Positions 1 to 64,000 of a DNA stretch of 64,000 bases are shown piece after piece. How positions within the stretch are numbered: position 1 is the first letter of the stretch; each line of letters starts with the position of its first letter. A program made the translations under genes and the position numbers. The DNA is from Deltaproteobacteria bacterium (GTDB lineage Bacteria > Desulfobacterota > Desulfobacteria > Desulfobacterales > ETH-SRB1), in contig JAJSZW010000001.1 of NCBI GenBank assembly GCA_030262895.1, forward strand, positions 16,360-80,359, in the 5' to 3' direction. The notes under the pieces were generated by a model, which searched no databases, was not told the DNA's origin, and was given only the letters and a program-made list of their open reading frames with translations.

Positions 1-23
1 ATCCATTCCCATCCTCCCAGTCC

Positions 24-1526
24 TTAAAAGCTTGCAGGGACTGCAAACTGAATTACAGACGAAATGATCTTTCCGCTAAAGATGCCGAGGAGAATAACTC
101 CTGCAGCCGTGATAACAATAGGAACAAGCATAGTAAGAGGAGCCTCGTCTCTTTGTATCTCCTCATGTTTTGTTTCCCCGCCATTAAGGGCATATGCCGG
201 CTCCATCGGTTTTAAATAAGCGCATTCGATAACCCTGAAAAACAGCACAGCATTTATCAAGCTGCTGCATAAGAGCGCTGCCGCCCATACCCACTGCCCG
301 GCTTCGATAGTCCCCAGGATGAGATACCACTTGCTGAAAAAGCCACATGCCGGCGGTATACCAACCATGGAAAGAGCGGTTATCGTAAATGCGGCCATAG
401 TAAACGGCATTTTCTTGTTCAGGTGACGCAACTGTTGTATTTCCCGCGTTCCTGTCTTATACAATATAGCACCCACAACCAAAAACAGGCACGCCATCAT
501 AACAGCGTCGTTCATGATGTGAAGGATAGCCCCGGTAAGTCCCATTCGATTCGCTACACTCACACCAATAACAATATACCCGACTTCCGCTACAACAACA
601 TAAACAAGCATCCTCTTGAGGTCTGTTTGAGCAAGCGCTTTAATTCCTCCCCAAAAAATAGCCATGACTGACAGCCATCCCAATATGGGCATTACCGGCA
701 CCATGTTTACAGAAAAATTGGGCTGGAATACGGTAAACAATAGCCTAATCATCACATATGCAGCCACTTTGGTCATCAAAGGGGCAATCAGCGCACTCAC
801 CGCAGAAGGTGCAGTACAGTAAGCATCCGGCAGCCATGTATGCAATGGAAAGAGCCCTGCCTTAATGGCTAAACCAACAGTAAAAAAGGCAAAGGCGACA
901 AGAATAACCTTGGAGTGATACAGGTCCGGCAGGATATTAGCCAGATCCGCCATATTAAGGGAGCCGGTTGCTATATAAAGGTATCCAATACCTAACAGGT
1001 AAAAACATGCACCGATGGTACCTATGATAATATAATTAAAGGTGGCCATAGGCGCCCCTTCCTCACCGATTGCTATTAAGGCATAGCAGGAAAGCGCAGA
1101 TATCTCCAGGAATACAAAAAGATTGAATACATCACCAGTGATAACAATACCCATGAGTCCGGTGACGAGGAGAAGGAAAAGTGTATAAAAAGGAACTGTT
1201 TTCTCAGGGAGATTATCTTCAATACTCTTTTTTGAATAAATGGCAACAATCAGACTGATAGACGATACAATGACCAGCACAAATGCGCTAAGATGGTCCA
1301 GCATATATTCTATCCCCCAAGGAGGTGCCCAGCCACCCAGACGATAGGAAAATTTGCCTGTCGTCATAACAGTATTCAGCACACTTAAAGAGGAGATAAG
1401 AGGTATGACAAGGACGGCGACAACCCATGGATAACAAAGTCTCTTTTTCCACCACCCAATCACCGGGACAAAGAGGGAAGCAATCAAAGGAACTACTATA
1501 ATCAGCGCTGCAAATTGATCTGCCAT
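24..1526 (-). CDS. mrpD: Mrp/Mnh-type cation:proton antiporter subunit D (NuoN/NuoM-like proton-conducting membrane subunit)
   Basis: 500-aa polytopic membrane ORF with MnhD/NuoN-like blocks (HTWLPDAY, LIAPLMTK). It is the last complete gene of a co-directional mrp-like cluster. Confidence 0.8.
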   Translation of the reverse strand: MADQFAALIIVVPLIASLFVPVIGWWKKRLCYPWVVAVLVIPLISSLSVLNTVMTTGKFSYRLGGWAPPWGIEYMLDHLSAFVLVIVSSISLIVAIYSKKSIEDNLPEKTVPFYTLFLLLVTGLMGIVITGDVFNLFVFLEISALSCYALIAIGEEGAPMATFNYIIIGTIGACFYLLGIGYLYIATGSLNMADLANILPDLYHSKVILVAFAFFTVGLAIKAGLFPLHTWLPDAYCTAPSAVSALIAPLMTKVAAYVMIRLLFTVFQPNFSVNMVPVMPILGWLSVMAIFWGGIKALAQTDLKRMLVYVVVAEVGYIVIGVSVANRMGLTGAILHIMNDAVMMACLFLVVGAILYKTGTREIQQLRHLNKKMPFTMAAFTITALSMVGIPPACGFFSKWYLILGTIEAGQWVWAAALLCSSLINAVLFFRVIECAYLKPMEPAYALNGGETKHEEIQRDEAPLTMLVPIVITAAGVILLGIFSGKIISSVIQFAVPASF

Positions 1527-1527
1527 T

Positions 1528-1917
1528 TTAGGCTCCTGTTTCCTTTCTGATCTTCAGGATCTCGTCTTCTTCTAACGTGTTATATTTTCTATAGATTAAA
1601 ATGAGTGAAGCAAGCGCAATGCCGGTTGTGGCTATAGACACCACAATAGCCGTAAGCATGAGTACGTGGGGCAATGGATTAATATAGTTGGCAACCTCGA
1701 TAGCTTCATGGCCGTGGCCATGCCCGGACAGTATCGGAACTGTCGCGCCTGCTTTCACACCTATAGAAACGTAAAAAAGGATTATCGCGGACTGGAATAT
1801 ATTCATTCCGATTAATTTCTTGACAAGATTTTTCTTGCCAATCATCGCATAAAGCCCGATCATCATCAGAATTATATATATCCAAAAGTTGTATTTGCTG
1901 ATTACGTAGTCGAGCAT
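1528..1917 (-). CDS. mrpC: Mrp/Mnh antiporter subunit C (NuoK-like)
   Basis: ORF track gives 1528..1935. I prefer the ATG at 1917, which has GGAGG 5 nt upstream and lies just after the upstream stop. Small 3-TM protein with a NuoK/MnhC-like sequence (LIGMNIFQSAIILFYVSIG). Confidence 0.75.
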   Translation of the reverse strand: MLDYVISKYNFWIYIILMMIGLYAMIGKKNLVKKLIGMNIFQSAIILFYVSIGVKAGATVPILSGHGHGHEAIEVANYINPLPHVLMLTAIVVSIATTGIALASLILIYRKYNTLEEDEILKIRKETGA

Positions 1918-1918
1918 A

Positions 1919-2203
1919 TCAGCCTCCTTCACCATTGCGCTTTTTTCTCAACATCAGAATGCAGCCAATCGCTGCCGTAAAGACTACTACGGTCTCACCC
2001 ATCGTGTCATAACTCCTGTAATCCGCAAGCACAGCAGTAACAATATTAGGGGTTGCCGTCTTTTCCGTGGCCTCCTGAATATACTGTGGTGAAACATGCG
2101 AACTGGCCGGAGAATTGGGATCACTCCACTTAGGCATGTCTTCAACGCCATATATGAGTAATGCGCCTGTCATAATGACTGCGATTAAAGCAATAACTTT
2201 CAA
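1919..2203 (-). CDS. MnhB-related small membrane subunit
   Basis: 94 aa. Carries the motif NIVTAVLADYRSYDTMGE, typical of MnhB/Mbh-type subunits. Start overlaps the upstream stop by 4 nt. Confidence 0.65.
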   Translation of the reverse strand: MKVIALIAVIMTGALLIYGVEDMPKWSDPNSPASSHVSPQYIQEATEKTATPNIVTAVLADYRSYDTMGETVVVFTAAIGCILMLRKKRNGEGG

Positions 2204-2445
2204 TCTTTTGACCTCCTTTTTGTTTTACTAACCGCTGCAATAAACAAGACTGTTCCGACTCCAGCGCCTACGGAAGCCTCGGTAAAGGCTACATCCACCG
2301 CCCCCATTTCCGTCCATAGGAGACACATAAAGAAACTGTAAGCGCCCAAAATAATAACAGCACCCAAAAGATCTTTTACATTAATAGCAGCAATCGCACA
2401 GATTATAATAAAAAGGCAGAGTATAAGATCAAGTTGCCAGATCAT
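2200..2445 (-). CDS. MbhD/DUF4040-like small membrane subunit of the Mrp complex
   Basis: ORF track gives 2200..2481. The ATG at 2445 forms an ATGA overlap with the mrpG stop. 81 aa, hydrophobic (LILCLFIIICAIAAINVKDLLGAVIILGAYSF). Confidence 0.6.
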   Translation of the reverse strand: MIWQLDLILCLFIIICAIAAINVKDLLGAVIILGAYSFFMCLLWTEMGAVDVAFTEASVGAGVGTVLFIAAVSKTKRRSKD

Positions 2446-2768
2446 TTGCTTCCCTCCCTGGTCCATGGTTTGACACCGCACCGAAAAGCAGCTCTTGAAA
2501 TGGCGTGGGTTGCAGTGGGATTAGCCAAAAAAACAAAAACAGCGACAACGACTATCTTTATACTGTCTAAAATAGCCCCGTGATATGCTGCATGATATAT
2601 AGAAAGGCCGACAAGCGCTATAAGCACCGCCAGTGTGTCGCCTTTCCCCGTGGCATGCATCCGGGAATAAAAATCCGGAAAACGCAGGAAGCCAATGGTC
2701 CCTGTGGCAAAAAAGAAACAACCCACTAAAATCAGGATCATAGATATTCCTTTTACAATTTCCATCAA
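2442..2768 (-). CDS. mrpG: Mrp/Mnh antiporter subunit G
   Basis: 108 aa with the MnhG signature GTIGFLRFPDFYSRMHATGKGDTLA. 4-nt overlap with mrpF. Confidence 0.8.
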   Translation of the reverse strand: MMEIVKGISMILILVGCFFFATGTIGFLRFPDFYSRMHATGKGDTLAVLIALVGLSIYHAAYHGAILDSIKIVVVAVFVFLANPTATHAISRAAFRCGVKPWTREGSK

Positions 2769-3031
2769 ATTTCACCTCTCCCTTCAAAGTACTTTGCTGC
2801 CGCTAATGACCCGATAAAATTCAAAATAGCGTAAACCATGATGATATCCAAAAACATCTCTATCCTGCCATAGATAAAACCCATCAGCACCAGAACCACC
2901 AATGTTTTTGTGCCGATCGCTCCGACTCCTACAATCCGGTCTATAATAGTCGGCCCGTACACTACCCGATAGAGACAAAGTAAAACAAGCAAACAAAGGA
3001 AAATACTCACGCCTAAATAAAAATTTTCCAT
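2765..3031 (-). CDS. mrpF: Mrp/Mnh antiporter subunit F
   Basis: 88 aa, MnhF-like (LYRVVYGPTIIDRIVGVGAIGTKT). GGAG lies upstream of the ATG. Confidence 0.8.
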   Translation of the reverse strand: MENFYLGVSIFLCLLVLLCLYRVVYGPTIIDRIVGVGAIGTKTLVVLVLMGFIYGRIEMFLDIIMVYAILNFIGSLAAAKYFEGRGEI

Positions 3032-3103
3032 CTCAATACTCCAAAATTAGTTGTTAAGCTGATTAGCTGATTAGCTTAACAGCTTATTAGCCAGCTTATT
3101 GCT

Positions 3104-4039
3104 TTAATTAACCGTTAAGTTGTATTTATTAAGCTTTGAATACAATGTGCTGCGGCTCACATTAAGTTGTTTTGCAACTTTTAATTTGTTCCAGTTGTTC
3201 TCCTGCAAAATTTTCATAAGGAATCTTTTCTCATTTTCCTCAAAAGAGGTTATCCCTTCATTTTTTTCTTTTAACACTTCATGTAAAATGCGGGAAGGCA
3301 GTAACTCACGCTCAACTTTTTCACCCTTTGCCAGTAGGAAAGCGTGTTGTATTGAGTTTTCCAACTCCTTGACATTGCCTGGCCAGGAATAGTCCATTAA
3401 TATCTGCATTGTATCGGATGTAACACCGCTAACATTTTTCCCTATTTCTAGATTCAGTATTTCTAAAAAGCATTCTATTAGAAGGGGGATATCATCTTTC
3501 CTCTGCCTTAAGGAAGGCAGGTGTATATTAATTACATTCAGCATATAAGAAAATTCTTCATTAAAAGTTCCTTTTTCGACCTCTTTCCCAAGATCAGTAT
3601 TAACAGCGGCAATAATCCTGACATCTGTCTTAATCCTTTTTTTTCCTCCAAGCCTTTTTATAGACCCTTCCTGTAAAAAATCCTGAAGTTTGATCTGTGT
3701 CAATGGAGGCATTTTATCAATCTCACTCAAAAACACTGTGCCGCCATTATTCCGCTCCAGACATCCTTTCTTTTGAGATACCGCCCCTTCAAAGGCGCCT
3801 GTTTCATGACCAAAAAGTCCGCTTTCAACTATAAACCTCGGATAAGCTGAGCAGTTATACACATCAAAAGGTTTGTCTTTTCTTGAGCTGTTCAAATGGA
3901 TACATCTTGCCACCAATGCTTTCTCAGTACCCTCTTCACCCTGAACCACAACCGAGGTATCAGTAGGAGCCAGATTCAATATCATATTGTAGATCTGCTG
4001 CATTCTGGCAGACTGTTTATTGATCTCCTGTATCTTCAA
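3104..4039 (-). CDS. Receiver-less sigma-54 enhancer-binding-protein paralog with degenerate ATPase motifs and a C-terminal Fis-type HTH
   Basis: 311 aa, clearly paralogous to the AAA+/HTH part of the 623-aa activator at 12407..14278. Walker A reads GEEGTEKA (canonical GESGTGKE), Walker B reads FLSEI (canonical FLDEI), GAFTGA reads GAFEGA, and YYRLNV reads SYMLNV. The start overlaps the mrpB stop by 4 nt. Confidence 0.8.
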   Translation of the reverse strand: MKIQEINKQSARMQQIYNMILNLAPTDTSVVVQGEEGTEKALVARCIHLNSSRKDKPFDVYNCSAYPRFIVESGLFGHETGAFEGAVSQKKGCLERNNGGTVFLSEIDKMPPLTQIKLQDFLQEGSIKRLGGKKRIKTDVRIIAAVNTDLGKEVEKGTFNEEFSYMLNVINIHLPSLRQRKDDIPLLIECFLEILNLEIGKNVSGVTSDTMQILMDYSWPGNVKELENSIQHAFLLAKGEKVERELLPSRILHEVLKEKNEGITSFEENEKRFLMKILQENNWNKLKVAKQLNVSRSTLYSKLNKYNLTVN

Positions 4040-4530
4040 GCTCGCTTCCCTTGAATATTCTTTTCTTTTGAAGGAAGTCCTCCGGTTGCTATGTCTAAAA
4101 AGATCGAAATCATCGCAGCCATAACAGTGACCCCGACACCGACCTCAACGCCCAGAATACCGAGCGATCTTGCCTGCGCAATCCCCACATGCAGAATCTG
4201 ATCAAGTTCTGCATAGTCTAAAAAGTTACCTCCAAGTATTAAACACAACACCCCTATTCCTGCATATATAAAGACTCCTGTGCTACATAGAATGGTATTC
4301 AATTTCTCGCTCATCTTCCTTAAAGCATTGTCCAATCCATAGGTAATGACCAATAAAATAATACTTGCCCCAAGAATCACTCCACCTTGAAATCCTCCTC
4401 CAGGGCTGTAATGTCCATGAGCGATAACATACAGAGCATAAATCTGCATAAAGGGTATCAGCAGCCTGGAAAGTGTCTTTACAATAACGTCATCTGATTG
4501 TTTAGTCATCATATCGTTTACCCCGGTCAT
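4036..4530 (-). CDS. mrpB: Mrp/Mnh antiporter subunit B
   Basis: 164 aa with the MnhB-domain block HGHYSPGGGFQGGVILGASIIL. Start is ambiguous (4530, 4512 or 4509). Confidence 0.75.
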   Translation of the reverse strand: MTGVNDMMTKQSDDVIVKTLSRLLIPFMQIYALYVIAHGHYSPGGGFQGGVILGASIILLVITYGLDNALRKMSEKLNTILCSTGVFIYAGIGVLCLILGGNFLDYAELDQILHVGIAQARSLGILGVEVGVGVTVMAAMISIFLDIATGGLPSKEKNIQGKRA

Positions 4531-4548
4531 TTCCTAAGTCTTTTTGTT

Positions 4549-5262
4549 TTACTTTAGTGCTACAAAAACAGGTGCCATATCGAGAGTATCCTGTACATAT
4601 ACATGGTCGGCTTCCATGAATATATGCGCAATCCTGTCCTCCATCTCACCGGTCAGAAGGTCTTCAGCGGTCTTTTTACTCACAGCATGCACGTAATAAA
4701 CCCCATCTCTGATATCCAGGGTAATAGTTCCAGGCGTGAGAGTGATCGAATTGGCAAGTGTGACCAGAGAAATATCGCTTTCCAGTTTTGTCTTAAATTC
4801 TATTATCTTTGGATCTATCAGATTTTTTGGCCCCAAGGCTAATCTGGCAACATGCATGTTGGACAAAACGATCTGGTAGAGAAGCCATGGAATATAAGTA
4901 ATAAATCTTTTTACTATTACACGCATATCTCCTGCTCTTGGATTGGCAAAAAGAAGATCATGCGTTGCATGCGAAACCAGACCGCAACAAAGAATTCCGA
5001 TGCTGATATGAAATAAATCATAGTGCCCCGACAAGAGCAGCCAGCAACCAAACAAAATGATGAATGTTGCTGTAAATCTGGTAATCTCGGTCTTTGTTTG
5101 CCTGGCGCCTTTAAATATTGCCTCCACTCTTTTTCTTTGGACGGACTGGGCTTCTGAGGTTAATCGAGCAGCAATGTCCAAAACATCCTTGCTCCTCTCT
5201 CTTGCTTTCTCTAATATCTCAAAGGACTCATCCGTGGCCTGGACTAATATAGTTACTTCCAT
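4549..5262 (-). CDS. mrpE: Mrp/Mnh antiporter subunit E (with N-terminal extension)
   Basis: The C-terminal half is MnhE-like (LSNMHVARLALGP...SLVTLANSITLTPGTITLDI). The ORF-track start at 5316 lies inside repeat B3. The ATG at 5262 has GAGGA 5 nt upstream and is preferred. Confidence 0.7.
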   Translation of the reverse strand: MEVTILVQATDESFEILEKARERSKDVLDIAARLTSEAQSVQRKRVEAIFKGARQTKTEITRFTATFIILFGCWLLLSGHYDLFHISIGILCCGLVSHATHDLLFANPRAGDMRVIVKRFITYIPWLLYQIVLSNMHVARLALGPKNLIDPKIIEFKTKLESDISLVTLANSITLTPGTITLDIRDGVYYVHAVSKKTAEDLLTGEMEDRIAHIFMEADHVYVQDTLDMAPVFVALK

Positions 5263-5287
5263 TCCGTTCCTCTTCTTTCTAAATAGA

Positions 5288-5424
5288 GCCTGAACGAAAA
5301 CTGCTAATTTTTCCAATTTCTGCGCCAGGCTTAAATTTTAATCCTCAAAATACTCAATGTATTCCTGCGGTTAAAATTTGCGCCTTCCTTGAACTTGAAA
5401 AAATTTTCTAGTTTTCGTTCGGGC
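5288..5424 (-). repeat. B-family nested-palindrome element, copy B3 (inverted relative to B1/B2)
   Basis: The reverse complement matches the ~70-nt core of B1/B2 (gttcaaggaaggcg.aaatttta...ggaatacattgagtatt..gagg.ttaaaattt). It has its own terminal inverted repeat, cctgaacgaaaact / agttttcgttcggg. Confidence 0.8.
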
Positions 5425-5487
5425 ACTAAATGTGGCCTTATTTTCCTGCGTTCACACAAAAAATACGTTTTCCGAATTCAAAACGTT

Positions 5488-6288
5488 TTATCTAAAAGGA
5501 ACCAGCAATGCAGGAACAGGGGTTCTCTCTACTACGTTGCACGAAGATTTTCCTACTAGAATATCTTTAAAGCTTTGCCCCGACGTTGTCCCCATAACTA
5601 TTGATGTAGAATTATAATCTTGCGCTGCAAGAATAATCTCATCAACAGTTTTGCCTGCATATACATGATATTCTGCGTCAATTCCCTCTTTTATGCATTT
5701 GTTGCGCGTTTCTCTTAATTTTTCCATAAGCTGTCTCAGATCACGCACAGTCAATTTCTTGTGTATTACATTTACAATATCAAGCTCGTTGATTAATTGC
5801 TTAAAACCAAGTATAATCTGAAGCGCTTTTTCAGATGCCTGGGACCAATCGGTCGCAAACAAAACACGCTCAAATGCCCCTTTTGAAGTAAGCTTCAATC
5901 CTGTTTCATCTTTGTCAACTATCAGAACAGGCACGCTTGCCTCCTTAATAAGCTTTTTAACAATAGGATCGCCAAACAAAATTCTTCTTTTCTTTTTATC
6001 AAAATGAACCACGGCGAATGATATCTGATTTTCATGGATTGTACTCAAAACACAACTGGGCAAATCTCCAGAGTCAAATCTTATAGAAGCTTTCAAGCCA
6101 TAGCTGTTTAATTTTTCTTTCCATTGCTCAAACAGCTCAAGAGCTGCATCATTCTTGTCTTTTTCTTCATCTATTACACAAAGGAAAATTATTTCCTTGA
6201 AGCCAATATCGCTAAAACCTGACAATCCTTCCAGCACCTTGGAACTTGGGCGCCTAAGATCTGTAGCATATAATATTTTTCCGGCCAT
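5488..6288 (-). CDS. Tandem universal stress protein (two UspA domains)
   Basis: 266 aa with two Usp-like halves (YATDL..., FATDWS...IVMGTTSGQS). GGGGAGA Shine-Dalgarno upstream. Confidence 0.8.
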   Translation of the reverse strand: MAGKILYATDLRRPSSKVLEGLSGFSDIGFKEIIFLCVIDEEKDKNDAALELFEQWKEKLNSYGLKASIRFDSGDLPSCVLSTIHENQISFAVVHFDKKKRRILFGDPIVKKLIKEASVPVLIVDKDETGLKLTSKGAFERVLFATDWSQASEKALQIILGFKQLINELDIVNVIHKKLTVRDLRQLMEKLRETRNKCIKEGIDAEYHVYAGKTVDEIILAAQDYNSTSIVMGTTSGQSFKDILVGKSSCNVVERTPVPALLVPFR

Positions 6289-6353
6289 TATCTCCCCTTT
6301 TTAATAGATATCAATCTTATTCTAGCCTTAAAAAACTAAATTTTATTTTGTTA

Positions 6354-6370
6354 AAGCAACTTTCGTGCCT
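6354..6370 (-). promoter_or_regulatory. Candidate sigma-54 (-24/-12) promoter for the USP gene at 5488..6288
   Basis: The minus strand reads aGGCACGaaagTTGCTt, matching TGGCACG-N4-TTGCW with correct GG/GC spacing. It lies ~66 nt upstream of the ATG at 6288. Confidence 0.6.
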
Positions 6371-6880
6371 TTATGATGCAAAATGTATGTCTGATCCTGT
6401 TTTTTCAGGTGTTACCAGAATTTGAAGCTGCAGGCATGAATAATATCATCAACACAAAGTGACCAAATTTTGGACATATAATAGTAATTTTTCAGAAACA
6501 TCTTTATATCTTTGAATAATATTATGTAGGATTTTTGTACACATTTTGCCTAAAAACTGTACAACAATATTTTCCCATCTCTTTGAGCTTTAATACGCTT
6601 GTAAAAAAGGCCTTTTTTACAAGTAGTTGCGGATTTAGGACTTACAAATCATTAACGACTTGATAAAATTGGAAAAACCGCAATTTTTATACTTTTTTAC
6701 GAGATCATCAGTTTTAAAAAAGCTCAAGCGTGAACGCCTTCTTAACGCTCTTAATTGTGCTTAATAAACACTTGACAATTTAACAATTATCTGTTTAATT
6801 AATATTAAAAAAATTATAATTTAAAGATGAGGACTGATGTGCTCAGTTGACTGAAAAACTGTGATTAAGGAGGATATTCT

Positions 6881-7747
6881 ATGAATCTTAAAAAAATGCT
6901 GTTTGTGACCAATTTTGATAAATTGTGGTTTGACGCCCTGGAATCACTGATGGATCTCAGAAAATCAGGCCTTAATCATGTAGTTTTTCTCCATGTAATA
7001 GAAAAAGATAAAGTCGCAATGCGTCGTGGAAAAGGCTACCTCAAAGAGGAAGAGGTCGGTCTCAAACAAATGGCGGATGTGCGTTTTATAGATTGGGCCG
7101 AAAGCATATTTGAAAAAGGAATGGAATGCGGCGCCTATGTTGTAGTTGGTAATTATATCCCCAAGATTCTCTCAACGGCTGAAACAGAAAAAGCGGATCT
7201 CATAGTGATAGAATCCCATGAGAGGACAAAAGTAGAAAAACTGTACGTGGATTCAACGGTACTGGAACTCCTCCGGCGAGCCAAGACTCCTGTATTAGTG
7301 CATAAATATATGCTGCCATCGGGAAAGACCAACGAAAAGCCTTTTGAGGTACCCCTCTTTGCAACAGACTGGTCTTCTCCATGTGAAAGAGCATTGGAGC
7401 AGATTATCGACGTTAAAAACAGTGTTAAAAAAGTAGTAGTGGTTCATGTTGTCAGTGAGGATTCTATGAAGGGAAAATCTAAACATGACCTTCAAGTGCT
7501 TCAAAAAGAGAATAAGAAAAGGCTGGAAGATGTCCGTATTACTTTTGAAGACGAAGGAATAGAAACTGAGACTCATCTGTATATGGGAGAAGTTGTTCCG
7601 CAAATTGAAAACGCCTCGCGTGAACATGGCGCCACAATGATCATTACAGGCTCAACAGGGAAAGGAGCATGGCGAGAGCGATGGCTGGGAAGTATTTCTC
7701 AGCAATTGGCGGAATCATCGGAACTTCCCACGCTGTTAATACCTTAA
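6881..7747 (+). CDS. Tandem universal stress protein (two UspA domains)
   Basis: 288 aa with two Usp-like halves (FATDWS, IITGSTGKG). AAGGAGG Shine-Dalgarno upstream. Confidence 0.8.
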   Translation: MNLKKMLFVTNFDKLWFDALESLMDLRKSGLNHVVFLHVIEKDKVAMRRGKGYLKEEEVGLKQMADVRFIDWAESIFEKGMECGAYVVVGNYIPKILSTAETEKADLIVIESHERTKVEKLYVDSTVLELLRRAKTPVLVHKYMLPSGKTNEKPFEVPLFATDWSSPCERALEQIIDVKNSVKKVVVVHVVSEDSMKGKSKHDLQVLQKENKKRLEDVRITFEDEGIETETHLYMGEVVPQIENASREHGATMIITGSTGKGAWRERWLGSISQQLAESSELPTLLIP

Positions 7748-7804
7748 AACCCGGTCGAGTTGTTAAATAGTGGAGTAGTCGAGTCATTATTAAAAATTAA
7801 AAAA

Positions 7805-7831
7805 GGCGGATAAGCAATTATCCGCCTTTTT
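7805..7831 (+). terminator. Rho-independent terminator after the USP gene
   Basis: Stem ggcggataa / ttatccgcc (9 bp, 4-nt loop) followed by ttttt. Confidence 0.7.
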
Positions 7832-7837
7832 AATTTC

Positions 7838-8000
7838 AACCTAAGTTGAGCGATTTTTTGCGAAGAAATGTGCCGAGATCTTAATGCAGCTAGGTTTGCG
7901 AAAAGCGTAGGCATACCAATGGATATGTCGAGACTTTTCGCAAGTCCTTGATGCGCAAGAGATTGGTGCAGGTCGAGTAAAAAATTGCTCAATTTAGGTT
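7838..8000 (+). repeat. C-family nested-palindrome element, copy C1
   Basis: 22-nt terminal inverted repeat aacctaagttgagcgatttttt / aaaaaattgctcaatttaggtt (20/22). Inner repeat ttgcgaaaag / cttttcgcaa flanks the core cgtaggcataccaatggatatgtcgag. Confidence 0.75.
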
Positions 8001-8043
8001 CAATTCAGGCTGTTAAGTTTCCAGTTGGTTGCCTTGATCTTTT

Positions 8044-8207
8044 GTAACTACTCAGGTTGATAGGCTGAAGGCTGAAGACTGTTAGGAAAAAGCGCATTTT
8101 GAAGCCATGTTTGGTGCAAGAATCAGATGTTTCCGCTAAAGTACGGCAATCGTGCTCTTCTGACCCCTTCAGCCTTCAGCCTGACTACGTGACTACGTGA
8201 GTAGTTA
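8044..8207 (+). repeat. A-family MITE-like element, copy A1
   Basis: Termini gtaactactcagg...cgtgagtagtta. Arms ggctgaaggctgaag / cttcagccttcagcc. About 90% identical to the reverse complement of 56413..56584. The right end covers the stop codon of the receiver gene. Confidence 0.85.
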
Positions 8208-8597
8208 AGACAAAAGTTTCTTTATCATTGCCCCCAATTCTTCGGGCTCGACCGGTTTTTCAAGATAGGCTTCCGGTTCCGGCACCGGTTGATCTCCAAA
8301 CTCGTCAAGGGCCTTCTGAGAGCGGAGAAAGGTTCTTTTGGCTATTCCGGAAAGCACGATTACCGGAATGTCACTAAATTGAGAATCCGTTTTTAATGCA
8401 CGATACATCTTGATACCGCTTTCCTTAGGCATTAATATATCCAGGATAATTAAAGCCGGTTTTTCCTCTTTGACCTTACCCATACCCTCTTCGCCGTCTT
8501 TTGCAATCTCCGGCTTATAGCCACTGTCTTCCACAACGCTTGAAGAAAATGTTCTCACATCAACGTCATCATCAACAATCAGCACCTTTTTCGCCAT
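8205..8597 (-). CDS. Single-domain response regulator (CheY-like receiver)
   Basis: 130 aa. Carries VLIVDDDVDV, ILDILMPKESG and a conserved K region. Confidence 0.85.
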   Translation of the reverse strand: MAKKVLIVDDDVDVRTFSSSVVEDSGYKPEIAKDGEEGMGKVKEEKPALIILDILMPKESGIKMYRALKTDSQFSDIPVIVLSGIAKRTFLRSQKALDEFGDQPVPEPEAYLEKPVEPEELGAMIKKLLS

Positions 8598-8643
8598 AAT
8601 GAATTCCTCCTTTTAGTATAATTTTGTAAAAATCATTTTTGCC

Positions 8644-10272
8644 CTAAACCTTCTTTCCCTGAAGCCGGATGGTAAATGTTGTTCCCTTGCCGAGTCGGGA
8701 TACTACATCCATGGTTCCGCCGTGCTCATTTACAATCTTTTGTGTAACCAGTAACCCGAGGCCGGTACCTCGCGTTCCTTTTGTACTAAAAAATTCGGCA
8801 AAAAGCTTGCTTTGAGTTTCCTCGCCCATACCACAACCATTGTCTATAACTTCGAATTCCACGCCGCTCTTGTTCTCACGTCGTGTCCTTACTTTTACAT
8901 ACCACTGTTTTTGCGTATCAAGATCAAAAACACAGGCATCTATTGCATTTGAAACCAGATTAAGAAGACAACTATGTATTCCTTTTGGGTCAAGATATAT
9001 CTCACCCATCTCCCTGTCAATATCCCTGATCAGGTCGATATCATATTCCTTTGCCTTTGATTCCATAAGATCGCAGACTTCATCTGCTATAATATTCGGA
9101 TTATATATTTCATATTCAGGTTCTCGTTCTTTAGAATAAGTGAGAAGATCCAGAACAAGATCGGAAACTTTATGTATATTTCTTTCCACCATCTCCCAGC
9201 CGGTTTTCAATTTTTTTTGCTGGCGTTCCCTTTCAGTGTTTATATCTATAATTCGCTTCAGAGATCGTGCTTGAAGAGGCGCGGTAAACATATTGCTATA
9301 GTCTATTTTATTTTCCGCCGCCCAGTCAGCCGCTCCCTTTTTAAGAGCGGTATTTACTATGTAAAGACCGCCTTTCAAGCCATTTAAGATGTTTTTGACG
9401 CCATGAGCAAGACCGGCTACGGTCTGCCCTATAGCTGCCAGTCTTTCAGATTTAATCAGTTCTTTTTCCAGGCGTTTAATTTTTCTAAGATCCTGGAAAA
9501 AGCCGACACTTCCTATTGGCTTGTCGCCTTCATACAGCATTGCGCACGAAAATCTTACAGGCACTGCTTCGCCGCTCTTTGCTGAAACAAATGCTTCATC
9601 TCCAACAAAAATATCGCTTGCATTCCGATCTTTACCTGCAAAAACATCAGAGATTTTTTGAGATATCCCTTCAGGGTAAAAATTGCCGGCATTCATGGCA
9701 CTTTTGGCTTCATTCACAGTATATCCAAACATCTCTTCCGCAGCAGGATTAAATATTATTATATTCTCTTCTTTATCCGTGGCAACAATCCCATCGATCG
9801 AACGCTGTACAAGCTTATCCTCAAACTCATATCTTCTCTTGATCTCTTCGGTTTTTTCCTTTACCATATTCCAAAGATCATTGGCATAGTTATTCAATGT
9901 CTTTTTTGTTTTCAGCCGTTCCTCAGCCCTTTCTAAGGCAATTGAAAGGAGTTGATCGCTCACCGGCTTGGTTATAAAATCAGATGCTCCAAGATGAAGC
10001 GATTGTATGGCGGATTCCATATCACCATGTCCGGTAATAACAATTACCTCTACCTCAGGGTTAATCTCCTTGATTCTTCTCAAGACTTCTATTCCATCCA
10101 TCCCGGGCATCTTTATATCGGTAAGCACTATTGGAAAGAATTCTTTTTGAAACAAGTCAATTCCCTGCTGTCCGCTCGCTGCAGTTGCTACATCATATCC
10201 ATCACTTTTAAGAGATATGCTGAAGACTTTTCTAATGCCCTCTTCGTCATCGATCAGTAAAAGTTTTGACAT
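8644..10272 (-). CDS. Hybrid sensor histidine kinase (receiver-PAS-HisKA-HATPase)
   Basis: N-terminal receiver (LLLIDDEEG, TDIKMPGMDG), PAS region, H-box LAHGVKN, ATPase boxes NAIDA, DNGCGM and GTGLGL. ORF-track start is 10293; the ATG at 10272 (MSKLLLIDD) is preferred. Confidence 0.8.
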   Translation of the reverse strand: MSKLLLIDDEEGIRKVFSISLKSDGYDVATAASGQQGIDLFQKEFFPIVLTDIKMPGMDGIEVLRRIKEINPEVEVIVITGHGDMESAIQSLHLGASDFITKPVSDQLLSIALERAEERLKTKKTLNNYANDLWNMVKEKTEEIKRRYEFEDKLVQRSIDGIVATDKEENIIIFNPAAEEMFGYTVNEAKSAMNAGNFYPEGISQKISDVFAGKDRNASDIFVGDEAFVSAKSGEAVPVRFSCAMLYEGDKPIGSVGFFQDLRKIKRLEKELIKSERLAAIGQTVAGLAHGVKNILNGLKGGLYIVNTALKKGAADWAAENKIDYSNMFTAPLQARSLKRIIDINTERERQQKKLKTGWEMVERNIHKVSDLVLDLLTYSKEREPEYEIYNPNIIADEVCDLMESKAKEYDIDLIRDIDREMGEIYLDPKGIHSCLLNLVSNAIDACVFDLDTQKQWYVKVRTRRENKSGVEFEVIDNGCGMGEETQSKLFAEFFSTKGTRGTGLGLLVTQKIVNEHGGTMDVVSRLGKGTTFTIRLQGKKV

Positions 10273-10290
10273 ATAATTTCTGTTACCTCT

Positions 10291-10357
10291 CACAGTTGGC
10301 AGTTAACGGTTTCTCAAAACATAAAACCGTGAACTGTAAACCGACAACCGTGAACTG
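10291..10357. repeat. GTGAACCG-word hairpin element (copy a)
   Basis: cacagttggcagttaacggtt - loop - aaccgtgaactgtaaaccgacaaccgtgaactg. It fills the gap between two kinase genes. The right arm is nearly identical to the one at 38706..38731. Confidence 0.7.
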
Positions 10358-12397
10358 CTATTCTGAAATAGCGGGAAATGTCATTTTAAAGGAAGTCCCC
10401 ACATTTTCTTTACTTTCAACAGTGATCTCTCCCCCATAGTCTTTAACAATCTCATAACTTATAGACAACCCAAGTCCTGTTCCAGCGCCGATTTTTTTGG
10501 TTGTAAGAAATGGTTCAAAGATCTTGTCAATAATATCAGCCGGTATCCCCTTTCCGTTATCTGAAACTATTGCTACAACTTGTTTGTCTTCCGCAAAAGT
10601 CCTGACCTTTATAATTTTTTTCCAGGTTTTTCCTCTTTCCTCCAAAGCATCACGCGCATTAGTAATCAGATTAATAAATACCTGCTCCAGTCTGTTATGA
10701 TCCGCCAGTATTGGAGGAAGATTTTCAGCAAGATCCAACTCTATATCTATCTGATGAAGAATTAATTGCTGATTTAATACCTTGAAGACATCGGCAATCG
10801 GTTTATTGATATTAACCTCGGATCGTGTAGCGTCAGATGGTCTTGCAAATTCTCTCATATGATTGATTATCTCACTCGCCCGGTCAACATACCTGCTCAT
10901 CTCTTCTGCCATGGTACGAAATGTCTCTTTATCTATACTTTCACCTCTGCCTATCATCTTTATAAAAAAATCACTCCCCACCTTAATGACATTGAGCGGC
11001 TGATTCAACTCATGAGCAATGCCGGAAGCCATAGTGCCAAGTGCCGACATCTTGCCGGCCTGAATTAATTGAGCTTCTTTTTCAACGCTTTCAGTAACAT
11101 CAGAAGTCGTTATAATCAGCACATTTTGCTTCATATATTCTGCAGGACGTACATGAATGTTGACATAAAAAAATCCATTATCTTTCCTGCAATGCTGCCT
11201 TTTTAAATAAAGGAGAGTCTTGCCCTTTTTAATTGAAGCAAAATCATCAATTATATCTTTGTATGCTATGTTTGAAAGATCAAAAAAGGACTTTTGCAGA
11301 AATTCTTCTCGTGAATAGCCATAATAGCCTTGAGCTGTCTCATTTACATCCAGGATGGCAAATGTCCCGCCGTCGACAATAAAAATCGGATTCGGATCAG
11401 CATTGAACAGATCCCGGTATTTTTTTTCAGAAATTATCAATTCCATTTCAAATTGATTGAGACTGAAAAGCATGTGTTTAAATGAATCGGCCAGACGCGT
11501 TATTTCATCTCCGGAGTATTTTTTATAAATTTCGCACTTAATACACCCCTCAAGCTTTTCCGGAAACTTTTCTGAATGCTTTGACCGACAGAGAGTATTC
11601 TGCACAAACCAGCACGGCATGTCTGTCCCGCCATATGCAGGACACTCTGTTTTGTTACAATCCGATTCTTCCCAACACTTAATAGTTTTGCCGAATTGGA
11701 TTATGGATTTTCCGTGACTGGCCAGGTTTGCCATGGAGGTAAGCCTGGAAATAGGACGTGTAATATAATGCGAAAGCCACAGAGTCAGAAAAAACCCCGC
11801 AGCTCCAATAAGAATCAGGGTAACTACAATTTCACGGTTTCTAAGCGCTATAATTCTTTTTTCTGTTGGTAACCAGCTAATCCCCACAGACAATACACCC
11901 AGCATATTTTTTTCTGTTCCGTGACACTCATTGCAAGCTTTTTCATTTTTGATGGGCATAGCATAGCTGATAACTTTTTCTTTCCCATAGTATTCAAAGC
12001 CATTAACCAGGCTTTTGCTTTGCAAACTCCTTTTAGTAATTTCAGAATTAATTGAACTGCCGATAAGGTCGGCATTGCCGGCATGCTTTATAATTCCGTT
12101 CCAATCACAAAGAATGATTCTATGTAACTCTTCAGCTTCATTCAAGTCTTCTAATATTTTCTGAACATATTCCATCTCACCGTCGAGCATCGGATATTCA
12201 ATGCTTCGCATAACAATATTGCTGACCTTAAGCGCCCTGCTCTCTTGCTCCACAGTATAAAACTTTATCTGCCTTATTGTCTGGTAATAAGTAAAAAAGC
12301 CCATTACGCTACACAAAATCAGGGAGAACCCCAATATTATTTTATTTCTCAGGTTATTGCGAACAAGATTTGAGATAAAGGCTATTTTAAATGGCAT
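10358..12397 (-). CDS. Sensor histidine kinase with a periplasmic CXXCH (heme c) motif, a cytoplasmic Cys-rich module and PAS
   Basis: 679 aa. Two TM segments bracket a ~160-aa loop containing ACNECHG. After TM2 comes [30 protein letters not shown]...CIKC. Then PAS, H-box [11 protein letters not shown] and ATPase boxes [24 protein letters not shown]. Confidence 0.85.
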
Positions 12398-12406
12398 TGT
12401 TAAATA

Positions 12407-14278
12407 CTATTTACTCGAATGAATATTATACTTTTTTAGCTTTGCATAGAGAGTGCTGCGGCTGATGTTCAGTTTTTTTGCAACCTGCAATTTATTCCAT
12501 TTATACTCCTCCAGCACTCTGGCAAGAAACTTTTTTTCGTTATCTTGAAAGGAGCTTATTTTTTGCTCTTTGTTTACAATAGAGTATATATCAAGCGGAA
12601 GGCTTTGTCCGCTGATAAATTCATTTTTGGTAAGAATAAATGCATGTTCAATAATATTTTCCAATTCCCTTACATTCCCGGGCCAATTGTAACGCATCAA
12701 TGTGTCCATAGCTTCCGAAGAAATTCCTTTTACCTTTTTATTCCCTCGCAAGTTCAGCCTTTTTAAAAAATGTTCAACTATAAGCGATATATCATTTCGT
12801 CTCACCCGAAGGGGAGGAATATTTATTGGAATAACATTCAAACGATAATATAGGTCCTCCCGGAAGTTCCCATTTTCCACCTCTTTTTTTAAATCCTTGT
12901 TGGTAGCCGCTATTACTCTGATATCCACCTCAATAGTTTCTATACCCCCCGATCTTTCAAACTTTTGAAATTGAAGAAATCTGAGGAGTTTAACCTGTGA
13001 CATCAGAGGAATTTCTCCAATTTCATCCAAAAAAAGAGTTCCCTTGTCTGCTAATTCAAATCGTCCGAGCTTCCGATGGGTTGCGCCGGTAAATGCTCCT
13101 TTCTCATGGCCGAACAACTCGCTTTCAAGTAGTGTCTGTGGATAGGCGGAACAATTCACAACAATAAAAGGATTGTCTTTTCGATAACTATGCAAATGAA
13201 CGGCTCTTGCTACAAGCTCTTTCCCGGAACCGCTCTCTCCCTGAATCAGCACGGTTGCATCGGTAGGAGCTATATCCAAAATCAACTTATAGAGCTGCTG
13301 CATTTTATGATCTTTTCCGACAATACCTCCATAGCCTGAAAACATTTTGACCTTATTCTCCAGCTCCTTCATTTTTTCGTTGTTCAGGGCAATTCTTCTT
13401 ATAATGCCCGCAACCTGTGAAAGCATAAGATAGAGAAAGCGTAAATCTTTTCCGGAAAAAACAATATGCTCAGGGGCAAGCAAAATTACCACCCCAATAA
13501 CCTCATCTTCCTTAATTATCGGAACAAGGGAGATCGAGCCATAGCCGTCAAAGCTTTCCAACCAGGGATATCCACTATCTCTAAGTTCATCAATATTCAT
13601 GGGATGACGCATCAATGCAATATTCGAAATAAGGCCTTCTCTATCTTCAATACTCAGTTCTCTGTACCCATTAACCTTAACAAATCCTTTTTTCTCTTTA
13701 TTAAGAATAAGTGGGGCAATCTCTTCAAAAGAGAGTATATTTTTGGTTTGGTTGATTATAAAATCAAACGCCTCTCCAAGGGATTTCTTTTCACTGGTCC
13801 TGCGGGTTATATCGCAAAGAGATTCCATTTCCTTGTACGATTTTTCAAGTTCTCCGGTCTTTTCTTTTACAGCTTTTTCAAGATTGTAGGTATAATTTTT
13901 GAGTCTTTTTTTGATTTTCAATTTCTCTTCAGCGCGTTTTAATGCAACTGAAAGGGCTTCTTTACTGATAGGTTTTGTAATAAAATCAGATGCATCAAGC
14001 TGTAATGATTTTACAGCAAGCTTCATATCACCATCGCCTGTTATTACAATAACCTCTGTCTCCGGATTTATCTCTTTGATCCTTCTTAAAACACCTATAC
14101 CATCCGTTCCCGGCATTTTTATATCCGTCAAAACAATAGAAGGGGCTTCTTTTTCAAAAAGCTCAATTCCGCGCTTTCCGTTTTTCGCTGTTATAACATC
14201 ATAACCCTCACTTCTAAGCGATATGCTCAGCAGTTTTCTGATGCCCGCTTCATCATCTATTAACAAGATTTTTAACAT
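12407..14278 (-). CDS. Sigma-54-dependent response regulator (receiver-GAF-AAA+-HTH)
   Basis: 623 aa. Receiver ([19 protein letters not shown]), a central GAF-like region, intact [14 protein letters not shown] and FLDEIGE motifs, and a C-terminal HTH ([13 protein letters not shown]). Confidence 0.9.
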
Positions 14279-14295
14279 AACAATTCTTTATATTT

Positions 14296-14462
14296 TGAGA
14301 CCGTTGAAAAATGATCAGTTTTGTTACAGTTCAAGGAAGGCGAAAATTTTAAACGTAGTAATACATTGAGTATTTCGAGGCTTAAAATTTGAGCCTGACA
14401 CCGACACTTTAGTGAAGCTTTAGCGCTAATTGGACAAAAGGGGGCGTTTTGCAAAGGTCTCA
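14296..14462 (+). repeat. B-family nested-palindrome element, copy B1
   Basis: Terminal repeat tgagaccgttgaaaa / ttttgcaaaggtctca. About 88% identical to B2 (51076..51217) apart from a ~24-nt insertion. It starts 18 nt from the activator ATG at 14278. Confidence 0.85.
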
Positions 14463-14747
14463 TTTCAGGTTGTGCATCACTTCGATGTAATTCAAAATAG
14501 TTTGCTTTCGAAAATTAGAAATAATTTAAAAATAATAGGACAATATTTAGTGCATTGTCAATATAATAAGTGTTTAAGTGTTTAATTGAGCGCTGATTTT
14601 TGCCTTCTGTTTTGTTTACAAAAAACGGTTATCATGATATAAGTAAAATTTATATGATTTGTGAATCAATTCATAAGTATCTATAAATGTAAAGAATCCA
14701 GGTCAAGAAGACGTTTTTCTCTGACATATAAATATAGGGTGGAAAAA

Positions 14748-16418
14748 ATGAACACTGAACGCGAAAAGATCGAATTTGATGTGCTGTTTGTTGGCGGCGG
14801 CCCTGCAAGCCTTGCGGGCGCAATAAGATTGATGCAGATTGCAAGAGAAAAAGATATAAATCTTGAAGTGGCTCTCATTGAAAAAGGATCGGATATAGGA
14901 TCAAATGCTTTGAGCGGAGCTGTTTTAAATCCCATTGCATTAAAAGAGCTTGTACCTGATTTTCTGCAAAGAGGCTGTCCAATTGAAAAAACGGTAAGGG
15001 GTGACGAATTTTACTTCCTGACAAAGAATAAATATTATCATCTACCTATTATACCAAGATACATGCATAACAAAAATTTCTTTATTATCAGTCTATCTAA
15101 ATTTACAAAGTGGCTTGCGGGCATAGCAGAAGAACTTGGGGTAAATATATTCCCGGGTTTTGCAGGGAAAGAGATTCTTTATGCCTTAGATCAAAAGACA
15201 ATAACCGGAGTTCGCACAGGTGATAAAGGACTTGGAAAGGACGGTGCCCCAAAAGGCAATTTTGAACCAGGAATAGATTTGCTGGCTAAAGTTACTGTTT
15301 TGGGAGAAGGTTCAAAGGGAAGTCTCCTCAAAGATATTGAGGAAAAGCTTGATATTTTTTCCGGAAAGATGCCGCAGGTTTTTGAAACCGGGATTAAAGA
15401 AGTTATACAGCTTCCTGAAAAAAACTATTTTACAACCAGCAAAGGCAACGATATTCATACTTGCGGTTATCCATTAGGCATTAATACACCGGGTGGTGGA
15501 TTTATTTATGAAATGAAAGACAACAAGGTTTCCATAGGATTTCTTACAGCTCTGTCCTATAGGGACCCAAGGCTTGATCCTTACGAAGAATTCATAAAAT
15601 TCAAGCGACATCCTTTTGTGGCAGATATTATTAAAAATGGTAAAGTAATAGAACAAGGCGCAAGGACTGTTCCTACCGGAGGATATTTTACAATGCCGGT
15701 GCTCTCTGTTGATGGTGGAGTATTTGTCGGGGGCTGCGCTTCAATACATAATACTCCGGGGCTTAAAGGTATCCATGTATCTATGAAGTCCGGTATGCTG
15801 GCAGCAGAAGCGATTGTGGAATCTATTGAAAAGAACAGCTTTACTCAGAAGACTCTCGGTCATTATCATGAATTATTTGAAAAAAGCTGGGTAAAGGAAG
15901 AAATTTTTGAAGGAAGAAATTTTTCACAGGCGCTTTCGAAAAGCGGATTGTTTAAATTTATACTTCTTGGAGCTCAATATTTCACAAAAGGACGGGGTAT
16001 ATATGATAATATGCCTATTGAAGAAGATTGCAAAACATTAAGGATTGCAGAAAATGGTGGGCATGCCGGGAAAAATTTGGACAAAAAGGTTTTTGATGGT
16101 GTTTTGTATGTAGATAAACTTACAGGTGTTTATCTTTCAAAAACCATGCACAGGGAGGACCAGCCGTGCCACATTATAGTTCATGATAAGAATTTATGTG
16201 TTAATCAATGCTACACAAATTATCAATGCCCCTGCACTAAATTTTGTCCAGGTAATGTTTACGAAATTGAAATAGACGAAAAGACTTCTCAAAGACGACT
16301 TAAACTTAACCCAGCCAACTGCCTTCACTGCAAAACTTGCGAGATCAAGGATCCGTTCAGGAATATTACCTGGACATGCCCGGAGGGTGGCGATGGCCCA
16401 GGTTATACTATACTTTAG
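14748..16418 (+). CDS. Electron-transfer flavoprotein:quinone oxidoreductase (ETF-QO/FixC-FixX fusion type)
   Basis: FAD-binding fold DVLFVGGGPASLAGA at the N-terminus and a C-terminal ferredoxin-like Cys cluster (CPCTKFCP...CLHCKTCEIKDP). ORF-track start 14661 is a GTG; the ATG at 14748 is preferred. Confidence 0.85.
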   Translation: MNTEREKIEFDVLFVGGGPASLAGAIRLMQIAREKDINLEVALIEKGSDIGSNALSGAVLNPIALKELVPDFLQRGCPIEKTVRGDEFYFLTKNKYYHLPIIPRYMHNKNFFIISLSKFTKWLAGIAEELGVNIFPGFAGKEILYALDQKTITGVRTGDKGLGKDGAPKGNFEPGIDLLAKVTVLGEGSKGSLLKDIEEKLDIFSGKMPQVFETGIKEVIQLPEKNYFTTSKGNDIHTCGYPLGINTPGGGFIYEMKDNKVSIGFLTALSYRDPRLDPYEEFIKFKRHPFVADIIKNGKVIEQGARTVPTGGYFTMPVLSVDGGVFVGGCASIHNTPGLKGIHVSMKSGMLAAEAIVESIEKNSFTQKTLGHYHELFEKSWVKEEIFEGRNFSQALSKSGLFKFILLGAQYFTKGRGIYDNMPIEEDCKTLRIAENGGHAGKNLDKKVFDGVLYVDKLTGVYLSKTMHREDQPCHIIVHDKNLCVNQCYTNYQCPCTKFCPGNVYEIEIDEKTSQRRLKLNPANCLHCKTCEIKDPFRNITWTCPEGGDGPGYTIL

Positions 16419-16496
16419 GGTTTGTAAGGGCTCGGGGCTAATAATATTGCCACTTGACTGTTTTGTTAAACTGGCATAATTATTATAATAAACATT

Positions 16497-16740
16497 GTAA
16501 CCGTTCACGGTTACCGGTTATACAGTTCACGGTTCAAAAAGACAAAAAGCAGAAGCGAATTATGGGATCGGCTGCGGAGCTGAGAACACAGATTTATATT
16601 TCACGAGAGGTTAATATATTTTCTGATTTAGATGCGAAAGAATTAATTCAAAAGTTGAAATCAAGATCCAAAATGCTTCAATCGTTGCATAGTTCATTGA
16701 AAAAACTGTGAACTGTGAACCGACAACCGTGAACGGTTAC
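16497..16740. repeat. GTGAACCG-word nested-palindrome element (copy b, long form)
   Basis: Termini gtaaccgttcacggtt...aaccgtgaacggttac (perfect 16-nt inverted repeat). The arms are tandem cacggtt / gtgaac words around a ~170-nt core. Confidence 0.8.
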
Positions 16741-16773
16741 TAAACATTTATATCTTTGGAGAATAACTATTAT

Positions 16774-17523
16774 ATGCCTTTTTCAATTGCTCTGGCCGGA
16801 AAAGGAGGTACAGGCAAAACTACAATAGCCGGCATGCTGATAAAATATTTGGTGATCAAGGGGAAAGTCCCTGTACTTGCAGTAGATGCGGATTCAAATG
16901 CAAATCTAAACGAAGTGCTTGGCCTTGAGGTTAAAGATACACTTGGGAATGTCCGTGAAGAAATGAAAAAAGGAAAAGTCCCCAGCGGTATGACCAAAGA
17001 TGTCTTTATGTCAATGAAACTGGAACAGGCTATTGTTGAAACCGAAGGATATGATCTAATTGTTATGGGACAACCTGAAGGAACGGGTTGTTACTGTGCT
17101 GCTAATAATCTTCTAACAGGATTTCTTGAACGGCTTACAGGCAACTATCCTTATATAGTAATGGATAATGAGGCCGGCATGGAGCATATCAGCCGTTTAA
17201 CAACAAGAAACGTTGATGTTCTGCTTGTTGTTTCCGACACATCAAGGCGAGGACTTCAAACAGCTATTAGAATTAACCGACTTGCAGATAAATTAAATAT
17301 AGGGGTTTCAAAAAGCTGTCTGATTATCAATAAGGTAAAGGAGAAACCATCTGAAGTTGTATTCGATATGATTCAAAATAATGGTATTGAAATCGCCGGA
17401 ACAATACCTGACGATACTACACTTTACGAATATGACTTAAATGGAATCCCTACTATTAAAATGCCTAATGATAATAAAGCTGTTAAAGCGGCATTTGAAA
17501 TATTTAATACTATTATTAAATAA
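16774..17523 (+). CDS. CooC-type P-loop NTPase (Ni-insertion/maturation ATPase family)
   Basis: Deviant Walker A GKGGTGKTT and a CooC-like CxC motif (GTGCYCAAN). The ORF-track start 16756 is a TTG; the ATG at 16774 is preferred. Confidence 0.7.
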   Translation: MPFSIALAGKGGTGKTTIAGMLIKYLVIKGKVPVLAVDADSNANLNEVLGLEVKDTLGNVREEMKKGKVPSGMTKDVFMSMKLEQAIVETEGYDLIVMGQPEGTGCYCAANNLLTGFLERLTGNYPYIVMDNEAGMEHISRLTTRNVDVLLVVSDTSRRGLQTAIRINRLADKLNIGVSKSCLIINKVKEKPSEVVFDMIQNNGIEIAGTIPDDTTLYEYDLNGIPTIKMPNDNKAVKAAFEIFNTIIK

Positions 17524-17638
17524 TTTAATAGGAATTTCCATTGTAACTTCTCAAAAAGTTCGGCTAAAGATAAAAAAGATTCGCCCCAATCAGGGCGATC
17601 ACAAGGATCGCCCCTACTAATTTAATTAAGAGACAATT

Positions 17639-18589
17639 ATGAATAAAACCGGCTTTTTATATGATGAAAGATATTTACTTCACGATACCGGCCCATACCA
17701 TCCTGAAGTTCCTGCAAGGCTGGAAGCTATTTATAACGGAATAAAAGGCGCAAACCTTCTTTCCATGCTGACCTTGATCAACGCAAGCCATGCGGATCTT
17801 AAATGGATAGAAACTGTGCATGAGAGAGACTATATTAATCGCTTTAAAGAAGCTTGTCTTGCAGGAAAAAAGATATTCGACAGTCCGGACAATCAGATGT
17901 GCCCTGAAACTTATGATACAGCCCTGCTTGCAGTGGGAGGCATTCTTGATACAATAGATCTGGTCATGAAAAACAAAATTGATAATGCATTCTGTGCTGT
18001 AAGGCCTCCAGGGCATCATGCTGAAATTAACAAAGCTATGGGGTTCTGCTATTTTAACAATGTTGCAATTGCTGCAAGGTATCTTCAAAAAAAATGGGAT
18101 ATAAAAAAGGTCGGAATCTTGGATTTTGATGTCCATCATGGTAATGGGACTCAACATATTTTTGAAGAAGATCCATCTGTATTTTATTATTCAATTCATC
18201 AGCATCCCTCATTTGGATACCCGGGTACCGGCCGAGAATTTGAAAAGGGATCAGGGCCCGGCTATGGATTTACATTGAACTCTCCGGTTTTGCCGGACCA
18301 GGGAGACAGTGAATACAAGAAATTTTTTGAAAATGATCTTTTAGCTGCCTTTGAAACATTCAAGCCTGAAGTTATTATTGTATCTGCAGGTTTTGATGCT
18401 CATATTGATGATGATATGTCAGATATCAGGTTGTCAACAGAAGGCTTTTCATGGATAATGGAAAAAATAGTCGAAATGGCAGGCATTTATTCTAACGGTA
18501 GATTAATTTCCGTGCTGGAGGGAGGATATTCCCTTAAACGCCTTCCTGAGCTGGCAAAAAATCATGTTGAAATTTTATTAAATAGTTAA
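17639..18589 (+). CDS. Histone-deacetylase-family amidohydrolase (AcuC/acetylpolyamine type)
   Basis: 316 aa. Carries RPPGHHA, DFDVHHGNGTQ and GFDAH signature blocks. Confidence 0.85.
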   Translation: MNKTGFLYDERYLLHDTGPYHPEVPARLEAIYNGIKGANLLSMLTLINASHADLKWIETVHERDYINRFKEACLAGKKIFDSPDNQMCPETYDTALLAVGGILDTIDLVMKNKIDNAFCAVRPPGHHAEINKAMGFCYFNNVAIAARYLQKKWDIKKVGILDFDVHHGNGTQHIFEEDPSVFYYSIHQHPSFGYPGTGREFEKGSGPGYGFTLNSPVLPDQGDSEYKKFFENDLLAAFETFKPEVIIVSAGFDAHIDDDMSDIRLSTEGFSWIMEKIVEMAGIYSNGRLISVLEGGYSLKRLPELAKNHVEILLNS

Positions 18590-18622
18590 GTTGTTTGGAA
18601 GTCAAAATGTTTGGAGGATAAA

Positions 18623-19300
18623 ATGTTTGTCAGCCAATCGATGACCAGGGAGGTCATCACAATTAACAAAGATGCTGATATTTTTGAAGCAAAAGATAAA
18701 ATGACCAAACACCGTATACGCCATCTTCCGGTAGTGGGGAAGGATAATCGTATTATAGGGATTGTTTCAGATCGTGATATAAGAAGCGCTCTTCCCTGCA
18801 GTCTATTAAAAGATTACGATACAGGAAAAACAAGGGAAAAACTTTTAGAGTTTAAGATTAAAGATATCATGATAATTGATCCCTTTACTATTTCTTTGTC
18901 ATATACCATTCAAGATGCCCTTATGCTTATGCAGAAAACACGCGTTGGAGCATTTCCTGTTGTAGATAAACAAGGCAGAATTAAAGGCATCATCTCTACT
19001 CGTGACCTTTTACGCGCATTTATCAATGTTCTGGGTATAGAAGAATCCGGGACTCTATTATGTATTATTGTAGAAGAAAAAATTGGTCAGTTGAAAAAAA
19101 TTGTTGATGCCATCACCGAGGAAAATATTTCTTTTGGCAGCGTTCTTGTAGCCAGATACTGGGATGAAGGCAAGAAAGCCGTTTTTCCATACCTTTTAAC
19201 AAAAAAGGTAAGTCACGTGAAAAGAAAACTTAAGAAAATGGGCTACACTCTTCTCGACCCGACAGAATGGTATATCGACCAGATATCTCAAGATAAATGA
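18623..19300 (+). CDS. CBS-pair domain protein with C-terminal ACT-like region (AcuB-like)
   Basis: Two CBS motifs (HRIRHLPVV..., VGAFPVVDKQGRIKGIISTRDLL). The ATG at 18623 is preferred over the TTG at 18611. Confidence 0.75.
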   Translation: MFVSQSMTREVITINKDADIFEAKDKMTKHRIRHLPVVGKDNRIIGIVSDRDIRSALPCSLLKDYDTGKTREKLLEFKIKDIMIIDPFTISLSYTIQDALMLMQKTRVGAFPVVDKQGRIKGIISTRDLLRAFINVLGIEESGTLLCIIVEEKIGQLKKIVDAITEENISFGSVLVARYWDEGKKAVFPYLLTKKVSHVKRKLKKMGYTLLDPTEWYIDQISQDK

Positions 19301-19302
19301 TA

Positions 19303-19409
19303 TATAGACTTTCAGATAATTAATTTCACTGTGTTATCAGTCGTCGACGTATAGATTAATACGCCTTCCTCCTTCTATCCTTGTGAAATTAGTTATCTGA
19401 AAGTCTATA
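19303..19409. repeat. Small nested-palindrome element
   Basis: 27-nt arms tatagactttcagataattaatttcac / gtgaaattagttatctgaaagtctata (1 mismatch) around a 53-nt core. The core's reverse complement contains aggaaggcgtattaat, which resembles the B core. Confidence 0.7.
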
Positions 19410-19436
19410 ACTTCAGACCCTGAACAAGGGGGTAAA

Positions 19437-20276
19437 ATGTATATTAAATGCTGGGGATCAAGAGGTTCCATTCCTGTATCAGGGAAAGATTATATTAAAT
19501 ACGGCGGCGATACAACCTGTTTAGAAATAAGAAGCAAAAGCAATGATATAATTATCGTTGATACCGGCACTGGAATTCGAAGGCTTGGTAACCAGTTAAT
19601 AAAAGAAAGTCTATATAAATATAATATTATCTTCACACATGCCCACTGGGATCATATAATGGGCCTCCCTTTTTTTAAACCGCTTTATTCCAAACATGCC
19701 GAATTACGAATGCACAAATGTCCATTTCACGGTAAATTTGTGGAAACCATGCTTTCAAAAATTATGGCCCCGCCTTATTTTCCTGTAGGCGATTCTGATT
19801 TAAGGGCAAAAATATCCTATGAAGAAGCATGTAAAACAAAATTTGAAATAGGATCCGTCACAATAATACCCATTCCTATCAGTCATCCTAACCGGGGTAG
19901 TGGATATAAATTCATTGAAGACGGGAAATTTTTTGTTTTTCTTACAGACAATGAACTGGGCTTTATCCATCCTGGAGGTCTGGAGTATAAAGAATATCTT
20001 GAATTCTCTTATGAAGCGGATCTGCTTATTCACGATGCGGAATATACACCTAATGAATATAAAACAACTATTGAATGGGGCCACTCGGTATATACCGATG
20101 TGCTCAATCTTGCTTCTGAAGCCGGAGTAAAGAAATTGGGGCTTTTTCATATTAATCAGGAAAGAACTGATAGTGAAATGGATAAAATTGTTGAAGATTG
20201 TATGAAAAGCATAGCTGAAAAAGACCATAAATTTGAATGTCTCGCAATAAATAGCGACATGAGTTTCGTTTTATAA
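19437..20276 (+). CDS. MBL-fold metallo-hydrolase
   Basis: 279 aa with the HxHxDH motif (THAHWDH). Confidence 0.8.
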   Translation: MYIKCWGSRGSIPVSGKDYIKYGGDTTCLEIRSKSNDIIIVDTGTGIRRLGNQLIKESLYKYNIIFTHAHWDHIMGLPFFKPLYSKHAELRMHKCPFHGKFVETMLSKIMAPPYFPVGDSDLRAKISYEEACKTKFEIGSVTIIPIPISHPNRGSGYKFIEDGKFFVFLTDNELGFIHPGGLEYKEYLEFSYEADLLIHDAEYTPNEYKTTIEWGHSVYTDVLNLASEAGVKKLGLFHINQERTDSEMDKIVEDCMKSIAEKDHKFECLAINSDMSFVL

Positions 20277-20280
20277 ATTA

Positions 20281-21849
20281 ATGACAGAAAAAAATAATAA
20301 CAAAACCCTGATAAAAACTGTTTCATTAACCCCACCCTCTTTACAAGATAATACTGCGGATGCTGAACGGCTGATAAGGGCCATAAAATCTCATCTTAGG
20401 ACAAATACTGTTGATATTGATCTTTATTTATTAAGGCGGCTTCCCGGTCTTCTCAGGAAGTGGAACTATAATGTCCGCTGTATTTTTTTAAAAGACCGCA
20501 CAAGATGGATTCTTACAGGTATAACCAGCTCAATAGATACAATTCCCATTGCAGGCCTGGCTGTTGACTTAGGCACCACAAAAGTTGTTCTACGCATCAT
20601 AGACCTTTCAACAGATACAATTCTTGCTGAACATACCTTTGACAACCCCCAGATAGCTGTTGGGCCTGATATATTAACCAGGATACATTACTCTGATCAG
20701 GATGAAGGGCTGAAAAAGATAAACAGACTGATTATAGATGGTCTCAATCAAATGATTGAGAAATCGTGCAGCTCGTGCAACATCAAACCTGATAATATAT
20801 ACGCTGTTTCTGTTGCAGGTAATACTGCTATGACTCATCTTTTTATGGGGCTTAATCCATATTGGATAATACGAGAACCGTATATTCCTGTCGTAAACAA
20901 GCCCGGCCTTATTAAAGCGAAAGAATTGGGCATTAATGTTAATCCTCTTGCGAGAGTTATTATATTCCCAAATGTCGGCAGCTATTTTGGAGGCGACCTG
21001 ATAGCAGGTATTCTTTTCTCGGGTATTGATAAAAAAGAAGACGTATCCATTTTAGTAGACGTTGGGACAAATGCAGAGGTCTTGCTCGGCAATAAACATT
21101 GGCTTGTAGCATGCGCCGGCGCGGCAGGTCCTGCCCTCGAAGGGGGTGTAACCAAGATGGGAATGCTGGCTGGTCCCGGAGTTATTGATCGGATTACAAT
21201 TGACCCGGTTACTTTTAACATTAAAGCTCATACAATAGAGGATGAGCCTCCTAAGGGAATCTGCGGATCAGGACTTATAGACCTTGCGGCCTGTCTCTTT
21301 CTTTATGGCATTATCGACATCCGCGGCAAGTTTGTGCCATCAATGTGCGGTAACAGACTGAAAGATAAAGATGGTATGAAATATTACGTGGTAGTGCCTG
21401 CAAGCGAATCCGGAACAGGGTCTGATCTTATAATCAGCCAGGCGGATCTTGACAGCCTGATAAGATCTAAGGCCGCAATGTATACAATACTTGAAACTAT
21501 TACTTCTTCGGTAGGAATGTCGCTTAAAGATCTTTCTACATTTTTTGTGGCAGGCACCTTTGGTTCTTATATCAATCCCAAATCAGCCATTGCCATTGGA
21601 ATGCTTCCCGACTTGCCTGTTGATAGCTACAAAGCATTAGGCAACAGTTCATTAGGCGGAGCAACAATGGCAATTAGGTCAAATGATTGCCTAAATGAAA
21701 TTGATAATATCAGAGACAAAATAACCTATCTTGAGTTAAACGTAAATCAGGAATTTATGAACAGATTCAGTGCCGCCAAGTTTCTACCTCATACGGATAA
21801 CTCTCTTTTTCCTTCAGTTAAACATAGCCGTTCACGGCTTGAAACTTGA
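20281..21849 (+). CDS. ASKHA-fold (DUF4445-like) ATPase-domain protein, without an N-terminal ferredoxin domain
   Basis: 522 aa. Acetate/sugar-kinase-like phosphate motifs (LAVDLGTTKVV, VDVGTNAEV, VAGTFGSY) as found in corrinoid-reductive-activase-type proteins. No Cys cluster in the first ~80 aa. Confidence 0.6.
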   Translation: MTEKNNNKTLIKTVSLTPPSLQDNTADAERLIRAIKSHLRTNTVDIDLYLLRRLPGLLRKWNYNVRCIFLKDRTRWILTGITSSIDTIPIAGLAVDLGTTKVVLRIIDLSTDTILAEHTFDNPQIAVGPDILTRIHYSDQDEGLKKINRLIIDGLNQMIEKSCSSCNIKPDNIYAVSVAGNTAMTHLFMGLNPYWIIREPYIPVVNKPGLIKAKELGINVNPLARVIIFPNVGSYFGGDLIAGILFSGIDKKEDVSILVDVGTNAEVLLGNKHWLVACAGAAGPALEGGVTKMGMLAGPGVIDRITIDPVTFNIKAHTIEDEPPKGICGSGLIDLAACLFLYGIIDIRGKFVPSMCGNRLKDKDGMKYYVVVPASESGTGSDLIISQADLDSLIRSKAAMYTILETITSSVGMSLKDLSTFFVAGTFGSYINPKSAIAIGMLPDLPVDSYKALGNSSLGGATMAIRSNDCLNEIDNIRDKITYLELNVNQEFMNRFSAAKFLPHTDNSLFPSVKHSRSRLET

Positions 21850-21883
21850 AATTGGAAAGTATAAATTGGGGAGAGATAAAGTA

Positions 21884-21939
21884 GAAATTGGAAATTGGGA
21901 AGAACAGTACAAAAGCATGAAGGCCAAATTTCCAATTTC
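21884..21939. repeat. GAAATTG-word hairpin between convergent genes
   Basis: gaaattggaaattggg / ccaaatttccaatttc (15/16 complementary) with a 24-nt loop. No flanking T-run. Confidence 0.7.
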
Positions 21940-21955
21940 AATGTTCTCTTAGCCC

Positions 21956-23302
21956 CTACTTTATTTTTTTATTAAGATAAGCCTGTTTAACACCTATTGC
22001 TTTTGCTGTTTTAGAAATATTATTTTTATTCTGTAAAAGCTTTCTTTGAATAAATGCCTTTTCAAAGGCTCTTTTAGCATCCTTTAAGTAATCTATTAAA
22101 AAAAACTGTTCTTCGAAAGACCTTGTCTTTTCCATAGTTACCGGCTTATAAGCGTTCGGGATATCAGACGCCTCTATAATATCGCCTTCCACCATTATTG
22201 CCATCCTTTCAACAAGATTTTTCAACTCTCTGACATTTCCAGGCCACGAATAAGCGCGTATTACTTCAATTGCTTCTGCTGTCATGGTTTTTTTTGTACT
22301 TCGATTCTGTTTAGCACATTCATCAAGAAATGTTTCAATAAGTAAAGGAATATCTTCAGAACGCTCCCTTAAAGGTGGAACTTCAACAGGTATTACATTC
22401 AGCCTGTAATAAAGGTCTTCTCTGAAAGTACCCTTTTCAATCTCTTGCTCAAGATCCTTGTTGCTGGCAGCTATTATTCTTACATTCACTGTTAATATTC
22501 TATCGCCTCCAACTCGCTGAAATTGCTGCTCCTGTAGAACACGAAGAATTTTAGCCTGAGTTTTCAAGCTCATATCACCTATTTCATCCAGAAATATAGT
22601 GCCATTGTTAGCTAATTCGAATTTGCCTTTTTTCTTTGAAGTTGCTCCTGGAAAAGTGTTTTTCTCATGGCCGAACAGCTCACTCTCTATTAATTTCTCA
22701 GGAATTGCCGCACAATTTACAGCTATAAGAGGCTGATCAACCCTTGAACTCAACTGATGCATAGTACGGGCTACCAGTTCCTTTCCTGTGCCATTTTCGC
22801 CTGTTATTAATATCCAGGTATCAGTAGGGGCTACAAGCTCTATCTGCTTTTTCAGTGCTACAGTTGGCGGACTATTGCCGGTTATTGAATGTTTTTCAAT
22901 CGTCTTTTTGCGCAGATACCTGTTCTCTTCTTCAAGTCGTCTGAAATTAAGTGCATTGTTAATTGTAACAATAATGTTATCTATGGAAAGCGGCTTTTCT
23001 ATCAAGTCGTATGCTCCAAGCTTTGTTGCTTTTACTGCTGTTTCTATTGTCCCGTGACCGGTTATAATTATAACCGGAATAGTCGGATAATTTTTTTTTA
23101 TCTCTTTTAAGGTTTCAATACCATCAATACCCGGCATCCAGATATCAAGCAGAACAAGATCAGGAGATCTTTCTTCAACTATCTTTAATCCCTCATATCC
23201 ATTTGTGGCCGTTTCAATCTCAAATCCTTCATCAGCAAGCAGGCCGCTTAAAGATTGAAGTATGGAAGGCTCATCATCAACAATTAAAATAGATGGAAAC
23301 AT
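21956..23302 (-). CDS. Sigma-54-dependent response regulator (NtrC/NtrX-like: receiver-AAA+-HTH)
   Basis: 448 aa. Carries ILIVDDEPS, LDIWMPGIDG, GENGTGKE, FLDEIGD and a C-terminal HTH. The loop reads NTFPGA instead of GAFTGA. Confidence 0.85.
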   Translation of the reverse strand: MFPSILIVDDEPSILQSLSGLLADEGFEIETATNGYEGLKIVEERSPDLVLLDIWMPGIDGIETLKEIKKNYPTIPVIIITGHGTIETAVKATKLGAYDLIEKPLSIDNIIVTINNALNFRRLEEENRYLRKKTIEKHSITGNSPPTVALKKQIELVAPTDTWILITGENGTGKELVARTMHQLSSRVDQPLIAVNCAAIPEKLIESELFGHEKNTFPGATSKKKGKFELANNGTIFLDEIGDMSLKTQAKILRVLQEQQFQRVGGDRILTVNVRIIAASNKDLEQEIEKGTFREDLYYRLNVIPVEVPPLRERSEDIPLLIETFLDECAKQNRSTKKTMTAEAIEVIRAYSWPGNVRELKNLVERMAIMVEGDIIEASDIPNAYKPVTMEKTRSFEEQFFLIDYLKDAKRAFEKAFIQRKLLQNKNNISKTAKAIGVKQAYLNKKIK

Positions 23303-23313
23303 CTTGCATAGCT

Positions 23314-23478
23314 CCTTAGGGTTCGCTCAAAAATAAATTTACATTTTCAGGTGTTGAGGCGCTCGCATGGCAAGACGCAAGGAGGGCGAATAGCGAGCTA
23401 TTTAACCGACGAGCAACGTAGCCATGCGGGATGGATCGGCGCATCAAAATGTGAAGTTATTTTTGAGCGAGCCCTTAG
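23314..23478 (+). repeat. D-family nested-palindrome element, copy D1
   Basis: Terminal inverted repeat ccttagggttcgctcaaaaataa / ttatttttgagcgagcccttag. The core caaggagggcgaatagcgagctatttaaccgacgagcaacgtagccatgcggg is related to the reverse complement of 58332..58492. Confidence 0.8.
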
Positions 23479-23498
23479 TTCAGGGTTCAAGGTTTTAT

Positions 23499-25733
23499 TC
23501 AAACCGGAAGTTCAATTACAAATTTAGCTCCTTGGGGCTGGTTGTCTTGCACACGTATTCTTCCATTATGATCAGCAATTATAGTGCTGACAATTGTCAG
23601 CCCTAAACCCATTCCAGCTTTTTTGGTTGAAAAATAAGGTTCAAAGAGGCGTGTTTTATCTTCATCGGAAATACCTGCTCCATCATCAGCAACCTCTATT
23701 CTCACCATCTTTAATATAGGGTCATGAGCCAAAGTTATAACAATATTGCCCTGTTTCTTAATTGCAATTATTGCATTGTCAACCAGATTAATCATAGCTT
23801 GCTTTATTTGCTGACGATCAAGATTAATACGCGGGATCTTATCTGAAATTATAACCTTGAAATTAATGTTTTGATGACTTTCTTTGTAAAGTGCTACAGA
23901 CTCTTCGATTATTGGCGGCAATTCACAGGATTCAGGATTCGCCGTTGGGAATCTTGCAAAAGCAGAAAATTCATTTACCAGATTTCGAATCATATCAACA
24001 TGGTCAATTATCATCTGAGTACATTCCTCAAAAATCGGTTCATTTATCTTTTCCGAATATTTCCGTTTAAGTCTTTGGGCCGAAAGCGTTATCGGAGTTA
24101 GAGGGTTTTTTACTTCATGGGCAATCCTGCGAGCAACTTCACGCCACGCTATCATTCGCTGCGCTTTCTCCAAGTCAGTCAAATCATCAAAGACCATAAC
24201 TATACCCATATGGTTTCCGGAATTATCTTTGAGTTCATTAACATGTATCATAAAACTCCGAGGTCTTCCATCTATTGTAAGTTTTAAAGGAAGCTCGACA
24301 TGATCATCATGATAACCGGTAAGATTTTCTATTAGTTCTATTGCAGCGCCAAGATGTCGTCCTTTTAACAGCTTTTTATAGCTTTTGTTTAATATATCCC
24401 CGGATTTAAGATTCAGCATCTTTTCAGCAGACTTGTTAATTGTAGTAATAAATCCATTGGCCCCCAGAGTTATTACACCAGCGGAAACATTCTTTAAGAC
24501 AATTTCCATGTACTGCCGTCTTTCTTCAATTTCCACATTCTGCTCACGAAGCATTCGTGCAGAAAGTTCCAGTTGTTCTCTGCTGCTTCTGAGATCCCTT
24601 GTCATCTTATTAAATGAATCAACAAGACTTCCTATTTCATCATCAGCTACGGCACCTATGCTTACACTTAAATCTCCTTCCGCAACCCTTCGGGTGCCTT
24701 CAGCGAGCTCCATAATTGGTATTGTAATTGTCTTTGCCAGATAAAAACCAAACCATACTGCACAAAAGACAACAAGCAACGCCACTATTGAAAGATTTAT
24801 ATAATAAGTAACCTGAATAGGTCCTTTTAATAATTTTATCTGCTGGTATTCCTCGAAACCTCTTGAAATAGAAGCCATATTTTCTGAAAGATCCGAAGGA
24901 ATAAGAATATTCAATACAACAAATGCCTCGGCATCTTTATGTTTGACTCCAAAAGGGACTGTCCCGATAGTTCTTATTAACTCACCCGTATTAATGTTTT
25001 CAAAAACCGATATTACTTTTTTTGATTCAAAGTCTTTCCGGAGGTTATCTGCTGAAACAAGACTAAGATGTTCATTCTCTGGTCCCCGGACTATGGCAAA
25101 TGTAGTACGTTCTGAATTTATGTTATAAACTTCTACAGCATGGAAATTGAATGCCCGTTGGACTACCTGGATATAATGGGAAAGAGAACTTCTATTTTTA
25201 GGATCTAAAAATTGCTTGGTCTTAATCTGGTATGATATTTTTTCCATGAAAAACTGATTATTTTCCTCTGCATGTTTATAAACACTTCTTCCAACAAGCA
25301 GTGAATTTTCAAGAGCATGCTCGACAGGTACGTCAAACCAGAACTCGATGCTGGTTGTAATAAAATTGATCGAAAAGAAAAACAAAACAATGGTCGGCAG
25401 AAGGGTAAGGGCTATAAATGCAACAACAAGTCTCGTGCGGAGCTTTGCTCCCATGACTTTACGTTTTCTATCATAAAGAAGCTTTACCAGATTCCTGAAT
25501 ACAAGAAATATCAATAAGATAAGTAATAGCAAATTGATATTGATCAGAATGAACATAAGGATTGTGTTGGAAATTGGGATATCAGCTCCAAAATGAACAA
25601 TCCTGCTTTCAGCAAAAGTCAAAACCACTACGACAGCGATTATGGCGACAATCAAAATGCCTTCTCTTTTACGCCTTTTTCGTTCATCTTCTGAAATAAA
25701 GGATTTAAGCTTTTTAAATCTGTTCTTACGCAT
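23499..25733 (-). CDS. NtrY-like sensor histidine kinase (TM-HAMP-PAS-HisKA-HATPase)
   Basis: Multi-TM N-terminus, HAMP, PAS, H-box IAHEVKNPLTPI, ATPase boxes NLVDNAI, DDGAGI, GMGLGL. The ORF-track start 25793 is a TTG overlapping the upstream gene; the ATG at 25733 is preferred. Confidence 0.85.
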   Translation of the reverse strand: MRKNRFKKLKSFISEDERKRRKREGILIVAIIAVVVVLTFAESRIVHFGADIPISNTILMFILININLLLLILLIFLVFRNLVKLLYDRKRKVMGAKLRTRLVVAFIALTLLPTIVLFFFSINFITTSIEFWFDVPVEHALENSLLVGRSVYKHAEENNQFFMEKISYQIKTKQFLDPKNRSSLSHYIQVVQRAFNFHAVEVYNINSERTTFAIVRGPENEHLSLVSADNLRKDFESKKVISVFENINTGELIRTIGTVPFGVKHKDAEAFVVLNILIPSDLSENMASISRGFEEYQQIKLLKGPIQVTYYINLSIVALLVVFCAVWFGFYLAKTITIPIMELAEGTRRVAEGDLSVSIGAVADDEIGSLVDSFNKMTRDLRSSREQLELSARMLREQNVEIEERRQYMEIVLKNVSAGVITLGANGFITTINKSAEKMLNLKSGDILNKSYKKLLKGRHLGAAIELIENLTGYHDDHVELPLKLTIDGRPRSFMIHVNELKDNSGNHMGIVMVFDDLTDLEKAQRMIAWREVARRIAHEVKNPLTPITLSAQRLKRKYSEKINEPIFEECTQMIIDHVDMIRNLVNEFSAFARFPTANPESCELPPIIEESVALYKESHQNINFKVIISDKIPRINLDRQQIKQAMINLVDNAIIAIKKQGNIVITLAHDPILKMVRIEVADDGAGISDEDKTRLFEPYFSTKKAGMGLGLTIVSTIIADHNGRIRVQDNQPQGAKFVIELPV

Positions 25734-25765
25734 AATAATTTTGGAAAGAATTCTCGGACAGGCTC

Positions 25766-26329
25766 CTAGTAGATGAAATCTGTTGTATGCCAATCGGTTT
25801 TAAAGTCCTTTAGTGAAACATAATGCAGATAAAAAGGAAGGGTAAGTTTGCCACGCTCGGCTTTAGCTCTAATTTGATATTTCCCGCCTTTTTTTAGTTT
25901 GGCAAGCGGAACAATTTTTAAGCTATCAACTTGTGTCATCAACTTCTGAGCCTCTTCGAAAGATTTTGTTACAAAATGTTCTCCACTTTCTGATGAACGC
26001 GTTATAATAAATTCTTTTTTTAAATTATCATATTTAATTGTATGAGTTGTAGTTATGTCGGCTATTTTATTATCAAACCAAAAATTCTTAACTTGATAAA
26101 GACTAGTAAAAAACGTAAAAGTTGCTGGCACTCCGTTTAAGATAGCTTTTTTCGTGTCATCTCTAAAAGCCCCCTCAATATTTAAATAAAGAAGAAGATG
26201 GTCGCGTGTATTTGTTACTGTCATGTTGGCTATTCTTGCATTCTGATCCTGAGCAAAAGCCAAATTTTGCAACATGAAAATTATAGCAAAGAAAATAATC
26301 CAAGTTTTTCGATTAATTAATGTAATCAT
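25766..26329 (-). CDS. Secreted DUF4390-like protein (commonly precedes ntrY)
   Basis: 187 aa with a signal-peptide-like N-terminus. The position directly upstream of an NtrY/NtrX pair is typical for this family. The assignment rests on context and general sequence character only. Confidence 0.5.
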   Translation of the reverse strand: MITLINRKTWIIFFAIIFMLQNLAFAQDQNARIANMTVTNTRDHLLLYLNIEGAFRDDTKKAILNGVPATFTFFTSLYQVKNFWFDNKIADITTTHTIKYDNLKKEFIITRSSESGEHFVTKSFEEAQKLMTQVDSLKIVPLAKLKKGGKYQIRAKAERGKLTLPFYLHYVSLKDFKTDWHTTDFIY

Positions 26330-26333
26330 ATAT

Positions 26334-26407
26334 GTAACTGTTCAGGTTGCCGGTTCACGGTTTACGGTTCACGGTTGGTTGTATGGAACCGTGAACCGAG
26401 TAATTAC
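26334..26407. repeat. GTGAACCG-word hairpin element (copy c)
   Basis: gtaactgttcaggttgccggttcacggtttacggttcacggtt - loop - aaccgtgaaccgagtaattac. Confidence 0.75.
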
Positions 26408-26449
26408 AATATATGATACATAATTAAATGGCAAGTGATTTTGATTTAA

Positions 26450-26502
26450 GGATATGTCGAGATTTTTCGCAAATCCTTGATGCGCAAGACATTAGTGCAG
26501 GT
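26450..26502 (+). repeat. C-family element fragment (right half), copy C2
   Basis: ggatatgtcgagatttttcgcaaatccttgatgcgcaagacattagtgcagg matches 7921..7972 of C1 with a few substitutions. It abuts the lpxC stop. Confidence 0.7.
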
Positions 26503-27389
26503 TAAAGTGGGAGCAATTCATCAATATCATGGATTATGCGTGTTTCCCATGACTTCTTGTTTTCGAAGAATTTTTTCAGAAAAGCATGGTTGAAGGAATG
26601 GCCGGATTTGTTTACTATAATATGGCCTAAAACCGGCATGCCAAGAAGAGAAAAATCGCCTATGCAGTCGAGAATTTTATGCCTTACGAACTCATCCGGA
26701 AAGCGCAAACCATTTTTGTTTAATATGCCTTTTTCGTCAAGCACTATGACATTATCCAGCGAACCTCCACGCGCAAAGCCATACTTTTTCAAGTATTCAA
26801 TTTCTTGAAGAAAACCAAAAGTTCTGGCTCTGCATATTTCTTTTTCAAAAACTTGATCCGACACATCTATGGAATATGATTGTTCTTTTATTAGCGGATG
26901 ATCATAATATATTGTACATGTGATTTTAAATTTTGATGCCGGATAGATACCAACGAATTTTCCATCTTCTTTAAGTTCAATGGGCTCCTTTACAATAAAA
27001 AAATACTTTGGGCCAAGTTGTTCCTCTATTCCTGCGGTTTTTATATATGAAATAAAAGGGCCGGCGCTTCCATCCATTATTGGGAGCTCATAGGCATCGA
27101 GTTCAACAATTGCATTATCAATTGAAAAGCCGGCAAAAGTGGCCATAAGATGCTCTATTGTTGAGACAATAAAACCATCACAACCTATGACCGTTGCAAG
27201 ACTTGTATCCACAACCATATTAAAATGAGCGGAAACGCTTGGTTTATCAGTGAGATCAGTTCTCACAAATTTAATTCCATGATTAACAGGTGCCGGCTTA
27301 ATTGTCAGATTAACTTTTTTCCCTGAGTGTACGCCCACACCTGAAAAACTGACTGGCTTTGAAATCGTTCTTTGTCGAAAATGCATCAA
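26502..27389 (-). CDS. lpxC: UDP-3-O-acyl-N-acetylglucosamine deacetylase
   Basis: 295 aa, LpxC-like throughout (GVGVHSG, TIEHLMA, HKILDCIGD). Confidence 0.9.
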   Translation of the reverse strand: MMHFRQRTISKPVSFSGVGVHSGKKVNLTIKPAPVNHGIKFVRTDLTDKPSVSAHFNMVVDTSLATVIGCDGFIVSTIEHLMATFAGFSIDNAIVELDAYELPIMDGSAGPFISYIKTAGIEEQLGPKYFFIVKEPIELKEDGKFVGIYPASKFKITCTIYYDHPLIKEQSYSIDVSDQVFEKEICRARTFGFLQEIEYLKKYGFARGGSLDNVIVLDEKGILNKNGLRFPDEFVRHKILDCIGDFSLLGMPVLGHIIVNKSGHSFNHAFLKKFFENKKSWETRIIHDIDELLPL

Positions 27390-27401
27390 TTATAGATATC
27401 T

Positions 27402-27427
27402 CCAAAAAATTATCGCCCTTTGGGCGA
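27402..27427 (-). terminator. Terminator-like hairpin overlapping the stop of the 417-aa ORF, just upstream of lpxC
   Basis: The minus strand reads tcgccc-aaa-gggcga followed by taatttttt. It ends 13 nt before the lpxC ATG. Confidence 0.4.
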
Positions 27428-28663
27428 GCTATTAAGCTGTTGAGCTGTTGAGCTTATCAGCTTATCAGCACTATCGAGTCTATCATAAAGTAGATCAACA
27501 TGATTTTTTAAATTTTGTCTTATTATAGACAGTTCCGGAGCCATTGGATTATATGTATTAACTATGGAATTACATAGTTCCAGCAAATCTGTTTTTGAAA
27601 AGCATGAAATATAGTTTATGAAATCAGTTGCAGGGGTATCTGGAATTAAATTATTGTAAGATAGTTGGGACAGACCCTTTAAAAAGCCTTTTAGTGTTCC
27701 CTCAACGGCAATATTATCAGACCAGACTATTTCTCCGACGCCATCAAGCCTGTCAAGGCGGTTTCTTATTGAAAGATTAAGAAAAAATACAAGCATAGCT
27801 TCAAGCATTAAATAGATGTCACTATCTGTGTTATTTTTTGCGGTTTCATTTTTATTTTCAAGCATTGGCGCATATTGCCTGACTGTAATGAGCTTCATTT
27901 CCATATTGTTTTTTTGAAGTTTTATGACAAAATCTCCTGCCGCATGATGCCATGGAAATATTTGCTCAAAAGTCTCAGCATTATAGTAGCAGGTCAAAAT
28001 CATGGCTACCTGGCTGTATAGTTCCAGGGTTTCATCATCTGAAAGTAAAAAGTTTCCTTTTTCATGATCCCATACAACTATTTTTATACTTGAGTCTGTT
28101 TTAGCTTGTTTATATTTATTTTGGGAAATATGAAATTCATTAAAACCTTCGAACCATTCCCCCAAAAACATGCTGATTTCAACGTTTTTATTTTTTATAC
28201 ATATTTCACCCCGGCTATAAACTTTTGGAATAAATGAAAACGAAAACTCATTATTGAGTTTATTTAGAATTTCGAACTCCCTTTTAATAAAACCTTTGCC
28301 TGCACTTGATATGGCAGCGTTTAATACAAAAAGGATTCTTGATCCATTAATAAAGGTTTCAATCCTTGCGGGATGGTAAAATTCTCCATGTTTTTCCAAA
28401 TAGATACGTATTTCTTGTATTTCTTCGGGCTTTATCTTTTGATTTAAATGTTGAGAGATTGCAGAAGTAATAGATTTAAATTCGTCTTTTTCCAAAAAAG
28501 AGCGGATAGCATAAAAATAATCTCCATAAGTTACAGAAATTTCTTCAGCTTTCTGCGGCTTTTTAATGCTTAATGGAATTGGTAATGACCAGATGTCGGT
28601 TTTTTCATCTATAAAGTATTTTTTACTTTGAAGATAGTACTTGAATTGAGGCTTAGGGGGCAT
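27410..28663 (-). CDS. Hypothetical protein (417 aa), possibly a kinase/phosphotransferase-like fold
   Basis: Long uninterrupted ORF with coding-like composition. The only weak clue is FPWHHAAGDFVI. The last ~20 codons are encoded by an AGCTGTTG/AGCTTATC word repeat. Confidence 0.55.
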   Translation of the reverse strand: MPPKPQFKYYLQSKKYFIDEKTDIWSLPIPLSIKKPQKAEEISVTYGDYFYAIRSFLEKDEFKSITSAISQHLNQKIKPEEIQEIRIYLEKHGEFYHPARIETFINGSRILFVLNAAISSAGKGFIKREFEILNKLNNEFSFSFIPKVYSRGEICIKNKNVEISMFLGEWFEGFNEFHISQNKYKQAKTDSSIKIVVWDHEKGNFLLSDDETLELYSQVAMILTCYYNAETFEQIFPWHHAAGDFVIKLQKNNMEMKLITVRQYAPMLENKNETAKNNTDSDIYLMLEAMLVFFLNLSIRNRLDRLDGVGEIVWSDNIAVEGTLKGFLKGLSQLSYNNLIPDTPATDFINYISCFSKTDLLELCNSIVNTYNPMAPELSIIRQNLKNHVDLLYDRLDSADKLISSTAQQLNSSPKGR

Positions 28664-28675
28664 TTTTTATTAAGT

Positions 28676-28714
28676 CAAAAAAATGCGGCCCAATAAATAC
28701 TTAATTTGGGCCGC
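28676..28714 (-). terminator. Rho-independent terminator after the TPR gene
   Basis: The minus strand reads gcggccca-14 nt-tgggccgc followed by attttttt. Confidence 0.7.
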
Positions 28715-28733
28715 TTGATTAATTTAAGGTGAA

Positions 28734-29354
28734 TTATCTGTACTTATCAATTTCTTTTAGAATTTCAGGAGCTACCTCATAACCGAATTTGCTTGCTTTA
28801 TCACAATTTTCAACGGCTTTGTCATATTCACCTTTTTCCAAATACGCTATTGCTAAATTGTTGTAAGCAACTGCAAAATCAGGATCGAGTTCAATTACTT
28901 TTAAATTGGCTTCTATGCTTTCATCAATCAAGCCCGACATTAAATAAGCGCTTGCTAATGTAGAATGAGCCTGAATAAACCTGGAATTAAAAGTGAGAGC
29001 TTTTTTAAGGGCTGCGATAGCTTCTTCCGCCTCTCCCCTTTGAAGATGAACAAATCCCATATTACCATAACCTTCGAAAAAACCGGCCCTTGCCTTTGTT
29101 GCCCGTTTGTTGTATTCAAGGCAGCCGTCCAGGTCACCACGCTGCAGGCAGATCCCTCCAAGTTGTACGTAGGCTTCGGCAAGGCTTGGGCTGCAATCTA
29201 TCGCAGCATGCAGTTCTTTCTCAGCTTCATTGTATTTTTTCTGACCCATCAGGCCTACTGCAAGGTTATAGTGGGATGTTCCGCAATCCGGATTTGAAGC
29301 TACGCCGGTCCGTTGCATAGCAATATATTCTTCGACATTTTTTGCTTTTGGCAT
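28734..29354 (-). CDS. Tetratricopeptide-repeat protein
   Basis: 206 aa with repeated 34-aa TPR-like units (AxxxYxxLGxxxxxxGxxxEAxxxxxKAL pattern). Confidence 0.8.
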   Translation of the reverse strand: MPKAKNVEEYIAMQRTGVASNPDCGTSHYNLAVGLMGQKKYNEAEKELHAAIDCSPSLAEAYVQLGGICLQRGDLDGCLEYNKRATKARAGFFEGYGNMGFVHLQRGEAEEAIAALKKALTFNSRFIQAHSTLASAYLMSGLIDESIEANLKVIELDPDFAVAYNNLAIAYLEKGEYDKAVENCDKASKFGYEVAPEILKEIDKYR

Positions 29355-29401
29355 AATTTATTCCTTAAAAATTTTATTTAAAAAGTAGAATAAGATACAT
29401 A

Positions 29402-29471
29402 AGGAACGTGGACGAAATAACTTCCCCAAATCTATGCGCCTACTTTGGGAAGTTATTTCGTCCACGTTCCT
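29402..29471. repeat. Perfect 25-bp-stem hairpin in a divergent intergenic region
   Basis: aggaacgtggacgaaataacttccc (29402..29426) and its exact reverse complement (29447..29471), separated by a 20-nt loop caaatctatgcgcctacttt. Confidence 0.85.
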
Positions 29472-29706
29472 AAACGAGATGTCAAAATATTGAAAATTTT
29501 ATTTTGAGTTATTATAAAAATATTATCAACTAAAAACAGATTGAAGTCAATATTTAACTCTATAATATAACATCGATTCTTATCGAAATGTAAATTCAAG
29601 GGGAATATTTTTCCTTGACATGGTTATATATTTTATATAATTTCTTAACGTTATAGACTTATTGGGGGTAAATTTCTTCAACGTTGGGTTCAACAAGGAG
29701 GTTGTT

Positions 29707-30741
29707 ATGATAACAGGATCTTTCACAGCACTTATAACGCCATTTAATGATTTTGCCGTTGATTATGAAAATCTCGATAAGCTTGTGGATTTTCAGATAA
29801 AAAACGGCATAACGGGAATTTTGGCTGTTGGGACAACAGGCGAAAGCCCCTCTTTAACGTGGGATGAACACAATAAAGTTATAGAGAATATCGCAAAAAA
29901 AACAAAAGGTAAATCTGTTTGTATAGCAGGCACTGGAAGTAACAACACCAATGAAACTCTTGGAGCGACTGAGCATGCTGTCGGTGTTGGTGTTGATGCT
30001 GTGTTACTTGTGGACCCATATTATAACGGCCCAAGTTCACTTGAAATACGTAAAGAATATATTGGACCGGTTGCCAGAGCTTTTCCAGATGTTGAGATTA
30101 TTCCTTATGTAATTCCCGGCAGAACAGGCACACAGCTTTTACCTGAAGATTTAGCTTTCCTTAACAAGGAGTTTGGAAATGTTAATACAGTTAAAGAGGC
30201 AACTGGAAATATAGAAAATATGAGACATACCAGAGCTTGTTGCGGAAATAATTTTACCATTCTATCCGGTGATGATGGGATGACATATGATATGATGGTT
30301 GACCCGCAGATAAAAGCAGCCGGGGTTATTTCCGTTGTTTCAAATATCGCCCCAAAAGCTGTTTCTGAAATGGTTAAGTTCCTTGAGCAGGGTAACCAGG
30401 CCGAGGCCCAGAGACTGTTGTCAGCACTTGAACCGCTCTTTAAAATAGTTACTGTAAAAACCAGGGAAGTGACGCCATATGGGGAAGTTGTTTTCAGGGC
30501 AAGGAATCCTCTGGCCATAAAGGTACTGATGGCTATTCTTGGCGTTACATCCGGAGAATGCAGAAAGCCTTTGGGAAAAATAACAAAAAATGGTCTTGAT
30601 ATTGTTATTGAAGCGGCACGAAAGGTTCAGGCTGATAATCCTGAAATATTCCAGCCGGCAGCGGATTTCTTTGGAGTAGATATTGAGGCTCGTCTAAAAG
30701 ATCCTTCAAGCTGTGAAGGACTTTTTTATGAGGAATACTAA
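29707..30741 (+). CDS. dapA: 4-hydroxy-tetrahydrodipicolinate synthase (DapA family, with C-terminal extension)
   Basis: GTTGES, the DPYYN tyrosine region and the Schiff-base lysine context NTVKEATGN. The ATG at 29707 follows AAGGAGG; the ORF-track start 29662 is less likely. Confidence 0.8.
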   Translation: MITGSFTALITPFNDFAVDYENLDKLVDFQIKNGITGILAVGTTGESPSLTWDEHNKVIENIAKKTKGKSVCIAGTGSNNTNETLGATEHAVGVGVDAVLLVDPYYNGPSSLEIRKEYIGPVARAFPDVEIIPYVIPGRTGTQLLPEDLAFLNKEFGNVNTVKEATGNIENMRHTRACCGNNFTILSGDDGMTYDMMVDPQIKAAGVISVVSNIAPKAVSEMVKFLEQGNQAEAQRLLSALEPLFKIVTVKTREVTPYGEVVFRARNPLAIKVLMAILGVTSGECRKPLGKITKNGLDIVIEAARKVQADNPEIFQPAADFFGVDIEARLKDPSSCEGLFYEEY

Positions 30742-30756
30742 GCACAAAGGCATGTA

Positions 30757-30789
30757 AATGGTCGAGTAGTCAACCACTCGACCATTTTT
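30757..30789 (+). terminator. Hairpin terminator between convergent dapA and the YkgJ-like gene
   Basis: aatggtcgagt / actcgaccatt (11-bp stem, 8-nt loop) followed by tttt. Confidence 0.55.
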
Positions 30790-30803
30790 CCACTCAACCA
30801 GTA

Positions 30804-31598
30804 TCAATCAGATTTCTTCTTTTCTTTTATTTTGAAATCGCCGTCTTTAAAAAAGAGCCACTTCAGCCACTTGATTCCAAATTCTAATAGAGCAATTTCA
30901 TCTTTCTTTATTTTTTCAAGAGTTTCTTTTTCTATATCGTAGCGCTCAAGGAATGAACTTTCAAAAACAAACTCTCTGAACTTGTCAATATTGTAACTAA
31001 CCAAGAAAAACATTTTCTTGCTTTGTTCGGTGAGCATTACATTTTTTGGGAAAGATCTCTTTCTAACCAGCAAATCCGTCCAGCCGGCATTAATTTCATC
31101 GTGGATATCAACACCCTGATTTTTACGCCATTCACGTACAGTCCATATTTTTTCTTCTTCAAAGCCAAGGCAGTGAGGTTCATGTACAAAAAAATAGAAA
31201 TCCTTGTCATCGGCTCCTTCTTTGTGGCTCAACGAAGCAACGCCTAAAGGGTAATAACGACAGGTAGTGGGTCTGTCTTCATAAATTATGCATCCATCAT
31301 CCCTTACAAAAGGGCATGATTTTTCCTCATCGTCCATCAACTTTAAAGTTACAACAGGGAGATCTGTTTTCTCTAAAAGCTGTGGTTCAGTGTAGATTGC
31401 CAGGAATTCTTCTGATGAAAGCTGCAAACGATTTTTTAGCCTGATAATATCATAAGGGGTAAGATTAATGTTAATACCCCTGCAACACTTAGTAAAACAT
31501 TTTACACCCTTATGGCATTCGAACTTAAATTTGTCGTCAAGGCCGAATCTAACAGGTTCAATACCAGCCGTATCGGGCATATTATTTGACATATTCAT
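30804..31598 (-). CDS. YkgJ/UPF0153-like cysteine-cluster protein
   Basis: 264 aa with an N-terminal Cys cluster (CHKGVKCFTKCC) and later CPF...C...C residues. Confidence 0.55.
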   Translation of the reverse strand: MNMSNNMPDTAGIEPVRFGLDDKFKFECHKGVKCFTKCCRGININLTPYDIIRLKNRLQLSSEEFLAIYTEPQLLEKTDLPVVTLKLMDDEEKSCPFVRDDGCIIYEDRPTTCRYYPLGVASLSHKEGADDKDFYFFVHEPHCLGFEEEKIWTVREWRKNQGVDIHDEINAGWTDLLVRKRSFPKNVMLTEQSKKMFFLVSYNIDKFREFVFESSFLERYDIEKETLEKIKKDEIALLEFGIKWLKWLFFKDGDFKIKEKKKSD

Positions 31599-31773
31599 AT
31601 GTTATTTTTCCTTTCACAGGATTTAGATTGTATCAAAAAGCTTGACCTTTTCCTATCTGAATAAAAAAATGATGTCAATAGATCAGATTTTGTAATACAG
31701 GGCAAACGCATTTGGAAATTTTATTCCTTGATTTAAAGCGGAAATATTCTTATATATCAAAAGTTAAAATATC

Positions 31774-31955
31774 ATAACTACTCAGGTTGGTTAGGCTGAA
31801 GACTGAAGACTGAAGACCTTTAGGGAAAAGACTCCCAGAAGCCAATATTTTCTTAAAGCGGCCTGAAATTTTGTCTTAAACTTAGAGAATAACGCTCAGG
31901 AATCATCTGTTTCCTTCAGCCTTATAGCCTTCAGTCTAAACACCTGAGAACTTAC
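31774..31955 (+). repeat. A-family MITE-like element, copy A3 (long variant)
   Basis: ataactactcaggttggttaggctgaagactgaagactgaag ... ccttcagccttatagccttcagtctaaacacctgagaacttac. A4 is its inverted deletion derivative. Confidence 0.85.
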
Positions 31956-31987
31956 ATATACTTTCCACGGCTATAAACTGCGCTTTT

Positions 31988-32140
31988 TGAAACGGTCAGG
32001 ATTATAAGGAAAAATTAAACCACGAAGGACACGAAGGGGCACGAAGATTAGAATTAATGCTTTTTATAATTTCTTTGTGTTCTTCGTGAGCTTTGTGGTG
32101 AAAAAAACATAATAAAAAAGCTCAGATTTTGACCGTTCAC
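31988..32140. repeat. CACGAAG-word nested-palindrome element
   Basis: Outer repeat aacggtca / tgaccgtt. Inner arms accacgaaggacacgaaggggcacgaaga / tcttcgtgagctttgtggt. Confidence 0.6.
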
Positions 32141-32170
32141 AGTATAAATTGGATTTAACCTTTTATTTAT

Positions 32171-32650
32171 ATGAAGAATATATCTATAGCTGAATTTAAA
32201 CCCGGGCGTTTTTTTTTAGGAAAACTTCCTTTTGGCAAGGATTTGATAGCCTCTGTTGAGGATTTCTGTAAAGAAGCCTCAATCCGGATGGCCGTTTTTT
32301 CAGTTATTGGTTCTGTTTCATCTGTTACATTAGGATGTTATGACCAAAAACAACAGGTTTATGTAACTTTCAACGAAGAAGCTCCTCTTGAAATCACAGC
32401 ATGTATTGGTAACGTTTCAATAAAAGAGGGTAGTCCATTTGTACATGCGCACATTGTTTTAAGTGATGAAAAAGGTAAAATCATTGGAGGGCATGTTTTT
32501 TCAGAAACAATTATTTTTGCGGGCGAAATCAGTCTTCAGGAATTAAAAGGAAAGCCATTTGAAAGAGCTTATGATAATAAAACCGGTCTTATGTTATGGA
32601 ATTTATCTGGTAAAATCCGATCATCTATTTCGCTTAATGATGCGGGTTGA
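32171..32650 (+). CDS. PPC (DUF296) domain DNA-binding-like protein
   Basis: 159 aa with the typical DUF296 pattern (GSVSSVTLG...FVHAHIVLSDEKGKIIGGHV). Confidence 0.65.
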   Translation: MKNISIAEFKPGRFFLGKLPFGKDLIASVEDFCKEASIRMAVFSVIGSVSSVTLGCYDQKQQVYVTFNEEAPLEITACIGNVSIKEGSPFVHAHIVLSDEKGKIIGGHVFSETIIFAGEISLQELKGKPFERAYDNKTGLMLWNLSGKIRSSISLNDAG

Positions 32651-32660
32651 GGAGGCTTGA

Positions 32661-33728
32661 GTGCAAATAACTGTTAAAAGATGCGATAAATTGAAACAGC
32701 GGCCGGATGATTCCAGTCTTGGTTTTGGGTCGATATTTACAGACCATATGTTTAATATGGATTACAATCCTAAAGATGGATGGCATAATCCGCGCATAGA
32801 GCCATACTCATCCATCACAATGGATCCGGCGACAATGGTTCTTCATTATGGTCAGTCCATTTTTGAGGGGCTCAAATCTTTCAGGACAGAGTCAGGCATT
32901 ATTCAGCTTTTTCGACCGACAGATAATTTTACGAGGCTGAATAAATCTGCAAGAGCTCTATGCATCCCTGAGGTTGATGAGGACTTTCTCTTTCACGCTT
33001 TGAAACAGTTGCTGAATATTGAAAAGGACTGGGTCCCGAGTGCTCCGGAAACTTCCCTTTATATACGACCGGCAATTATTGCCATGGACCCGTTTCTGGG
33101 GGTACGTGCTTCTCATACCTATCGTTTGTTTATTATTCTTTCACCAGTTGGTGCATATTATAAAGAAGGCTTTAATCCGGTTAAAATCTGGGTAACAAAA
33201 AACCATGTTAGAGCCATACGCGGCGGTGTTGGAAATGTCAAAACAGCCGGAAACTATGCAGCAAGTCTTTATGCCGGCGAAGAAGCCCATAAAAAAGGTT
33301 ATACACAGGTTTTATGGCTTGACGGAGTTGAACATAAATATGTGGAAGAAGTTGGATCCATGAACATATTTTTTGTCATAGATGACGAGATTATTACTCC
33401 AATGTTAACCGGAAGCATACTTCCAGGTATTACCAGAGATTCTGTAATCTTCCTTGCAAAAATGTGGAATTTGAAAGTTGAAGAGAGGAAAATCAGTATA
33501 GACGAATTAATTGATGCACACGAATCAGGCAAGCTTCAAGAGATCTTCGGATCAGGCACCGCTGCCGTTATTTCACCTGTTGGTGAAATAAGATACGCCG
33601 AAAAGGTTTTAACCATAAACGACGGTAAAGTTGGTCCAATGGCAAACAAGTTTTACAATGCCATCACAGACTTACAGTATGGCAGGGCAGAAGATCCTTT
33701 TGGATGGATTGAGGGGGTATTTATTTGA
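32661..33728 (+). CDS. ilvE: Branched-chain-amino-acid aminotransferase
   Basis: 355 aa (GTG start). Class IV aminotransferase blocks (YGQSIFEGLK, GNVKTAGNYAASL, EEVGSMNIF). Confidence 0.9.
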   Translation: MQITVKRCDKLKQRPDDSSLGFGSIFTDHMFNMDYNPKDGWHNPRIEPYSSITMDPATMVLHYGQSIFEGLKSFRTESGIIQLFRPTDNFTRLNKSARALCIPEVDEDFLFHALKQLLNIEKDWVPSAPETSLYIRPAIIAMDPFLGVRASHTYRLFIILSPVGAYYKEGFNPVKIWVTKNHVRAIRGGVGNVKTAGNYAASLYAGEEAHKKGYTQVLWLDGVEHKYVEEVGSMNIFFVIDDEIITPMLTGSILPGITRDSVIFLAKMWNLKVEERKISIDELIDAHESGKLQEIFGSGTAAVISPVGEIRYAEKVLTINDGKVGPMANKFYNAITDLQYGRAEDPFGWIEGVFI

Positions 33729-35128
33729 AGAATCCGAGCGAACCAAAACATTTGCAGTCCTTTATATCAAAAATGAAAAAAGAGGGTATTCAGCCCATAG
33801 TTATTGATACATTTGTATATTATTATGAAAAAGTCGTTGCAGAGGAAAAAGGACTTATTTTTGACAGCGATATAAGACCCATTAATGCAGACGAGATTGA
33901 AGATGCAAGAGATGCATCTGAATATGCAGATGCCGGTGAAAAAGCATTAAAACATGTCGTTATGATAATTTTAAACGGCGGTCTGGGCACAACTATGGGC
34001 CTGACAAAAGCAAAGTCTTTAATACAGGCAAAAAATGACAAGACTTTTCTTGAAATAATATTGGATCAAGCGGAAAAATTCAATGTCAACCTGTGCCTTA
34101 TGAACAGTTTCAGTACTCATCAGGATACAATTTCCGCGCTGTCAATGATTAAACCATCCAGATTTCCCAGATTATTCCTTCAGCATAAGTTTCCCAAAAT
34201 CTTACATCATGATCTTTCTCCTGCAGACTGGCCAGGGAATCGACGCCTAGAGTGGAATCCGCCAGGGCATGGAGATGTTTATACAGCGCTGTTAACGTCC
34301 GGAATCCTTCAGCAACTGCTTGATGAAGGAATTAGATATGCTTTTATTGCAAATTCAGATAATTTAGTCGCCACTATAGACAAATCGCTCCTTGGATTTT
34401 TTTCTGAGAAAGGTTTCCCTTTTATGATGGAGGTCTCGGAAAGGATACCCGTTGATTTCAAAGGAGGACATATAGCCAGACATAAGAACGGCCATTTAAT
34501 TTTGCGTGAATCTGCTCAATGTCCGAAAAGGGATATTGAAAGGTGTAGGGATATAAGTCATTATAAATATTTTAATACAAATAATATCTGGCTTGATTTA
34601 AGATTTTTAAAGAGTTTAATTGAAAAACATGGGACAATTAAACTTCCGATGATCGTGAACCCAAAAAATTTAGATCCAAGAGATGAATTCAGCCCGTCCG
34701 TATACCAGATAGAAACCGCAATGGGATCGGCAATCTCAATTATTGAAGGGTCAACAGCAATCAGGGTTCCCAGATCCCGTTTTTTTCCTGTTAAAACATG
34801 CAATGAACTATTGGCTGTTCGTTCCGACTGCTTTTTATTTTCAGACGATAAACAGCTAATAGTAAACCCGGAAAGAGAACAAGATGATAACTGTTTCAAT
34901 ATAAATATAGATCTTGATCCCAGATATTACAGCAAAATAGATATGTTTAATAAAAGGTTTGCAAACGGCATTCCTTCTTTAATTGACTGCAACTCTTTGA
35001 AAATAATCGGGGATGTGTTTTTTGAGGGAAATGTAAAGATTAAGGGGAATGTTGTAATAAATAACAGGAGCGGGTTTCAGGCAGTTATAAAGGAAGGTAT
35101 GGTTATAGAAAGACACATTGAGTTTTAA
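33725..35128 (+). CDS. UTP--glucose-1-phosphate uridylyltransferase (UDPGP/eukaryote-type family)
   Basis: 467 aa. Carries LNGGLGTTMG and NSDNL blocks. The TTG start overlaps the ilvE stop by 4 nt. Confidence 0.8.
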   Translation: MKNPSEPKHLQSFISKMKKEGIQPIVIDTFVYYYEKVVAEEKGLIFDSDIRPINADEIEDARDASEYADAGEKALKHVVMIILNGGLGTTMGLTKAKSLIQAKNDKTFLEIILDQAEKFNVNLCLMNSFSTHQDTISALSMIKPSRFPRLFLQHKFPKILHHDLSPADWPGNRRLEWNPPGHGDVYTALLTSGILQQLLDEGIRYAFIANSDNLVATIDKSLLGFFSEKGFPFMMEVSERIPVDFKGGHIARHKNGHLILRESAQCPKRDIERCRDISHYKYFNTNNIWLDLRFLKSLIEKHGTIKLPMIVNPKNLDPRDEFSPSVYQIETAMGSAISIIEGSTAIRVPRSRFFPVKTCNELLAVRSDCFLFSDDKQLIVNPEREQDDNCFNINIDLDPRYYSKIDMFNKRFANGIPSLIDCNSLKIIGDVFFEGNVKIKGNVVINNRSGFQAVIKEGMVIERHIEF

Positions 35129-35323
35129 AATTTTCTTGACAAACTTATTTTCAATAAGTAAAGAGACTTCTTTCATTTGACGGCAATAAATTTCAGCCAA
35201 CTAATTAAATGTAATGGTGTTTTATAATCAGCTATTACTGTAACCATAGAGGATTGGATTGAGATGATGTAAATTCTTTTTCTAATTTGGAAATCACAGT
35301 TAATATAAATCCCCATATGGCAT

Positions 35324-35350
35324 AATCCCCAATGCGGGATTTTTTATTTT
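35324..35350 (+). terminator. Weak terminator-like hairpin upstream of the EF-G gene
   Basis: aatccc-caatgc-gggatt followed by ttttatttt. Only a 6-bp stem. Confidence 0.35.
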
Positions 35351-35388
35351 CAGTTTTTGTAATATTATAAATTCAGGGTAAAAACATT

Positions 35389-37473
35389 ATGGAAAAGACT
35401 TCTCACAAAGTTAGAAACTTAGGCATAAGCGCACATATTGATTCAGGCAAAACCACGCTTACCGAAAGGATTCTCTTTTACACCAAACGCATACATACAA
35501 TACATGACGTGAAAGGAAAAGATGGTGTTGGTGCAACAATGGATTCCATGGAGCTTGAAAAGGAGCGCGGCATAACTATAGCTTCAGCGGCAACATATTG
35601 TGAATGGCAGGACCATGAGATCAATATCATTGATACCCCGGGGCATGTTGATTTTACAATAGAGGTGGAAAGAGCTTTAAAGGTCCTTGACGGTGCAATA
35701 CTTGTTCTGTGTTCTGTGGGAGGTGTTCAGTCACAGTCCATTACTGTTGATCAGCAGATGAAGCGGTACAAAGTGCCTTGTCTGGCCTTTATCAATAAAT
35801 GTGACAGAAGCGGAGCCAACCCTTCCCGTGTAATCGAACAGTTGAAGAACAAGCTTGGGCACAATGCGGTTGCCATGCAGATTCCAATAGGGCTTGAAGC
35901 GGATTTTGAAGGTTTGGTTGACCTGGTTTCTATGAAGGCTGTTTATTTTGATGGTATAAATGGAGAAAATATTCGTGTTGAAGATATTCCTGAGAACCTT
36001 TTGCCGGAAGCCGTTGGAAAGCGTGAAGAACTGATTGATGTTGCTTCTATGTTTTCAGACGAACTCATGGAGGCTGCTCTTGAGGATAACATTACGGATG
36101 AACTCCTTATTTCTGCTGTGCGAAGAGGTACAATCGCCCGCGAAATAACTCCCGTTTTTATAGGATCAGCCTATAAAAACAAGGGGGTTCAGCTGATTCT
36201 TGATGCAGTAACAAATCTTTTGCCCTGTCCATCAGAGATAGAAAATCATGCCCTTGATCTTAGTAATAATGAGGCTGAAGTAATTCTTTCCAATGATTCA
36301 CAAAAACCGCTTGTTGCTTATGCTTTCAAGATAGAAGAAGGACAGTACGGGCAGCTTACCTATGTGCGTGTTTATCAGGGAGCGCTTGCAAAGGGAGATA
36401 CAATTTTTAATATCAGGACCGGAAAAAAGGTAAAAGTCGGCAGGGTTGCTCGCATGCATGCAAACCAGATGGAAGATATCGGGAAAATCTCGGCAGGATA
36501 TATAGGGGCTCTTTTTGGTATTGATTGTGCTTCAGGCGATACTTTTGCGTCTAAAGACGTTAATCTTACCATGACATCCATGTATATACCGGAACCTGTT
36601 ATTTCATTCGCCATTATTCCTAAAGATAGCACGGCTGAAATCAATATGTCCAAAGCCCTGAACCGTTTTTCAAAGGAAGATCCAACCTTTATAACATATG
36701 TAAGCGAGGAGACAGGCGATACAATTATTTCGGGAATGGGAGAGCTGCACCTTGATGTATATATAGAAAGGATGCGTCGCGAGTACAACGCAGAAGTTAC
36801 AACCGGTACTCCTACCGTATCTTATAGAGAAACTATTACGAGACTGGCTGAATTCAACTATACACATAAAAAACAGACAGGTGGCGCCGGGCAGTTTGGC
36901 CGTGTAGCTGGTTATATGGAACCGGTTATTGAAGAAGAATTTGTATTTGAAAACAAAATTACTGGTGGATCAATTCCAACACAGTTTATTCCTGCATGTG
37001 AAAAGGCGTTCAAAAAGTGTCTTGAAAAAGGGCCTAAAATGGAATTCCCGGTTACTGGCATTAAAATTGTTATCAATGACGGACAATCTCATTCTGTTGA
37101 TTCGTCGGAGATGGCATTCCAGGCGGCTGCCCGTGGAGCTTTTCTGGAAGGTTATGCAAAAGCCAAGCCGGTTATTCATGAGCCTATAATGAAGGTTGTT
37201 GTTGAGACACCTACTGAATATCAGGGCGCTGTTATGGGTTCTCTTAACCAGAGGCGGGGAATAATTCTTGCTTCTCAGGATGAAGGTTACATATGTGTTA
37301 TCGAAGCTCAGATTCCTCTTGCTGAGATGTTTGGTTATTCCACTGTATTGAGATCGTTAACTCAAGGTAAGGCTCAGTTTACCATGGAATTTTATATATA
37401 TAAACAGGTCCCCAATTCGATCGCTGAGGAACTGGCAAAAAAGGCCGCGGAAGAAAAGAAGAATGTTGCGTAG
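35389..37473 (+). CDS. fusA: Elongation factor G (paralog, EF-G2-like context)
   Basis: 694 aa. GTPase motifs [18 protein letters not shown], and EF-G domains II-V. It is not next to rpsG/tuf. Confidence 0.85.
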
Positions 37474-37484
37474 CAATTTATTAG

Positions 37485-37508
37485 CGGTTCACGATTCACG
37501 GTTTTTTT
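37485..37508. repeat. GTGAACCG-word fragment (copy d) after the EF-G stop
   Basis: gcggttcacgattcacggttttttt. One arm only, followed by a T-run. Confidence 0.5.
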
Positions 37509-37562
37509 CAGAAAACAGCGACAAGCAGTAAGATCATTTACCTTAAAGAAAGGAATTTTAAT

Positions 37563-38258
37563 ATGTTAAAAAAGAAACTAATCTTCCGTAATCCTCTGAG
37601 GCTTATGGGGCATAAAGCAGAGGATATTCTTCATTCAGGAGGGTTTGGCGCTGTATTGGCGCGGGCTGGTTTAGGTAAAACAGCAATTCTTGTGCAGTTA
37701 GCGTTGGATAGTCTTCTGAGAAGCAGAAATGTTCTTCACATAAGTTTGGATGATCCAGTAAAAAAAGTGTGCCTGTGGTATGAAGAGGTGTTCCGAAATA
37801 TTGCGGATCAATATAATATTCGTCAGACAGAGCAGTTATGGGAGACCATAGTGTCTAACCGGCTTATAATGACGTTTAAGGTAGATAGCTTTAGCGTGCC
37901 CAAACTTGAAGAAAGGCTGACCGATCTGATAGAGCAGAACATTTTTTTACCGCAGGCAATTCTTATTGACGGCCTTCCATTTGATAAAGACATAAGAGAA
38001 TCTTTAACAGAATTAAAAAAACTTGCTGAAAACCGTTCTATGCATGTCTGGTTTACAGTAAGGACGCACCGCCATGATGAACCTGGTCCGGATGATATGC
38101 CCGCTTCTCTTTTGCACCTGGCTGATCTTTTTGATATTATTATTCAGCTTCAACCCGAAGGAAAAGAAATTCATGTTAAAGCGCTAAAAGGAGGACTTGA
38201 AGCTTGTAACTATCCTGAATTGCTTTTGGATCCTTCTACCATGCTGGTAAAAGGATAG
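37563..38258 (+). CDS. Small P-loop protein (RecA/KaiC-like fold suspected), function unknown
   Basis: 231 aa. Walker-A-like ARAGLGKT, and a hydrophobic strand plus Asp (AILIDGLPFD) as a possible Walker B. Confidence 0.55.
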   Translation: MLKKKLIFRNPLRLMGHKAEDILHSGGFGAVLARAGLGKTAILVQLALDSLLRSRNVLHISLDDPVKKVCLWYEEVFRNIADQYNIRQTEQLWETIVSNRLIMTFKVDSFSVPKLEERLTDLIEQNIFLPQAILIDGLPFDKDIRESLTELKKLAENRSMHVWFTVRTHRHDEPGPDDMPASLLHLADLFDIIIQLQPEGKEIHVKALKGGLEACNYPELLLDPSTMLVKG

Positions 38259-38263
38259 CATTG

Positions 38264-38632
38264 TCAAATCCAGGTTATCATCACCGTTCCAATTACTATT
38301 GAAATTATTCCAAACAGCCTGTAAGTTTGATCCGAAGCTGTATTTAAATACCAGTTCCTGATATTATCAAAAGAATTTTTGGGATTAAAAAGAACAAATA
38401 ATCCTTTGCCTATTGCAATAATTCCAAGAACTACTATGAACCAGAAGCCTTGTGCCTGAAATGCTGAAATAATAAGCAGAAGGCCTATTATAATTGCTGA
38501 AGCTGCAATAATTTTTTCATAATTTTTAGTCAGCACATTTTTAAGCAGCTCTCTGCATTGTATGGTATAAAGAATAAAACATGAACCTGACGCGATCAAA
38601 CTAAAACTAATAAGATAGAGAAACCATTTCAT
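38264..38632 (-). CDS. Small integral membrane protein (4 TM), unknown function
   Basis: 122 aa, strongly hydrophobic. Last gene of the minus-strand radical-SAM operon. Confidence 0.55.
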   Translation of the reverse strand: MKWFLYLISFSLIASGSCFILYTIQCRELLKNVLTKNYEKIIAASAIIIGLLLIISAFQAQGFWFIVVLGIIAIGKGLFVLFNPKNSFDNIRNWYLNTASDQTYRLFGIISIVIGTVMITWI

Positions 38633-38647
38633 TGCCGATGCACTCCT

Positions 38648-38731
38648 TTCACGGTTTACAGTTAACGGTCTACAGTTAACTGTTGCTCAAAAATATAAAA
38701 CTATTAACTGTAAACCGACAACCGTGAACCG
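38648..38731. repeat. GTGAACCG-word hairpin element (copy e)
   Basis: ttcacggtttacagttaacggtctacagttaactgtt - loop - aactgtaaaccgacaaccgtgaaccg. Confidence 0.75.
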
Positions 38732-38737
38732 CTACAA

Positions 38738-40276
38738 TTATAGATTTTTATTTATCCTTTCAAGATTCTCCCTTACAGAAGCCATACCAGGATCCAAAGA
38801 CAGGGCTTTTTTGTACATCCTAATTGCCATGTTAAGATCTCCTTTTTCGCGGTAATTTGATCCAAGGCTGGCATAATCAATAGCTGAAAAAGGATCAATT
38901 TCAACAGCTATTTTAAGGTTTTCAATAGACTTGTCATAGTCTTTAAGCTTGAAATAAGAAAAGCCGAGAGAGTTATAAACTTCTTTCACATTACCTGCCG
39001 TTTCCTTAGCCTTTTCCAATTCGCCTACGGCCTGTTCATACTTTCCAAGGTTGTTGAAACATGTTCCTCTATAGATCAAAATCCTGATCCGGTCATCATG
39101 TTGGGGCTTCGAGCGCAAGGCATTTGAAAATTCCTCCAGGGCTGTGGTATAGTTTTCTGTTCCAAAATAACAAAGCCCCTTGTAGAAGTGGAAAAAGTAC
39201 TGCCCCTGATATGCTATCTCAACACTTTTAAAGGCTTTAAGGGCTTGATCGTAGTGTCCGATTTTTGTGTATCCAAGGCCAAGTCGGAAATAAATAGGAT
39301 CGGTTTCTTCAATTGGAGAGAGGTTTAGGGATTGCTTAAAGTTTTTTATTGCCTGGAAATCGTCTTCTGAATCCTGGCGTAACATTCCAAAATGATAGAG
39401 CAACGCTCCTATTTCTTGGTCAGTTGCAAGCGACTTGGGCAAATCTACAAAAGAATCAAGCATTTGTTCTCTGCATCCAAGGCAGTCTCTTTTCGACTTA
39501 TCCTGTTGATAATAATCGGCCAAAAGTTCTTCCAGGCTGCGCATTTCATAAATTTTTGCCATACCTTCATTTTTGAGGAATGCATCCATGCAACAGTAAA
39601 CATTACCATCTTGAGCCGAGATAATAAGCGAATCCGGACAAGATTCTGTCATAGACAAGTCGTTATTCTCTAACTTATCCAATGAATCATCAAGGATATC
39701 TTGACGAAATAGATTGCAAACGATGTCTGTCATCTCTCTGGAGTTTCCGATGCCGTAATAAACCTTGTCCGTCAAAGACAGAAGCTTTTCATCTTGAGCC
39801 AGATCTAAAGTGTCCTTGTTCAGGTAAAGGCTGGACAACAAAAAAGAGTTTTTTAGCACATCAAGGAGGTCAATGAGTTGGATGGGCTTGACCTGGTCAT
39901 TGGGAACAAGAACCGGCAGCAATATGAGTCTTGGCAATTCCTGGTGTCTGTAACCTTCCTGGTCAAATTTGTCAGTTGACTGTTTCAGGTATTTGTAACA
40001 TAGTCTTATGTCATCCATGGCCGATGGGGGGGCAGGATGGACAATATGAACATAAAGCCTGGCAAAGAGGTGCTCACTGAGAAACTCGTTGATATTTTTC
40101 TGGATACGTTCCACCTGGGGCATGCCGGCAGGAAGATTTTCCGAAACAATATAAATATTTGATGTCAGGTTAAGATGTGAATACAGGAACGATAACGTCT
40201 GCAAAACCCATTCAAGATTTTCCTTATCTTGTTCGCCAAGTATTATATATATTTTCTTAAATGCAGGCTTGGTCAT
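38738..40276 (-). CDS. TPR protein with a novel Cys-containing N-terminal domain
   Basis: The C-terminal ~200 aa are TPR units. The N-terminal ~300 aa have no recognisable family but contain CPDS...DGNVYCCMDAF...CLGC. The ATG at 40276 is preferred over 40363, which would overlap the upstream gene by 71 nt. Confidence 0.65.
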   Translation of the reverse strand: MTKPAFKKIYIILGEQDKENLEWVLQTLSFLYSHLNLTSNIYIVSENLPAGMPQVERIQKNINEFLSEHLFARLYVHIVHPAPPSAMDDIRLCYKYLKQSTDKFDQEGYRHQELPRLILLPVLVPNDQVKPIQLIDLLDVLKNSFLLSSLYLNKDTLDLAQDEKLLSLTDKVYYGIGNSREMTDIVCNLFRQDILDDSLDKLENNDLSMTESCPDSLIISAQDGNVYCCMDAFLKNEGMAKIYEMRSLEELLADYYQQDKSKRDCLGCREQMLDSFVDLPKSLATDQEIGALLYHFGMLRQDSEDDFQAIKNFKQSLNLSPIEETDPIYFRLGLGYTKIGHYDQALKAFKSVEIAYQGQYFFHFYKGLCYFGTENYTTALEEFSNALRSKPQHDDRIRILIYRGTCFNNLGKYEQAVGELEKAKETAGNVKEVYNSLGFSYFKLKDYDKSIENLKIAVEIDPFSAIDYASLGSNYREKGDLNMAIRMYKKALSLDPGMASVRENLERINKNL

Positions 40277-40292
40277 TATTTTATTGTTCCGT

Positions 40293-41576
40293 TCACGACA
40301 CAATTCGTTTTCCGCCATCCAGGGAATTAGCTTGCCACATTTGTCGGATCTGATGTAACTCACTGCGGCCCATGTAATCGGTTTCGTACTGAGACCCGAT
40401 AGACAGATAGGCTGGACGGTTGTTGTTCAACGGGCGTATATTGTAGTCCTCATAATGTTGAGCCATATGTGTACCAAAATAGATTTGCAATTGCTGGGAG
40501 TTTGTATTGCCCATTATCTTGACCTTGTTTTTCTTCACAAACTCCAGGGTTTTCACCGCATCCTCAAAGGTCTCATAAGGAAGGCCGTATATGGTAAAAA
40601 GTTCAACTTCTATGCCCTGGTTCTGTGCAAGCCTAATTGCCTCGGCCACCTTTTCACTGGTTATATGCTTACCCAGCCTTGACAGGACACGCTCTGAGGC
40701 CGACTCAAGTCCAAAGGCAATGGTACTTACACCCGCCCTTTTCATTTTTTTCAGCAACTCCGGAGTTACAAGGTCCGCACGAGTCTGCAACCACATTTCA
40801 GTCTCAAGACCTTCTTTTAGGATTCTATCAAGAATTTCTATAAGCCGTGACGGCTTATAAGAAATATTCGGATCAGCAAACCAAAATCTCTTTACACCTT
40901 TTTTTCTTATCCATCTGATTTCTTCAATAACTCTTTCAACGGAATGAAAGCTTATTTTGTGCTTGAAGGCATGGGGGGTGTAACAGTATATGCAGTGGTG
41001 CGGACAACCGCGAGAGGTCAGCATAATTGCCTCCCTCATGCGTGAGTAATCAAAAACGTCATCCAGATAGGCTGAGGGATAACGATCTAAATCGCTGTAG
41101 CCTTCAAGCTCCGGTGTATCAAAAACAGCATTATTGTCATCTTTGTAACTAACGCCGGAAAGATCCAAAAATGGCGTTCCATTTTCAATAGCTCGCGCAA
41201 TTCCCAGCAACGTAGGCTCGCCCGGAGATCGGCATATATAATCTACATCAGGTAGCTCTGCAAAAGCAGCAGAAGGCATGAAGGTAGCCTGAGGACCGCC
41301 AATAGCTATCTTAATATTATTGTCAATCGATTTTATGAATTTGGCAAGTCCTGTTATATATAGCATAATTCTCTGATAGGCGGAAAACCCAATCAGGGAA
41401 GGTTTAAAGGTGCTGATAAGCTCCTGAAAAGCGGAATGTGATAAGGAAGTGTTTTGTCCAATAGACAATATTTTTACACTAAAGCCTTTGGATTTGAGGA
41501 AGGACGCAATATATCCCAGTGAGACAGGTGTTGTTTCCTGTACAAAAGGGTTTATTTCAATCAGCAGAACATTCAT
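40293..41576 (-). CDS. B12-binding-domain radical SAM enzyme
   Basis: N-terminal cobalamin-binding-like domain, then the radical SAM CxxxCxxC motif (GCPHHCIYC). The ATG at 41576 (MNVLLIE) is preferred over 41615. Confidence 0.8.
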   Translation of the reverse strand: MNVLLIEINPFVQETTPVSLGYIASFLKSKGFSVKILSIGQNTSLSHSAFQELISTFKPSLIGFSAYQRIMLYITGLAKFIKSIDNNIKIAIGGPQATFMPSAAFAELPDVDYICRSPGEPTLLGIARAIENGTPFLDLSGVSYKDDNNAVFDTPELEGYSDLDRYPSAYLDDVFDYSRMREAIMLTSRGCPHHCIYCYTPHAFKHKISFHSVERVIEEIRWIRKKGVKRFWFADPNISYKPSRLIEILDRILKEGLETEMWLQTRADLVTPELLKKMKRAGVSTIAFGLESASERVLSRLGKHITSEKVAEAIRLAQNQGIEVELFTIYGLPYETFEDAVKTLEFVKKNKVKIMGNTNSQQLQIYFGTHMAQHYEDYNIRPLNNNRPAYLSIGSQYETDYMGRSELHQIRQMWQANSLDGGKRIVS

Positions 41577-41881
41577 AGAGAAAAGTTTTATAGGAAACAG
41601 ACAGGTTAATGTCAAGGTAAAACGTAACTACTTAGGTTCGCGGTTTTTTTTAAAATGAATTTTTGGCTACCAACTTAAGGCGGAACGCTTCTGATCAAAA
41701 ACCCTGTCAAGAAAAATATCTTGTTGTTTTCAAAAAAATCATGTTTGCTGTTTGAGCCATATATTGCTATAAATAAAATCCACCTGCACACGTTTTGCCG
41801 ATTTTGTGGGGTATTTATAGACCAGCTATTTCAAATGGCAAAAACCGCTCAATTTAGGTTTAAACAAAGGAAGATGTAAAA

Positions 41882-42121
41882 ATGAATAAGGCAGCCTTAA
41901 CAAAGCATGAGATTTACAATAAGCTGTTTGGATTTACCGAACATGATTTAGATGCTATTGCCAATTTTATCGATTTTATGAGGCATAAGAAAAAGCTTGA
42001 AACAAAAAAGGTATTCAAACTTGAAGGCATTCTTAAGGATCATGATATAGACTTTTCTGATCTGAAGGAGTTCAAACAGCAAACCTGGAAGCATGTTGAC
42101 CAGGAGTTTGGAAATGGATAG
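41882..42121 (+). CDS. Antitoxin-like small protein (DUF2281/VapB-like)
   Basis: 79 aa with an IANFIDFMRHKKK-type helix. Its stop overlaps the ATG of a PIN-like ORF (ATGGATAG), the classic toxin-antitoxin gene coupling. Confidence 0.55.
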   Translation: MNKAALTKHEIYNKLFGFTEHDLDAIANFIDFMRHKKKLETKKVFKLEGILKDHDIDFSDLKEFKQQTWKHVDQEFGNG

Positions 42122-42224
42122 TTTTGTGACCGACACTCAGGCCCTTGTAAAATTTATGATGGGCAAAAAGCCAGGTAGGGTGCATTCTATGCACTATCAA
42201 CGGCATATGGTATCATCTATATAA
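42114..42224 (+). pseudogene. Truncated PIN (VapC-like) toxin, only ~19 native codons left
   Basis: MDSFVTDTQALVKFMMGKK resembles a VapC N-terminus with the first catalytic Asp. The reading frame then runs into REP doublet A and stops. Confidence 0.45.
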
Positions 42225-42306
42225 TGATAAAATGTCTTGATGAGCAAAATTGAATGTTTTTTGGTGCGTAAAACACGCCCTGCGGTTTACAAACAATGAT
42301 TGAGCA
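42169..42306 (+). repeat. REP doublet A (two inverted GTAG-hairpin REPs plus spacer)
   Basis: gtagggtgcattctatgcac and, inverted, ggtgcgtaaaacacgccctgc. About 85% identical over ~140 nt to 46189..46329. Lies directly upstream of the RayT remnant. Confidence 0.8.
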
Positions 42307-42312
42307 CGGCTT

Positions 42313-42450
42313 ATGCCGAACTATCGACGGGCAAATATTAAAGGTGGCGCTTATTTCTTTACCGTGGTGACTTATCGGCGACAAAATTTCTATGCAATAA
42401 AAATGTCCGAAAGGCATTACTTGATGGTATCCGGCATAGGGTGGGCGATG
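42313..42450 (+). pseudogene. REP-associated tyrosine transposase (RayT/TnpA_REP) 5' remnant, frameshifted and truncated
   Basis: MPNYRRANIKGGAYFFTVVTYRRQNF matches the RayT N-terminus (E. coli YafM has YYIKGGTWFFTVNLRNRR). A 1-nt loss in a T-run near 42388 shifts the frame to LCNKNVRKALLDGIRHRV. Similarity ends near 42440, and that frame continues into the methyltransferase ORF. Confidence 0.7.
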
Positions 42451-42494
42451 ATAAAACGGTTTGTAACAAAACAATTTTGATAGGATTTGCTACA

Positions 42495-45353
42495 ATGGCT
42501 ACTAATTCCCTTCAATTAGTTGACTTTATTAACCCTGACGGCATTTATATCCCAGGTTTGATACCTATAGGCAGCGCCACGGATACGATAGGTCTTAGCA
42601 TCGACGAGCAAGTTGCGGTCTTTGATGCTGAGTCGTTTAAACACATAAATTTCGTATTTTTTCGCCGTTTTTCAGATGGCCGATCATCTCAAATTTTGGC
42701 TTACGTTGTCGATAACTCTGACGAACGGCTTGACGAAAAGGCATTAGCCGAACTTCACTTGCAGGTTTGGCTTCATGGTACGGCGCCATTGCTCTATATC
42801 GCCTGGCCAAGTCGAATTGATGTGTTGACATGCGCGCGAGGACCGGATTTCTGGAAAGCTGAAAACGAGGAGTGCCAGTATAATCCTGCGAAGAGACTTG
42901 AAGCTGAAGCTCTGAAAACTGCCGGCGCTATCACCAGTGAACTACAAAAGTTCTCAGCGTTGCGCCTTGCTGATGGAACATTTTGGGAAGAGCCTGGCAA
43001 TAAGAAATTAGCAGACCACGACAAGGCGGCGCACCAATCGCTAATTCAGGCAGTGGTGGAAGCTGATAGTGATCTTGATGGAGAAAAAAATCCTATTCTA
43101 CGTCGTCTGCTTCTGTTAATGGTGCTGATTAAGTATCTTGAGGATCGCCGAGTCTTTCCAAATAGAGGTTGGTTTGGCACGTTCCACAAAGGAGCAAAAA
43201 GCTTTTTTGATGTCCTGCAAGGCGGTGAACCTGAAGAGGTAAACAGGCTGTTGAATTTCCTAGAACGAAGATTCAATGGTGACATATTTGCTTTCCAGCG
43301 AGAAGATATCACAAAATCAATCCTTAAAACATTTGCATATCTTGTTGAAGCCAAAACGCTGAAAAAGCAGCGATACCTTTGGCAGCAATTTTCTTTCGAG
43401 CATCTGCCGGTTGAAATAATCAGCCATCTGTACCAGCGATTCGTTGAGGGCGGGCATGGTACTGTTTACACGCCTCCTTTCCTGGCATCTTTGCTTTTGG
43501 ATCACGCAATACCCTACGATAAAATCACCGGTAGAGAACGCATTTTAGACCCGGCTTGTGGATCGGGAGTTTTTCTTGTTGGAGCATTCCGGAGATTGGT
43601 CAATGTCTGGCGTAGTCGTAATGACTGGGAGCGTCCAAACGTCAATACTCTTAAACGAATTCTTATAGAGAGCATTTATGGGATCGAATTAGATTCAAAC
43701 GCTGTTGATCTGACAGCGTTTAGCTTGTGCCTGGCTATCTGTGATGCATTACAGCCGGATGTCATCTGGCGAGACTTAAAATTTAATCCTCTGCGCAAAT
43801 CAAATCTGTTTGAAGCAGATTTTTTTAGCGTTCTTCTTGAATCCCAGCAAGGTGAATCTATTGTTTGTGAAGGAGGATTCGATGTAATCATAGGCAATCC
43901 GCCCTTTGAATCCAAACTTTCAACCGCCGGGGAAAAAGTTAATAAAATTGCTCAACAGCAAGACAGTATTCGCGGAAAACTGCCGGACAAACAAACGGCA
44001 TATCTATTTCTGGAACAGGCATTGAATCTTCTTCGGCCTAACGGCAAAATTTGTTTAATTCAGCCATCGGGCCTGCTGTATAATCGCAAGACCGAAAACT
44101 TTCGTAATGCAATAGCTCGAAAGTGCAGAATCAAGACAATCCTTGACTTTACTTCTATTCGCAAACTCTATGAAGCGGACCCTAAAACCGTTGCAATATT
44201 TGCTGAAGTGGGTAAACCCAAAGAAAATCATTGGATTGCTCACTGGACATTTCGTCGAACAGTAAGTGTCAACGAGAGGATCTGCTTTGAACTGGATCAT
44301 TACGACCGGCATCGTGTTACACAAAAACAGGCCGAAACTGATTCCTTTGTATGGCGTGCGAATCTTCTTGGTGGCGGACGATTGCTTGATATGTCACAAC
44401 GTCTTCGGAGCATGCGTACACTTGCAGAATATGTTGAGCAGAATGGATGGGATTATGGGGAGGGGTTCATCGCCGGAAAAACGGGGAAACGAGCCCCCGC
44501 ACCTTTTTTAACGGGCAAGCCATTTCTTCCTACTCGGGCTTTCACCGATTCGGGTATTGACGAGACCAAAATTGAAACGGTTACAGATACACTATTTGAG
44601 AGCCCAAGATCAGAGGATCGTTTTACTCCACCACTCATTTTAATAAAAGAGAATGAGTCTCTCCCAGTTGTTTTTTGGAATAAAGGGTTTATTGCATACC
44701 GCGATAAGATCGTTGGAATCCATGCGCTCAAGTCCCAGGTTTCTGACCTACGCAACTTTTATAAATTTTTCCTCAGTAATCACGACATCTATCGGTTCTG
44801 TTGCACCCTGAATGGAACACAATCGTTGGTGGGCAAGTCCACCGCGATCCTTAAGCAAGATCTTGATATATTGCCTTGTCCCGAAGATTCGGAAGACCTT
44901 TCTTTCTCTTTTTGGGAGGAGGCGCTATGCGAAGATGTCCTTAAATATATGACCAGCTATGTACGACTCGGACAGAATTCAGAGTTACTAAAAACAGCAG
45001 CGGATATCAACGATCTTCGAGAGTATGCCGGCATGTTTATTCGTATGCTTGGCAGTGTATACGATAACTTGCAGGCATCCGACCCTGTTTTTCTTAATGG
45101 ATTGACCTGCCAACCATTCTATTTTGGCGAACGCCCAAATCTCAACTGGCTTACTGAACATCCGGAAGATGAACTGCGAAAACTTATCTATAGCGAAAAT
45201 CACGAACATTTGCGGACAGTCAGGTTGTTGCGATTGTACTGCGAAAACGTCCTGTTGCTTGTGAAGCCGGACCGGTTACGTTACTGGATACGCTCAACAG
45301 CAATTCGAGATGCCGATGAGACTCTTTTAGATTTACGCAGGCAGGGATACTAA
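42495..45353 (+). CDS. Large N6-adenine DNA methyltransferase with MmeI/PglX-like architecture (N-terminal domain, helical connector, gamma-class MTase, C-terminal specificity region)
   Basis: Motif I ILDPACGSGVFLVGAF, motif IV IIGNPPFES, and TVYTPPFLA upstream. Connector LRRLLLLMVLIKYLEDRRVF...FLERRFNGDIF. The ORF track starts at GTG 42441, inside the RayT remnant; the first ATG is 42495 and the true start is uncertain. Confidence 0.8.
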   Translation: MATNSLQLVDFINPDGIYIPGLIPIGSATDTIGLSIDEQVAVFDAESFKHINFVFFRRFSDGRSSQILAYVVDNSDERLDEKALAELHLQVWLHGTAPLLYIAWPSRIDVLTCARGPDFWKAENEECQYNPAKRLEAEALKTAGAITSELQKFSALRLADGTFWEEPGNKKLADHDKAAHQSLIQAVVEADSDLDGEKNPILRRLLLLMVLIKYLEDRRVFPNRGWFGTFHKGAKSFFDVLQGGEPEEVNRLLNFLERRFNGDIFAFQREDITKSILKTFAYLVEAKTLKKQRYLWQQFSFEHLPVEIISHLYQRFVEGGHGTVYTPPFLASLLLDHAIPYDKITGRERILDPACGSGVFLVGAFRRLVNVWRSRNDWERPNVNTLKRILIESIYGIELDSNAVDLTAFSLCLAICDALQPDVIWRDLKFNPLRKSNLFEADFFSVLLESQQGESIVCEGGFDVIIGNPPFESKLSTAGEKVNKIAQQQDSIRGKLPDKQTAYLFLEQALNLLRPNGKICLIQPSGLLYNRKTENFRNAIARKCRIKTILDFTSIRKLYEADPKTVAIFAEVGKPKENHWIAHWTFRRTVSVNERICFELDHYDRHRVTQKQAETDSFVWRANLLGGGRLLDMSQRLRSMRTLAEYVEQNGWDYGEGFIAGKTGKRAPAPFLTGKPFLPTRAFTDSGIDETKIETVTDTLFESPRSEDRFTPPLILIKENESLPVVFWNKGFIAYRDKIVGIHALKSQVSDLRNFYKFFLSNHDIYRFCCTLNGTQSLVGKSTAILKQDLDILPCPEDSEDLSFSFWEEALCEDVLKYMTSYVRLGQNSELLKTAADINDLREYAGMFIRMLGSVYDNLQASDPVFLNGLTCQPFYFGERPNLNWLTEHPEDELRKLIYSENHEHLRTVRLLRLYCENVLLLVKPDRLRYWIRSTAIRDADETLLDLRRQGY

Positions 45354-45355
45354 AC

Positions 45356-46075
45356 ATGAATAAGGAGCGCACTGAAGGAAAACTCACATCCGGAATTGAT
45401 CGGGCCACGAGTACGCTTGTTCTGAGAACGATCACCTTTGTGCGTCAGCAATTGCCGGCCTGGAGGGACGACCCTGATCGGCCTGATGAACAATTAGAAA
45501 ACAAATTGAATTTGCAATTGTGCAAGTTCCTCGACTCACGCGCCAGGAACGATTTTCCTATGGTTCGCTTTGATCATGAAGAGTATCAGACAGGGCGTCG
45601 TAGCGTCGATCTTTCAGCATCTCCGGTTGAAAAAATGGTAATCGGTGCACAAATGTATGCCATCTACAACCCTTTCCTCGTCTTTGAATGTAAGCGACTT
45701 CCTGCCCCTTCAAAAGACCGTAAAAAGGAGTATGTTACAGGAGGGGTAGATAAAATAAGTGGCGGGATTCAACGATTTAAACTTGGCCTTCACGGCGCAG
45801 GTCTGGATTCTGTAGTAATGATTGGTTATGTGCAAGAGTACTCCTTACGCTACTGGTTCCGCAAAATCAATGAATGGATTTCGGAACTTGCCATCAGCGC
45901 CATAGCAGATACCTGCATTTGGAATGATAGCGAATTACTTGAGATGATAGATGAATACGTGCCAAAGGGTCTCGCGACCTGTCGATCTGTCCATATGCGA
46001 ACTGATAGCACGACGAGTAGTGATATAACAATCCATCATCTTTGGATTGCGATGAACAGGCAACCCGAAAAATAA
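45356..46075 (+). CDS. PD-(D/E)xK nuclease-like protein, partner of the methyltransferase
   Basis: 239 aa. Starts 3 nt after the MTase stop. Candidate catalytic core: DHEEY, RRSVDLS, then ~25 aa, then LVFECKRL. Confidence 0.6.
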   Translation: MNKERTEGKLTSGIDRATSTLVLRTITFVRQQLPAWRDDPDRPDEQLENKLNLQLCKFLDSRARNDFPMVRFDHEEYQTGRRSVDLSASPVEKMVIGAQMYAIYNPFLVFECKRLPAPSKDRKKEYVTGGVDKISGGIQRFKLGLHGAGLDSVVMIGYVQEYSLRYWFRKINEWISELAISAIADTCIWNDSELLEMIDEYVPKGLATCRSVHMRTDSTTSSDITIHHLWIAMNRQPEK

Positions 46076-46188
46076 TACGATTGATTCGGCAAATGAACCG
46101 ATTTAGTCAAGAACTTGCAGAATCTGTTGCAGGCCGCCGATGTTTACCTTATGGGAATTTATGTAGAAGAAAGTAGTGGACATCCCAT

Positions 46189-46329
46189 AGCCAGGTAGGG
46201 TGCATTCTATGTACCATCAGCGGCATGCCTATCATCGCATACATGAATGATAAAATATCTTGACGGGCAAAATCGAATGTTTTCTGGTGCGTAAAACGCA
46301 CCCTACGATTTACAAACAATGATTGAGCA
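46189..46329 (+). repeat. REP doublet B
   Basis: gtagggtgcattctatgtacc and, inverted, ggtgcgtaaaacgcaccctac (perfect REP hairpin gggtgcg-tttta-cgcaccc on the minus strand). Direct repeat of 42169..42306. Followed by fic instead of rayT. Confidence 0.8.
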
Positions 46330-46364
46330 TGATCTGATATGCAAGGAACTTAGGGAAATATATT

Positions 46365-47192
46365 ATGCTTAGTTTTTTAGAAGGTCTTGACGGCGATATT
46401 TGCAAAGCGCTTATGGCTCAACTGCGCAACCTCTGGACACACACATCTACGGCGATTGAAGGCAATACCCTGACTCTTGGTGAAACAGCATTTGTTCTTG
46501 AGGAAGGGCTTACGATTTCAGGCAAATCTCTCAAGGATCATGAAGAGGTTGTTGGACACGCCAGGGCAATTGATTTTGTTTATGATCTTATTAGAAGAGA
46601 ATCCGATCTAACTGAAAAAGACCTGTTTGATTTGCATAAGGCTGTGCAGACGGAACAGATTTTTGATGTCTATAAGCCCGTTGGCGCATGGAAAGTAGAA
46701 CCGAATTCCACGGTTGTTGTTTCCGGCGATACCCAGACCATCTTTGAATATGCTCTCCCAAAAGATGTGCCGGAACTCATGCAAAGCTGGCTTGCCTTGT
46801 TTCAAGAAACCTGTAAAGAAAATGTAGTAAAAAAAGAGGCGGCATTGACAGCCTATGTGTATCTTCATGTTTCCTTTGTCAGAATTCATCCGTTTTGGGA
46901 CGGAAATGGCCGGATGGCTCGTCTCATCGCAAATGTTCCTGTAATCAGGGCTGGTTATCCCCCTATCATTATTCCAAAAGAGCGTCGTCAGGAATACATA
47001 GAGGCCCTGTCGGAATATCATCTATCGGTAGGCACTGTTACCGCCCGGAGTGAATTGTTGCCTGATGTTAATAAGCTGGACAGGTTCAAACAGTTCTGCG
47101 CTGAATCCTGGTCAGGGTCGATCAAGTTGGTGGATAATGCCCGTAGAAAGCAGCAGGAGCGAAACCAACAGAAAAACAAAGGTATTAAATAA
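46365..47192 (+). CDS. fic: Fic-domain protein (AMPylase family) with N-terminal auto-inhibitory motif
   Basis: Active-site motif HPFWDGNGRMAR, which fits HxFx(D/E)GNGRxxR. The N-terminal STAIEG fits the (S/T)xxxE(G/N) inhibitory helix. Confidence 0.85.
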   Translation: MLSFLEGLDGDICKALMAQLRNLWTHTSTAIEGNTLTLGETAFVLEEGLTISGKSLKDHEEVVGHARAIDFVYDLIRRESDLTEKDLFDLHKAVQTEQIFDVYKPVGAWKVEPNSTVVVSGDTQTIFEYALPKDVPELMQSWLALFQETCKENVVKKEAALTAYVYLHVSFVRIHPFWDGNGRMARLIANVPVIRAGYPPIIIPKERRQEYIEALSEYHLSVGTVTARSELLPDVNKLDRFKQFCAESWSGSIKLVDNARRKQQERNQQKNKGIK

Positions 47193-47306
47193 AAGATCGT
47201 CTCATCTACCAGACAAAATTAGCACTGGATGCCCCCAAGCCCTGAATACGCCCGGAGAAAAGCATTCAAAAAATCTGTAATTGTCGGCTAAACTTATAGG
47301 TTTTCG

Positions 47307-47445
47307 CAGATGAATTGATACTCTATATTGCATGATGCGACCAATGTAACACTGTGTATAGTATGCTGATTTTTAGCGCCTAAGCGCAGATTCCCTTTTT
47401 TTAAGTGAAATCAAGAGGATATATATTTTAGTATCAATTCATGTG
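47307..47445. repeat. Small palindromic element at the right edge of the island
   Basis: cagatgaattgatact (47307..47322) and agtatcaattcatgtg (47430..47445) are 15/16 complementary, flanking ~107 nt. Confidence 0.6.
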
Positions 47446-47460
47446 CGAAGATCTATAGGT

Positions 47461-50175
47461 TTAATTATAATTGTCGCTCATATTGCGCAGAACGTAAGCC
47501 AGTATCCCGCCATGCCTGTAGTAACTGAGTTCTATTGGAGAATCAATTCTTGCAATGACCCGGAATTCAGTTTTTTTGCCGTCTTTTCCTTGAGCAAAAA
47601 CACTGAGTTCCTTCAACGGCTCAAATTTATTTTCTATTCCAGCTACTTCATAAATCTCTGTTCCATCCAGACCCAGGGATTTATGGTTTTCACCCTGTTT
47701 GAACTGGAGCGGCAGGATTCCCATACATATTAGGTTGCTTCTGTGTATGCGTTCAAAACTTTCAGCAATTACCGCCTTTATACCTATGAGATATGTTCCC
47801 TTGGCGGCCCAGTCGCGTGAACTGCCGGTACCATAATTTTTTCCTGCAATTACAAGCAATGGCGTAGCTTCTTTTTGGTATTGCATTGCCGCTTCATATA
47901 TTGTCATTTTTTGTCCATCTGGTAAAAAAACCGTCCAGCCGCCGTCAATGCCGGGTACAAGCTTATTTTTTAAGCGGATGTTTCCAAATGTTCCTCTCAG
48001 CATTACTTCATGATTCCCGCGGCGTGAACCAAACGAATTAAACTCAGAAGGAGTTAAACCCTGGTCGATAAGATATGCCCCTGCCGGGCTGTCAACCGGA
48101 ATTACCCCTGCCGGCGATATGTGATCGGTTGTTATGCTATCGCCCAGCAATGCCAGAATCCTGGCTCTTTTTATATCCTGAAGTTCAGGAATTGTTTTGT
48201 TTATGTCTTTTAAAAAAGGGGGTTCTTTGATGTATGTGGATTTTGAGTCCCAATTAAAGAGTGTTCCTTCAGGAACAGGGAGAGTTTTCCATTGATTTGA
48301 TCCTTCAAACGCATTTTCATAAGCTTTTTTATACATTTCAGGACGTATAACTCTTTTCACGGTGTTTTTAATTTCTTCTGTGGATGGCCAGATTTCACGA
48401 AGATATACAGGCTTGTCGTTGTTATCCAATGCAATTGGTTCTTTATCAAAATCAATATTTATCTTTCCGGAAATTGCAAAAGCAATGACTAATGCCGGTG
48501 AAGCGAGGAAATTCGCTCTGGTAAGAGGAGAAATTCTTCCTTCAAAATTGCGGTTGCCGCTGACAACAGATGCTGCCACAAGGTCATGGTCTTTTACCGC
48601 ATCAGCTACCGCCTTTGGCAGAGGGCCGCTGTTTCCAATACAGGTAGCACATCCATATGCCACAAGATGGAACTTTAAAGCCTCAAGATACGGCATAAGC
48701 TCTGCTGCTTTTAGATAATTGATTGCAGCTTTTGATCCTGGAGCAAAGCTGGTTTTGACCCATGGTTTTACTGATAGTCCCCGTTCAACGGCTTTTTTGG
48801 CCAGCAGTCCTGCGCCGATCAGGACATTTGGATTTGATGTATTGGTACAGCTTGTGATTGATGCAATTACAACTGATCCGTGGCTGATCTTAAATTTTTC
48901 GCCATGCATATCTATATCAATTTCATTTTTTATACTAACTTCTGTAGATGGTCCGTCAGTTGAAGACGCATCCTTAAAGTCATTTAAAAAAGTTTTTTTG
49001 ATTTTAGAGAGAGGAATTCTTTCTTGTGGACGTCTTGGGCCTGCCATGCTCGGCTCTATGTCGCTCATGTCGAGTTGTATTGTATCGTTAAAAAGCGGAT
49101 CTTCCGTTGTTTTTGTTCTGAAAAGCCCCTGTTCTTTACAATAGCTTTCTATCAGGGTAATAACTTTTTCAGAGCGACCGGTTAAACGAAGGTATTTTAT
49201 TGTTTCATCATCCACAGGGAAAAAACCCATTGTTGCACCATATTCAGGAGCCATATTTGCTATAGTAGCACGATCTTCCAAGCTTAAGGCATTAACGCCG
49301 GGTCCAAAGAATTCAACAAATTTTCCAACCACTCCTTTTTTTCGCAGTAACTCGGTAATGGTGAGCACCAGATCTGTGGCTGTTGTTCCTTCAGGTAGTT
49401 CGCCGGTTAATTGAAAACCTGTCACTTGTGGCGTAAGCAGGTAATATGGACTGCCCAGCATAACAGCTTCCGCCTCTATACCTCCGACGCCCCAGCCGAC
49501 CACACCGATTCCATTGATCATTGTTGTATGTGAATCAAGGCCGACAAGGGTGTCAGGGAAAGCCATCCTCTGGCCGTCATTATTTTTGACAAATATAACT
49601 CTTGCAAGATATTCCAGGTTTACCTGGTGTATTATACCCGTGGCTGGAGGTACGACGCTTAAATTTTCGAAATTTTTCTGGCCCCATCGCAAAAAGGTGT
49701 ATCGCTCAAAATTACGTTTGAATTCTTTTTTAACATTATATTCAAAAGATTCTTTGGACCCAAAAGAATCAACCTGAACCGAATGGTCTATGACCAGCTC
49801 AACAGGAATATGAGGATTTATCTTTATTGGATTTATCTGCAAACGTTTTGCAGCTTCACGCATACCAGCCATATCCACTAAAGAGGGGACTCCGGTAAAA
49901 TCCTGCAACAGTATGCGGGCAGGCATAAAAGGCACTTCATGATATACCGGGGCATCAGCTTTCCATCCGGCCATATTTTCTATATCGCTTTTTTTTATAA
50001 TATTACTGTCTTCATTTCTAACAAGGTTTTCAAGCAAGATTTTTATGCTAAAGGGCAATCGGTCAATTCCAGTAAAACCGGAATCCGCTAATTTGCTGAG
50101 ACTGAAATAATTAACTTGACCATCTGAAGTGTTTAAGGTGGATTTTGTTCCAAAACTGTTCTTGAAATCAGCCAT
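47461..50175 (-). CDS. acnA: Aconitate hydratase A
   Basis: 904 aa. AcnA/IRP-type aconitase throughout, with Fe-S ligand regions (ITSCTNTSNP, YGCATCIGNSG). Confidence 0.95.
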   Translation of the reverse strand: MADFKNSFGTKSTLNTSDGQVNYFSLSKLADSGFTGIDRLPFSIKILLENLVRNEDSNIIKKSDIENMAGWKADAPVYHEVPFMPARILLQDFTGVPSLVDMAGMREAAKRLQINPIKINPHIPVELVIDHSVQVDSFGSKESFEYNVKKEFKRNFERYTFLRWGQKNFENLSVVPPATGIIHQVNLEYLARVIFVKNNDGQRMAFPDTLVGLDSHTTMINGIGVVGWGVGGIEAEAVMLGSPYYLLTPQVTGFQLTGELPEGTTATDLVLTITELLRKKGVVGKFVEFFGPGVNALSLEDRATIANMAPEYGATMGFFPVDDETIKYLRLTGRSEKVITLIESYCKEQGLFRTKTTEDPLFNDTIQLDMSDIEPSMAGPRRPQERIPLSKIKKTFLNDFKDASSTDGPSTEVSIKNEIDIDMHGEKFKISHGSVVIASITSCTNTSNPNVLIGAGLLAKKAVERGLSVKPWVKTSFAPGSKAAINYLKAAELMPYLEALKFHLVAYGCATCIGNSGPLPKAVADAVKDHDLVAASVVSGNRNFEGRISPLTRANFLASPALVIAFAISGKINIDFDKEPIALDNNDKPVYLREIWPSTEEIKNTVKRVIRPEMYKKAYENAFEGSNQWKTLPVPEGTLFNWDSKSTYIKEPPFLKDINKTIPELQDIKRARILALLGDSITTDHISPAGVIPVDSPAGAYLIDQGLTPSEFNSFGSRRGNHEVMLRGTFGNIRLKNKLVPGIDGGWTVFLPDGQKMTIYEAAMQYQKEATPLLVIAGKNYGTGSSRDWAAKGTYLIGIKAVIAESFERIHRSNLICMGILPLQFKQGENHKSLGLDGTEIYEVAGIENKFEPLKELSVFAQGKDGKKTEFRVIARIDSPIELSYYRHGGILAYVLRNMSDNYN

Positions 50176-50306
50176 ATGACCTCCGAACTCTGCTAAGTTA
50201 GTAACACTTTAGCTTTTTTACAAAAAAAGACTCTAAAAAACATAAAAAAATTAACTTTACAACCTTTTGTTATTAAATTTAGTAATTGCTTATCATTTTT
50301 TTATTC

Positions 50307-50335
50307 TTGACAAGATGCAGTAATTTGTTTATAAG
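50307..50335 (+). promoter_or_regulatory. Candidate sigma-70 promoter
   Basis: TTGACA (50307..50312), 17-nt spacer, TATAAG (50330..50335). About 125 nt upstream of the 50461 ORF. Confidence 0.45.
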
Positions 50336-50460
50336 ATAAAAGTTAAAAGCTTGATACATATGTTTTACTGCTTGTTTTTGTTATTAATTTGTTTGAGTGT
50401 CATCAAGTTGGCGTAGGAGTCACTTTTTTATAAATACGATTTTAGGAGTGTGCCCGAGAT

Positions 50461-50991
50461 ATGAGGCTGAATAATTTATTAGAGCGAAATAAAGATGGTA
50501 TTGTAAAACAATGGCTGGTCTCAGCTATTGATAACTATCCTGCCGACAGTGCCAAATTTATGAAGAGCCAGAAAGATCCTTTTGCCAATCCGGTTGGAAA
50601 TACTCTTTCTGTAAATTTAGGGCCGCTTTTCGACGAACTTCTTAATGAAATGGATTATGAATCCATAACATCTTATCTTTATCCTATTTTAAGAATCAGA
50701 GCTGTACAGCCCATTTTATCCACTTCACAATCAACCGGCTTTATCTTTTTGTTAAAAAAGGTTATCAGAGAGGTTTTAAAAAAAGAACTTTCAGATTCTG
50801 ATATTTCAAAAGAGTTGTTACATTTTGAATCAAAGATAGATGAACTAACTTTAATTGCCTTTGATGTTTATCTAAAATGCAGGGAGAAGGTTTATGATAT
50901 AAAGGCAAAAGAGGAGAGAAACAGAACCTTCCGCGCATTTGAGAGGGCGGGTTTGTTAACTGAGATTCCGGCAGATGGACCGAGTCTCTGA
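50461..50991 (+). CDS. Hypothetical protein upstream of dsrMKJOP (possibly an RsbRD-N-like domain)
   Basis: 176-aa ORF with coding-like composition. The family guess rests only on my recollection of similar genes and is weak. Confidence 0.45.
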   Translation: MRLNNLLERNKDGIVKQWLVSAIDNYPADSAKFMKSQKDPFANPVGNTLSVNLGPLFDELLNEMDYESITSYLYPILRIRAVQPILSTSQSTGFIFLLKKVIREVLKKELSDSDISKELLHFESKIDELTLIAFDVYLKCREKVYDIKAKEERNRTFRAFERAGLLTEIPADGPSL

Positions 50992-51075
50992 AGATTCAAA
51001 TATTACTATGGAGGCTTCAGGCAGCAAGTAAAAGGTTGTTCAAAATAAGTTTGAAAGTTGCTGTGAAGCCATAGA

Positions 51076-51217
51076 GAGACCTTTGAAAAATGTTCAATTT
51101 TGTTCAAGTTCAAGGAAGGCGAAAATTTTAAATGTAGGAATACATTGAGTATTTCGAGGCTTAAAATTTGAGACTGACGCTGAAATTGGGCAAAAGGGGG
51201 CGTATTGCAAAGGTTTC
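51076..51217 (+). repeat. B-family nested-palindrome element, copy B2
   Basis: gagacctttgaaaaatg...gttcaaggaaggcgaaaattttaaatgtaggaatacattgagtatttcgaggcttaaaatttgag...cgtattgcaaaggtttc. Ends 14 nt before the dsrM ATG. Confidence 0.85.
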
Positions 51218-51230
51218 GTAGAGCGAGGTA

Positions 51231-52238
51231 ATGTTAATGAATGAAAAGTATTTGTATTCCCTCATGGCAGTTATTGCTCTTTTTCTGGTTGCCTATGCGG
51301 GCGTTGAAGCGATAGGGCTTCAGTGGCTATTCGGGATCATTATTCCCTACCTGGCCTTGATTACATTTATTGTGGGATTTGTGATGCGAGTTAATGACTG
51401 GGCGCGTTCTCCAGTTCCATTTGCTATTCCCACAACATGCGGTCAGCAAGAATCACTTCCATGGATTAAACCCAGTAAGATTGATAATCCATTTTCAACA
51501 GGCGGCGTTATAATAAGGATGGCCCTGGAAATATTGTTATTCCGTTCCTTATTCAGGAATACAACATGCAAAATAAACGAAGGGCCAGTGATTTCTTATG
51601 TATGGGAAAAGTGGCTGTGGTTGTTTTCACTGGCGTTTCACTATTCATTCCTTGTAGTGCTGGTGAGACATCTGCGTTTTTTTCTTGAGCCCGTTCCTGT
51701 GTGTTTTCAAATTCTTGATAAGATTGACGGGTTTCTCCAGATCGGGCTGCCTGGTGTCATGATTTCCGGTGTGGTTCTTCTGGCGGCGGCAATGTTTTTG
51801 CTTCTCAGGAGAATAATAATCTCACAGGTAAGATATTTTTCACTTGCCGCAGACTTTTTTCCCTTATTCCTCATTATCGGTATCGCCGTATCCGGAATTA
51901 TGATGCGATATTTTACAAAGGTAGATATCGTTGGCGTTAAAGAGCTGACAATGGGTCTGGTAACATTTCATCCACACATTCCGGATGGGATTGGTGCCAT
52001 TTTTTATGTTCATGTATTTTTTGTCAGTGTTCTGCTGGCATATTTTCCTTTCAGTAAACTAATGCATTTAGGTGGGGTATTCCTGAGTCCGACGAGAAAT
52101 CTCCGTTGTAACACCAGGGCTCATAGACACATAAATCCTTGGAATCCAAAAGTTAAGGTTCATACATATGCAGAGTATGAAGATGATTTTAGGGAAAAAA
52201 TGATAGAAGCTGGACTCCCAGTGGAAAAGGAGTTATAA
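51231..52238 (+). CDS. dsrM: DsrM, membrane diheme cytochrome b (NarI-like) of the DsrMKJOP complex
   Basis: 335 aa, multi-TM, NarI/HdrE-like. First gene of a dsrMKJOP-ordered operon. Confidence 0.85.
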   Translation: MLMNEKYLYSLMAVIALFLVAYAGVEAIGLQWLFGIIIPYLALITFIVGFVMRVNDWARSPVPFAIPTTCGQQESLPWIKPSKIDNPFSTGGVIIRMALEILLFRSLFRNTTCKINEGPVISYVWEKWLWLFSLAFHYSFLVVLVRHLRFFLEPVPVCFQILDKIDGFLQIGLPGVMISGVVLLAAAMFLLLRRIIISQVRYFSLAADFFPLFLIIGIAVSGIMMRYFTKVDIVGVKELTMGLVTFHPHIPDGIGAIFYVHVFFVSVLLAYFPFSKLMHLGGVFLSPTRNLRCNTRAHRHINPWNPKVKVHTYAEYEDDFREKMIEAGLPVEKEL

Positions 52239-53899
52239 TGGCAGATTTAAAACCAGATGAACTAATTGCAAGGACAGATTTTACTCCGCCCAGAACAGGG
52301 TGGATGGACACCCCCACTGTAATTAGAGAGGGGATGTTTTGCTATGCTGCTAAACCTAAGAGCGTTGAAACACTTGGCCTTCCATATCCAAGAGAATGGA
52401 ATCCGCTTCATGATGACTGGAAACTTCCCGAAAATTGGAAAGAAATCATTATAGAGGGGATGAAGGACAGGCTGGAAAGGTTTAGAACATTTAAAATTTT
52501 CATGGACATTTGTGTGCGTTGCGGTGCCTGCGCTGACAAATGTCATTTTTTTATCGGAACAGGCGATCCCAAAAACATGCCTGTTGTTCGAGCAGAGCTT
52601 CTCAGGTCGATATACAGAAATGAATTTACCAAGGCCGGCAAAATACTTGGCAGGCTGGCCGGAGCAAGGGAGCTTACTTTGGATGTTCTGAAAGAGTGGT
52701 GGTATTATTTCTTTCAGTGCAGTGAATGCAGGCGATGTTCGGTATTCTGCCCTTATGGTATTGATACGGCAGAAATCACAATGATGGGCAGAGAGTTGCT
52801 TAATCTCTTGGGCTTAAACATAGACTGGATCGCAACCCCGGTAGCAAATTGCTACATGACAGGAAATCACATGGGAATCCAGCCGCAAGCATTTGTAGAT
52901 ATGCTGGATTTTTTTGCTGATGAAATTGAAGACACAACCGGCGTAAGGGTTCACCCGACATACAACAAGAAAGGTGCAGATATCCTGTTTACAACTCCTT
53001 CCGGCGATGTATTCGGCGATCCAGGCACATATACTGCTATGGGGTATATGATACTTTTCCATTATTTAAAGGAGAAATACGGGCTCGATGTTACATGGAG
53101 TACGTTTAATTCTGAAGGTGGAAATTTTGGCCTTTTTACCTCGAACGAGGTAATGAAAAGGTTGAATATAAAAATGTATGCCGAGGCAAAAAGGCTTGGT
53201 GTTAAATGGATTCTTGGCGGTGAATGCGGTCACATGTGGCGGGCGATAAACCAGTATATGGATACCATGAACGGTCCTGCTGATTTCCTTGAAGAACCGG
53301 TTAATCCAATAACAGGCACTAAGTTTGAGAATGCAAAATCCACAAAAATGGTACATATTGTTGAATTTACTGCCGATCTGATCAAACACAACAAGCTGGA
53401 ACTTGATCCCAGCCGAAATGATAATTTAAAGGTTACTTTTCATGATTCATGCAACCCAGCCAGGGGTATGGGAATGTTTGATGAACCACGGTATGTAATC
53501 AAGAATGTATGTAATAATTTTTATGAGATGCCGAGGAATTGTATTCGGGAACAAACTTTTTGTTGTGGAAGTGGATCAGGGCTTAATGCAAGTGAAGATA
53601 TGGAATTGAGGTTGTCCGGTGGATTGCCCAGGGCAAATGCAGTAAAATATGTTCAAGAAAAACACGGGGTTAATATGCTGGCCTGTATTTGTGCAATTGA
53701 CAGGGCGGTTCTTCCACCGTTAATGGGGTACTGGGTTCCCGAAGTAGATGTTACCGGCATTCACGAGTTAGTAACTAATGCCTTGATAATACCCGGTGAA
53801 CAGGAAAAAACAGTGAACTTGCGTGGAGAAGATATTCTTAATAAGGATGAGGTTGGTCCTGATGAATATTATACACGCCCTGATTTTTCCGGCCGGTAG
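52238..53899 (+). CDS. dsrK: DsrK, HdrD-like iron-sulfur catalytic subunit
   Basis: 553 aa. Two ferredoxin-type motifs (CVRCGACADKC, CSECRRCSVFCP) and a CCG domain (FCCGSGSG). Confidence 0.9.
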   Translation: MADLKPDELIARTDFTPPRTGWMDTPTVIREGMFCYAAKPKSVETLGLPYPREWNPLHDDWKLPENWKEIIIEGMKDRLERFRTFKIFMDICVRCGACADKCHFFIGTGDPKNMPVVRAELLRSIYRNEFTKAGKILGRLAGARELTLDVLKEWWYYFFQCSECRRCSVFCPYGIDTAEITMMGRELLNLLGLNIDWIATPVANCYMTGNHMGIQPQAFVDMLDFFADEIEDTTGVRVHPTYNKKGADILFTTPSGDVFGDPGTYTAMGYMILFHYLKEKYGLDVTWSTFNSEGGNFGLFTSNEVMKRLNIKMYAEAKRLGVKWILGGECGHMWRAINQYMDTMNGPADFLEEPVNPITGTKFENAKSTKMVHIVEFTADLIKHNKLELDPSRNDNLKVTFHDSCNPARGMGMFDEPRYVIKNVCNNFYEMPRNCIREQTFCCGSGSGLNASEDMELRLSGGLPRANAVKYVQEKHGVNMLACICAIDRAVLPPLMGYWVPEVDVTGIHELVTNALIIPGEQEKTVNLRGEDILNKDEVGPDEYYTRPDFSGR

Positions 53900-53935
53900 T
53901 GGGAACCCGATTTTGAGTAATGTAAGTAATGGGGG

Positions 53936-54355
53936 ATGAAACCTATGTATGATAAAAACAAGATAGTTGCCGGCTTGGTTATTTTTGTTGCAATTGTAAC
54001 ATTGCCTTTTTGGTATAATTTAGGAAAAGCAACTTCCGCACCTGAGCCAAAGTTGTCTGAAAAGGCTAAAGCTGCAAAAGAATGTGTTGTGCCTAAAGTG
54101 GATATGAAATCAGAGCATATGCAGATTCTTGACCTGTGGAGAGATACAGTAGTGCGGGATGCCAACAGGGCTTACAATACCGGCAAAGGTAAGACATTTA
54201 ACATGAGCCTTTCCACTGGAGAAGATTCGTGCATGGGATGTCATGAGAATAAGGCTGAATTTTGTGATAAATGCCATAATTATGCTTCGGTAGACCCTTA
54301 CTGCTGGGATTGCCACATAGCGCCGAAGGAGAAGAAGCCGGAGGAGAATAAGTAA
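53936..54355 (+). CDS. dsrJ: DsrJ, periplasmic triheme cytochrome c
   Basis: 139 aa with an N-terminal TM anchor and three CXXCH motifs (CMGCH, CDKCH, CWDCH). Confidence 0.9.
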   Translation: MKPMYDKNKIVAGLVIFVAIVTLPFWYNLGKATSAPEPKLSEKAKAAKECVVPKVDMKSEHMQILDLWRDTVVRDANRAYNTGKGKTFNMSLSTGEDSCMGCHENKAEFCDKCHNYASVDPYCWDCHIAPKEKKPEENK

Positions 54356-55143
54356 TGGGAAACAGCAGAAGAAGCTTTTTGAAAGTAGCTGGAATAACAG
54401 CTTTAGGGATAGGGACAAAGCCGGTTCTTGATGTATTTGCTGCATCAGGAGGACACGGCGCAGAACCCAAACCGGAAGTCTCTCAAAATGAAGAAGCCCT
54501 AACAGCTAAGAGATGGGGAATGGTAATAGACACCAGGAAATTTCATTCAGCAGAGGATCTTGACCCGATTATTGAAGCCTGTCATAAGATCCATAATGTT
54601 CCAGAACTTACAGAGCCAAGACATAAGATTATGTGGCTTTGGGGGGATGAGTATAAACATGTCTTTACTCACAGGGAACATGAATTGATTAATGACAGAA
54701 TTAAACATCTGCCGTTCCTGGTATTATGCAATCACTGCGAAAAACCAGCATGTGTCAGAGCATGCCCTACAAAAGCAACATTTAAAAGGGATGACGGAAT
54801 TGTTTTGATGGACTTTCACCGGTGTATTGGGTGCAGATTCTGCATGGCGGCATGTCCATATGGATCAAGAAGTTTTAACTTCAGAGATCCGCGTCCTTTC
54901 ATCAAAGAGGAAAACAAGGAATTCCCCACGAGGATGAAGGGTGTTGTGGAAAAGTGCAATTTTTGTGCTGAAAGACTGGCTGTCGGCAAAATGCCGGCCT
55001 GCGTTGAGGCATCAAATGGTGCAATAACATTTGGTGATCTTGATGATTCTGAGTCGGAAGTAAGAGAAGTATTAAGAACAAACTACACTATTCGACGTAA
55101 ACCAGACCTTGGTGCTGGGCCGTCTGTTTACTACATAGTATGA
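54355..55143 (+). CDS. dsrO: DsrO, periplasmic ferredoxin-like iron-sulfur subunit
   Basis: 262 aa with a Tat-type signal (SRRSFLK) and several 4Fe-4S Cys motifs. Confidence 0.9.
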   Translation: MGNSRRSFLKVAGITALGIGTKPVLDVFAASGGHGAEPKPEVSQNEEALTAKRWGMVIDTRKFHSAEDLDPIIEACHKIHNVPELTEPRHKIMWLWGDEYKHVFTHREHELINDRIKHLPFLVLCNHCEKPACVRACPTKATFKRDDGIVLMDFHRCIGCRFCMAACPYGSRSFNFRDPRPFIKEENKEFPTRMKGVVEKCNFCAERLAVGKMPACVEASNGAITFGDLDDSESEVREVLRTNYTIRRKPDLGAGPSVYYIV

Positions 55144-55149
55144 TGTGAG

Positions 55150-56337
55150 GTGGTTATGCTTGAATTAGCTCTTAAAGGAGACAAAAAATACTGGGGATGG
55201 GTAATTGCATTGCTTGCCGTTATAGGTGTAGCCTTTGCTGTTTACCTGAAGCAGCTTGATTTTGGTTTGGGAATTACAGGTATGAGCAGAGATGTTTCCT
55301 GGGGTTTTTACATTGCTCAGTTTACATTTCTTGTCGGAGTAGCTGCAGGGGGTGTTATGGTAGTTCTTCCCAGATATCTGCACGATTATAAAGCATTCGG
55401 CAGAATTACGATTCTGGGAGAGTTTTTGGCTATTGCTGCAGTTGTAATGTGTTTATTGTTTATTATTGCTGACCTTGGGCAGCCGATGCGTGCATTTAAT
55501 GTTATATTGTATCCCACGCCAGGGTCCGTCCTTTTTTGGGATATGATCGTATTAAATGGTTACCTTTTGTTAAATATAGTAATCGGCTGGAATGTTCTTG
55601 AGGCTGAGCGAAACAATATTCATTATGCAAAGTGGGTGAAACCATTGATAATTACATCAATCATATGGGCACCAGCCATACATACGGTTACGGCATTTCT
55701 ATACTGCGGTTTACCTGGAAGAGGATTTTGGATGACTGCTATTCTTGCACCAAGATTTCTTGCCTCGGCTTTTGCTGCCGGTCCTGCATTGTTAATTTTG
55801 CTCTGCCTTATAATCAGAAAGGTTACTAAGTTTGATCCGGGAAGAGAGCAGATTCAATCTTTGGCTAAGATAGTTACTTATGCCATAATTATAAATGTAT
55901 TTTTCTTGCTGTGTGAAGTGTTTGTGGTATTCTACAGTAGAATACCGAGCCATATGTCCCATCTGCAATATCTTTTTGTCGGACTTCACGGGCATGGAGC
56001 TTTAGTTCCATGGATGTGGACATCGATGGCTCTTATGGCGACAAGTATCGTTTTACTGGTAATCCCTGCTGTAAGAAAGAATGAGAGTGTACTTGCTTTT
56101 GCCTGTGTGATTTTGTTCATAGGTACCTGGATTGATAAGGGCATGGGTATGATATCAGGTGGTTTTGTACCCAACCCGCTTCATCATGTTACTGAATATA
56201 TGCCTACGCTACCTGAAATCCTTATCACCCTTGGTGTATATGCAACCGGACTTCTTGTATTAACAATTCTATTCAAGGTCGCTGTGGGCGTTAAGGAAGA
56301 AGTTTCAGGCGTAAAAGATACTTGTGAGAGTTGCTAA
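55150..56337 (+). CDS. dsrP: DsrP, NrfD/PsrC-family integral membrane subunit
   Basis: 395 aa, ~10 TM, NrfD-like. Last gene of the operon. Confidence 0.85.
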   Translation: MVMLELALKGDKKYWGWVIALLAVIGVAFAVYLKQLDFGLGITGMSRDVSWGFYIAQFTFLVGVAAGGVMVVLPRYLHDYKAFGRITILGEFLAIAAVVMCLLFIIADLGQPMRAFNVILYPTPGSVLFWDMIVLNGYLLLNIVIGWNVLEAERNNIHYAKWVKPLIITSIIWAPAIHTVTAFLYCGLPGRGFWMTAILAPRFLASAFAAGPALLILLCLIIRKVTKFDPGREQIQSLAKIVTYAIIINVFFLLCEVFVVFYSRIPSHMSHLQYLFVGLHGHGALVPWMWTSMALMATSIVLLVIPAVRKNESVLAFACVILFIGTWIDKGMGMISGGFVPNPLHHVTEYMPTLPEILITLGVYATGLLVLTILFKVAVGVKEEVSGVKDTCESC

Positions 56338-56412
56338 GTATAAGAAATAGAAATAATTATCGCTGATTAAAAAAGGGTTTGTTCTATTAATTGGACAAGC
56401 CCTTTTTATTTT

Positions 56413-56584
56413 GTGACTACTCACGTAGTCAGGCTGAAGCTGTTTAGGCTGAAGGCTGAAGGGGTCAAAAAAGCACGATTGCAGTACTTTGGCGGAAATA
56501 TCTGATTCTTGCACCAAACATGGCTTCAAAATGCGCTTTTCCCTAACAGTCTTCAGCCTTCAGCCTATCCACCTGAGTAGTTAC
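56413..56584 (-). repeat. A-family MITE-like element, copy A2 (inverted)
   Basis: gtgactactcacgtagtcaggctgaag...cttcagccttcagcctatccacctgagtagttac. Its reverse complement aligns with A1 at ~90% identity, with one indel near one end. Lies between convergent dsrP and fdhD. Confidence 0.85.
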
Positions 56585-56594
56585 TTTATTTTAA

Positions 56595-57395
56595 TTATAC
56601 TAGACGAGATTTGCCGCAGAACACATATAAACCGGATTTTTCGGCAAGGCATGCTATTGTAATGTTTAGCTGTGATGCAAGTTTAACGGCATTGGATGTT
56701 GGACGTGATATCGCAAGAATCACAGGGATACCGGCTCTCGCGGCTTTTTGGACAAGTTCGCAATTTATTCGCGAAGAAAGAATTAAAAGAGAGGCTTTGC
56801 AAAGCGTGTTATCGAGAAAAAGCTTGCCTATTGTTTTATCAAGAGCATTATGCCGGCCACCGTCTTCAGAAATAGATAAAAGTTCAAAATCTGAGCTGTA
56901 AAGGGCGGCTGCGTGAGATGAGCGAGTGCTTTTTCGTAAAGGCTGAATAGAGGAAAGATTTTCGAGGCGGTAAAGAGCATTAGAGAAGTCTAATTTAATA
57001 TTATCTTTTTCTACAGGGCAAATGACCTGGAAGTGAGTTCTAATTATATGCGAATAGCTAATATTCGATTCCTTTTGGGATGTTAAAGAAAATTTCTCAA
57101 ACAGTTGAGAAATCTCATTTCTTCTTGATTTATTTAGCAAGAGATTAACTTTATTACCATCTGATTTATTTGAAAAAGATAGTGATTTAATATCGTCCGG
57201 TTTGTCCACAATACCCTCGGAAAGACAAAATCCGACTGCAAGTGGCAGTTCGTCGCCCGGGGTTCGCATTGTAATAGAATATAATCTATCCTGTATAATT
57301 ATTTTAAGAGGTTCTTCACTAATTAGCTTGTGATGGGAAGAAGTGGTTTTGTTTTTATCCATATAGACCGCTGAATGTTTTAAAAAAGTATCCAA
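56595..57395 (-). CDS. fdhD: Formate dehydrogenase accessory sulfurtransferase FdhD
   Basis: 266 aa. FdhD blocks (GFCLSEGI, GGRHNALDKTIG, SRPTSNAVKLA). Confidence 0.85.
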   Translation of the reverse strand: MDTFLKHSAVYMDKNKTTSSHHKLISEEPLKIIIQDRLYSITMRTPGDELPLAVGFCLSEGIVDKPDDIKSLSFSNKSDGNKVNLLLNKSRRNEISQLFEKFSLTSQKESNISYSHIIRTHFQVICPVEKDNIKLDFSNALYRLENLSSIQPLRKSTRSSHAAALYSSDFELLSISEDGGRHNALDKTIGKLFLDNTLCKASLLILSSRINCELVQKAARAGIPVILAISRPTSNAVKLASQLNITIACLAEKSGLYVFCGKSRLV

Positions 57396-57437
57396 AATCG
57401 ATCACCTTTTTATGAAAGATAAGTGCATATAAAATGA

Positions 57438-57514
57438 GGTTCAGGGTCCAAGGTTAGAGAGCAATGAAGAAATCAAGGCAATCAACCGTGAACCCTTGAA
57501 CTGTTATAGTTACT
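57438..57514. repeat. Word hairpin related to the GTGAACCG family (copy f)
   Basis: ggttcagggtccaaggtt ... aaccgtgaacccttgaac, then ctgttatagttac. Confidence 0.5.
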
Positions 57515-57617
57515 GTTAAATCAAAATGCAAATATATCTTGACAAAAATTATGAATAGAATAATTATTAAAATTTTTAATTTTAAATATTATTGTAGTTT
57601 ATCAGGGAGGATATTTC

Positions 57618-57935
57618 ATGTACGCTGTAGTTTCTTCAGGCGGAAAACAATATAAAGTTCAGAAAGGTGAAATCCTTAGAGTCGAAAAGATCTCAGGGGA
57701 TATTGGCGTTCCTGTTACATTTGACAAAGTCCTCATGTTTTCGGACGGTGAAAATGTTAACATAGGACAGCCTGTTCTTGAAAATGTTTTAGTTAATGGT
57801 CATATAGTTGAACAGGATAAAGCAAAAAAGATTATTGTTTTCAAATACAAAAGGCGCAAAAGATATCGCAGGAAACAGGGACATCGTCAGCAGTATACTG
57901 CTGTCAAAATAGACGATATCTTGCAAAATAGTTAG
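57618..57935 (+). CDS. rplU: 50S ribosomal protein L21
   Basis: MYAVVSSGGKQYKV...; 105 aa; GGGAGG Shine-Dalgarno. Confidence 0.95.
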   Translation: MYAVVSSGGKQYKVQKGEILRVEKISGDIGVPVTFDKVLMFSDGENVNIGQPVLENVLVNGHIVEQDKAKKIIVFKYKRRKRYRRKQGHRQQYTAVKIDDILQNS

Positions 57936-57942
57936 TTTTATT

Positions 57943-58059
57943 GTAACTACTCAGGCGTTTAGACTGAAGGTTATAGGCTGAAGGAAACAGATGATTCCTG
58001 AGTGTTATTCTCTTTCCTAAAAGTCTTCAGTCTTCAGCCTAACCAACCTGAGTAGTTAC
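57943..58059 (-). repeat. A-family MITE-like element, copy A4 (short, inverted) between rplU and rpmA
   Basis: gtaactactcaggcgtttagactgaagg...cttcagtcttcagcctaaccaacctgagtagttac. Its reverse complement equals A3 minus a ~60-nt internal segment. Confidence 0.85.
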
Positions 58060-58088
58060 GTTTTATTTTATATTAAGGAGTTGTAGTA

Positions 58089-58385
58089 ATGGCACACAAA
58101 AAAGCAGGCGGCAGTTCGAGGAATGGTCGGGACAGTAATGCGCAGAGGCGCGGTGTAAAACGATTTGGCGGAGAAAATGTGAGGGCCGGCAATATATTGG
58201 TTCGCCAGTTGGGCACTAAAATACATCCAGGAGAGAATGTTGGGTTAGGAAAAGATTATACCCTGTTTGCTAAAATAGATGGTATTGTTGCTTATGAGCG
58301 AATGGGACGTTCTCGTAAAAAGGTAAGTGTTTATACCTCGGAAGGCCACAACTTGCGATCTTTCGCCGGCACTGAACACCAATAG
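58089..58385 (+). CDS. rpmA: 50S ribosomal protein L27 (C-terminal ~17 codons supplied by repeat D2)
   Basis: [16 protein letters not shown]... L27 similarity ends near KKVSVY. The tail [16 protein letters not shown] is read from the inserted element. Confidence 0.9.
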
Positions 58386-58492
58386 CTGCGTTGCTCAGGC
58401 TTGAAATAGCTTGTTATTCCGCACCTTCGCGCCTTGCTCTTGATGCTCATTGCTCACCGAAAAAAACGCAATTTATGGCCTTCCGAGGTATA
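58332..58492 (-). repeat. D-family nested-palindrome element, copy D2
   Basis: 17-nt perfect terminal inverted repeat tatacctcggaaggcca / tggccttccgaggtata. The reverse complement of the core (gcaaggcgcgaaggtgcggaataacaagctatttcaagcctgagcaacgcagc) is related to the D1 core. Confidence 0.8.
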
Positions 58493-58496
58493 CAGA

Positions 58497-59507
58497 GTGA
58501 AATTTATTGATGAGGCTATTATTACCGTTCAGTCCGGCGATGGAGGCAGAGGGTGTGTTAGTTTTAGGCGTGAAAAATTTATCCCGCGGGGAGGGCCGGA
58601 CGGCGGAGATGGAGGTAAAGGCGGAGATGTAATTTTAGAGGCATCATCTCAAAAACGCACACTTTATTTTTTTAGATATAGAAAAGATTTTAAAGCAAAA
58701 AATGGTGCCGGTGGTCAAGGCAAACGCAAGGCAGGCAAACATGGCGATGACCTTGTTTTAGAAATTCCTCCAGGAACCGTGATTGGCGACGCTGATACGG
58801 GACAAGTAATCAAAGATCTTACAAAACCCGGTGAAAAATATATAATAGCTAAAGGCGGCAGAGGTGGACGGGGTAACGCTCGTTTTAAAACATCAACAAA
58901 CCGTGCGCCTCGTTTTGCTCAGCCAGGTGAATCAGGTGAAATATTAAAACTTAAACTCGAACTCAAACTTCTTGCCGATGTTGGTATAATCGGTCTTCCC
59001 AATGCCGGCAAATCCACCCTTATCAGCGCAATTTCTTCAGCACATCCCAAAACAGGAAGTTATCCTTTTACAACTCTTGTCCCAAATCTCGGCGTTGTTA
59101 AAACAGACTGGGGAGAGCCTTTTGTCGTGGCAGATATTCCAGGTTTGATAGAAGGTGCACATAAAGGCGCCGGGCTTGGTATAAGATTTTTGCGCCACAT
59201 AGAAAGAACACGTATTCTTATTCATTTGATAGATTCGTCATCCATTGATCCGGCAGATCCACTTATGTCATATAAAACTATAAATAAAGAACTGGAAATG
59301 TATAATAAGGAGCTTGCAAAAAAATCTCAAATAGTTGTTCTTAACAAGATTGATATGCCTGATGCTAAAAAGGCTGTTGATATTTTTCAAGCTTTTGCCA
59401 AGGGGATCAAAATCATATTGATTTCGGCTTTAACCGGAGAAGGAATTGATAATTTAAAATCAAAAATTGTTCAATCCCTAGATAAATTAGACAAATTAGA
59501 TGAATGA
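58497..59507 (+). CDS. obg: GTPase Obg/CgtA
   Basis: (V)KFIDEAIITVQSGDGGRGCVSFRREKF, GLPNAGKST, DIPGLIEGA, NKID. GTG start at 58497 with GAGG upstream; the ORF-track start 58434 lies inside repeat D2. Confidence 0.9.
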   Translation: MKFIDEAIITVQSGDGGRGCVSFRREKFIPRGGPDGGDGGKGGDVILEASSQKRTLYFFRYRKDFKAKNGAGGQGKRKAGKHGDDLVLEIPPGTVIGDADTGQVIKDLTKPGEKYIIAKGGRGGRGNARFKTSTNRAPRFAQPGESGEILKLKLELKLLADVGIIGLPNAGKSTLISAISSAHPKTGSYPFTTLVPNLGVVKTDWGEPFVVADIPGLIEGAHKGAGLGIRFLRHIERTRILIHLIDSSSIDPADPLMSYKTINKELEMYNKELAKKSQIVVLNKIDMPDAKKAVDIFQAFAKGIKIILISALTGEGIDNLKSKIVQSLDKLDKLDE

Positions 59508-60645
59508 TAAAAGAAAAATATGTTTTGAAGACGCAAAACGCATAGTCGTAAAGGTAGGCAGCGGCGTTCTTACAGAAGATAATGGATTAAATTTAAAGGC
59601 TCTTAGATCAATCAGCAGACAGATTTGCCAACTTGCCGACAGGGGATTAGAGATAATTCTGGTATCATCCGGCGCAATGGCTTCAGGTATAAAAAAAATA
59701 GGACTTTCTAAAAGACCGGATGAAATCCCAAAAAGACAGGCCATTGCAGCCGTTGGTCAAGCCGGTTTAATCATGGAATACGAAAAGTCTTTTGCGCGAT
59801 ATAATAAAAAGGTTGCGCAGATACTTCTAACAAGTGACGATCTCGTGAATCGAAAGAGATATTTAAATGCACGCAATACTCTTTGTACCCTGCTGTCATG
59901 GCAGGTTATTCCAATAATAAATGAAAACGATACAGTTGTGGTTGAAGAGATAAAGTTCGGGGATAATGATAACCTTGCTGCAATGATAACCTTGCTTATG
60001 GATGCAGATATTCTTATTAACCTTACTGATATTGATGGTCTTTACACCAAGGATCCGCGCAAGAATAAGGATGCTGAACTTATTCCAGTAGTTACGACAA
60101 TTAAAAAAGATATTGAAAAATACGCAACCGATATTCCTGGTCCTTTGGGAACCGGTGGCATGCTCAGCAAGATAATAGCGGCAAAAAAGGTTACCGCCGC
60201 AGGCATACCTATGTTAATAGCCGGGGGTGAAAAGCATGATATTCTGATAAAACTCTTTGCCGGCAAAGAGCATGGTACTTTTTTTATTCCAAAAAAAGAA
60301 AAGCTGGCAAACCGCAAATGCTGGATAGCTTTTACATTAAAGCCTAAAGGAACCATCATGATTGATAATGGAGCTGCGGCTGCTATCCTTAAAAGCGGCA
60401 AGAGCCTTCTGCCGAGCGGTATTGTAAGAGTAGATGGGGAATTTAGCGTGGGTGCCGCAGTTGAATTCAGAAAAGAAAGCAATAATGAGATTTTGGGGAC
60501 AGGCCTTGTAAATTACTGTGCTTCCGATATACGAAAGATAATGGGGCTCAAGTCCGGCAAGATAAAAAAATATCTCGGGCATAAGTCCTATGATGAAGTT
60601 ATACATAGAGATAATCTGGCAATAACATATGAATGTAATGCATAG
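59500..60645 (+). CDS. proB: Glutamate 5-kinase (with PUA domain)
   Basis: 381 aa. Carries VVKVGSGVLT, SSGA and a C-terminal PUA domain. Overlaps the obg stop by 8 nt. Confidence 0.9.
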   Translation: MNDKRKICFEDAKRIVVKVGSGVLTEDNGLNLKALRSISRQICQLADRGLEIILVSSGAMASGIKKIGLSKRPDEIPKRQAIAAVGQAGLIMEYEKSFARYNKKVAQILLTSDDLVNRKRYLNARNTLCTLLSWQVIPIINENDTVVVEEIKFGDNDNLAAMITLLMDADILINLTDIDGLYTKDPRKNKDAELIPVVTTIKKDIEKYATDIPGPLGTGGMLSKIIAAKKVTAAGIPMLIAGGEKHDILIKLFAGKEHGTFFIPKKEKLANRKCWIAFTLKPKGTIMIDNGAAAAILKSGKSLLPSGIVRVDGEFSVGAAVEFRKESNNEILGTGLVNYCASDIRKIMGLKSGKIKKYLGHKSYDEVIHRDNLAITYECNA

Positions 60646-60656
60646 GAACAGTGCGC

Positions 60657-60850
60657 TTCAGGTATAATCAAATTCAAACCATGAAAAACTCACGCATAAG
60701 ATATCGTAAAGAAAGAACTTGCCACGAATGAAAACAATAGTAACAGTTGCCAATCCCTTAATAAACTATGACAAGATCCTGCAAAGTTCTTTCTTAACGA
60801 TCTCTATTGCGCTCAAACAGTTTCCTGTTTTGAATTCGATCACACCTGAA
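60657..60850. repeat. Nested-palindrome element between proB and proA
   Basis: Outer repeat ttcaggtataatcaaattcaaa / tttgaattcgatcacacctgaa. Inner repeat cgtaaagaaagaacttgc / gcaaagttctttcttaacg. The core contains gttgccaatccc. Confidence 0.7.
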
Positions 60851-60937
60851 ACTCACGTTCAGCCAGTTTGTTTCATAAAGGTTGCATAAAAATGAGTTTG
60901 TAAATTTCTGAAAAAACACAGCTTGAGGAGGAATCAG

Positions 60938-62194
60938 ATGTCTGTTGAGTCAACAATTGTTGAGATGGCAAAAGCAGCTAGAGCAGCTTCCGTTGAAATG
61001 GCAAGATGCCCTTCGGATAAAAAAAACGAAGCGCTTATAAGGATAGCTGATAATATTGAGAAAGAGGCGCCCTATATCCAGAAGGAAAATGAAAAGGATC
61101 TTTTACGCGCCGGGGAAATGGGGCTTTCCAATGCAATGATTGATCGGCTCACTGTAAAGGATTCAACAATTAAATCCATGGCAGATGGGCTCAGAGAGGT
61201 TGTCCGGATTCCGGACCCTGTGGGCTCGATGAGTAATACATGGCTTAGGCCCAACGGGTTGGAAGTGTCACGTATGCGCATACCTCTCGGGGTTATTGGT
61301 ATTATCTATGAGTCAAGGCCAAATGTCACTGTAGATGCCGCCGGTCTTTGCTTGAAAGCTGGAAATGCAGTGATACTTCGTGGAGGTTCTGAAGCTCTTC
61401 ATTCGAATCAGGCGCTATCTGCTATAATAAGTAATGCCCTTAAAGAATCCGGACTTCCTGAGGGAGCAGCGCAAGTTGTTCCTATAAGAGACAGAGATGC
61501 TGTTAATGTTCTTTTGAAACAGGAAGAATTTATTGATCTTATTATTCCTCGAGGCGGCGAAGGCCTGATACGTTTTGTGGTAGAGAACTCGAAAATACCA
61601 GTTTTAAAACATTACAAGGGCGTATGCCATGTATATGTTGATGAAGGGGCGGATATTGCAATGGCTGAGGATATTTGTTTTAATGCAAAAGTTCAGCGTC
61701 CGGGTGTTTGCAATGCTATGGAAACAATGCTTGTCCACAAATCCGTATCTGAGAATTTTCTGCCGGCCATGGGAAAACGTTTTGTTGAAGCAGGTGTAGA
61801 AATAAGGGGCTGCCCTGAAACATGTCGAATTTTGCCAGAGGCGGCAAATGCCGTGGAAGAGGACTGGCCGGCGGAATTCCTTGATCTTGTTCTTGCAGTG
61901 AAAGTTGTGGAAGATATGAAAGAAGCTATTACGCACATCGCAAGATATGGATCAAGCCATACAGATGTAATCGTGACTTCGGATTATAACAGGGCAAGGC
62001 GTTTTGTACGTGAAGTGGATTCATCAGTTGTTATTGTCAATGCCTCTACTCGTTTTAACGATGGGGGGCAGCTTGGACTTGGAGCGGAAATAGGTATAAG
62101 CACTTCAAAACTTCATGCCTTTGGGCCTATGGGTGTTAATGAACTAACAACAACCAAGTTTGTTGTTTTTGGAGAGGGACAGGTCAGGGATTAG
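60938..62194 (+). CDS. proA: Glutamate-5-semialdehyde dehydrogenase
   Basis: The ATG at 60938 follows GAGGAGG. Aldehyde-dehydrogenase-type ProA blocks ([19 protein letters not shown]). Confidence 0.9.
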
Positions 62195-62203
62195 GGATCG
62201 GGC

Positions 62204-62233
62204 AAAACCGTAAACCGTGAACTGTAAACCGTT
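62204..62233. repeat. GTGAACCG-word fragment (copy g) after proA
   Basis: aaaaccgtaaaccgtgaactgtaaaccgtt. One arm only. Confidence 0.55.
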
Positions 62234-62259
62234 ATTATTTATCATGAAAGGTCTATTTT

Positions 62260-62940
62260 TTGGAACATATAGGGTTGTTCGGAGGGACTTTTAATCCGAT
62301 TCACGTAGGGCATCTTAGAGCTATTCAGGAGGTGCAAAATCGTTTTGCCCTGGATAAATTTTATATAATCCCAACAGCCCTTCCTCCACACAAGGAGCCG
62401 GGTGATGTGGTCGATGCAAAATACCGCCTTGAGATGATTCGGCTATCTGTTTCAGAATATCCTGAACTTTTGAAGTCAGTTATTATTTCCGATGTTGAGC
62501 TAAAGCGTTCGGGCCCATCATATACCATTGATACCGTTAACCACTTTAAATCCATTCTGCCGGATTATTCCAATCTTTATCTTATTCTTGGTATTGACGC
62601 CTTCCTTGAAATAGATACCTGGAAATCTTTTTCAGATCTTTTTTATCTTACATCTTTTATTGTTATGACACGGCCCGGAGGTGTAGATGCTGAGGGAGCG
62701 TTGAAATGGAAAGTTCTTGAAGATTATATTAAGGGAAAAATATCCGGCACCTATAAATTTTCCATTTCCCGATCATGTTTTGTCCATGAAAAAAAACAGG
62801 CGATTTTTTATGTGGATATAAATTCACCTGATATATCATCAACTAAAATTCGTGATCTTATTAAGAAAGGCATGCCAATTAATTCCCTGGTTCCTAAGAA
62901 GGTGGATGACTTTATTATCAACAAAGGACTTTATATATGA
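62260..62940 (+). CDS. nadD: Nicotinate-nucleotide adenylyltransferase
   Basis: (M)EHIGLFGGTFNPIHVGH. Apparent TTG start; the nearest upstream ATG (62244) is out of frame. Confidence 0.85.
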   Translation: MEHIGLFGGTFNPIHVGHLRAIQEVQNRFALDKFYIIPTALPPHKEPGDVVDAKYRLEMIRLSVSEYPELLKSVIISDVELKRSGPSYTIDTVNHFKSILPDYSNLYLILGIDAFLEIDTWKSFSDLFYLTSFIVMTRPGGVDAEGALKWKVLEDYIKGKISGTYKFSISRSCFVHEKKQAIFYVDINSPDISSTKIRDLIKKGMPINSLVPKKVDDFIINKGLYI

Positions 62941-63290
62941 TTTATGAACACGATCCCTCTCTTGACGTTTACGTTAAATCAGCTTTGGAAAAAAAAGTTA
63001 TAGGACTGGTTGTTTTGGATGTTCGAGGGCTGACTTCTATTGCAGATTATTTTATAATTTGCAGCGGGCTTTCTAATCGTCAGGTTAGAGCGGTTGCTGA
63101 ATCTATTCAGGTAGATCTGAAAAAAAATGGAATAAAGCCGCTTAGCGTTGAGGGTCAAAAAGAAGGGCACTGGGTTGTTATGGATTATGGCCATGTTATT
63201 ATTCATATTTTTTATGAACCGGTGCGTACTTTATATGATCTCGAAAGCCTCTGGATAGATGCGAAAAGGATTACCGACTATAATGAATGA
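62937..63290 (+). CDS. rsfS: Ribosomal silencing factor RsfS
   Basis: 117 aa with the RsfS/IojAP pattern (ADYFIICSG.SNRQVRA..., WVVMDYGHVIIHIF). Confidence 0.9.
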   Translation: MIYEHDPSLDVYVKSALEKKVIGLVVLDVRGLTSIADYFIICSGLSNRQVRAVAESIQVDLKKNGIKPLSVEGQKEGHWVVMDYGHVIIHIFYEPVRTLYDLESLWIDAKRITDYNE

Positions 63291-64000
63291 TAAAAAATTT
63301 TGCATGCTGATTATCCTGGATGGATGGGGAATTAGTTCTAATAGCGAAGGCAATGCTGTCAAGCTGGCCAAAACTCCTTATCTTGACAGGCTTGAGAAAG
63401 AATATCCCCACACCAGCCTTTTATGTTCCGGAAAAGCTGTAGGCCTTCCGGAAGGAATTATGGGAAATTCCGAGGTCGGGCATCTTAATATCGGAGCCGG
63501 AAGGGTAGTATATCAAGCTCTTCTAAGAATAGATAAATCAATAAGATGCGGAGAGTTTTTTGAAAATAATGTTTTAAAGTCTGTAATATCAAAAGTTAAA
63601 GCAAATGACTCTGCCTTACATTTAATGGGACTTGTTTCAGATGGCGGCGTTCACAGCCATTTCAGTCATTTGCTGGCTTTGCTGAACATGGCAAAGAAAG
63701 AAGATATCAAAAATGTTTACATCCATGCTATTCTTGATGGTCGGGATACTCCTCCCGACAGCGGGGATGATTACATAAAAAGTTTGCAGAATCATATAAA
63801 TAAAACCGGCTTTGGAACTATTGTTAGTATCTGCGGGCGTTATTTTGCAATGGATCGCGATAAAAGATGGGACCGGATTGAAAAGGCCTATCGTCTATAT
63901 ACGCTTGGCGAAGGTGTTAAGGAAACGCATCCCGTTGAAGCTGTAAAAAATGCATACAGCCGGAATGAAACTGATGAATTTATACAACCGGTTGTTATTA
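63283..64000 (+). CDS. gpmI: 2,3-bisphosphoglycerate-independent phosphoglycerate mutase (5' part, runs off the window)
   Basis: MNDKKFCMLIILDGWGI...GNSEVGHLNIGAGR...DGGVHSH. No stop codon before the window end. Confidence 0.9.
   Translation, partial: MNDKKFCMLIILDGWGISSNSEGNAVKLAKTPYLDRLEKEYPHTSLLCSGKAVGLPEGIMGNSEVGHLNIGAGRVVYQALLRIDKSIRCGEFFENNVLKSVISKVKANDSALHLMGLVSDGGVHSHFSHLLALLNMAKKEDIKNVYIHAILDGRDTPPDSGDDYIKSLQNHINKTGFGTIVSICGRYFAMDRDKRWDRIEKAYRLYTLGEGVKETHPVEAVKNAYSRNETDEFIQPVVI

Follow-up and report, generated by a model that had tools for sequence, protein, structure and literature searches.

The window, by which we mean the whole 64,000-nucleotide stretch of DNA that was analysed, carries inside an Mrp-type sodium/proton-antiporter operon a conserved and catalytically degenerate copy of the sigma-54 activator (bacterial enhancer-binding protein, bEBP) encoded nearby. 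On balance, we favour the interpretation that this copy is a pseudo-ATPase regulator encoded in the operon that it controls, exerting feedback through competition at the enhancer, through poisoned mixed rings, or through both. Since a disabled, conserved copy lies within an operon apparently switched on by its intact sister, its most likely role would be that of a built-in brake or modulator of this switch.

A degenerate paralogue of the local sigma-54 activator

The two paralogues of the locus are the following:

3104..4039, minus strand: receiver-less, catalytically degenerate sigma-54-activator paralogue, 311 aa, TTG start, with AAA+ domain, lid and Fis-type HTH
12407..14278, minus strand: intact paralogue, a receiver-GAF-AAA+-HTH sigma-54 activator of 623 aa with canonical motifs

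A receiver-less activator paralogue at 3104..4039 had been proposed by an earlier sequence-only reading, and this assignment is confirmed by the Pfam domains and by a BLASTP alignment (54% identity over 297 aa, E 3e-113) with the C-terminal half of the 623-aa activator. Pfam recognises Sigma54_activat (PF00158, E 1.4e-53) at residues 7-173, with the entire profile covered, followed by AAA_lid_14 (E 1.2e-23) and HTH_8 (E 1.3e-11); it finds no N-terminal regulatory domain in the 311-aa protein, and no membrane-binding feature or additional domain. No NCBIfam model reached its cut-off for this protein, which is consequently placed in no named subfamily. A sequence search against solved structures matched ZraR (1ojl, E 9e-71), as well as PspF and VpsR. 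The AF2 model (mean pLDDT 83.5) has ZraR and NtrC1 as its top Foldseek matches, with TM values of 0.7-0.9 against ZraR, NtrC1 and FlrC. The protein belongs with the bEBPs by its AAA+ fold, lid and Fis-type HTH, and departs from them in Walker A and B, the GAFTGA Thr, the arginine fingers and sensor II.

Six catalytic or sigma-54-contact elements are replaced. Walker A (GxxGxGK(E) in bEBPs) reads GEEGTEKA against GESGSGKE in the intact activator, a change of G to E, and Walker B (hhhhDE) reads VFLSEI against LFLDEI, a change of D to S. The Thr of the sigma-54 contact loop has become Glu (GAFEGA against GAFTGA). In the arginine-finger segment (FRxDLYYRL), the first Arg of FREDL is Asn (FNEEF) and the second finger is lost (SYMLNV against YYRLNV), and the sensor-II Arg is Lys (WPGNVKELEN). 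The four replacements quoted in the sequence-only reading (GEEGTEKA, FLSEI, GAFEGA and SYMLNV) are all present, and its list was incomplete, as the changes in FREDL and sensor II had been missed. From these replacements, ATPase activity is predicted to be lost in the 311-aa protein.

Databases label the degenerate protein 'sigma-54 dependent transcriptional regulator' or 'HydG', and about a hundred entries bearing these labels are probably mis-annotated as activators. It is very improbable that the protein is still an active sigma-54 activator despite its substitutions or, conversely, a decaying pseudogene. The database labels and the Walker A Lys and Walker B Glu still present in the window protein would agree with activity, against which stand the six replaced elements and the requirement of tested bEBPs for the GAFTGA Thr and an intact Walker A (PMC3105312). 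The pseudogene version is excluded by the intact ORFs of about 96 homologues, by the dN/dS values given below and by the conservation of the replacement residues themselves.

Conservation, phylogeny and selection

The approximately 96 receiver-less homologues (49-99% identity, with intact ORFs) all come from uncultured Thermodesulfobacteriota. The sequence-only reading had held that canonical motifs in relatives would imply recent decay, and the orthologues do not bear this out: Walker A GxxGTEK is common to all of these homologues, with Glu in place of the Gly that precedes the Lys in 99% of 93 canonical bEBPs, and the sensor-II Lys for Arg is found in all full-length members except three. 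G39E and R224K are the substitutions that define the family, and the pattern of loss at the remaining catalytic or sigma-54-contact positions differs by clade. The Walker B Asp is retained in 19% of the degenerate-family sample and the GAFTGA Thr in 0%, the loop being deleted in some members; the subclade P0077-P0096 retains the second arginine finger (YYRLSI). When the 85 alignment columns that are at least 85% conserved in the 93 canonical bEBPs are taken as the reference, the family has kept 59, partly kept 13 and lost 13, the last including the Walker A Gly, the GAFTGA Thr, Walker B D/E, sensor I T/N, R160/D162/R166 and the sensor-II Arg. The HTH core, WNK..VAK.L..SRSTLY.KL.KY, is invariant or nearly so across the family.

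The degenerate homologues form one clade in 200/200 bootstraps, also after removal of the motif columns, and this clade groups with the co-located intact activators in 178/200. The dN/dS of the degenerate gene is 0.10-0.17 in five pairwise comparisons, with similar values for MnhB, MrpF and MrpD, which indicates that the gene is under purifying selection and is no pseudogene. Because the losses are shared by some 96 homologues that form a single clade with such dN/dS values, the loss of motifs is old and not a recent decay. Judged by its sequence, the protein is a pseudoenzyme, homologous to active enzymes, with its catalytic residues replaced and the replacements conserved.

A profile search of 1.84 billion representatives returned P0084 as the sole degenerate sequence among the best 150 matches listed; the search gave no further diversity because the degenerate family falls into about one 50% cluster. 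A scan of genome contigs with the family alignment, whose back-translated and very general patterns provide no phyletic profile, gave generic bEBPs alone among the matches listed, the best having 51% identity and a canonical Walker A.

Organisation of the Mrp operon

The degenerate gene is accompanied by the following genes:

5488..6288, minus strand: tandem universal-stress-protein (Usp) gene, the first gene 3' of the sigma-54 promoter (ORF)
4549..5262, minus strand: MnhE (MrpE) gene (Pfam PF01899), with a conserved ATG start (MEVT...) at 5262
4036..4530, minus strand: MnhB-domain Mrp subunit gene (Pfam PF04039, E 2.4e-29), its TGA stop overlapping the TTG of the degenerate gene
2765..3031, minus strand: MrpF (MrpF_PhaF, Pfam PF04066), flanking the degenerate gene
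2442..2768, minus strand: MnhG (Pfam)
2200..2481, minus strand: MbhD (Pfam)
1919..2203, minus strand: MbhE (Pfam)
1528..1935, minus strand: NuoK-like MnhC (Pfam)
24..1526, minus strand: first MrpD-like antiporter subunit (Pfam)

These same-strand neighbours place the degenerate gene in an Mrp/Mbh-type multisubunit antiporter cluster. The visible module downstream of it spans 24..3031 on the minus strand, and two more Proton_antipo_M genes lie further downstream in L001. Orthologues of the tandem Usp gene carry PF00582 in all loci. A TTG at 5316, proposed as the MnhE start by a mechanical ORF call, was rejected on the basis of the orthologous intergenic alignment, which leads to the ATG at 5262.

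At the junction gcTTGAag, the TTG start (4039) shares the four nucleotides TTGA (4036..4039) with the stop of the MnhB-domain gene, as the sequence-only reading had described for the mrpB stop, and a Shine-Dalgarno sequence, AAGGGAAG, lies 5 nt upstream of the TTG. The translational coupling proposed from this overlap is consistent with the window, with its close relative L091 (TTGA) and with L090 (ATGA); it does not extend to L092, L003 and L007, which have a gap of roughly 35-60 nt instead. The TTG start is conserved in six of the nine loci.

The degenerate gene lies in, or at the head of, the Usp-Mrp cluster in all nine loci, in three gene orders, with the intact activator, the kinase and the receiver genes present as well in at least seven of them. 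Its position between mrpB and mrpF, first seen in the window, recurs as the same slot among the Mrp genes in L003, L007, L090, L091 and L092, and gives way to two other arrangements in L005, L088 and L089, in which the gene heads the cluster or immediately precedes the Mrp genes. Two more distant homologues of the intact activator were uninformative: the surroundings of L094 (47%) are unrelated, and the locus of L093 (55%) is disrupted by an IS66 transposase and a toxin-antitoxin pair; no clean Usp-Mrp module without the degenerate paralogue was found in these two.

The constant association with Mrp genes in three gene orders, together with the overlap of the start with the MnhB gene in some loci, could also be read as the signature of a reporter of Mrp status. 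In such a scheme, which may coexist with a brake, the membrane subunits would hold or release the protein and so relay antiporter assembly or activity to transcription. A precedent exists in RedR2-BtdS, in which a bEBP is sequestered by an integral membrane protein (PMC10084136). However, RedR2 is held through an N-terminal domain that the 311-aa protein does not have, and the latter shows no membrane-binding feature or additional domain in Pfam; we consider this explanation improbable.

The intact activator and its signalling neighbours

Upstream of the operon lie further genes:

10358..12397, minus strand: sensor histidine kinase (ORF)
8644..10293, minus strand: receiver-PAS-HATPase hybrid (ORF)
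8205..8597, minus strand: single-domain receiver (ORF)
6881..7747, plus strand: divergently transcribed Usp gene, sharing the regulatory intergenic region (ORF)

The signalling series of 8205..12397 recurs in L003, L005, L007, L090, L091 and L092, and the divergent Usp gene is conserved in L003, L007, L091 and L092. The product of 12407..14278 is presumed to be the activator of the Usp-Mrp operon. It has an HTH core near-identical to that of the degenerate paralogue, and both carry Val288, a residue found in 1% of other bEBPs.

A sigma-54 promoter with enhancer-like palindromes

The intergenic region contains the following elements:

6355..6370, minus strand: sigma-54 (-24/-12) promoter AGGCACGAAAGTTGCT, 66 nt upstream of the Usp ATG
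6460..6476, no strand assigned: promoter-proximal enhancer-like palindrome TGACCAAATTTTGGACA, about 105 bp upstream of the promoter
6525..6541, no strand assigned: enhancer-like palindrome 2, TGTAGGATTTTTGTACA, 65 bp from the proximal palindrome, as in orthologous loci
6547..6563, no strand assigned: enhancer-like palindrome 3, TGCCTAAAAACTGTACA, 22 bp from palindrome 2

With its -24 GG and -12 GC, AGGCACGAAAGTTGCT has the signature of a sigma-54 promoter upstream of the operon, and it is the sole site in the 64 kb with at most one mismatch to TGGCAC-N5-TTGCW. Equivalent sites lie upstream of the degenerate gene's operon in L091, L092, L003, L007 (a weaker match), L088 and L090, as in the window, and directly upstream of the degenerate gene in L005. 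The palindrome motif TGTMY-N7-RKACA occurs three times, and the distances are conserved: 21-22 bp separate palindromes 3 and 2, 64-67 bp palindrome 2 and the proximal one, and 101-118 bp the latter and the promoter. Clusters of three or more palindromes number seven in 214 kb of family loci and none in 1.2 Mb of unrelated bEBP loci, the motif having been derived post hoc from the same family loci and the comparison loci possibly differing in base composition. The link to the nearby two-component system suggested by the sequence-only reading is strengthened by the synteny in nine loci, by this promoter with its three palindromes and by the near-identical HTH cores.

Other candidate signals were considered. 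In the 72-bp gap that separates the degenerate gene from mrpF (TGGC, AGCT repeats), a possible sigma-54 promoter was rejected for its wrong spacing and its conservation in the closest relatives only. TGGCGCAGAAATTGGA at 5312..5327, a candidate second conserved sigma-54 promoter before MnhE, was set aside as lying inside a repeated palindromic element that is missing from the L091 spacer. A generic promoter/terminator scan gave no sigma-70 site above shuffled expectation in 2900..6900, and Rfam gave no match in 1..16000. An A/T-rich weak hairpin with a T-run lies at 5457..5489, between the Usp and MnhE genes, where the window also has an inserted repeat element; because of these features, that transcription starting at the sigma-54 promoter runs on into the Mrp genes is an assumption.

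The combination of a lost contact loop and an invariant HTH would also suit a sigma-54-independent transcription factor, repressing or activating other promoters through its HTH and using its AAA+ domain for oligomerisation, like TyrR, the NtrC proteins of Rhodobacter capsulatus and Caulobacter, VpsR and PexR. Regulators of this kind that work without sigma-54 do exist (Caulobacter NtrC, PexR, VpsR), and L088 and L089 have extra palindromes directly before the degenerate gene's own ribosome-binding site. We nevertheless regard this possibility as unlikely. The co-located sigma-54 activator has a near-identical HTH, the sole clustered palindromes found form the candidate enhancer preceding the sigma-54 promoter, and the strict linkage to one operon speaks against a wider regulon. 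Most of the named regulators, moreover, keep their nucleotide-binding residues.

Proposed role of the degenerate paralogue

We propose that the degenerate paralogue stems from an ancient duplication of the two-component sigma-54 activator of its own locus, after which it would have lost the receiver and GAF domains as well as the residues for ATP binding, ATP hydrolysis and sigma-54 contact, and retained the AAA+ fold, lid and HTH. After activation by the adjacent kinases, the intact activator would bind the three palindromes and fire the Usp-Mrp sigma-54 promoter. The degenerate paralogue would be transcribed from the same operon, presumably together with the Usp gene. Because of this shared transcription and of its near-identical HTH core, it would accumulate with operon expression and return to the same enhancer. 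There it may displace activator dimers, join mixed rings that are unable to fire, or do both. In the window's clade, such a subunit would be without its own ATP site and without the arginine fingers required by the neighbouring subunit. The net outcome would be to restrain antiporter expression by negative feedback or to set a ceiling on it, although the sign of the effect is itself conjectural. The proposed poisoning has parallels in RedR, whose inactive forms abolish activation by the active partner through hetero-oligomers (PMC10084136), and in the HrpR/HrpS hetero-hexamer, where Walker A and the GAFTGA Thr are needed in both subunits (PMC3105312). More tentatively, and short of calling it probable, we suggest that evolution has here produced a dominant-negative AAA+ subunit dedicated to this task, a paralogue-derived anti-activator whose own transcription starts from the sigma-54 promoter that it silences, acting through the activator's ring or enhancer and killing two ATP sites per subunit.

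Some observations sit less easily with a brake. Competition for the enhancer alone would leave the AAA+ domain dispensable, yet this domain is conserved, and the second arginine finger kept in P0077-P0096 would suit a partly constructive role in mixed rings. A regulator inside an operon for abundant membrane proteins is also unusual, for which the conserved weak TTG start may compensate.

It could be argued from the same features that the degenerate paralogue is a structural or scaffolding subunit, co-assembled with the intact activator and needed for, or enhancing, activation, which would give positive feedback. The AAA+ fold and most non-catalytic conserved positions are kept under purifying selection, one subclade retains an arginine finger, and three palindromes could seat three dimers, equivalent to one hexamer; pairs of co-activating bEBP paralogues are known in HrpR/HrpS (PMC3105312) and VnfA1/VnfA3 (PMC9542535). 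This constructive partnership has, in our judgement, a small chance of being correct. HrpRS needs an intact Walker A and GAFTGA Thr in both partners, whereas both elements are gone in every member of the degenerate family and the GAFTGA loop is deleted in some, and inactive RedR forms poison their partner instead of helping it (PMC10084136).

Comparison with known systems and implications

With its minimal AAA+ plus HTH architecture of about 300-330 aa and no N-terminal regulatory domain, the degenerate paralogue resembles PspF and the singly acting HrpS-type bEBPs. PspF is controlled in trans by PspA and has full ATPase activity; its Walker A/B, GAFTGA and arginine fingers are canonical, whereas the 311-aa protein has lost all of these motifs. 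The TyrR, R. capsulatus and Caulobacter NtrC, VpsR and PexR proteins share the bEBP fold, with a lost or altered GAFTGA loop, and are DNA-binding regulators without sigma-54 remodelling; their nucleotide-binding motifs and N-terminal regulatory domains are generally retained, and the promoters at which they act are of the sigma-70 type. We know of no report of a sigma-54-independent bEBP-like regulator that is a dead version of a sigma-54 activator encoded at the same locus and shares the enhancer of that activator. The functional role that we propose is that of the anti-activators NifL, PspA, HrpV and FleN, which restrain a bEBP, and PspA is likewise encoded in the operon it regulates. However, these proteins have unrelated folds, bind the activator's AAA+ domain from outside, and none is a bEBP paralogue.

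HrpR and HrpS of Pseudomonas syringae are also a pair of co-located, receiver-less paralogues derived from duplication, which form a mixed ring at one sigma-54 promoter and have been discussed in terms of 'partial paralogue degeneration' (PMC3105312). Walker A and the GAFTGA Thr are nevertheless preserved in both, and activation needs the two proteins together, whereas here one partner is fully degenerate and encoded in the target operon, and the other is a full response regulator. The mechanism proposed here is closest to that of RedR1/RedR2 of Aromatoleum anaerobium, where preferential hetero-oligomer formation lets an inactive form block its active partner (PMC10084136). RedR1 and RedR2 are, however, both catalytically competent and state-switching, and the inhibition comes from regulated forms, not from a paralogue that is permanently dead and dedicated to this role. 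ATPase-dead or truncated bEBP variants made in the laboratory offer a similar likeness, an inactive form blocking an active partner.

Sigma-54 activators are standard examples of AAA+ motors, and the proteins known to regulate them negatively are unrelated to them. Literature searches brought up no account of a degenerate bEBP within an Mrp operon. If the dominant-negative reading is correct, it would represent a new class of bEBP control, distinct from the NifL/PspA/HrpV/FleN type, and would mean that bacteria use the logic of a pseudoenzyme poisoning its active sibling for enhancer-dependent transcription. It would equally give syntrophic sulfate reducers a self-limiting control over a costly ion-pumping complex, and would provide a natural system in which to ask how many live subunits a bEBP ring needs. 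The locus defines a compact candidate regulon in uncultured Thermodesulfobacteriota, composed of the kinases, the activator, three palindromes, a sigma-54 promoter and the Usp-Mrp genes. Among the partners of methane-oxidising archaea, a published genome comparison has reported that Seep-SRB1 and Hot-Seep1 carry Mrp and Rnf, which were assigned to sodium/proton energy conservation (PMC10553843).

A degenerate activator paralogue with a predicted intact fold

The 311-aa protein encoded inside the Mrp antiporter operon aligns with the C-terminal half of the 623-aa intact sigma-54 activator, which has receiver, GAF, AAA+ and HTH domains (12407..14278, minus strand), at 54% identity over 297 residues (E 3e-113), and Pfam finds no further domain N-terminal to its Sigma54_activat domain.

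Features of the degenerate protein
3104..4039, minus strand: degenerate sigma-54-activator paralogue, ORF of 311 aa
Residues 7-173: Sigma54_activat domain, complete (Pfam E 1.4e-53)
Residues 178-259: AAA+ lid (Pfam)
Residues 266-306: Fis-type HTH (Pfam)
Walker A: GEEGTEKA, against GESGSGKE in the intact paralogue
L1 loop: GAFEGA, against GAFTGA in the intact paralogue
Walker B: VFLSEI, against LFLDEI in the intact paralogue
Arginine-finger segment: FNEEFSYMLNV, differing from the intact paralogue
Sensor II: WPGNVKELEN, differing from the intact paralogue

The alignment with the intact paralogue bears out all four substitutions claimed in the sequence-only reading, and two additional catalytic arginines are lost. 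To bind and hydrolyse ATP, bacterial enhancer-binding proteins (bEBPs) require Walker A, Walker B, the arginine fingers and sensor II; to engage sigma-54, they require the GAFTGA Thr. The AlphaFold2 model (mean pLDDT 83.5) superposes on the AAA+ domains of ZraR, NtrC1, FlrC, LuxO and FleQ with TM 0.7-0.9, and ZraR is also the top match when solved structures are searched by sequence (E 9e-71); on this basis the fold is predicted to be intact, with the chemistry alone missing. The protein lacks five defining sequence features of a functional sigma-54 activator while its homology remains clear, and should be filed as a putative pseudo-ATPase derivative of the bEBP family rather than as an activator. 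It has the architecture of the minimal PspF-type bEBPs, which, in contrast, are active. No NCBIfam model scores above cut-off for it, and database annotation calls every member of its family an ordinary sigma-54 activator or 'HydG'.

An old family under selection

A homologue search of 5.8 billion proteins recovered about 96 receiver-less homologues of 294-383 aa (a few partials are shorter) at 49-99% identity, canonical bEBPs appearing only below ~51% identity to the window protein. Every homologue covering the region has Glu in place of the Walker A Gly before Lys (GExGTEK), and all but three of those covering sensor II have Lys for Arg. The replacements are common to these homologues, so the degeneracy is old, not recent. 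Metagenome-assembled genomes are the source of every member; their labels are Desulfobacterales, Deltaproteobacteria, Thermodesulfobacteriota, Desulfovibrionales or Candidatus Desulfofervidaceae, and a few members are evidently mis-binned.

Comparison with 93 canonical bEBPs gives G39E, R224K, E231Q and A288V as the differences that define the family. Among 85 columns at least 85% conserved in canonical bEBPs, the family keeps 59, partly keeps 13 and loses 13, the last including the Walker A Gly, GAFTGA Thr, Walker B Asp/Glu, sensor I Thr/Asn, R160/D162/R166, sensor-II Arg, R120, F94 and V169. Secondary losses vary by subclade in Walker B (FLSEI/VLTEI; FLDRI; FLN[DE]I), in the L1 loop (GAF[ED]GA or GAFNGA; scrambled or deleted in a third subclade) and in the arginine finger (SYML; YYQL; YYRL). 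This is the pattern that would be expected if a founding inactivation had been followed by relaxed constraint on catalytic positions that had become useless. As a whole, the gene is under maintained rather than relaxed selection: dN/dS in five comparisons was 0.17, 0.15, 0.16, 0.10 and 0.10, within the range of MnhB, MrpF and MrpD and lower than that of the universal stress protein (Usp) gene. We consider it very improbable that the gene encodes a still-active enzyme or is a pseudogene, the latter version being effectively excluded by the old, shared replacements and by selection (dN/dS 0.10-0.17).

The degenerate proteins are monophyletic in 200/200 neighbour-joining bootstraps, also when all motif columns are removed, and group with the co-located intact activators in 178/200 (167/200 without motif columns). 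Most economically, the locus's own activator would have been duplicated long ago, and the copy would then have lost its N-terminal domains and its catalytic function.

Linkage to the Mrp operon

In the window the operon reads, all on the minus strand, MnhE, MnhB, degenerate gene, MrpF, MnhG, MbhD, MbhE, NuoK-like MnhC and MrpD-like subunit. Nine loci chosen across the family's diversity were compared. Usp genes, the degenerate gene and an Mrp/Mbh-type cluster occur in 9/9, and an intact sigma-54 activator, sensor kinase, receiver-PAS-kinase hybrid and single receiver in at least seven of the nine.

Gene orders in the related loci (L numbers)
Order 1, MnhE-MnhB-[dead]-MrpF-...: window, L091, L092, L003/L004, L007, L090
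Order 2, [dead]-small ORF-Usp-MnhE-MnhB-MrpF-...: L005/L006
Order 3, Usp-Usp-[dead]-MnhE-MrpF-MnhG-MbhD-MbhE-MnhB-...: L088, L089 (Desulfofervidaceae type)

The linkage is kept across three gene orders and has thus outlived rearrangement. The gene had been described as embedded between MnhB and MrpF with an overlapping start; the association with Mrp holds in all nine loci, but the exact slot and the start/stop overlap are not kept. MnhB (4036-4530) lies between MnhE and MrpF in window-type clusters and after MbhE, its usual place, in Desulfofervidaceae-type clusters (L088 12673-13125, L089 12678-13142), so the Mrp genes have been reshuffled around the regulator gene.

In the window, the TTG start (4039) and the TGA stop of the preceding MnhB-domain gene overlap within a TTGA, with AAGGGAAG 5 nt upstream of the start. 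Non-ATG starts are common across the nine loci (TTG in six, GTG in one, ATG in two). Database models of the homologue P0070 (L005 8001-8120) and its relatives P0071-P0076 have a 40-70-aa N-terminal extension, which contains a sigma-54 promoter, TGGCACAAAAGTTGCT; the true start in L005 is probably the TTG at ~8124, preceded by GAGAGG.

A putative feedback circuit

Regulatory sites in the window
6370..6355, minus strand: sigma-54 promoter AGGCACGAAAGTTGCT, 66 nt upstream of the Usp start codon
6547-6563, 6525-6541 and 6460-6476: palindromes, each with one mismatch to TGTMY-N7-RKACA

The promoter is the sole site with at most one mismatch to TGGCAC-N5-TTGCW within the 64-kb window. L091, L092, L003, L007 (weaker match), L088 and L090 have counterparts ahead of the operon, and in L005 the site lies directly upstream of the aligned TTG of the degenerate gene, inside the annotated extension. 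Upstream of the promoters stands a 17-bp palindrome, TGTMY-N7-RKACA. In the five window-type loci its layout is fixed: a pair spaced 21-22 bp (a single copy in L092) is followed after 64-67 bp by a third copy, and after another 101-118 bp by the promoter. Other loci have similar clusters with different spacing. Exact palindromes occur at 8.9/100 kb in family loci against 0.58/100 kb in 80 unrelated bEBP loci, and clusters of at least three within 150 bp number 7 against 0, both enrichments being partly circular since the motif was derived from the same loci; more weight attaches to the conservation of position and spacing. Dead and intact paralogues have almost the same HTH core (for example in L005) and share Val288, found in only 1% of other bEBPs, and we infer that both recognise the same palindromes.

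The genes and sites of the locus are arranged like a feedback loop. The kinases would switch on the intact activator, which would act via the enhancer palindromes and the sigma-54 promoter to drive the Usp gene, the Mrp genes and a dead activator copy with the same DNA-reading head, co-transcription through Usp into Mrp being assumed. The dead paralogue would then compete for the enhancer and/or poison mixed rings. In the clade of the window protein, a dead subunit that enters a ring would disable its own ATP site; as it lacks both arginine fingers, it would disable that of its neighbour too. Activation by the natural HrpR/HrpS hetero-hexamer is lost when Walker A or the GAFTGA Thr is substituted in either partner (PMC3105312), and in RedR1/RedR2 an inactive form silences its active partner via preferred hetero-oligomers (PMC10084136); the paralogue interplay is alike, although both partners are competent in those systems. 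Together with the motif requirements, these precedents lead us to lean towards a negative-feedback anti-activator, and a constructive scaffold subunit seems unlikely. Retention of the full AAA+ domain would be explained by ring poisoning, not by simple enhancer competition; a weak point of the anti-activator model is that one subclade retains an arginine finger. Sigma-54-independent bEBP-like regulators are among the closest functional analogues, and a role of this kind at other promoters is again doubtful, at about the level of the scaffold. Sequestration of the dead paralogue by Mrp subunits, by analogy with RedR2-BtdS, would be compatible with the anti-activator model and is less probable still. 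NifL, PspA, HrpV and FleN are anti-activators of analogous function, unrelated to the dead paralogue. In literature searches, neither a conserved dead bEBP paralogue nor a regulator within Mrp operons came up. The comparative evidence is solid and the circuit logic appealing; the sign of the effect and the mechanism we infer.

Other features of the loci

Two more palindrome copies, 21 bp apart, lie inside the operon in L088 (9951-9988) and L089 (9952-9989), directly before the ribosome-binding site of the degenerate gene, and an extra conserved copy lies inside MnhE (L088 11426, L089 11437); these are possible autoregulatory or roadblock sites. In the window, a perfect 13+13 palindrome, CTTGTAAAAAAGG/CCTTTTTTACAAG (6598-6623), stands between the divergent Usp genes, on the upstream side of the three enhancer-like sites.

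Two features lie in the window's Usp-MnhE spacer: an A/T-rich hairpin followed by a T-run (5457..5489), and an inserted repeat of 147 bp (5279..5425). The hairpin (minus strand; ACGTTTT / AAAACGT, then ATTTTTTG) directly follows the Usp stop codon, is also present in L091 and may be a partial terminator setting the Usp:Mrp expression ratio; a generic terminator scan made no call there because the stem has too few G-C pairs. The repeat is a palindromic intergenic element of ~95-147 bp, with further copies at 14320-14397 and 51096-51189 and in L092 (18074-18167), L093 (17838-17922) and L003 (5627-5700). The spacer copy folds into a long hairpin (-52.2 kcal/mol, z = -7.5), is flanked by ATTTAG and is missing from the orthologous L091 spacer. 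The element has no match in Rfam and looks like a REP/MITE-type element of these genomes. In the window, the 72 bp separating the degenerate gene from mrpF contain AGCT-rich direct repeats (AGCTAATC AGCTAATC AGCT...; 3053-3097); among relatives, only the closest share them (L001, partly L091), and conservation goes no further.

L093 (16016-20654), with an intact activator 55% identical, is a disrupted copy of the Usp-Mrp module: beyond its shortened Usp-MnhE region lie a BrnT/CopG toxin-antitoxin pair and an IS66 transposase. An Rnf cluster (RseC/RnfF-like, Rnf-Nqr subunits, FMN_bind) lies directly downstream of Mrp on the opposite strand in L003 (15810-16897) and L092 (17596-20903), in agreement with the pairing of Rnf with Mrp that a published comparison of Seep-SRB1 and Hot-Seep1 genomes discusses (PMC10553843). 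In L092 a small multihaem cytochrome gene is inserted in the signalling gene row. The window's sensor kinase (10358-12397, minus strand) carries a cysteine-rich insert (residues 241-294) at the junction of its N-terminal sensor part and PAS domain, a candidate metal- or redox-sensing site. Regions 21956-25793 and 51231-56337 jointly hold a second, canonical NtrY/NtrX-like kinase and sigma-54 activator pair and DsrMKJOP-like membrane-complex genes (nitrate-reductase-gamma-like subunit, 4Fe-4S protein, NrfD-like subunit), consistent with a sulfate-reducing host.

Follow-up and report, generated by a model that had tools for sequence, protein, structure and literature searches.

Four copies of a short, structured repeat, the A family, lie in the 64,000-nucleotide stretch of DNA analysed here (the window), raising the questions of whether they are mobile elements and, if so, which enzyme moves them and from what they are derived. 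They were described in an initial annotation as a family of structured, non-autonomous repeats with past or present mobility, for which no link to a transposase in the window could be made.

Four A-family copies in two subfamilies

A1 (8044-8208, plus strand, 165 nt) and A2 (56413-56584, minus strand and thus inverted relative to A1, 172 nt) form one subfamily, while A3 (31774-31955, plus strand, 182 nt) and A4 (57943-58059, minus strand, 117 nt) form the other; the boundaries agree with the initial ones to within 1 nt. In pairwise alignments, A1 and the reverse complement of A2 are 92.1% identical, close to the ~90% first claimed, and A3 and the reverse complement of A4 are 94% identical (117 aligned nt and a further 65 gap columns), indicating that A4 is an internal-deletion derivative of the A3 type that lacks about 65 internal nt (~60 in the initial annotation). 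[quoted passage not shown] They are also devoid of coding capacity, as had been noted, with 0 ORFs in the ORF listing. An 18-codon frame in the A1/A2 core was rejected as a small ORF, being frame-shifted between the copies, and the core is a conserved non-coding sequence.

The initial annotation ascribed the same termini to every copy. The canonical end GTAACTACTCAGG, located at 8044 in A1, is indeed common to them, but A1 and A2 each have one variant end, GTrACTACTCACGTAGTCAGG. In A1, this variant end reads ...CGTGAGTAGTTAA at 8208, and its TAA is the complement of 8205-8207. The 13-nt terminal inverted repeats (TIRs) are perfect in A4, match at 11 of 13 positions in A2, and are decayed in A1 and, slightly, in A3 (ATAACTACTCAGG ... 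CCTGAGAACTTAC). With up to two mismatches allowed, GTAACTACTCAGG occurs 10 times in the window versus 0.67 expected, a count that none of 100 shuffles reached, and GGCTGAAGNCTGAAG occurs 7 times versus 0.36 expected. A search of the window at Rfam gathering thresholds returned no family and no rRNA gene, a plasmid collection searched with A2 returned no match, and a literature search for the terminal 12-mers returned irrelevant matches only.

The window also contains a sister family, B, with the same GTAAC ends but with GGTTCAC words. Its larger element (16497-16740, plus strand; ends GTAACCGTTCACGG ... CCGTGAACGGTTAC, GGTTCAC-type words) is flanked by an exact 8-bp duplication, TAAACATT, at 16489-16496 and 16741-16748. 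This element keeps a 3′ remnant of a PF05635-like gene, corresponding to the C-terminal part (GSAAELRTQIYISREV...SLHSSLKKL), and is 96.7% identical to positions 4206-4385 of locus L056, where tblastn gives a weak match to the same protein. A small B-type element (26334-26406, plus strand) comprises GTAACTGTTCAGGTTG, GGTTCAC/GGTTTAC words and AACCGTGAACCGAGTAATTAC, without a clean target-site duplication (TSD), and an orphan terminus, GTAACTACTTAGG, lies at 41624-41636 on the plus strand without a partner end.

Gene contexts and predicted hairpins

All of A1-A4 are intergenic, and none lies in an rRNA gene. A1 overlaps the stop codon of a receiver gene, as first described; the two have 4 nt in common, and the stop codon of this gene (130 aa, 8205-8597, minus strand) is the TAA of the A1 variant end. 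Truncation of the receiver gene by A1 was considered and rejected, since all 120 of its 120 best homologues are likewise 130 aa. A2 lies between the convergent genes named dsrP and fdhD in the initial annotation, the former of which is an NrfD-family gene. A terminator-like hairpin (56370-56407) immediately precedes A2, and the insertion point is the T-tract of this terminator of the NrfD-family gene. A3 is flanked by divergent genes. A4 was correctly placed inside the rplU-rpmA operon, where it occupies the spacer between both genes. A4 in an operon, A2 in a terminator tail, and A1 abutting a stop codon occupy consequential sites.

As RNA, all four copies are predicted to fold into long hairpins, with folding energies of −67.5 kcal/mol for A1 (z −6.2), −69.3 kcal/mol for A2 (z −6.6), −54.6 kcal/mol for A3 (z −3.9), and −47 kcal/mol for A4 (z −6.8). 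In the rplU-rpmA operon, the A4 hairpin is followed by a U-rich tract. The copies may act at the RNA level, for example as substrates of RNase III or by attenuating the rplU-rpmA operon.

A1-A4 are miniature transposable elements that have jumped

Exact 8-bp TSDs flank A2 (TTTATTTT, 56405-56412 and 56585-56592) and A4 (GTTTTATT, 57935-57942 and 58060-58067), while a search for a clean TSD at A1 and A3 found none. Together with the B element at 16497-16740, the window holds three such configurations, and 30 shuffles of the window produced 0. A family-wide survey of 81 elements in the window and 115 fetched loci found exact 8-bp TSDs at 26 of 81 elements and TSDs with one mismatch at a further 12 (38/81 at no more than one mismatch), as compared with 0 of 322 controls in which the flanks were shifted outward. 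The TSDs are AT-rich (75%, versus 53% for the host loci).

Sites without the element are found in relatives. For A4, which was compared with close relatives reached through L21 homologues, the site is empty in eight contigs (L118-L125), in which GTTTTATT is present once and the sequence reads ...cagttaGTTTTATTttatattaaggag...; L21 in these contigs is 97-98% identical. Four relatives (L220 and L222-L224) lack an element at the A1 site, and three others (L221, L225 and L226) have a B-type element inserted at the identical junction, so that the occupancy of this site (empty, A-type or B-type) varies among relatives whose receiver proteins are 98-100% identical. No empty A2 site was found in the relatives searched; where they lack A2, another GTAA...TTAC element occupies its 8-bp target.

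The repeat is also present in many copies in many genomes. Among the 115 fetched loci, family members occur in Desulfobacterota, Nitrospirota, NC10, Nitrospinota and other metagenome-assembled genomes (MAGs), with phylum assignments resting on MAG binning, and the repeat is present as well in Nitrospirota including Nitrospira and in anammox MAGs. For the genome scan, about 87 chance pattern matches are calculated for the whole collection, and single matches are not all real; those in L038 and L063, two contigs of Bacteroidota, seem to be coincidental matches to coding sequence (NYSGFDPEV) and were rejected.

The strong hairpins, and positions that are intergenic, beside terminators and inside an operon, are what one would expect of immobile repeats, namely conserved regulatory or terminator RNAs or REP-like hairpins held in place by selection. 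We give this explanation practically no weight. The only difference between empty and filled A4 sites is the element together with a single 8-bp duplication, which refutes it; one and the same site has different occupants across relatives; an Rfam match is absent; and copies lie in unrelated contexts in many phyla. A REP/BIME or REPIN identity was likewise rejected on account of the 8-bp TSDs and of TIRs of the type found in DDE insertion sequences (IS): REP/BIME and REPIN are short imperfect palindromes without TSDs and are tied to the RAYT (Y1) transposase. A1-A4 are demonstrably true miniature transposable elements, and the TSDs, empty sites, site polymorphism and copy number bear out the initial proposal of a mobile family, while contradicting the alternative of a repeat confined to four invariant loci.

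The ends resemble those of ISBst12-group insertion sequences

Judged by its sequence, the GTAACTACTCAGG terminus is the TIR of the ISBst12 group, the IS66-family branch whose members have a single ORF. ISDge4, a member of this group for which transposition was observed experimentally, has TIRs GTGACTACTCAGCA and GTAACTGCTCAGCA and generates an 8-bp direct repeat (PMC12898284), and IS66 inverted repeats begin with GTAAGCG and likewise give 8-bp direct repeats (PMC11946415). On plasmids from cultured bacteria, the boundaries of IS66-like IS with a single ORF were determined, and an ISBst12-type TIR was found in 7 of 8 further plasmid-borne IS checked, as well as in the Geobacillus plasmid pHTA426. 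Specifically, the ends are GTAACTACTCAGCTTC on a B. thuringiensis plasmid (TSD AATTTATC), GTAACTATTCAGCC on a G. stearothermophilus plasmid (TSD AAAAGAAC), and GTAACTGCTCAGCAGG on a D. grandis plasmid (TSD CGTCGAAT); the IS on G. kaustophilus pHTA426 has the TSD GACGAGTT, and the plasmid IS of Acaryochloris, Octadecabacter and Streptomyces each have an exact 8-bp TSD.

Metagenomic relatives of these transposases have recognisable TIRs in 64 of 80 cases, with the consensus GTAACTACTCAG(C/G)C. In 9 of these 64, one end is exactly GTAACTACTCAGG, as in L151 (1,590 bp, TSD CCCAAAAT) and L168, and a direct search of the 80 loci located the 13-mer without mismatch in 13 of them. Autonomous ISBst12-type IS with GTAACTACTCAGG ends, such as L146, L151, L167, L168 and L181, were found among these metagenomic loci. 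Exact 8-bp TSDs flank only 7 of the metagenomic IS, and many copies are without matching flanks, for which assembly chimeras could be responsible. L181 has exact-match ends; homologues of its transposase carry PF03050, PF13005 and PF20042, and those with a named host are all cyanobacterial. No autonomous IS with these ends was tied to Desulfobacterota or Nitrospirota, including in a protein search with the L181 transposase. The earlier failure to link the repeat to a transposase holds for the window itself, but the ends now have a counterpart in the ISBst12 group, and larger elements with the same termini have been found.

No IS66-family transposase or relic is present in the window or in the 115 element-bearing loci. 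tblastn with a Geobacillus ISBst12-group transposase detected no relic in either, clustering of every ORF ≥150 aa in those loci revealed no recurrent transposase, and a relaxed search for terminus pairs 0.9-4 kb apart gave none enclosing a transposase. Three candidates were rejected: L086 121-2398, which contains a Ski2-like helicase; L052 2783-6271, which contains ordinary genes; and L013 1587, a possible wordless IS end that abuts an epimerase gene. The elements have inverted repeats starting with GTAA, in line with the family rule (PMC11946415) that was confirmed for 8 plasmid-borne and 64 metagenomic IS, and they share the 8-bp target repeats of these IS; because the PF03050 transposase gene is absent from the elements, the window and the 115 loci, we regard them as derivatives, not members, of the IS group.

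Larger relatives carry a PF05635 gene

Larger members of the family (about 460-480 bp) have the same ends and carry a PF05635/TIGR02436 four-helix-bundle gene. PF05635 is known as '23S rRNA intervening-sequence protein' (IVP) or 'S23 ribosomal protein' and is a relative of Avd of diversity-generating retroelements. In L051, the same left end and words are followed by an SD-like TAGGAG and a 118-aa ORF that matches PF05635 at 1.8e-33 and TIGR02436 at 5.6e-34. L084 (6009-6491) has TIRs on either side, is flanked by an exact TSD (TTAAATTC), and contains this PF05635 gene in interrupted form. These are the only two IVP-bearing copies seen with A-type ends; the right end of the L051 copy is truncated. 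Furthermore, tblastn detects N- and/or C-terminal remnants of the PF05635 gene in at least 11 short copies from Nitrospirota, NC10, Desulfobacterota and other MAGs.

A1-A4 and the IVP-bearing copies have about 45-50 nt at each end in common, extending beyond the 13-nt TIR and taking in the word arrays as well as the SD-like TTTAGGGA junction that immediately precedes the ORF start. A1-A4 combine a TIR stem with tandem 7-8-nt words beside the ORF position. Autonomous ISBst12 IS are without word arrays, whereas PF05635 genes that lack GTAAC ends, as found in viral contigs and on plasmids of cyanobacteria, still lie between inverted word arrays, indicating that the GGCTGAAG words belong to the cassette and not to the IS.

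A derivation in the reverse direction would have the MITEs arise straight from ISBst12-type IS or from end-to-end TIR fusions, with the words and PF05635 captured later, so that A1-A4 would never have carried the gene. Consistent with this, tblastn detects no IVP remnant in the A1-A4 cores, the A1/A2 core is distinct and conserved, the existence of IVP cassettes with word arrays but without GTAAC ends indicates that ends and cassette can exist apart as modules, and a hybrid element in L078, whose left end is A-type and whose right end is B-type, indicates that ends recombine. Against it stand the shared 45-50 nt per end, words and junction included; the wordless autonomous IS, which offer no source for the arms; and the many short copies in other genomes, L073 and L039 among them, that retain both the N- and the C-terminal end of the gene, a classic signature of internal deletion. 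We therefore consider the reverse derivation unlikely, though it merits more weight than the other alternatives. Because the cores of A1-A4 hold no detectable IVP remnant, the descent of these four copies from an IVP-bearing copy is a step that we infer.

A different mobiliser, either a factor acting on the word arrays, perhaps the four-helix-bundle protein, or an unrelated DDE enzyme, would make the likeness of the TIRs convergent. That the surroundings of the copies yielded no IS66 transposase, and that PF05635 cassettes without GTAAC ends are scattered through many genomes, speak for such a mobiliser, and the ORF of the rRNA intervening sequences (IVSs) was hypothesised to be a mobility component by Ralph and McClelland (PMC4990558). 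But the 12-13 terminal nt match the consensus of 64 ISBst12-type IS with the same 8-bp duplication, for which chance is negligible, and short copies devoid of the ORF still insert freshly with exact TSDs. No catalytic motif for strand transfer is known in the 118-aa helical bundle. A different mobiliser is thus improbable, and an ISBst12-group enzyme is, on the strength of the matching ends, the presumed actual mobiliser in the lineage of the window.

Proposed mechanism and wider implications

Our preferred explanation, which we hold to be probable, is that A1-A4 are ISBst12-ended MITEs, moved in trans by a transposase of that group and shortened from PF05635 cassettes. A DDE transposase of the ISBst12 group, whose gene would lie at another place in the genome or in an element formerly or currently co-resident, would bind the GTAACTACTCAG ends and transfer the element in trans to AT-rich targets of 8 bp, which would be duplicated on insertion. 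The fuller form would be a 'mobile insertion cassette' (about 460-480 bp) in which these ends enclose inverted arrays of 7-8-nt words (GGCTGAAG here) around the 118-aa PF05635/TIGR02436 gene. Short copies would arise from it through internal deletion, as A4 appears to have arisen from an A3-like copy, and the TIRs and word arrays would make each transcribed copy a long hairpin.

As MITEs of one MAG, A1-A4 are ordinary. The analysis, however, supplies a defined transposase family for a repeat that spans Desulfobacterota, Nitrospirota, NC10, Nitrospinota and anammox MAGs, provides an annotation rule (GTAACTACTCAGG followed by word arrays, with an 8-bp duplication), and ties the long-unexplained PF05635 or 'S23 ribosomal protein' genes to a concrete transposition mechanism.

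More tentatively, PF05635 genes in word arrays may constitute a widespread class of mobile cassettes, a reading that we find conceivable but doubtful. One large lineage would use ISBst12/IS66-type ends and a trans-acting IS66-family transposase; the Coxiella and Leptospira IVSs would be cassettes that landed in rRNA genes, where the TIR stem would let RNase III excise them; and heptamer hairpins such as the Xanthomonas GGGAATC pairs and the cyanobacterial STRR-like pairs would be decayed, ORF-less cassettes. The four-helix-bundle protein may serve the element, for example as a protein that binds the word arrays in DNA or RNA form. In 2016, the origin of these IVSs was described as still unclear (PMC4990558), and the architecture common to our elements and the Coxiella 23S rRNA IVS makes this roughly 30-year-old question directly testable.

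Comparison with known systems

The ISBst12 group, with ISBst12, ISDge4 and the ISGst1/ISGka4-like elements, comprises DDE insertion sequences that are about 1.5-1.6 kb long and have one ORF. The window elements resemble them in the terminal GTAACT(A/G)CTCAG and the 8-bp target duplication, and the ends of some autonomous members equal the MITE 13-mer; unlike them, the window elements are 117-182 bp long, lack a transposase, and have subterminal tandem word arrays.

Like bacterial MITEs and mobile insertion cassettes (MICs) such as Correia, ERIC, Nezha, and MIC231, which is mobilised by IS231, the window elements are small, non-coding or passenger-only, and hairpin-forming, have TIRs and TSDs, occur in many copies in AT-rich intergenic sites, and are presumed to be mobilised in trans. 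They differ from the named elements in the parent IS family and in the full-length passenger, a PF05635 gene in inverted 7-8-nt word arrays; a 2024 review of prokaryotic MITEs names none derived from IS66 or ISBst12.

Heptamer arrays, of the cyanobacterial STRR type or the Xanthomonas GGGAATC type, likewise consist of tandem 7-nt words, often in convergent, hairpin-capable pairs (PMC4692102), and inverted arrays of this kind also flank the PF05635 genes of cyanobacterial plasmids. Unlike the window elements, the STRR and Xanthomonas arrays have no tie to TIRs, TSDs or a transposase, and no GTAAC ends were seen at the cyanobacterial or viral PF05635 cassettes.

The ORF-containing 23S rRNA IVSs of Coxiella burnetii and Leptospira (S23p/PF05635) have, by description, the same layout as the cassettes (PMC4990558). 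The Coxiella IVS comprises a long stem formed by TIRs, tandem GACAGAT heptamers, and an SD-like sequence and start codon followed by a PF05635 ORF of ~120 aa (PMC4990558). The sizes are also similar, with 428-444 nt for the 23S rRNA IVSs and about 460-480 nt for the cassettes described here, and ORF decay and internal deletions occur in both (PMC4990558). In contrast to the 23S rRNA IVSs, the elements described here lie outside rRNA genes, in neither helix 25 nor helix 45, and have defined ends and 8-bp duplications.

Four mobile, structured repeats in the window

The four copies of the A family are present in the window as the initial annotation described them. A1 (8044-8208) adjoins a 130-aa receiver gene, A2 (56413-56584, minus strand) lies between the convergent NrfD-family gene and fdhD, A3 (31774-31955) lies between divergent genes, and A4 (57943-58059, minus strand) lies between rplU and rpmA; the contexts originally assigned to A1, A2 and A4 are correct. 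Pairwise alignment gives 92.1% identity between A1 and reverse-complemented A2, close to the ~90% first estimated, and bears out the description of A4 as A3 without an internal stretch (94% identity, 65 nt absent). The terminal 13-mer GTAACTACTCAGG occurs 10 times in the window versus 0.67 expected (up to two mismatches), and the double word GGCTGAAGNCTGAAG seven times versus 0.36 expected. The number of words, the tandem 7-8-nt repeats that form arms inside the ends, varies from 2 to 4, and the A1/A2 core is conserved non-coding sequence. All four RNAs fold into long hairpins (-67.5, -69.3, -54.6 and -47 kcal/mol for A1 to A4; z-scores -6.8 to -3.9); Rfam has no match anywhere in the window.

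Target-site duplications (TSDs) of 8 bp flank A2 (TTTATTTT) and A4 (GTTTTATT). When the window is scanned for GTAA...TTAC pairs whose 13-nt ends match and which are flanked by an 8-bp repeat, exactly three elements are retrieved: A2, A4 and the B element at 16497-16740 (TSD TAAACATT), a sister-family copy with the same GTAAC ends and GGTTCAC-type words; the same scan on 30 shuffles of the window retrieves none. Furthermore, in eight contigs of close relatives, whose rplU products are 97-98% identical, the rplU-rpmA spacer reads ...cagttaGTTTTATTttatattaaggag... without A4, and the window spacer is the relatives' spacer with the 117-nt A4 and another GTTTTATT added. The relatives' spacer is thus a textbook empty site for A4.

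The A1 site, in the receiver-Usp spacer, was compared among contigs with 98-100% identity in the receiver protein. The spacer is 112-116 nt long in four contigs, the empty state, and is occupied by an A1-type element in six further contigs. In three others (L221, L225 and L226), a B-type element with GGTTCAC words stands by the receiver stop, with a left junction (TCTTAA followed by CTACTCAGG) identical to that of A1, which suggests an exchange of interiors within the family and not two independent insertions. Together with the hybrid A/B ends of an element at another locus (L078), these junctions suggest frequent recombination or replacement among family members. The overlap of A1 with the receiver stop codon is real, the TAA merely coinciding with the TAAC of the terminus, and the receiver gene is not truncated by A1, because its best 120 homologues are all 130 aa long.

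Among the relatives' contigs, no empty allele was found at the A2 site. Three of them (L120, L122 and L123, ~372-528, corresponding to window 56405-56592) have a different GTAA...TTAC element of ~156 nt at the 8-bp target of A2, with ends GTAAAAGTTCACCACGG ... CTGTGGTGAATTAC and the same or nearly the same flanking repeat. The target lies within the T-tract of a terminator hairpin (56370-56407); either the terminator tail is an insertion hot spot or one GTAA-type element replaced another. Overall, the 8-bp duplications at A2 and A4, the empty A4 site and the presence or absence of A1 among relatives support the proposal of a mobile, non-autonomous repeat family.

Other repeats lie nearby. Family C (~167 nt, inverted ends AACCTAARTTGAGC ... 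GCTCAAYTTAGGTT) adjoins A1 at 7834-8000, with a partial copy at 26450-26502 and a motif at 41845-41858; a copy is 94% identical to positions 4300-4466 of an element-bearing locus (L113), and the family is present or absent in the relatives' receiver-Usp spacer. Family D (~150 nt, ends like TAGTGCCCGAACGAAAAC) occupies 5280-5431, 14292-14461 and 51076-51217; within the window its copies resemble one another at 86-91%, and they are ~95% identical to those of the HYP3_UM_29 MAG (L022, L024 and L074), and another lies in the A1-site spacer of a relative (L228). Hairpins or arrays of B words only (AACCGTG / AACTGTA ...) lie in short gaps between co-directional genes at 10296-10362, 38651-38736 and 62204-62236, without GTAAC termini, and could be either cassettes in decay or word hairpins in their own right. 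The array at 32020-32045, CACGAAGG x3, is separate from these. An intergenic pair of ~140-160 nt (42169-42329 and 46189-46329; families D6 and D9), 4 kb apart and 89-92% identical, lies upstream of ORFs at 42441 and 46365.

The family extends across several phyla

One genome per species was scanned with the pattern TAACTACTCAGGN{5,9}CTGAAG, which matched at least 115 stretches; the window is not among the loci listed. Since ~87 chance matches are calculated for the whole collection, single matches prove little. The matches listed include 82 pairs of a plus and a minus terminus separated by 47-322 nt; among the 81 with both flanks, the 8-bp flanking repeat is exact in 26 and has one mismatch in 12, versus 0/322 with at most one mismatch in controls with flanks moved outward. 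The duplicated targets among the matches listed are 75% A+T, compared with 53% in the host loci. Hosts with clean duplications comprise many Desulfobacterota MAGs, Nitrospirota (including Nitrospira, on contigs of >200 kb), Methylomirabilis (NC10), Nitrospinota and unclassified 'Pseudomonadota' MAGs; copies in an anammox MAG have less clean flanks. Two Bacteroidota matches (L038 and L063) look like coding-sequence coincidence. Several other MAGs contain A1/A2-type copies 88-99% identical to those of the window, whose closest relatives are Desulfobacterales or 'Deltaproteobacteria' MAGs. The family thus has, among the matches listed, many loci in several phyla beyond the window.

The ends are those of the ISBst12 group of IS66

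The initial annotation could not link the elements to a transposase in the window. No ISBst12-type transposase is present there or in any of the 115 element-bearing loci listed; the link was found elsewhere, in ISBst12-group insertion sequences (IS) with the same ends. The IS66 family, with its GTAA ends and 8-bp repeats, was the lead, and it was tested in the literature, on annotated plasmids and in metagenomes. IS66 inverted repeats begin GTAAGCG, with 8-bp direct repeats (PMC11946415), and ISDge4 of Deinococcus geothermalis, a single-ORF IS66-family element of the ISBst12 group with observed transposition, has terminal inverted repeats (TIRs) GTGACTACTCAGCA and GTAACTGCTCAGCA and an 8-bp repeat (PMC12898284). 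Single-ORF IS66-like elements delimited on annotated plasmids have the following TIRs and TSDs, respectively: B. thuringiensis (1,630 bp), GTAACTACTCAGCTTC/A and AATTTATC; G. stearothermophilus, GTAACTATTCAGCC and AAAAGAAC; G. kaustophilus pHTA426, GTATCTATTCAGCCC / GTAACTATTCAGCCC and GACGAGTT; D. grandis, GTAACTGCTCAGCAGG and CGTCGAAT; Acaryochloris, GTTACTGCCCAGGCT and CTTCATTC; Octadecabacter, GTAACTCCCAAG and TTTATTTG; and Streptomyces, GTAAGCATTCAG and AAGCCGAG.

An alignment of nine single-ORF transposases, used as query, retrieved 80 metagenomic relatives. TIRs are recognisable in 64, with the consensus G T A A C T A C T C A G (C/G) C, and one end is exactly the MITE 13-mer in 9 of these 64; the exact 13-mer itself, searched for directly, occurs in 13 of the 80 loci. 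Among the nine, L151 is a 1,590-bp IS with an exact 13-mer end and TSD CCCAAAAT, L168 has an exact 13-mer end and TSD TTCAAAAG, and the right end of L181 agrees with the MITE over 17 nt. Transposases of the exact-end IS match PF03050, PF13005 and PF20042. The plasmid and metagenomic IS ends match those of the A family, which are therefore ISBst12-group ends. An autonomous IS with matching ends was not placed in the window's own lineage, and we infer that the enzyme there, too, belongs to the ISBst12 group.

Some ISBst12-type IS exceed the usual 1.5-1.6 kb by 300-500 bp: L160 and L173 (both 1,901 bp), and L159, L168, L185, L196 and L213 (1.9-2.1 kb). The TIRs of L160 and L173 are at least 40 nt long and contain CCTGAAGCAGGAAGC. 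Additional sequence or a passenger may account for the greater length.

The arms point to a cassette with a PF05635 gene

The autonomous IS have TIRs of only ~15 nt and no tandem words; words are present wherever a PF05635 gene is present. In a Nitrospira locus (L051), the left end comprises, in order, the TIR, words, TAGGAG, ATG and a 118-aa ORF matching PF05635 ('23S rRNA-intervening sequence protein', 1.8e-33) and TIGR02436 ('four helix bundle protein', 5.6e-34), and weakly the DGR protein Avd. A Desulfobacterales locus (L084) has a 483-nt element with both TIRs, an exact TSD (TTAAATTC) and the same gene. The ORF is broken at the same position in two MAGs (L084, 6250-6320; L024, 3305-3385) by a hairpin of ~65 nt with GGCTGAAG words and without GTAAC ends, and the L024 copy wholly lacks the outer TIRs.

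A tblastn search with the L051-type protein finds N- and/or C-terminal remnants in at least 11 short copies of other MAGs, among them L039 and L073 (246 nt, exact TSD, both gene ends kept), and the B element at 16497-16740 contains the C-terminal remains of a PF05635 homologue that is more distant. Together, the gene-bearing copies and remnants indicate that short elements family-wide are internal-deletion derivatives of a ~0.5-kb cassette. A1-A4 and the gene-bearing copies have ~45-50 nt in common at each end, the Shine-Dalgarno-like TTTAGGGA among them, and no remnant is detectable in the cores of A1-A4; A1-A4 themselves probably arose from the gene-bearing cassette.

Proposed mechanism and comparison with known systems

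In the proposed mechanism, an ISBst12-group DDE transposase acting in trans would recognise the 12-13-nt ends and insert the element at 8-bp sites rich in A+T; of this scheme, the ends and the duplicated target are observed. With its TIRs and word arrays, each copy forms a hairpin that is perfect or nearly so. By analogy with rRNA intervening sequences (IVSs) and Correia elements (PMC10969869), RNase III would be expected to cut the RNA if the element is transcribed. A4 is followed by GUUUUAUUUU, so it could attenuate or process the rplU-rpmA transcript and spare the rpmA Shine-Dalgarno sequence.

The A elements are MITEs, a known kind of element, and the family derives from, or is allied to, a cassette with an IVS-protein gene. 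We found no description of a cross-phylum MITE variant with ISBst12/IS66-type ends; a review of prokaryotic MITEs from 2024 names none derived from IS66 or ISBst12, and no literature linking PF05635 genes to GTAAC-type ends was found.

Comparable arrangements occur elsewhere. On cyanobacterial plasmids, PF05635 genes are flanked by inverted arrays of tandem 7-8-nt words that differ from case to case: TTAGCTG in Calothrix (L128), GGGAAAA in Geminocystis (L130) and AGCTTTT in Pseudanabaena pPg_01 (L127), where cas6 and cas4 flank the cassette. Nostoc PCC 7120 is a weaker case, and two viral contigs (L233 and L234) have a PF05635 gene between inverted arrays of GGCTGTAG-type words. No GTAAC ends were seen at the cyanobacterial-plasmid or viral cassettes. 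The Coxiella 23S rRNA IVS comprises a 28-bp terminal stem, a Shine-Dalgarno-like sequence, three tandem GACAGAT heptamers and an S23p ORF, with strain-specific deletions; the origin of IVSs is said to remain unclear, and an older mobile-element idea is cited (PMC4990558). Compared by published description, its layout is the same as that of the gene-bearing A-family cassette. In Xanthomonas, GGGAATC arrays form 70-75 unexplained convergent pairs (PMC4692102). The cyanobacterial and viral arrays, the Coxiella IVS and the Xanthomonas pairs motivate, without proving, a reading in which all belong to one class of mobile cassette that includes the rRNA IVSs.

Follow-up and report, generated by a model that had tools for sequence, protein, structure and literature searches.

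The spacer between the ntrY and ntrX genes of a Desulfobacterales genome is occupied by a long imperfect inverted repeat (23315-23478), and the question raised by this locus is whether the hairpin belongs to the host operon, is a module of the REP kind, or is mobile DNA of another sort. Its 33-nt outer arms are 88% complementary, and the predicted fold has a free energy of -82.3 kcal/mol on the plus strand (z = -8.3 relative to shuffled sequences) and of -57.9 kcal/mol on the minus strand. More elements of this type reside in the window, i.e. the whole stretch of 64,000 nucleotides analyzed (Table 1). According to a sequence-only reading, several families appear to share one core, made up by GTAG and a short hairpin, inside unrelated outer palindromes, and could be processed or mobilised by an HUH/Y1 enzyme. 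The core strings then listed are all present where they had been placed, and the outer repeats are indeed unrelated between families and self-complementary within each family. The mobile unit is a different one. The hairpin at this locus, called D1, is very probably a MITE, a short element without coding capacity derived from an insertion sequence of the cut-and-paste (DDE) type, and belongs to a set of mosaic families having a core module in common.

Table 1. Genes, elements and repeats of the window. R1 and R2 are covariance models of the 29-nt B apical module and of the D core, respectively.
Feature	Position	Strand	Remarks
ntrY-ntrX spacer	contains 23315-23478		196 nt, between two minus-strand genes
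NtrY-type histidine kinase gene	23499-25793	minus
NtrX-type sigma-54 response regulator gene	21956-23302	minus
D1, 156-bp MITE	23319-23474	plus (core-sense)	antisense to ntrY and ntrX; absent from the spacers of relatives
D1 left target-site duplication copy	23316-23318		TTA (TAA in ntrX sense); empty site in L127
D1 left terminal inverted repeat	23319-23347	plus	GGGTTCGCTCAAAAATAA...; same end type in >60 other copies
D core, conserved apical module of D1	23370-23422	plus	GCAAGACGCAAGGAGGGCGAATAGCGAGCTATTTAACCGACGAGCAACGTAGC; R2 77.3 bits, E = 4e-16
D1 right terminal inverted repeat	23446-23474	plus
D1 right target-duplication copy	23475-23477		TTA
D2, 153-bp MITE	58336-58488	minus	ends CCTCGGAAGGCCA...; core 58385-58437; R2 66.4 bits
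D2 target duplication	58332-58335 and 58489-58492		TATA
B1, B-family MITE	14297-14461	plus	type-1 ends GAGACC...GGTCTC; apical module 14353-14381
B2, B-family MITE	51076-51217	plus	type-1 ends; module 51132-51160
B3, B core in type-2 ends	5285-5427	minus	ends AGTGCCCGAACG...CGTTCAGGCTCT; module 5342-5370
C1, C-family MITE	7840-7998	plus	ends CCTAAGTTGAGC...; candidate module 7905-7934
C1 target duplication	7835-7839 and 7999-8003		TTCAA
19303 element (family E)	19305-19407	minus	core GGAAGGCG, then hairpin
19303 element duplication	19303-19304 and 19408-19409		TA
H element, short form	29402-29471		near-perfect 28-bp palindrome; without the common module
A-family MITEs	8044-8200, 56413-56584, 31775-31948, 57941-58059		GTAACTACTCAGG ends, GGCTGAAG sub-repeats
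Heptamer arrays	10300-10357, 16497-16534, 16695-16740, 26351-26398, 37481-37505, 38648-38734, 62204-62248

The ntrY-ntrX spacer is only 13-37 nt long, and devoid of D1, in L124, L125, L127 and L128. In the relatives compared, NtrX is 89-93% identical to the window protein, and a single TAA is found at the empty site. The sequence of L127 reads ...CCCTGCAC-TAA-GGAGCTATACC..., that of the window, in the same sense, ...CCCTGAAC-TAA-(GGGCTCGCTC...GAGCGAACCC)-TAA-GGAGCTATGC..., the element being in parentheses. One TAA is present in L127, TAA-element-TAA in the window; therefore, a 156-bp unit (23319-23474; -81 kcal/mol on the plus, -57 on the minus strand) inserted at TAA between the two genes, and TAA was duplicated. 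With the right copy of the duplicated TAA (within 23475-23486), TAAGGAG, the ribosome-binding site of ntrX, is restored, and the translation signals of this gene are therefore intact after the insertion. The identical element is found in a nearly identical strain (JGI metagenome). D1-type copies in other contigs are exactly 156 bp long in 42 of 61 complete copies, and identical 3-bp flanks, mostly TTA (28 copies) or TAA (12 copies), likewise mark 42 of the 61. In L126, the NtrX of which is 95% identical, the same spacer (2775-3000) hosts a different, repeat-rich element of ~200 bp containing tandem GTGCCTAAA units, and thus was struck independently.

The second D element, D2, lies between rpmA and obg; its core-sense strand is the minus strand and, as in D1, is antisense to the operon in which the element resides. 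Relatives with an Obg 87-92% identical again have an empty site, GTGTTTATACAGAGTGAAATTT; in L250 and L251 it was read as GTGTTTATACAGAGTGA. In these relatives the stop codon of rpmA and the start codon of obg overlap, and ribosomal protein L27 is 84 aa long. The insertion struck the last rpmA codons, L27 terminating with ...VSVYTE (84 aa) in the relatives and reaching 98 aa in the window, and broke the ancestral GTGA overlap of rpmA stop and obg start (58332-58497). The true start of obg is the GTG at 58497. TATA flanks both sides in 8 of 11 D2-type copies. The part common to D1 and D2 is restricted to the ~53-nt apical core, the arms of the two elements being unrelated; the same core thus occurs within different ends and between different target duplications, and we are therefore dealing with one core and two vehicles.

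MITEs are sequences shorter than about 600 bp which have no coding capacity, feature terminal inverted repeats, and are flanked by a target duplication. D1, D2 and B elements are short, contain no ORF, are bounded by terminal inverted repeats, and exist as many dispersed copies; duplications matched by empty sites were found for D1 (TAA), D2 (TATA) and E (TA). The outer stem of D1 is a pair of terminal inverted repeats, and several such MITE families are shown to reside in this Desulfobacterales genome. We considered, and rejected, an origin of the arms from inverted copies of host flanks, or from hairpins already in place which received the core, because the empty sites identify the whole palindrome as the insert, and because many genomes contain these ends.

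Target duplications differ between families, measuring 2, 3, 4 or 5 bp, and different transposases may move different MITE families; D1 would have been inserted by a transposase acting in trans. Elements of the IS5 family (IS1031 group) and PIF/Harbinger 'Tourist' elements typically make a 3-bp stagger at TWA, and 40 of the 42 identical 3-bp flanks of D1-type copies are either TTA or TAA. From the length and the sequence of the target duplication alone we infer that the D1 mover may be of the IS5/PIF-Harbinger kind. No autonomous partner with matching ends was detected in ~1.7 Mb of loci, chosen for holding MITEs. Widely spaced pairs of terminal repeats, inspected as potential autonomous elements, all turned out to be two MITEs with ordinary genes between them. 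Nothing relevant was found in the literature on MITEs in Desulfobacter relatives, or on the genome of strain BuS5.

B elements are 141-165 bp long. The core of B3 is 90% identical to the cores of B1 and B2. With a 22-base pattern of the B core, species-representative genomes yielded more than 116 matches, and nearly all of those listed are from Desulfobacterales, Desulfobacteraceae or Syntrophaceae MAGs. The B core is found with three end types, each of which is itself conserved across species, types 2 and 3 being kept across many MAGs. Identical 5-bp flanks were observed in 39 of 69 type-1 copies, identical 4-bp flanks in 17 of 41 type-2 and type-3 copies taken together. G+C-rich hairpin cassettes of 24-35 nt (e.g. 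CCCCGTACGATCTTCCGGACCTACGGGG and AGCGCTAAAGCTTCACTGCGTGCC) are inserted into the B scaffold at a small number of constant sites, in copies from L023, L024, L025, L028, L033, L035, L041, L044-L046 and L090.

In the D family the module is extended to a core of ~53 nt, GCAAGGCGCGAGGAGGGCGAATAGCrAGCTATTTAACCGACGAGCAACGCAGC, which sits at the hairpin apex within at least five end types, and is almost unchanged in contigs ranging from 38 to 71% G+C. At least 120 stretches of metagenome DNA were hit by the D-core pattern. Copies of B and D alike were collected by exact pattern, and are thus bound to be identical at the positions which the pattern specifies.

More than 230 other contigs contain copies, among which are intermediates between families. 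In L065, L118 and L076, ends of the D1 type enclose CCGTAG-GAATAGCGAGCTATTT-CGAGGA, a module with the hairpin of D1, identical in sequence, and the flanks of B, which is scored 28 bits by R1 (E = 0.0013 in 632 kb). The 16-mer GAATAGCGAGCTATTT is identical in D1, in L065-type elements and in the long form of H. A G+C-rich D type, GAG-GAATAGCCGAGCTATTT-CGAGGA-GGAGCAACGCAGC, has B-like flanks inside the D core, and is scored 19.6 bits by R1; the closest named homologs of proteins of its host, from Acidobacteriota and Wenzhouxiangellaceae, are only 54-57% identical. All in all, the hairpin GAATAsc..gsTATTT and its purine-rich flanks are found at the apex of at least six terminal-repeat families, associated with 3-, 4- or 5-bp duplications. 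Within the window, the octamer GGARGGCG, a motif selected post hoc, was counted 8 times where 2 were expected, a count of 8 being reached in none of 100 shuffles, and 5 of the 8 sites are located just 5' of the apical hairpins of B1, B2, B3, the 19303 element and D1. Judged from the copies in other genomes, the module is common to B, D and related types. The families are mosaics, in which a conserved apical module is embedded within ends differing from one family to another.

Plasmid NZ_CP087953.1 of the cultured strain Desulfosarcina sp. BuS5 contains a D-type copy (100043-100206; L249 6001-6164), which is not annotated and is 77% identical to D1. A diverged hairpin which keeps GGCAAGGCGCGAGGA...CGAGCAACGCAGC, with conserved flanks and a different middle, is found in pTHN, an alphaproteobacterial megaplasmid of Novosphingobium sp. 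THN1 (L253 2985-3075). These two copies were retrieved by a BLAST search of plasmids, which provided no informative annotation. Of 4 matches to the D pattern in viral contigs, one was inspected and proved to be due to chance, and the others were dropped.

Identical 5-bp flanks were found in 6 of 9 C copies. All of 8 family E copies are flanked by TA, and empty sites are present in L124 and L128. The long form of H, found in L013, measures 180 bp, has the same ends as the 29402 palindrome, and carries GGAATAGCGAGCTATTTC. The 29402 palindrome sits within an insertion of ~130 bp (29372-29500), bordered by a 12-bp direct repeat, AAAATTTTATTT, and missing in L124. The A copy found in the rplU-rpmA spacer is present, as a longer form, in L250, is absent from L251 and L252, and lacks the common module. 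C1 is scored 9.2 bits by R1 (E = 6.2) and the 19303 element 8.3 bits by R2 (E = 6.8); both weak hits fall on the apices, in the orientation earlier proposed, and the link of C and of the 19303 element to the module is only suggestive.

Nested insertions were observed in L044 (a B element inside a 19303-type core), L076 (a C element inside a B element) and L013 (an H-type element inside a B element). The module may have been inherited from a common ancestor of the families, the ends having been replaced since, or may have spread by nested insertion and subsequent recombination.

Additional repeats were noticed in the window. Arrays of ACGGTT[CT]-type heptamers, often arranged as inverted pairs, are found at many gene ends and represent a separate class of intergenic repeats; the Rfam mir-999 match to one such array is due to chance. 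A single-copy hairpin of 175 nt (47289-47463) adjoins the aconitase gene, and is strongly strand-asymmetric too (-63.6 vs. -48.1 kcal/mol). Repeat F, ~140 nt long, is present in two copies ~90% identical (42169-42306 and 46189-46329), the former preceding the 42441 gene, the latter a Fic-domain gene.

The conserved core might be more than a passive leftover, namely a module which functions in a strand-specific manner, as RNA or single-stranded DNA, and is carried as cargo by many unrelated MITE vehicles; we regard this as possible, and rather doubtful. The near invariance of the core over at least five end types and 38-71% G+C, in spite of unrelated arms, speaks in its favour, as do the flanks conserved in the diverged Novosphingobium copy, the enrichment of GGARGGCG just 5' of the hairpins, and the variable hairpin inserts at fixed points of B, a feature of structured RNAs. 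Folding is also strand-specific. Of 14 arm types, for the most part unrelated in sequence, 13 have a core-sense strand which folds better than its complement; the difference is usually 10-35 kcal/mol, and over the 14 types 81 G.U pairs are found on the core strand and 33 on the complement. All of 41 full-length D1-type copies behave in the same manner. A strand-specific fold answers no obvious need of a cut-and-paste DNA transposon.

Copy-specific non-Watson-Crick pairs in type-1 B elements are G.U in 54 cells (17 states) and A.C in 11 cells (8 states). The corresponding ratio in D1-type copies is 20:16 independent states, which is not significant, and therefore ongoing selection is not shown in these copies. 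In the apical hairpin, 97% of cells are paired and a single pair covaries, and a DNA palindrome would behave alike. This scant covariation, found in copies picked by pattern, weakens the case for a functional core. The same holds for the orientation of B elements relative to the flanking genes (25 same, 15 opposite), which shows no clear bias; neither this nor the antisense position of D1 and D2 fits a simple role as read-through RNA. Nor do the elements match Rfam 15, neither at gathering score nor up to E = 5, and sigma-70 or sigma-54 promoters are not evident by eye within the core. Searches for tRNA and tmRNA genes were negative. Kink-turn, hammerhead and other ribozyme folds were considered for the conserved flanks, and discarded as misfits by inspection, with no Rfam match.

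Use of the core-sense strand as RNA is the more likely, and preferred, reading of the asymmetry, single-stranded DNA or a mutational bias being possible. The module has probably been retained since the core-sense strand must fold when single-stranded, as RNA more likely than as DNA. Tentatively, the D core and its shorter B relative may be a functional module specific in sequence and strand, either a small structured RNA or the site of a conserved protein on single-stranded DNA, captured and spread by at least 4-5 mechanistically different transposon vehicles among bacteria differing widely in base composition.

The opposite reading, according to which the families are unrelated and resemble each other by chance or low complexity, is improbable. 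It draws on the window statistics. All-against-all blastn of the intergenic regions returned only matches within families. Local alignments compared to dinucleotide shuffles gave p~0.006 for B1-D1, and p~0.008 for both B1-C1 and C1-E, and none of these survives correction for 66 pairs. In the window R1 recovered B1, B2 and B3 with E < 1e-7, and listed neither D1 nor D2; R2 retrieved D1 (77 bits) and D2 (66 bits) and nothing else significant. Cross-family similarity within the window is thus marginal against shuffled controls, and it is copies from other genomes that link B to D. The alignment of D1 and D2 made by eye had been anchored on the wrong GTAG, as the homologous hairpin, GAATAGC..GCTATTT, lies upstream of it, and the similarity of A1 and of the 29402 loop to the core found no support.

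Against chance stand the 16-mer GAATAGCGAGCTATTT identical in D1, L065-type and long H elements, the R1 match to a non-B element at E = 0.0013, one 53-nt core inside unrelated ends, and the excess of GGARGGCG. Chance holds only for A and the short form of H, and is refuted for B and D. The claim of one module shared among unrelated palindromes is accordingly borne out for B and D, by the copies from other genomes, has weak evidence for C and the 19303 element, and fails for A1 and the 29402 loop.

REPs processed by RayT-type HUH enzymes consist of a GTAG tetranucleotide beside an imperfect hairpin; in REP and REPIN sequences a conserved GT[A/G]G is found 5' of the hairpin, and REPs are often arranged as inverted doublets. 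To our knowledge, neither REP/RAYT nor IS200/IS605 elements generate target duplications or have terminal inverted repeats. PATEs, derived from IS200/IS605, feature subterminal hairpins at both ends, and insert 3' of a fixed tetra- or pentanucleotide with no duplication; the elements described here have inverted repeats and duplications, and are not of this type.

That our elements are REP/REPIN-like modules, processed or mobilised by a RayT-type HUH (Y1) enzyme, is very improbable, and is already largely refuted. GTAG is found 5' of a short imperfect hairpin in some copies (B1, B2, C1), and strand-specific folding is what may be expected of a single-stranded DNA substrate. Yet only 10 of the 89 B copies have GTAG before the hairpin, the others having ACAG, GCAG or GGAG, and the D core has GGGC at this position, so that GTAG is not a signature of the module. 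Each element has a single apical module, and inverted doublets are missing. No Y1 gene, and no other transposase, was found among ~30 window ORFs scanned against Pfam. What moves is not a module nested in a palindrome, but the whole palindrome, having terminal inverted repeats, target duplications and orthologous empty sites, and the same inverted repeats and duplications contradict mobilisation by an HUH/Y1 enzyme.

The least probable alternative is that the elements are immobile, free-standing structured ncRNA genes or regulatory hairpins of host operons, as their great stability (z below -8) and location inside operons might suggest; they are missing from the same spacers in close relatives, are flanked by target duplications, and occur in hundreds of copies in unrelated contexts, and the reading is refuted because empty sites exist.

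MITEs are ordinary, and the finding is first of all a correction, D1 being the relic of a transposon and not a REP/HUH substrate. Unusual is the conservation of the centre across families, duplication types and 38-71% G+C, whereas the ends, which transposases must recognise, are unrelated. If the core is functional, it would be a rare case of a bacterial structured module disseminated by several transposon systems; were it indeed cargo, MITEs would be delivery vehicles and not plain junk. Insertions inside operons alter genes, as D2 gives ribosomal protein L27 a new C-terminus and abolishes the rpmA/obg overlap, and annotators should mask these elements.

REP/REPIN sequences mobilised by RAYT resemble the elements described here for the short imperfect hairpin, sometimes preceded by GTAG, and the strand-specific folding. 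They differ because duplications and terminal inverted repeats are present here, GTAG is not conserved, doublets are missing, and the scanned window ORFs include no RAYT. Enterobacterial BIMEs, pneumococcal BOX elements and RIMEs are similarly intergenic, made up by recurring blocks, and have a strong potential for secondary structure; in our families, in contrast, the blocks lie inside true terminal inverted repeats flanked by duplications, and a single apical module is found instead of an array.

Correia (CREE/NEMIS), ERIC and RUP elements likewise are MITE-like palindromes of 100-160 bp residing within operons, which form a fold once transcribed and may affect how neighbouring genes are expressed. 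No sequence similarity to these families was observed, and each of them has one end type. Stowaway-like MITEs of the IS630/Tc1-mariner type resemble family E only, by the TA duplication and the short terminal inverted repeats, whereas D, B and C elements duplicate 3, 4 or 5 bp.

Tourist-like MITEs of the IS5 (IS1031-group)/PIF-Harbinger type resemble D1, which is 156 bp long and non-coding, has terminal repeats starting with GGG and a TWA duplication, and exists in many copies, with insertion polymorphism between relatives. Differences concern the arms of D1, complementary along their entire length, the candidate partner IS, not found in ~1.7 Mb, and the apical core, which is conserved in sequence, not palindromic, and common to families with other ends. 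D1 is thus a MITE of a known general kind within an undescribed mosaic superfamily.
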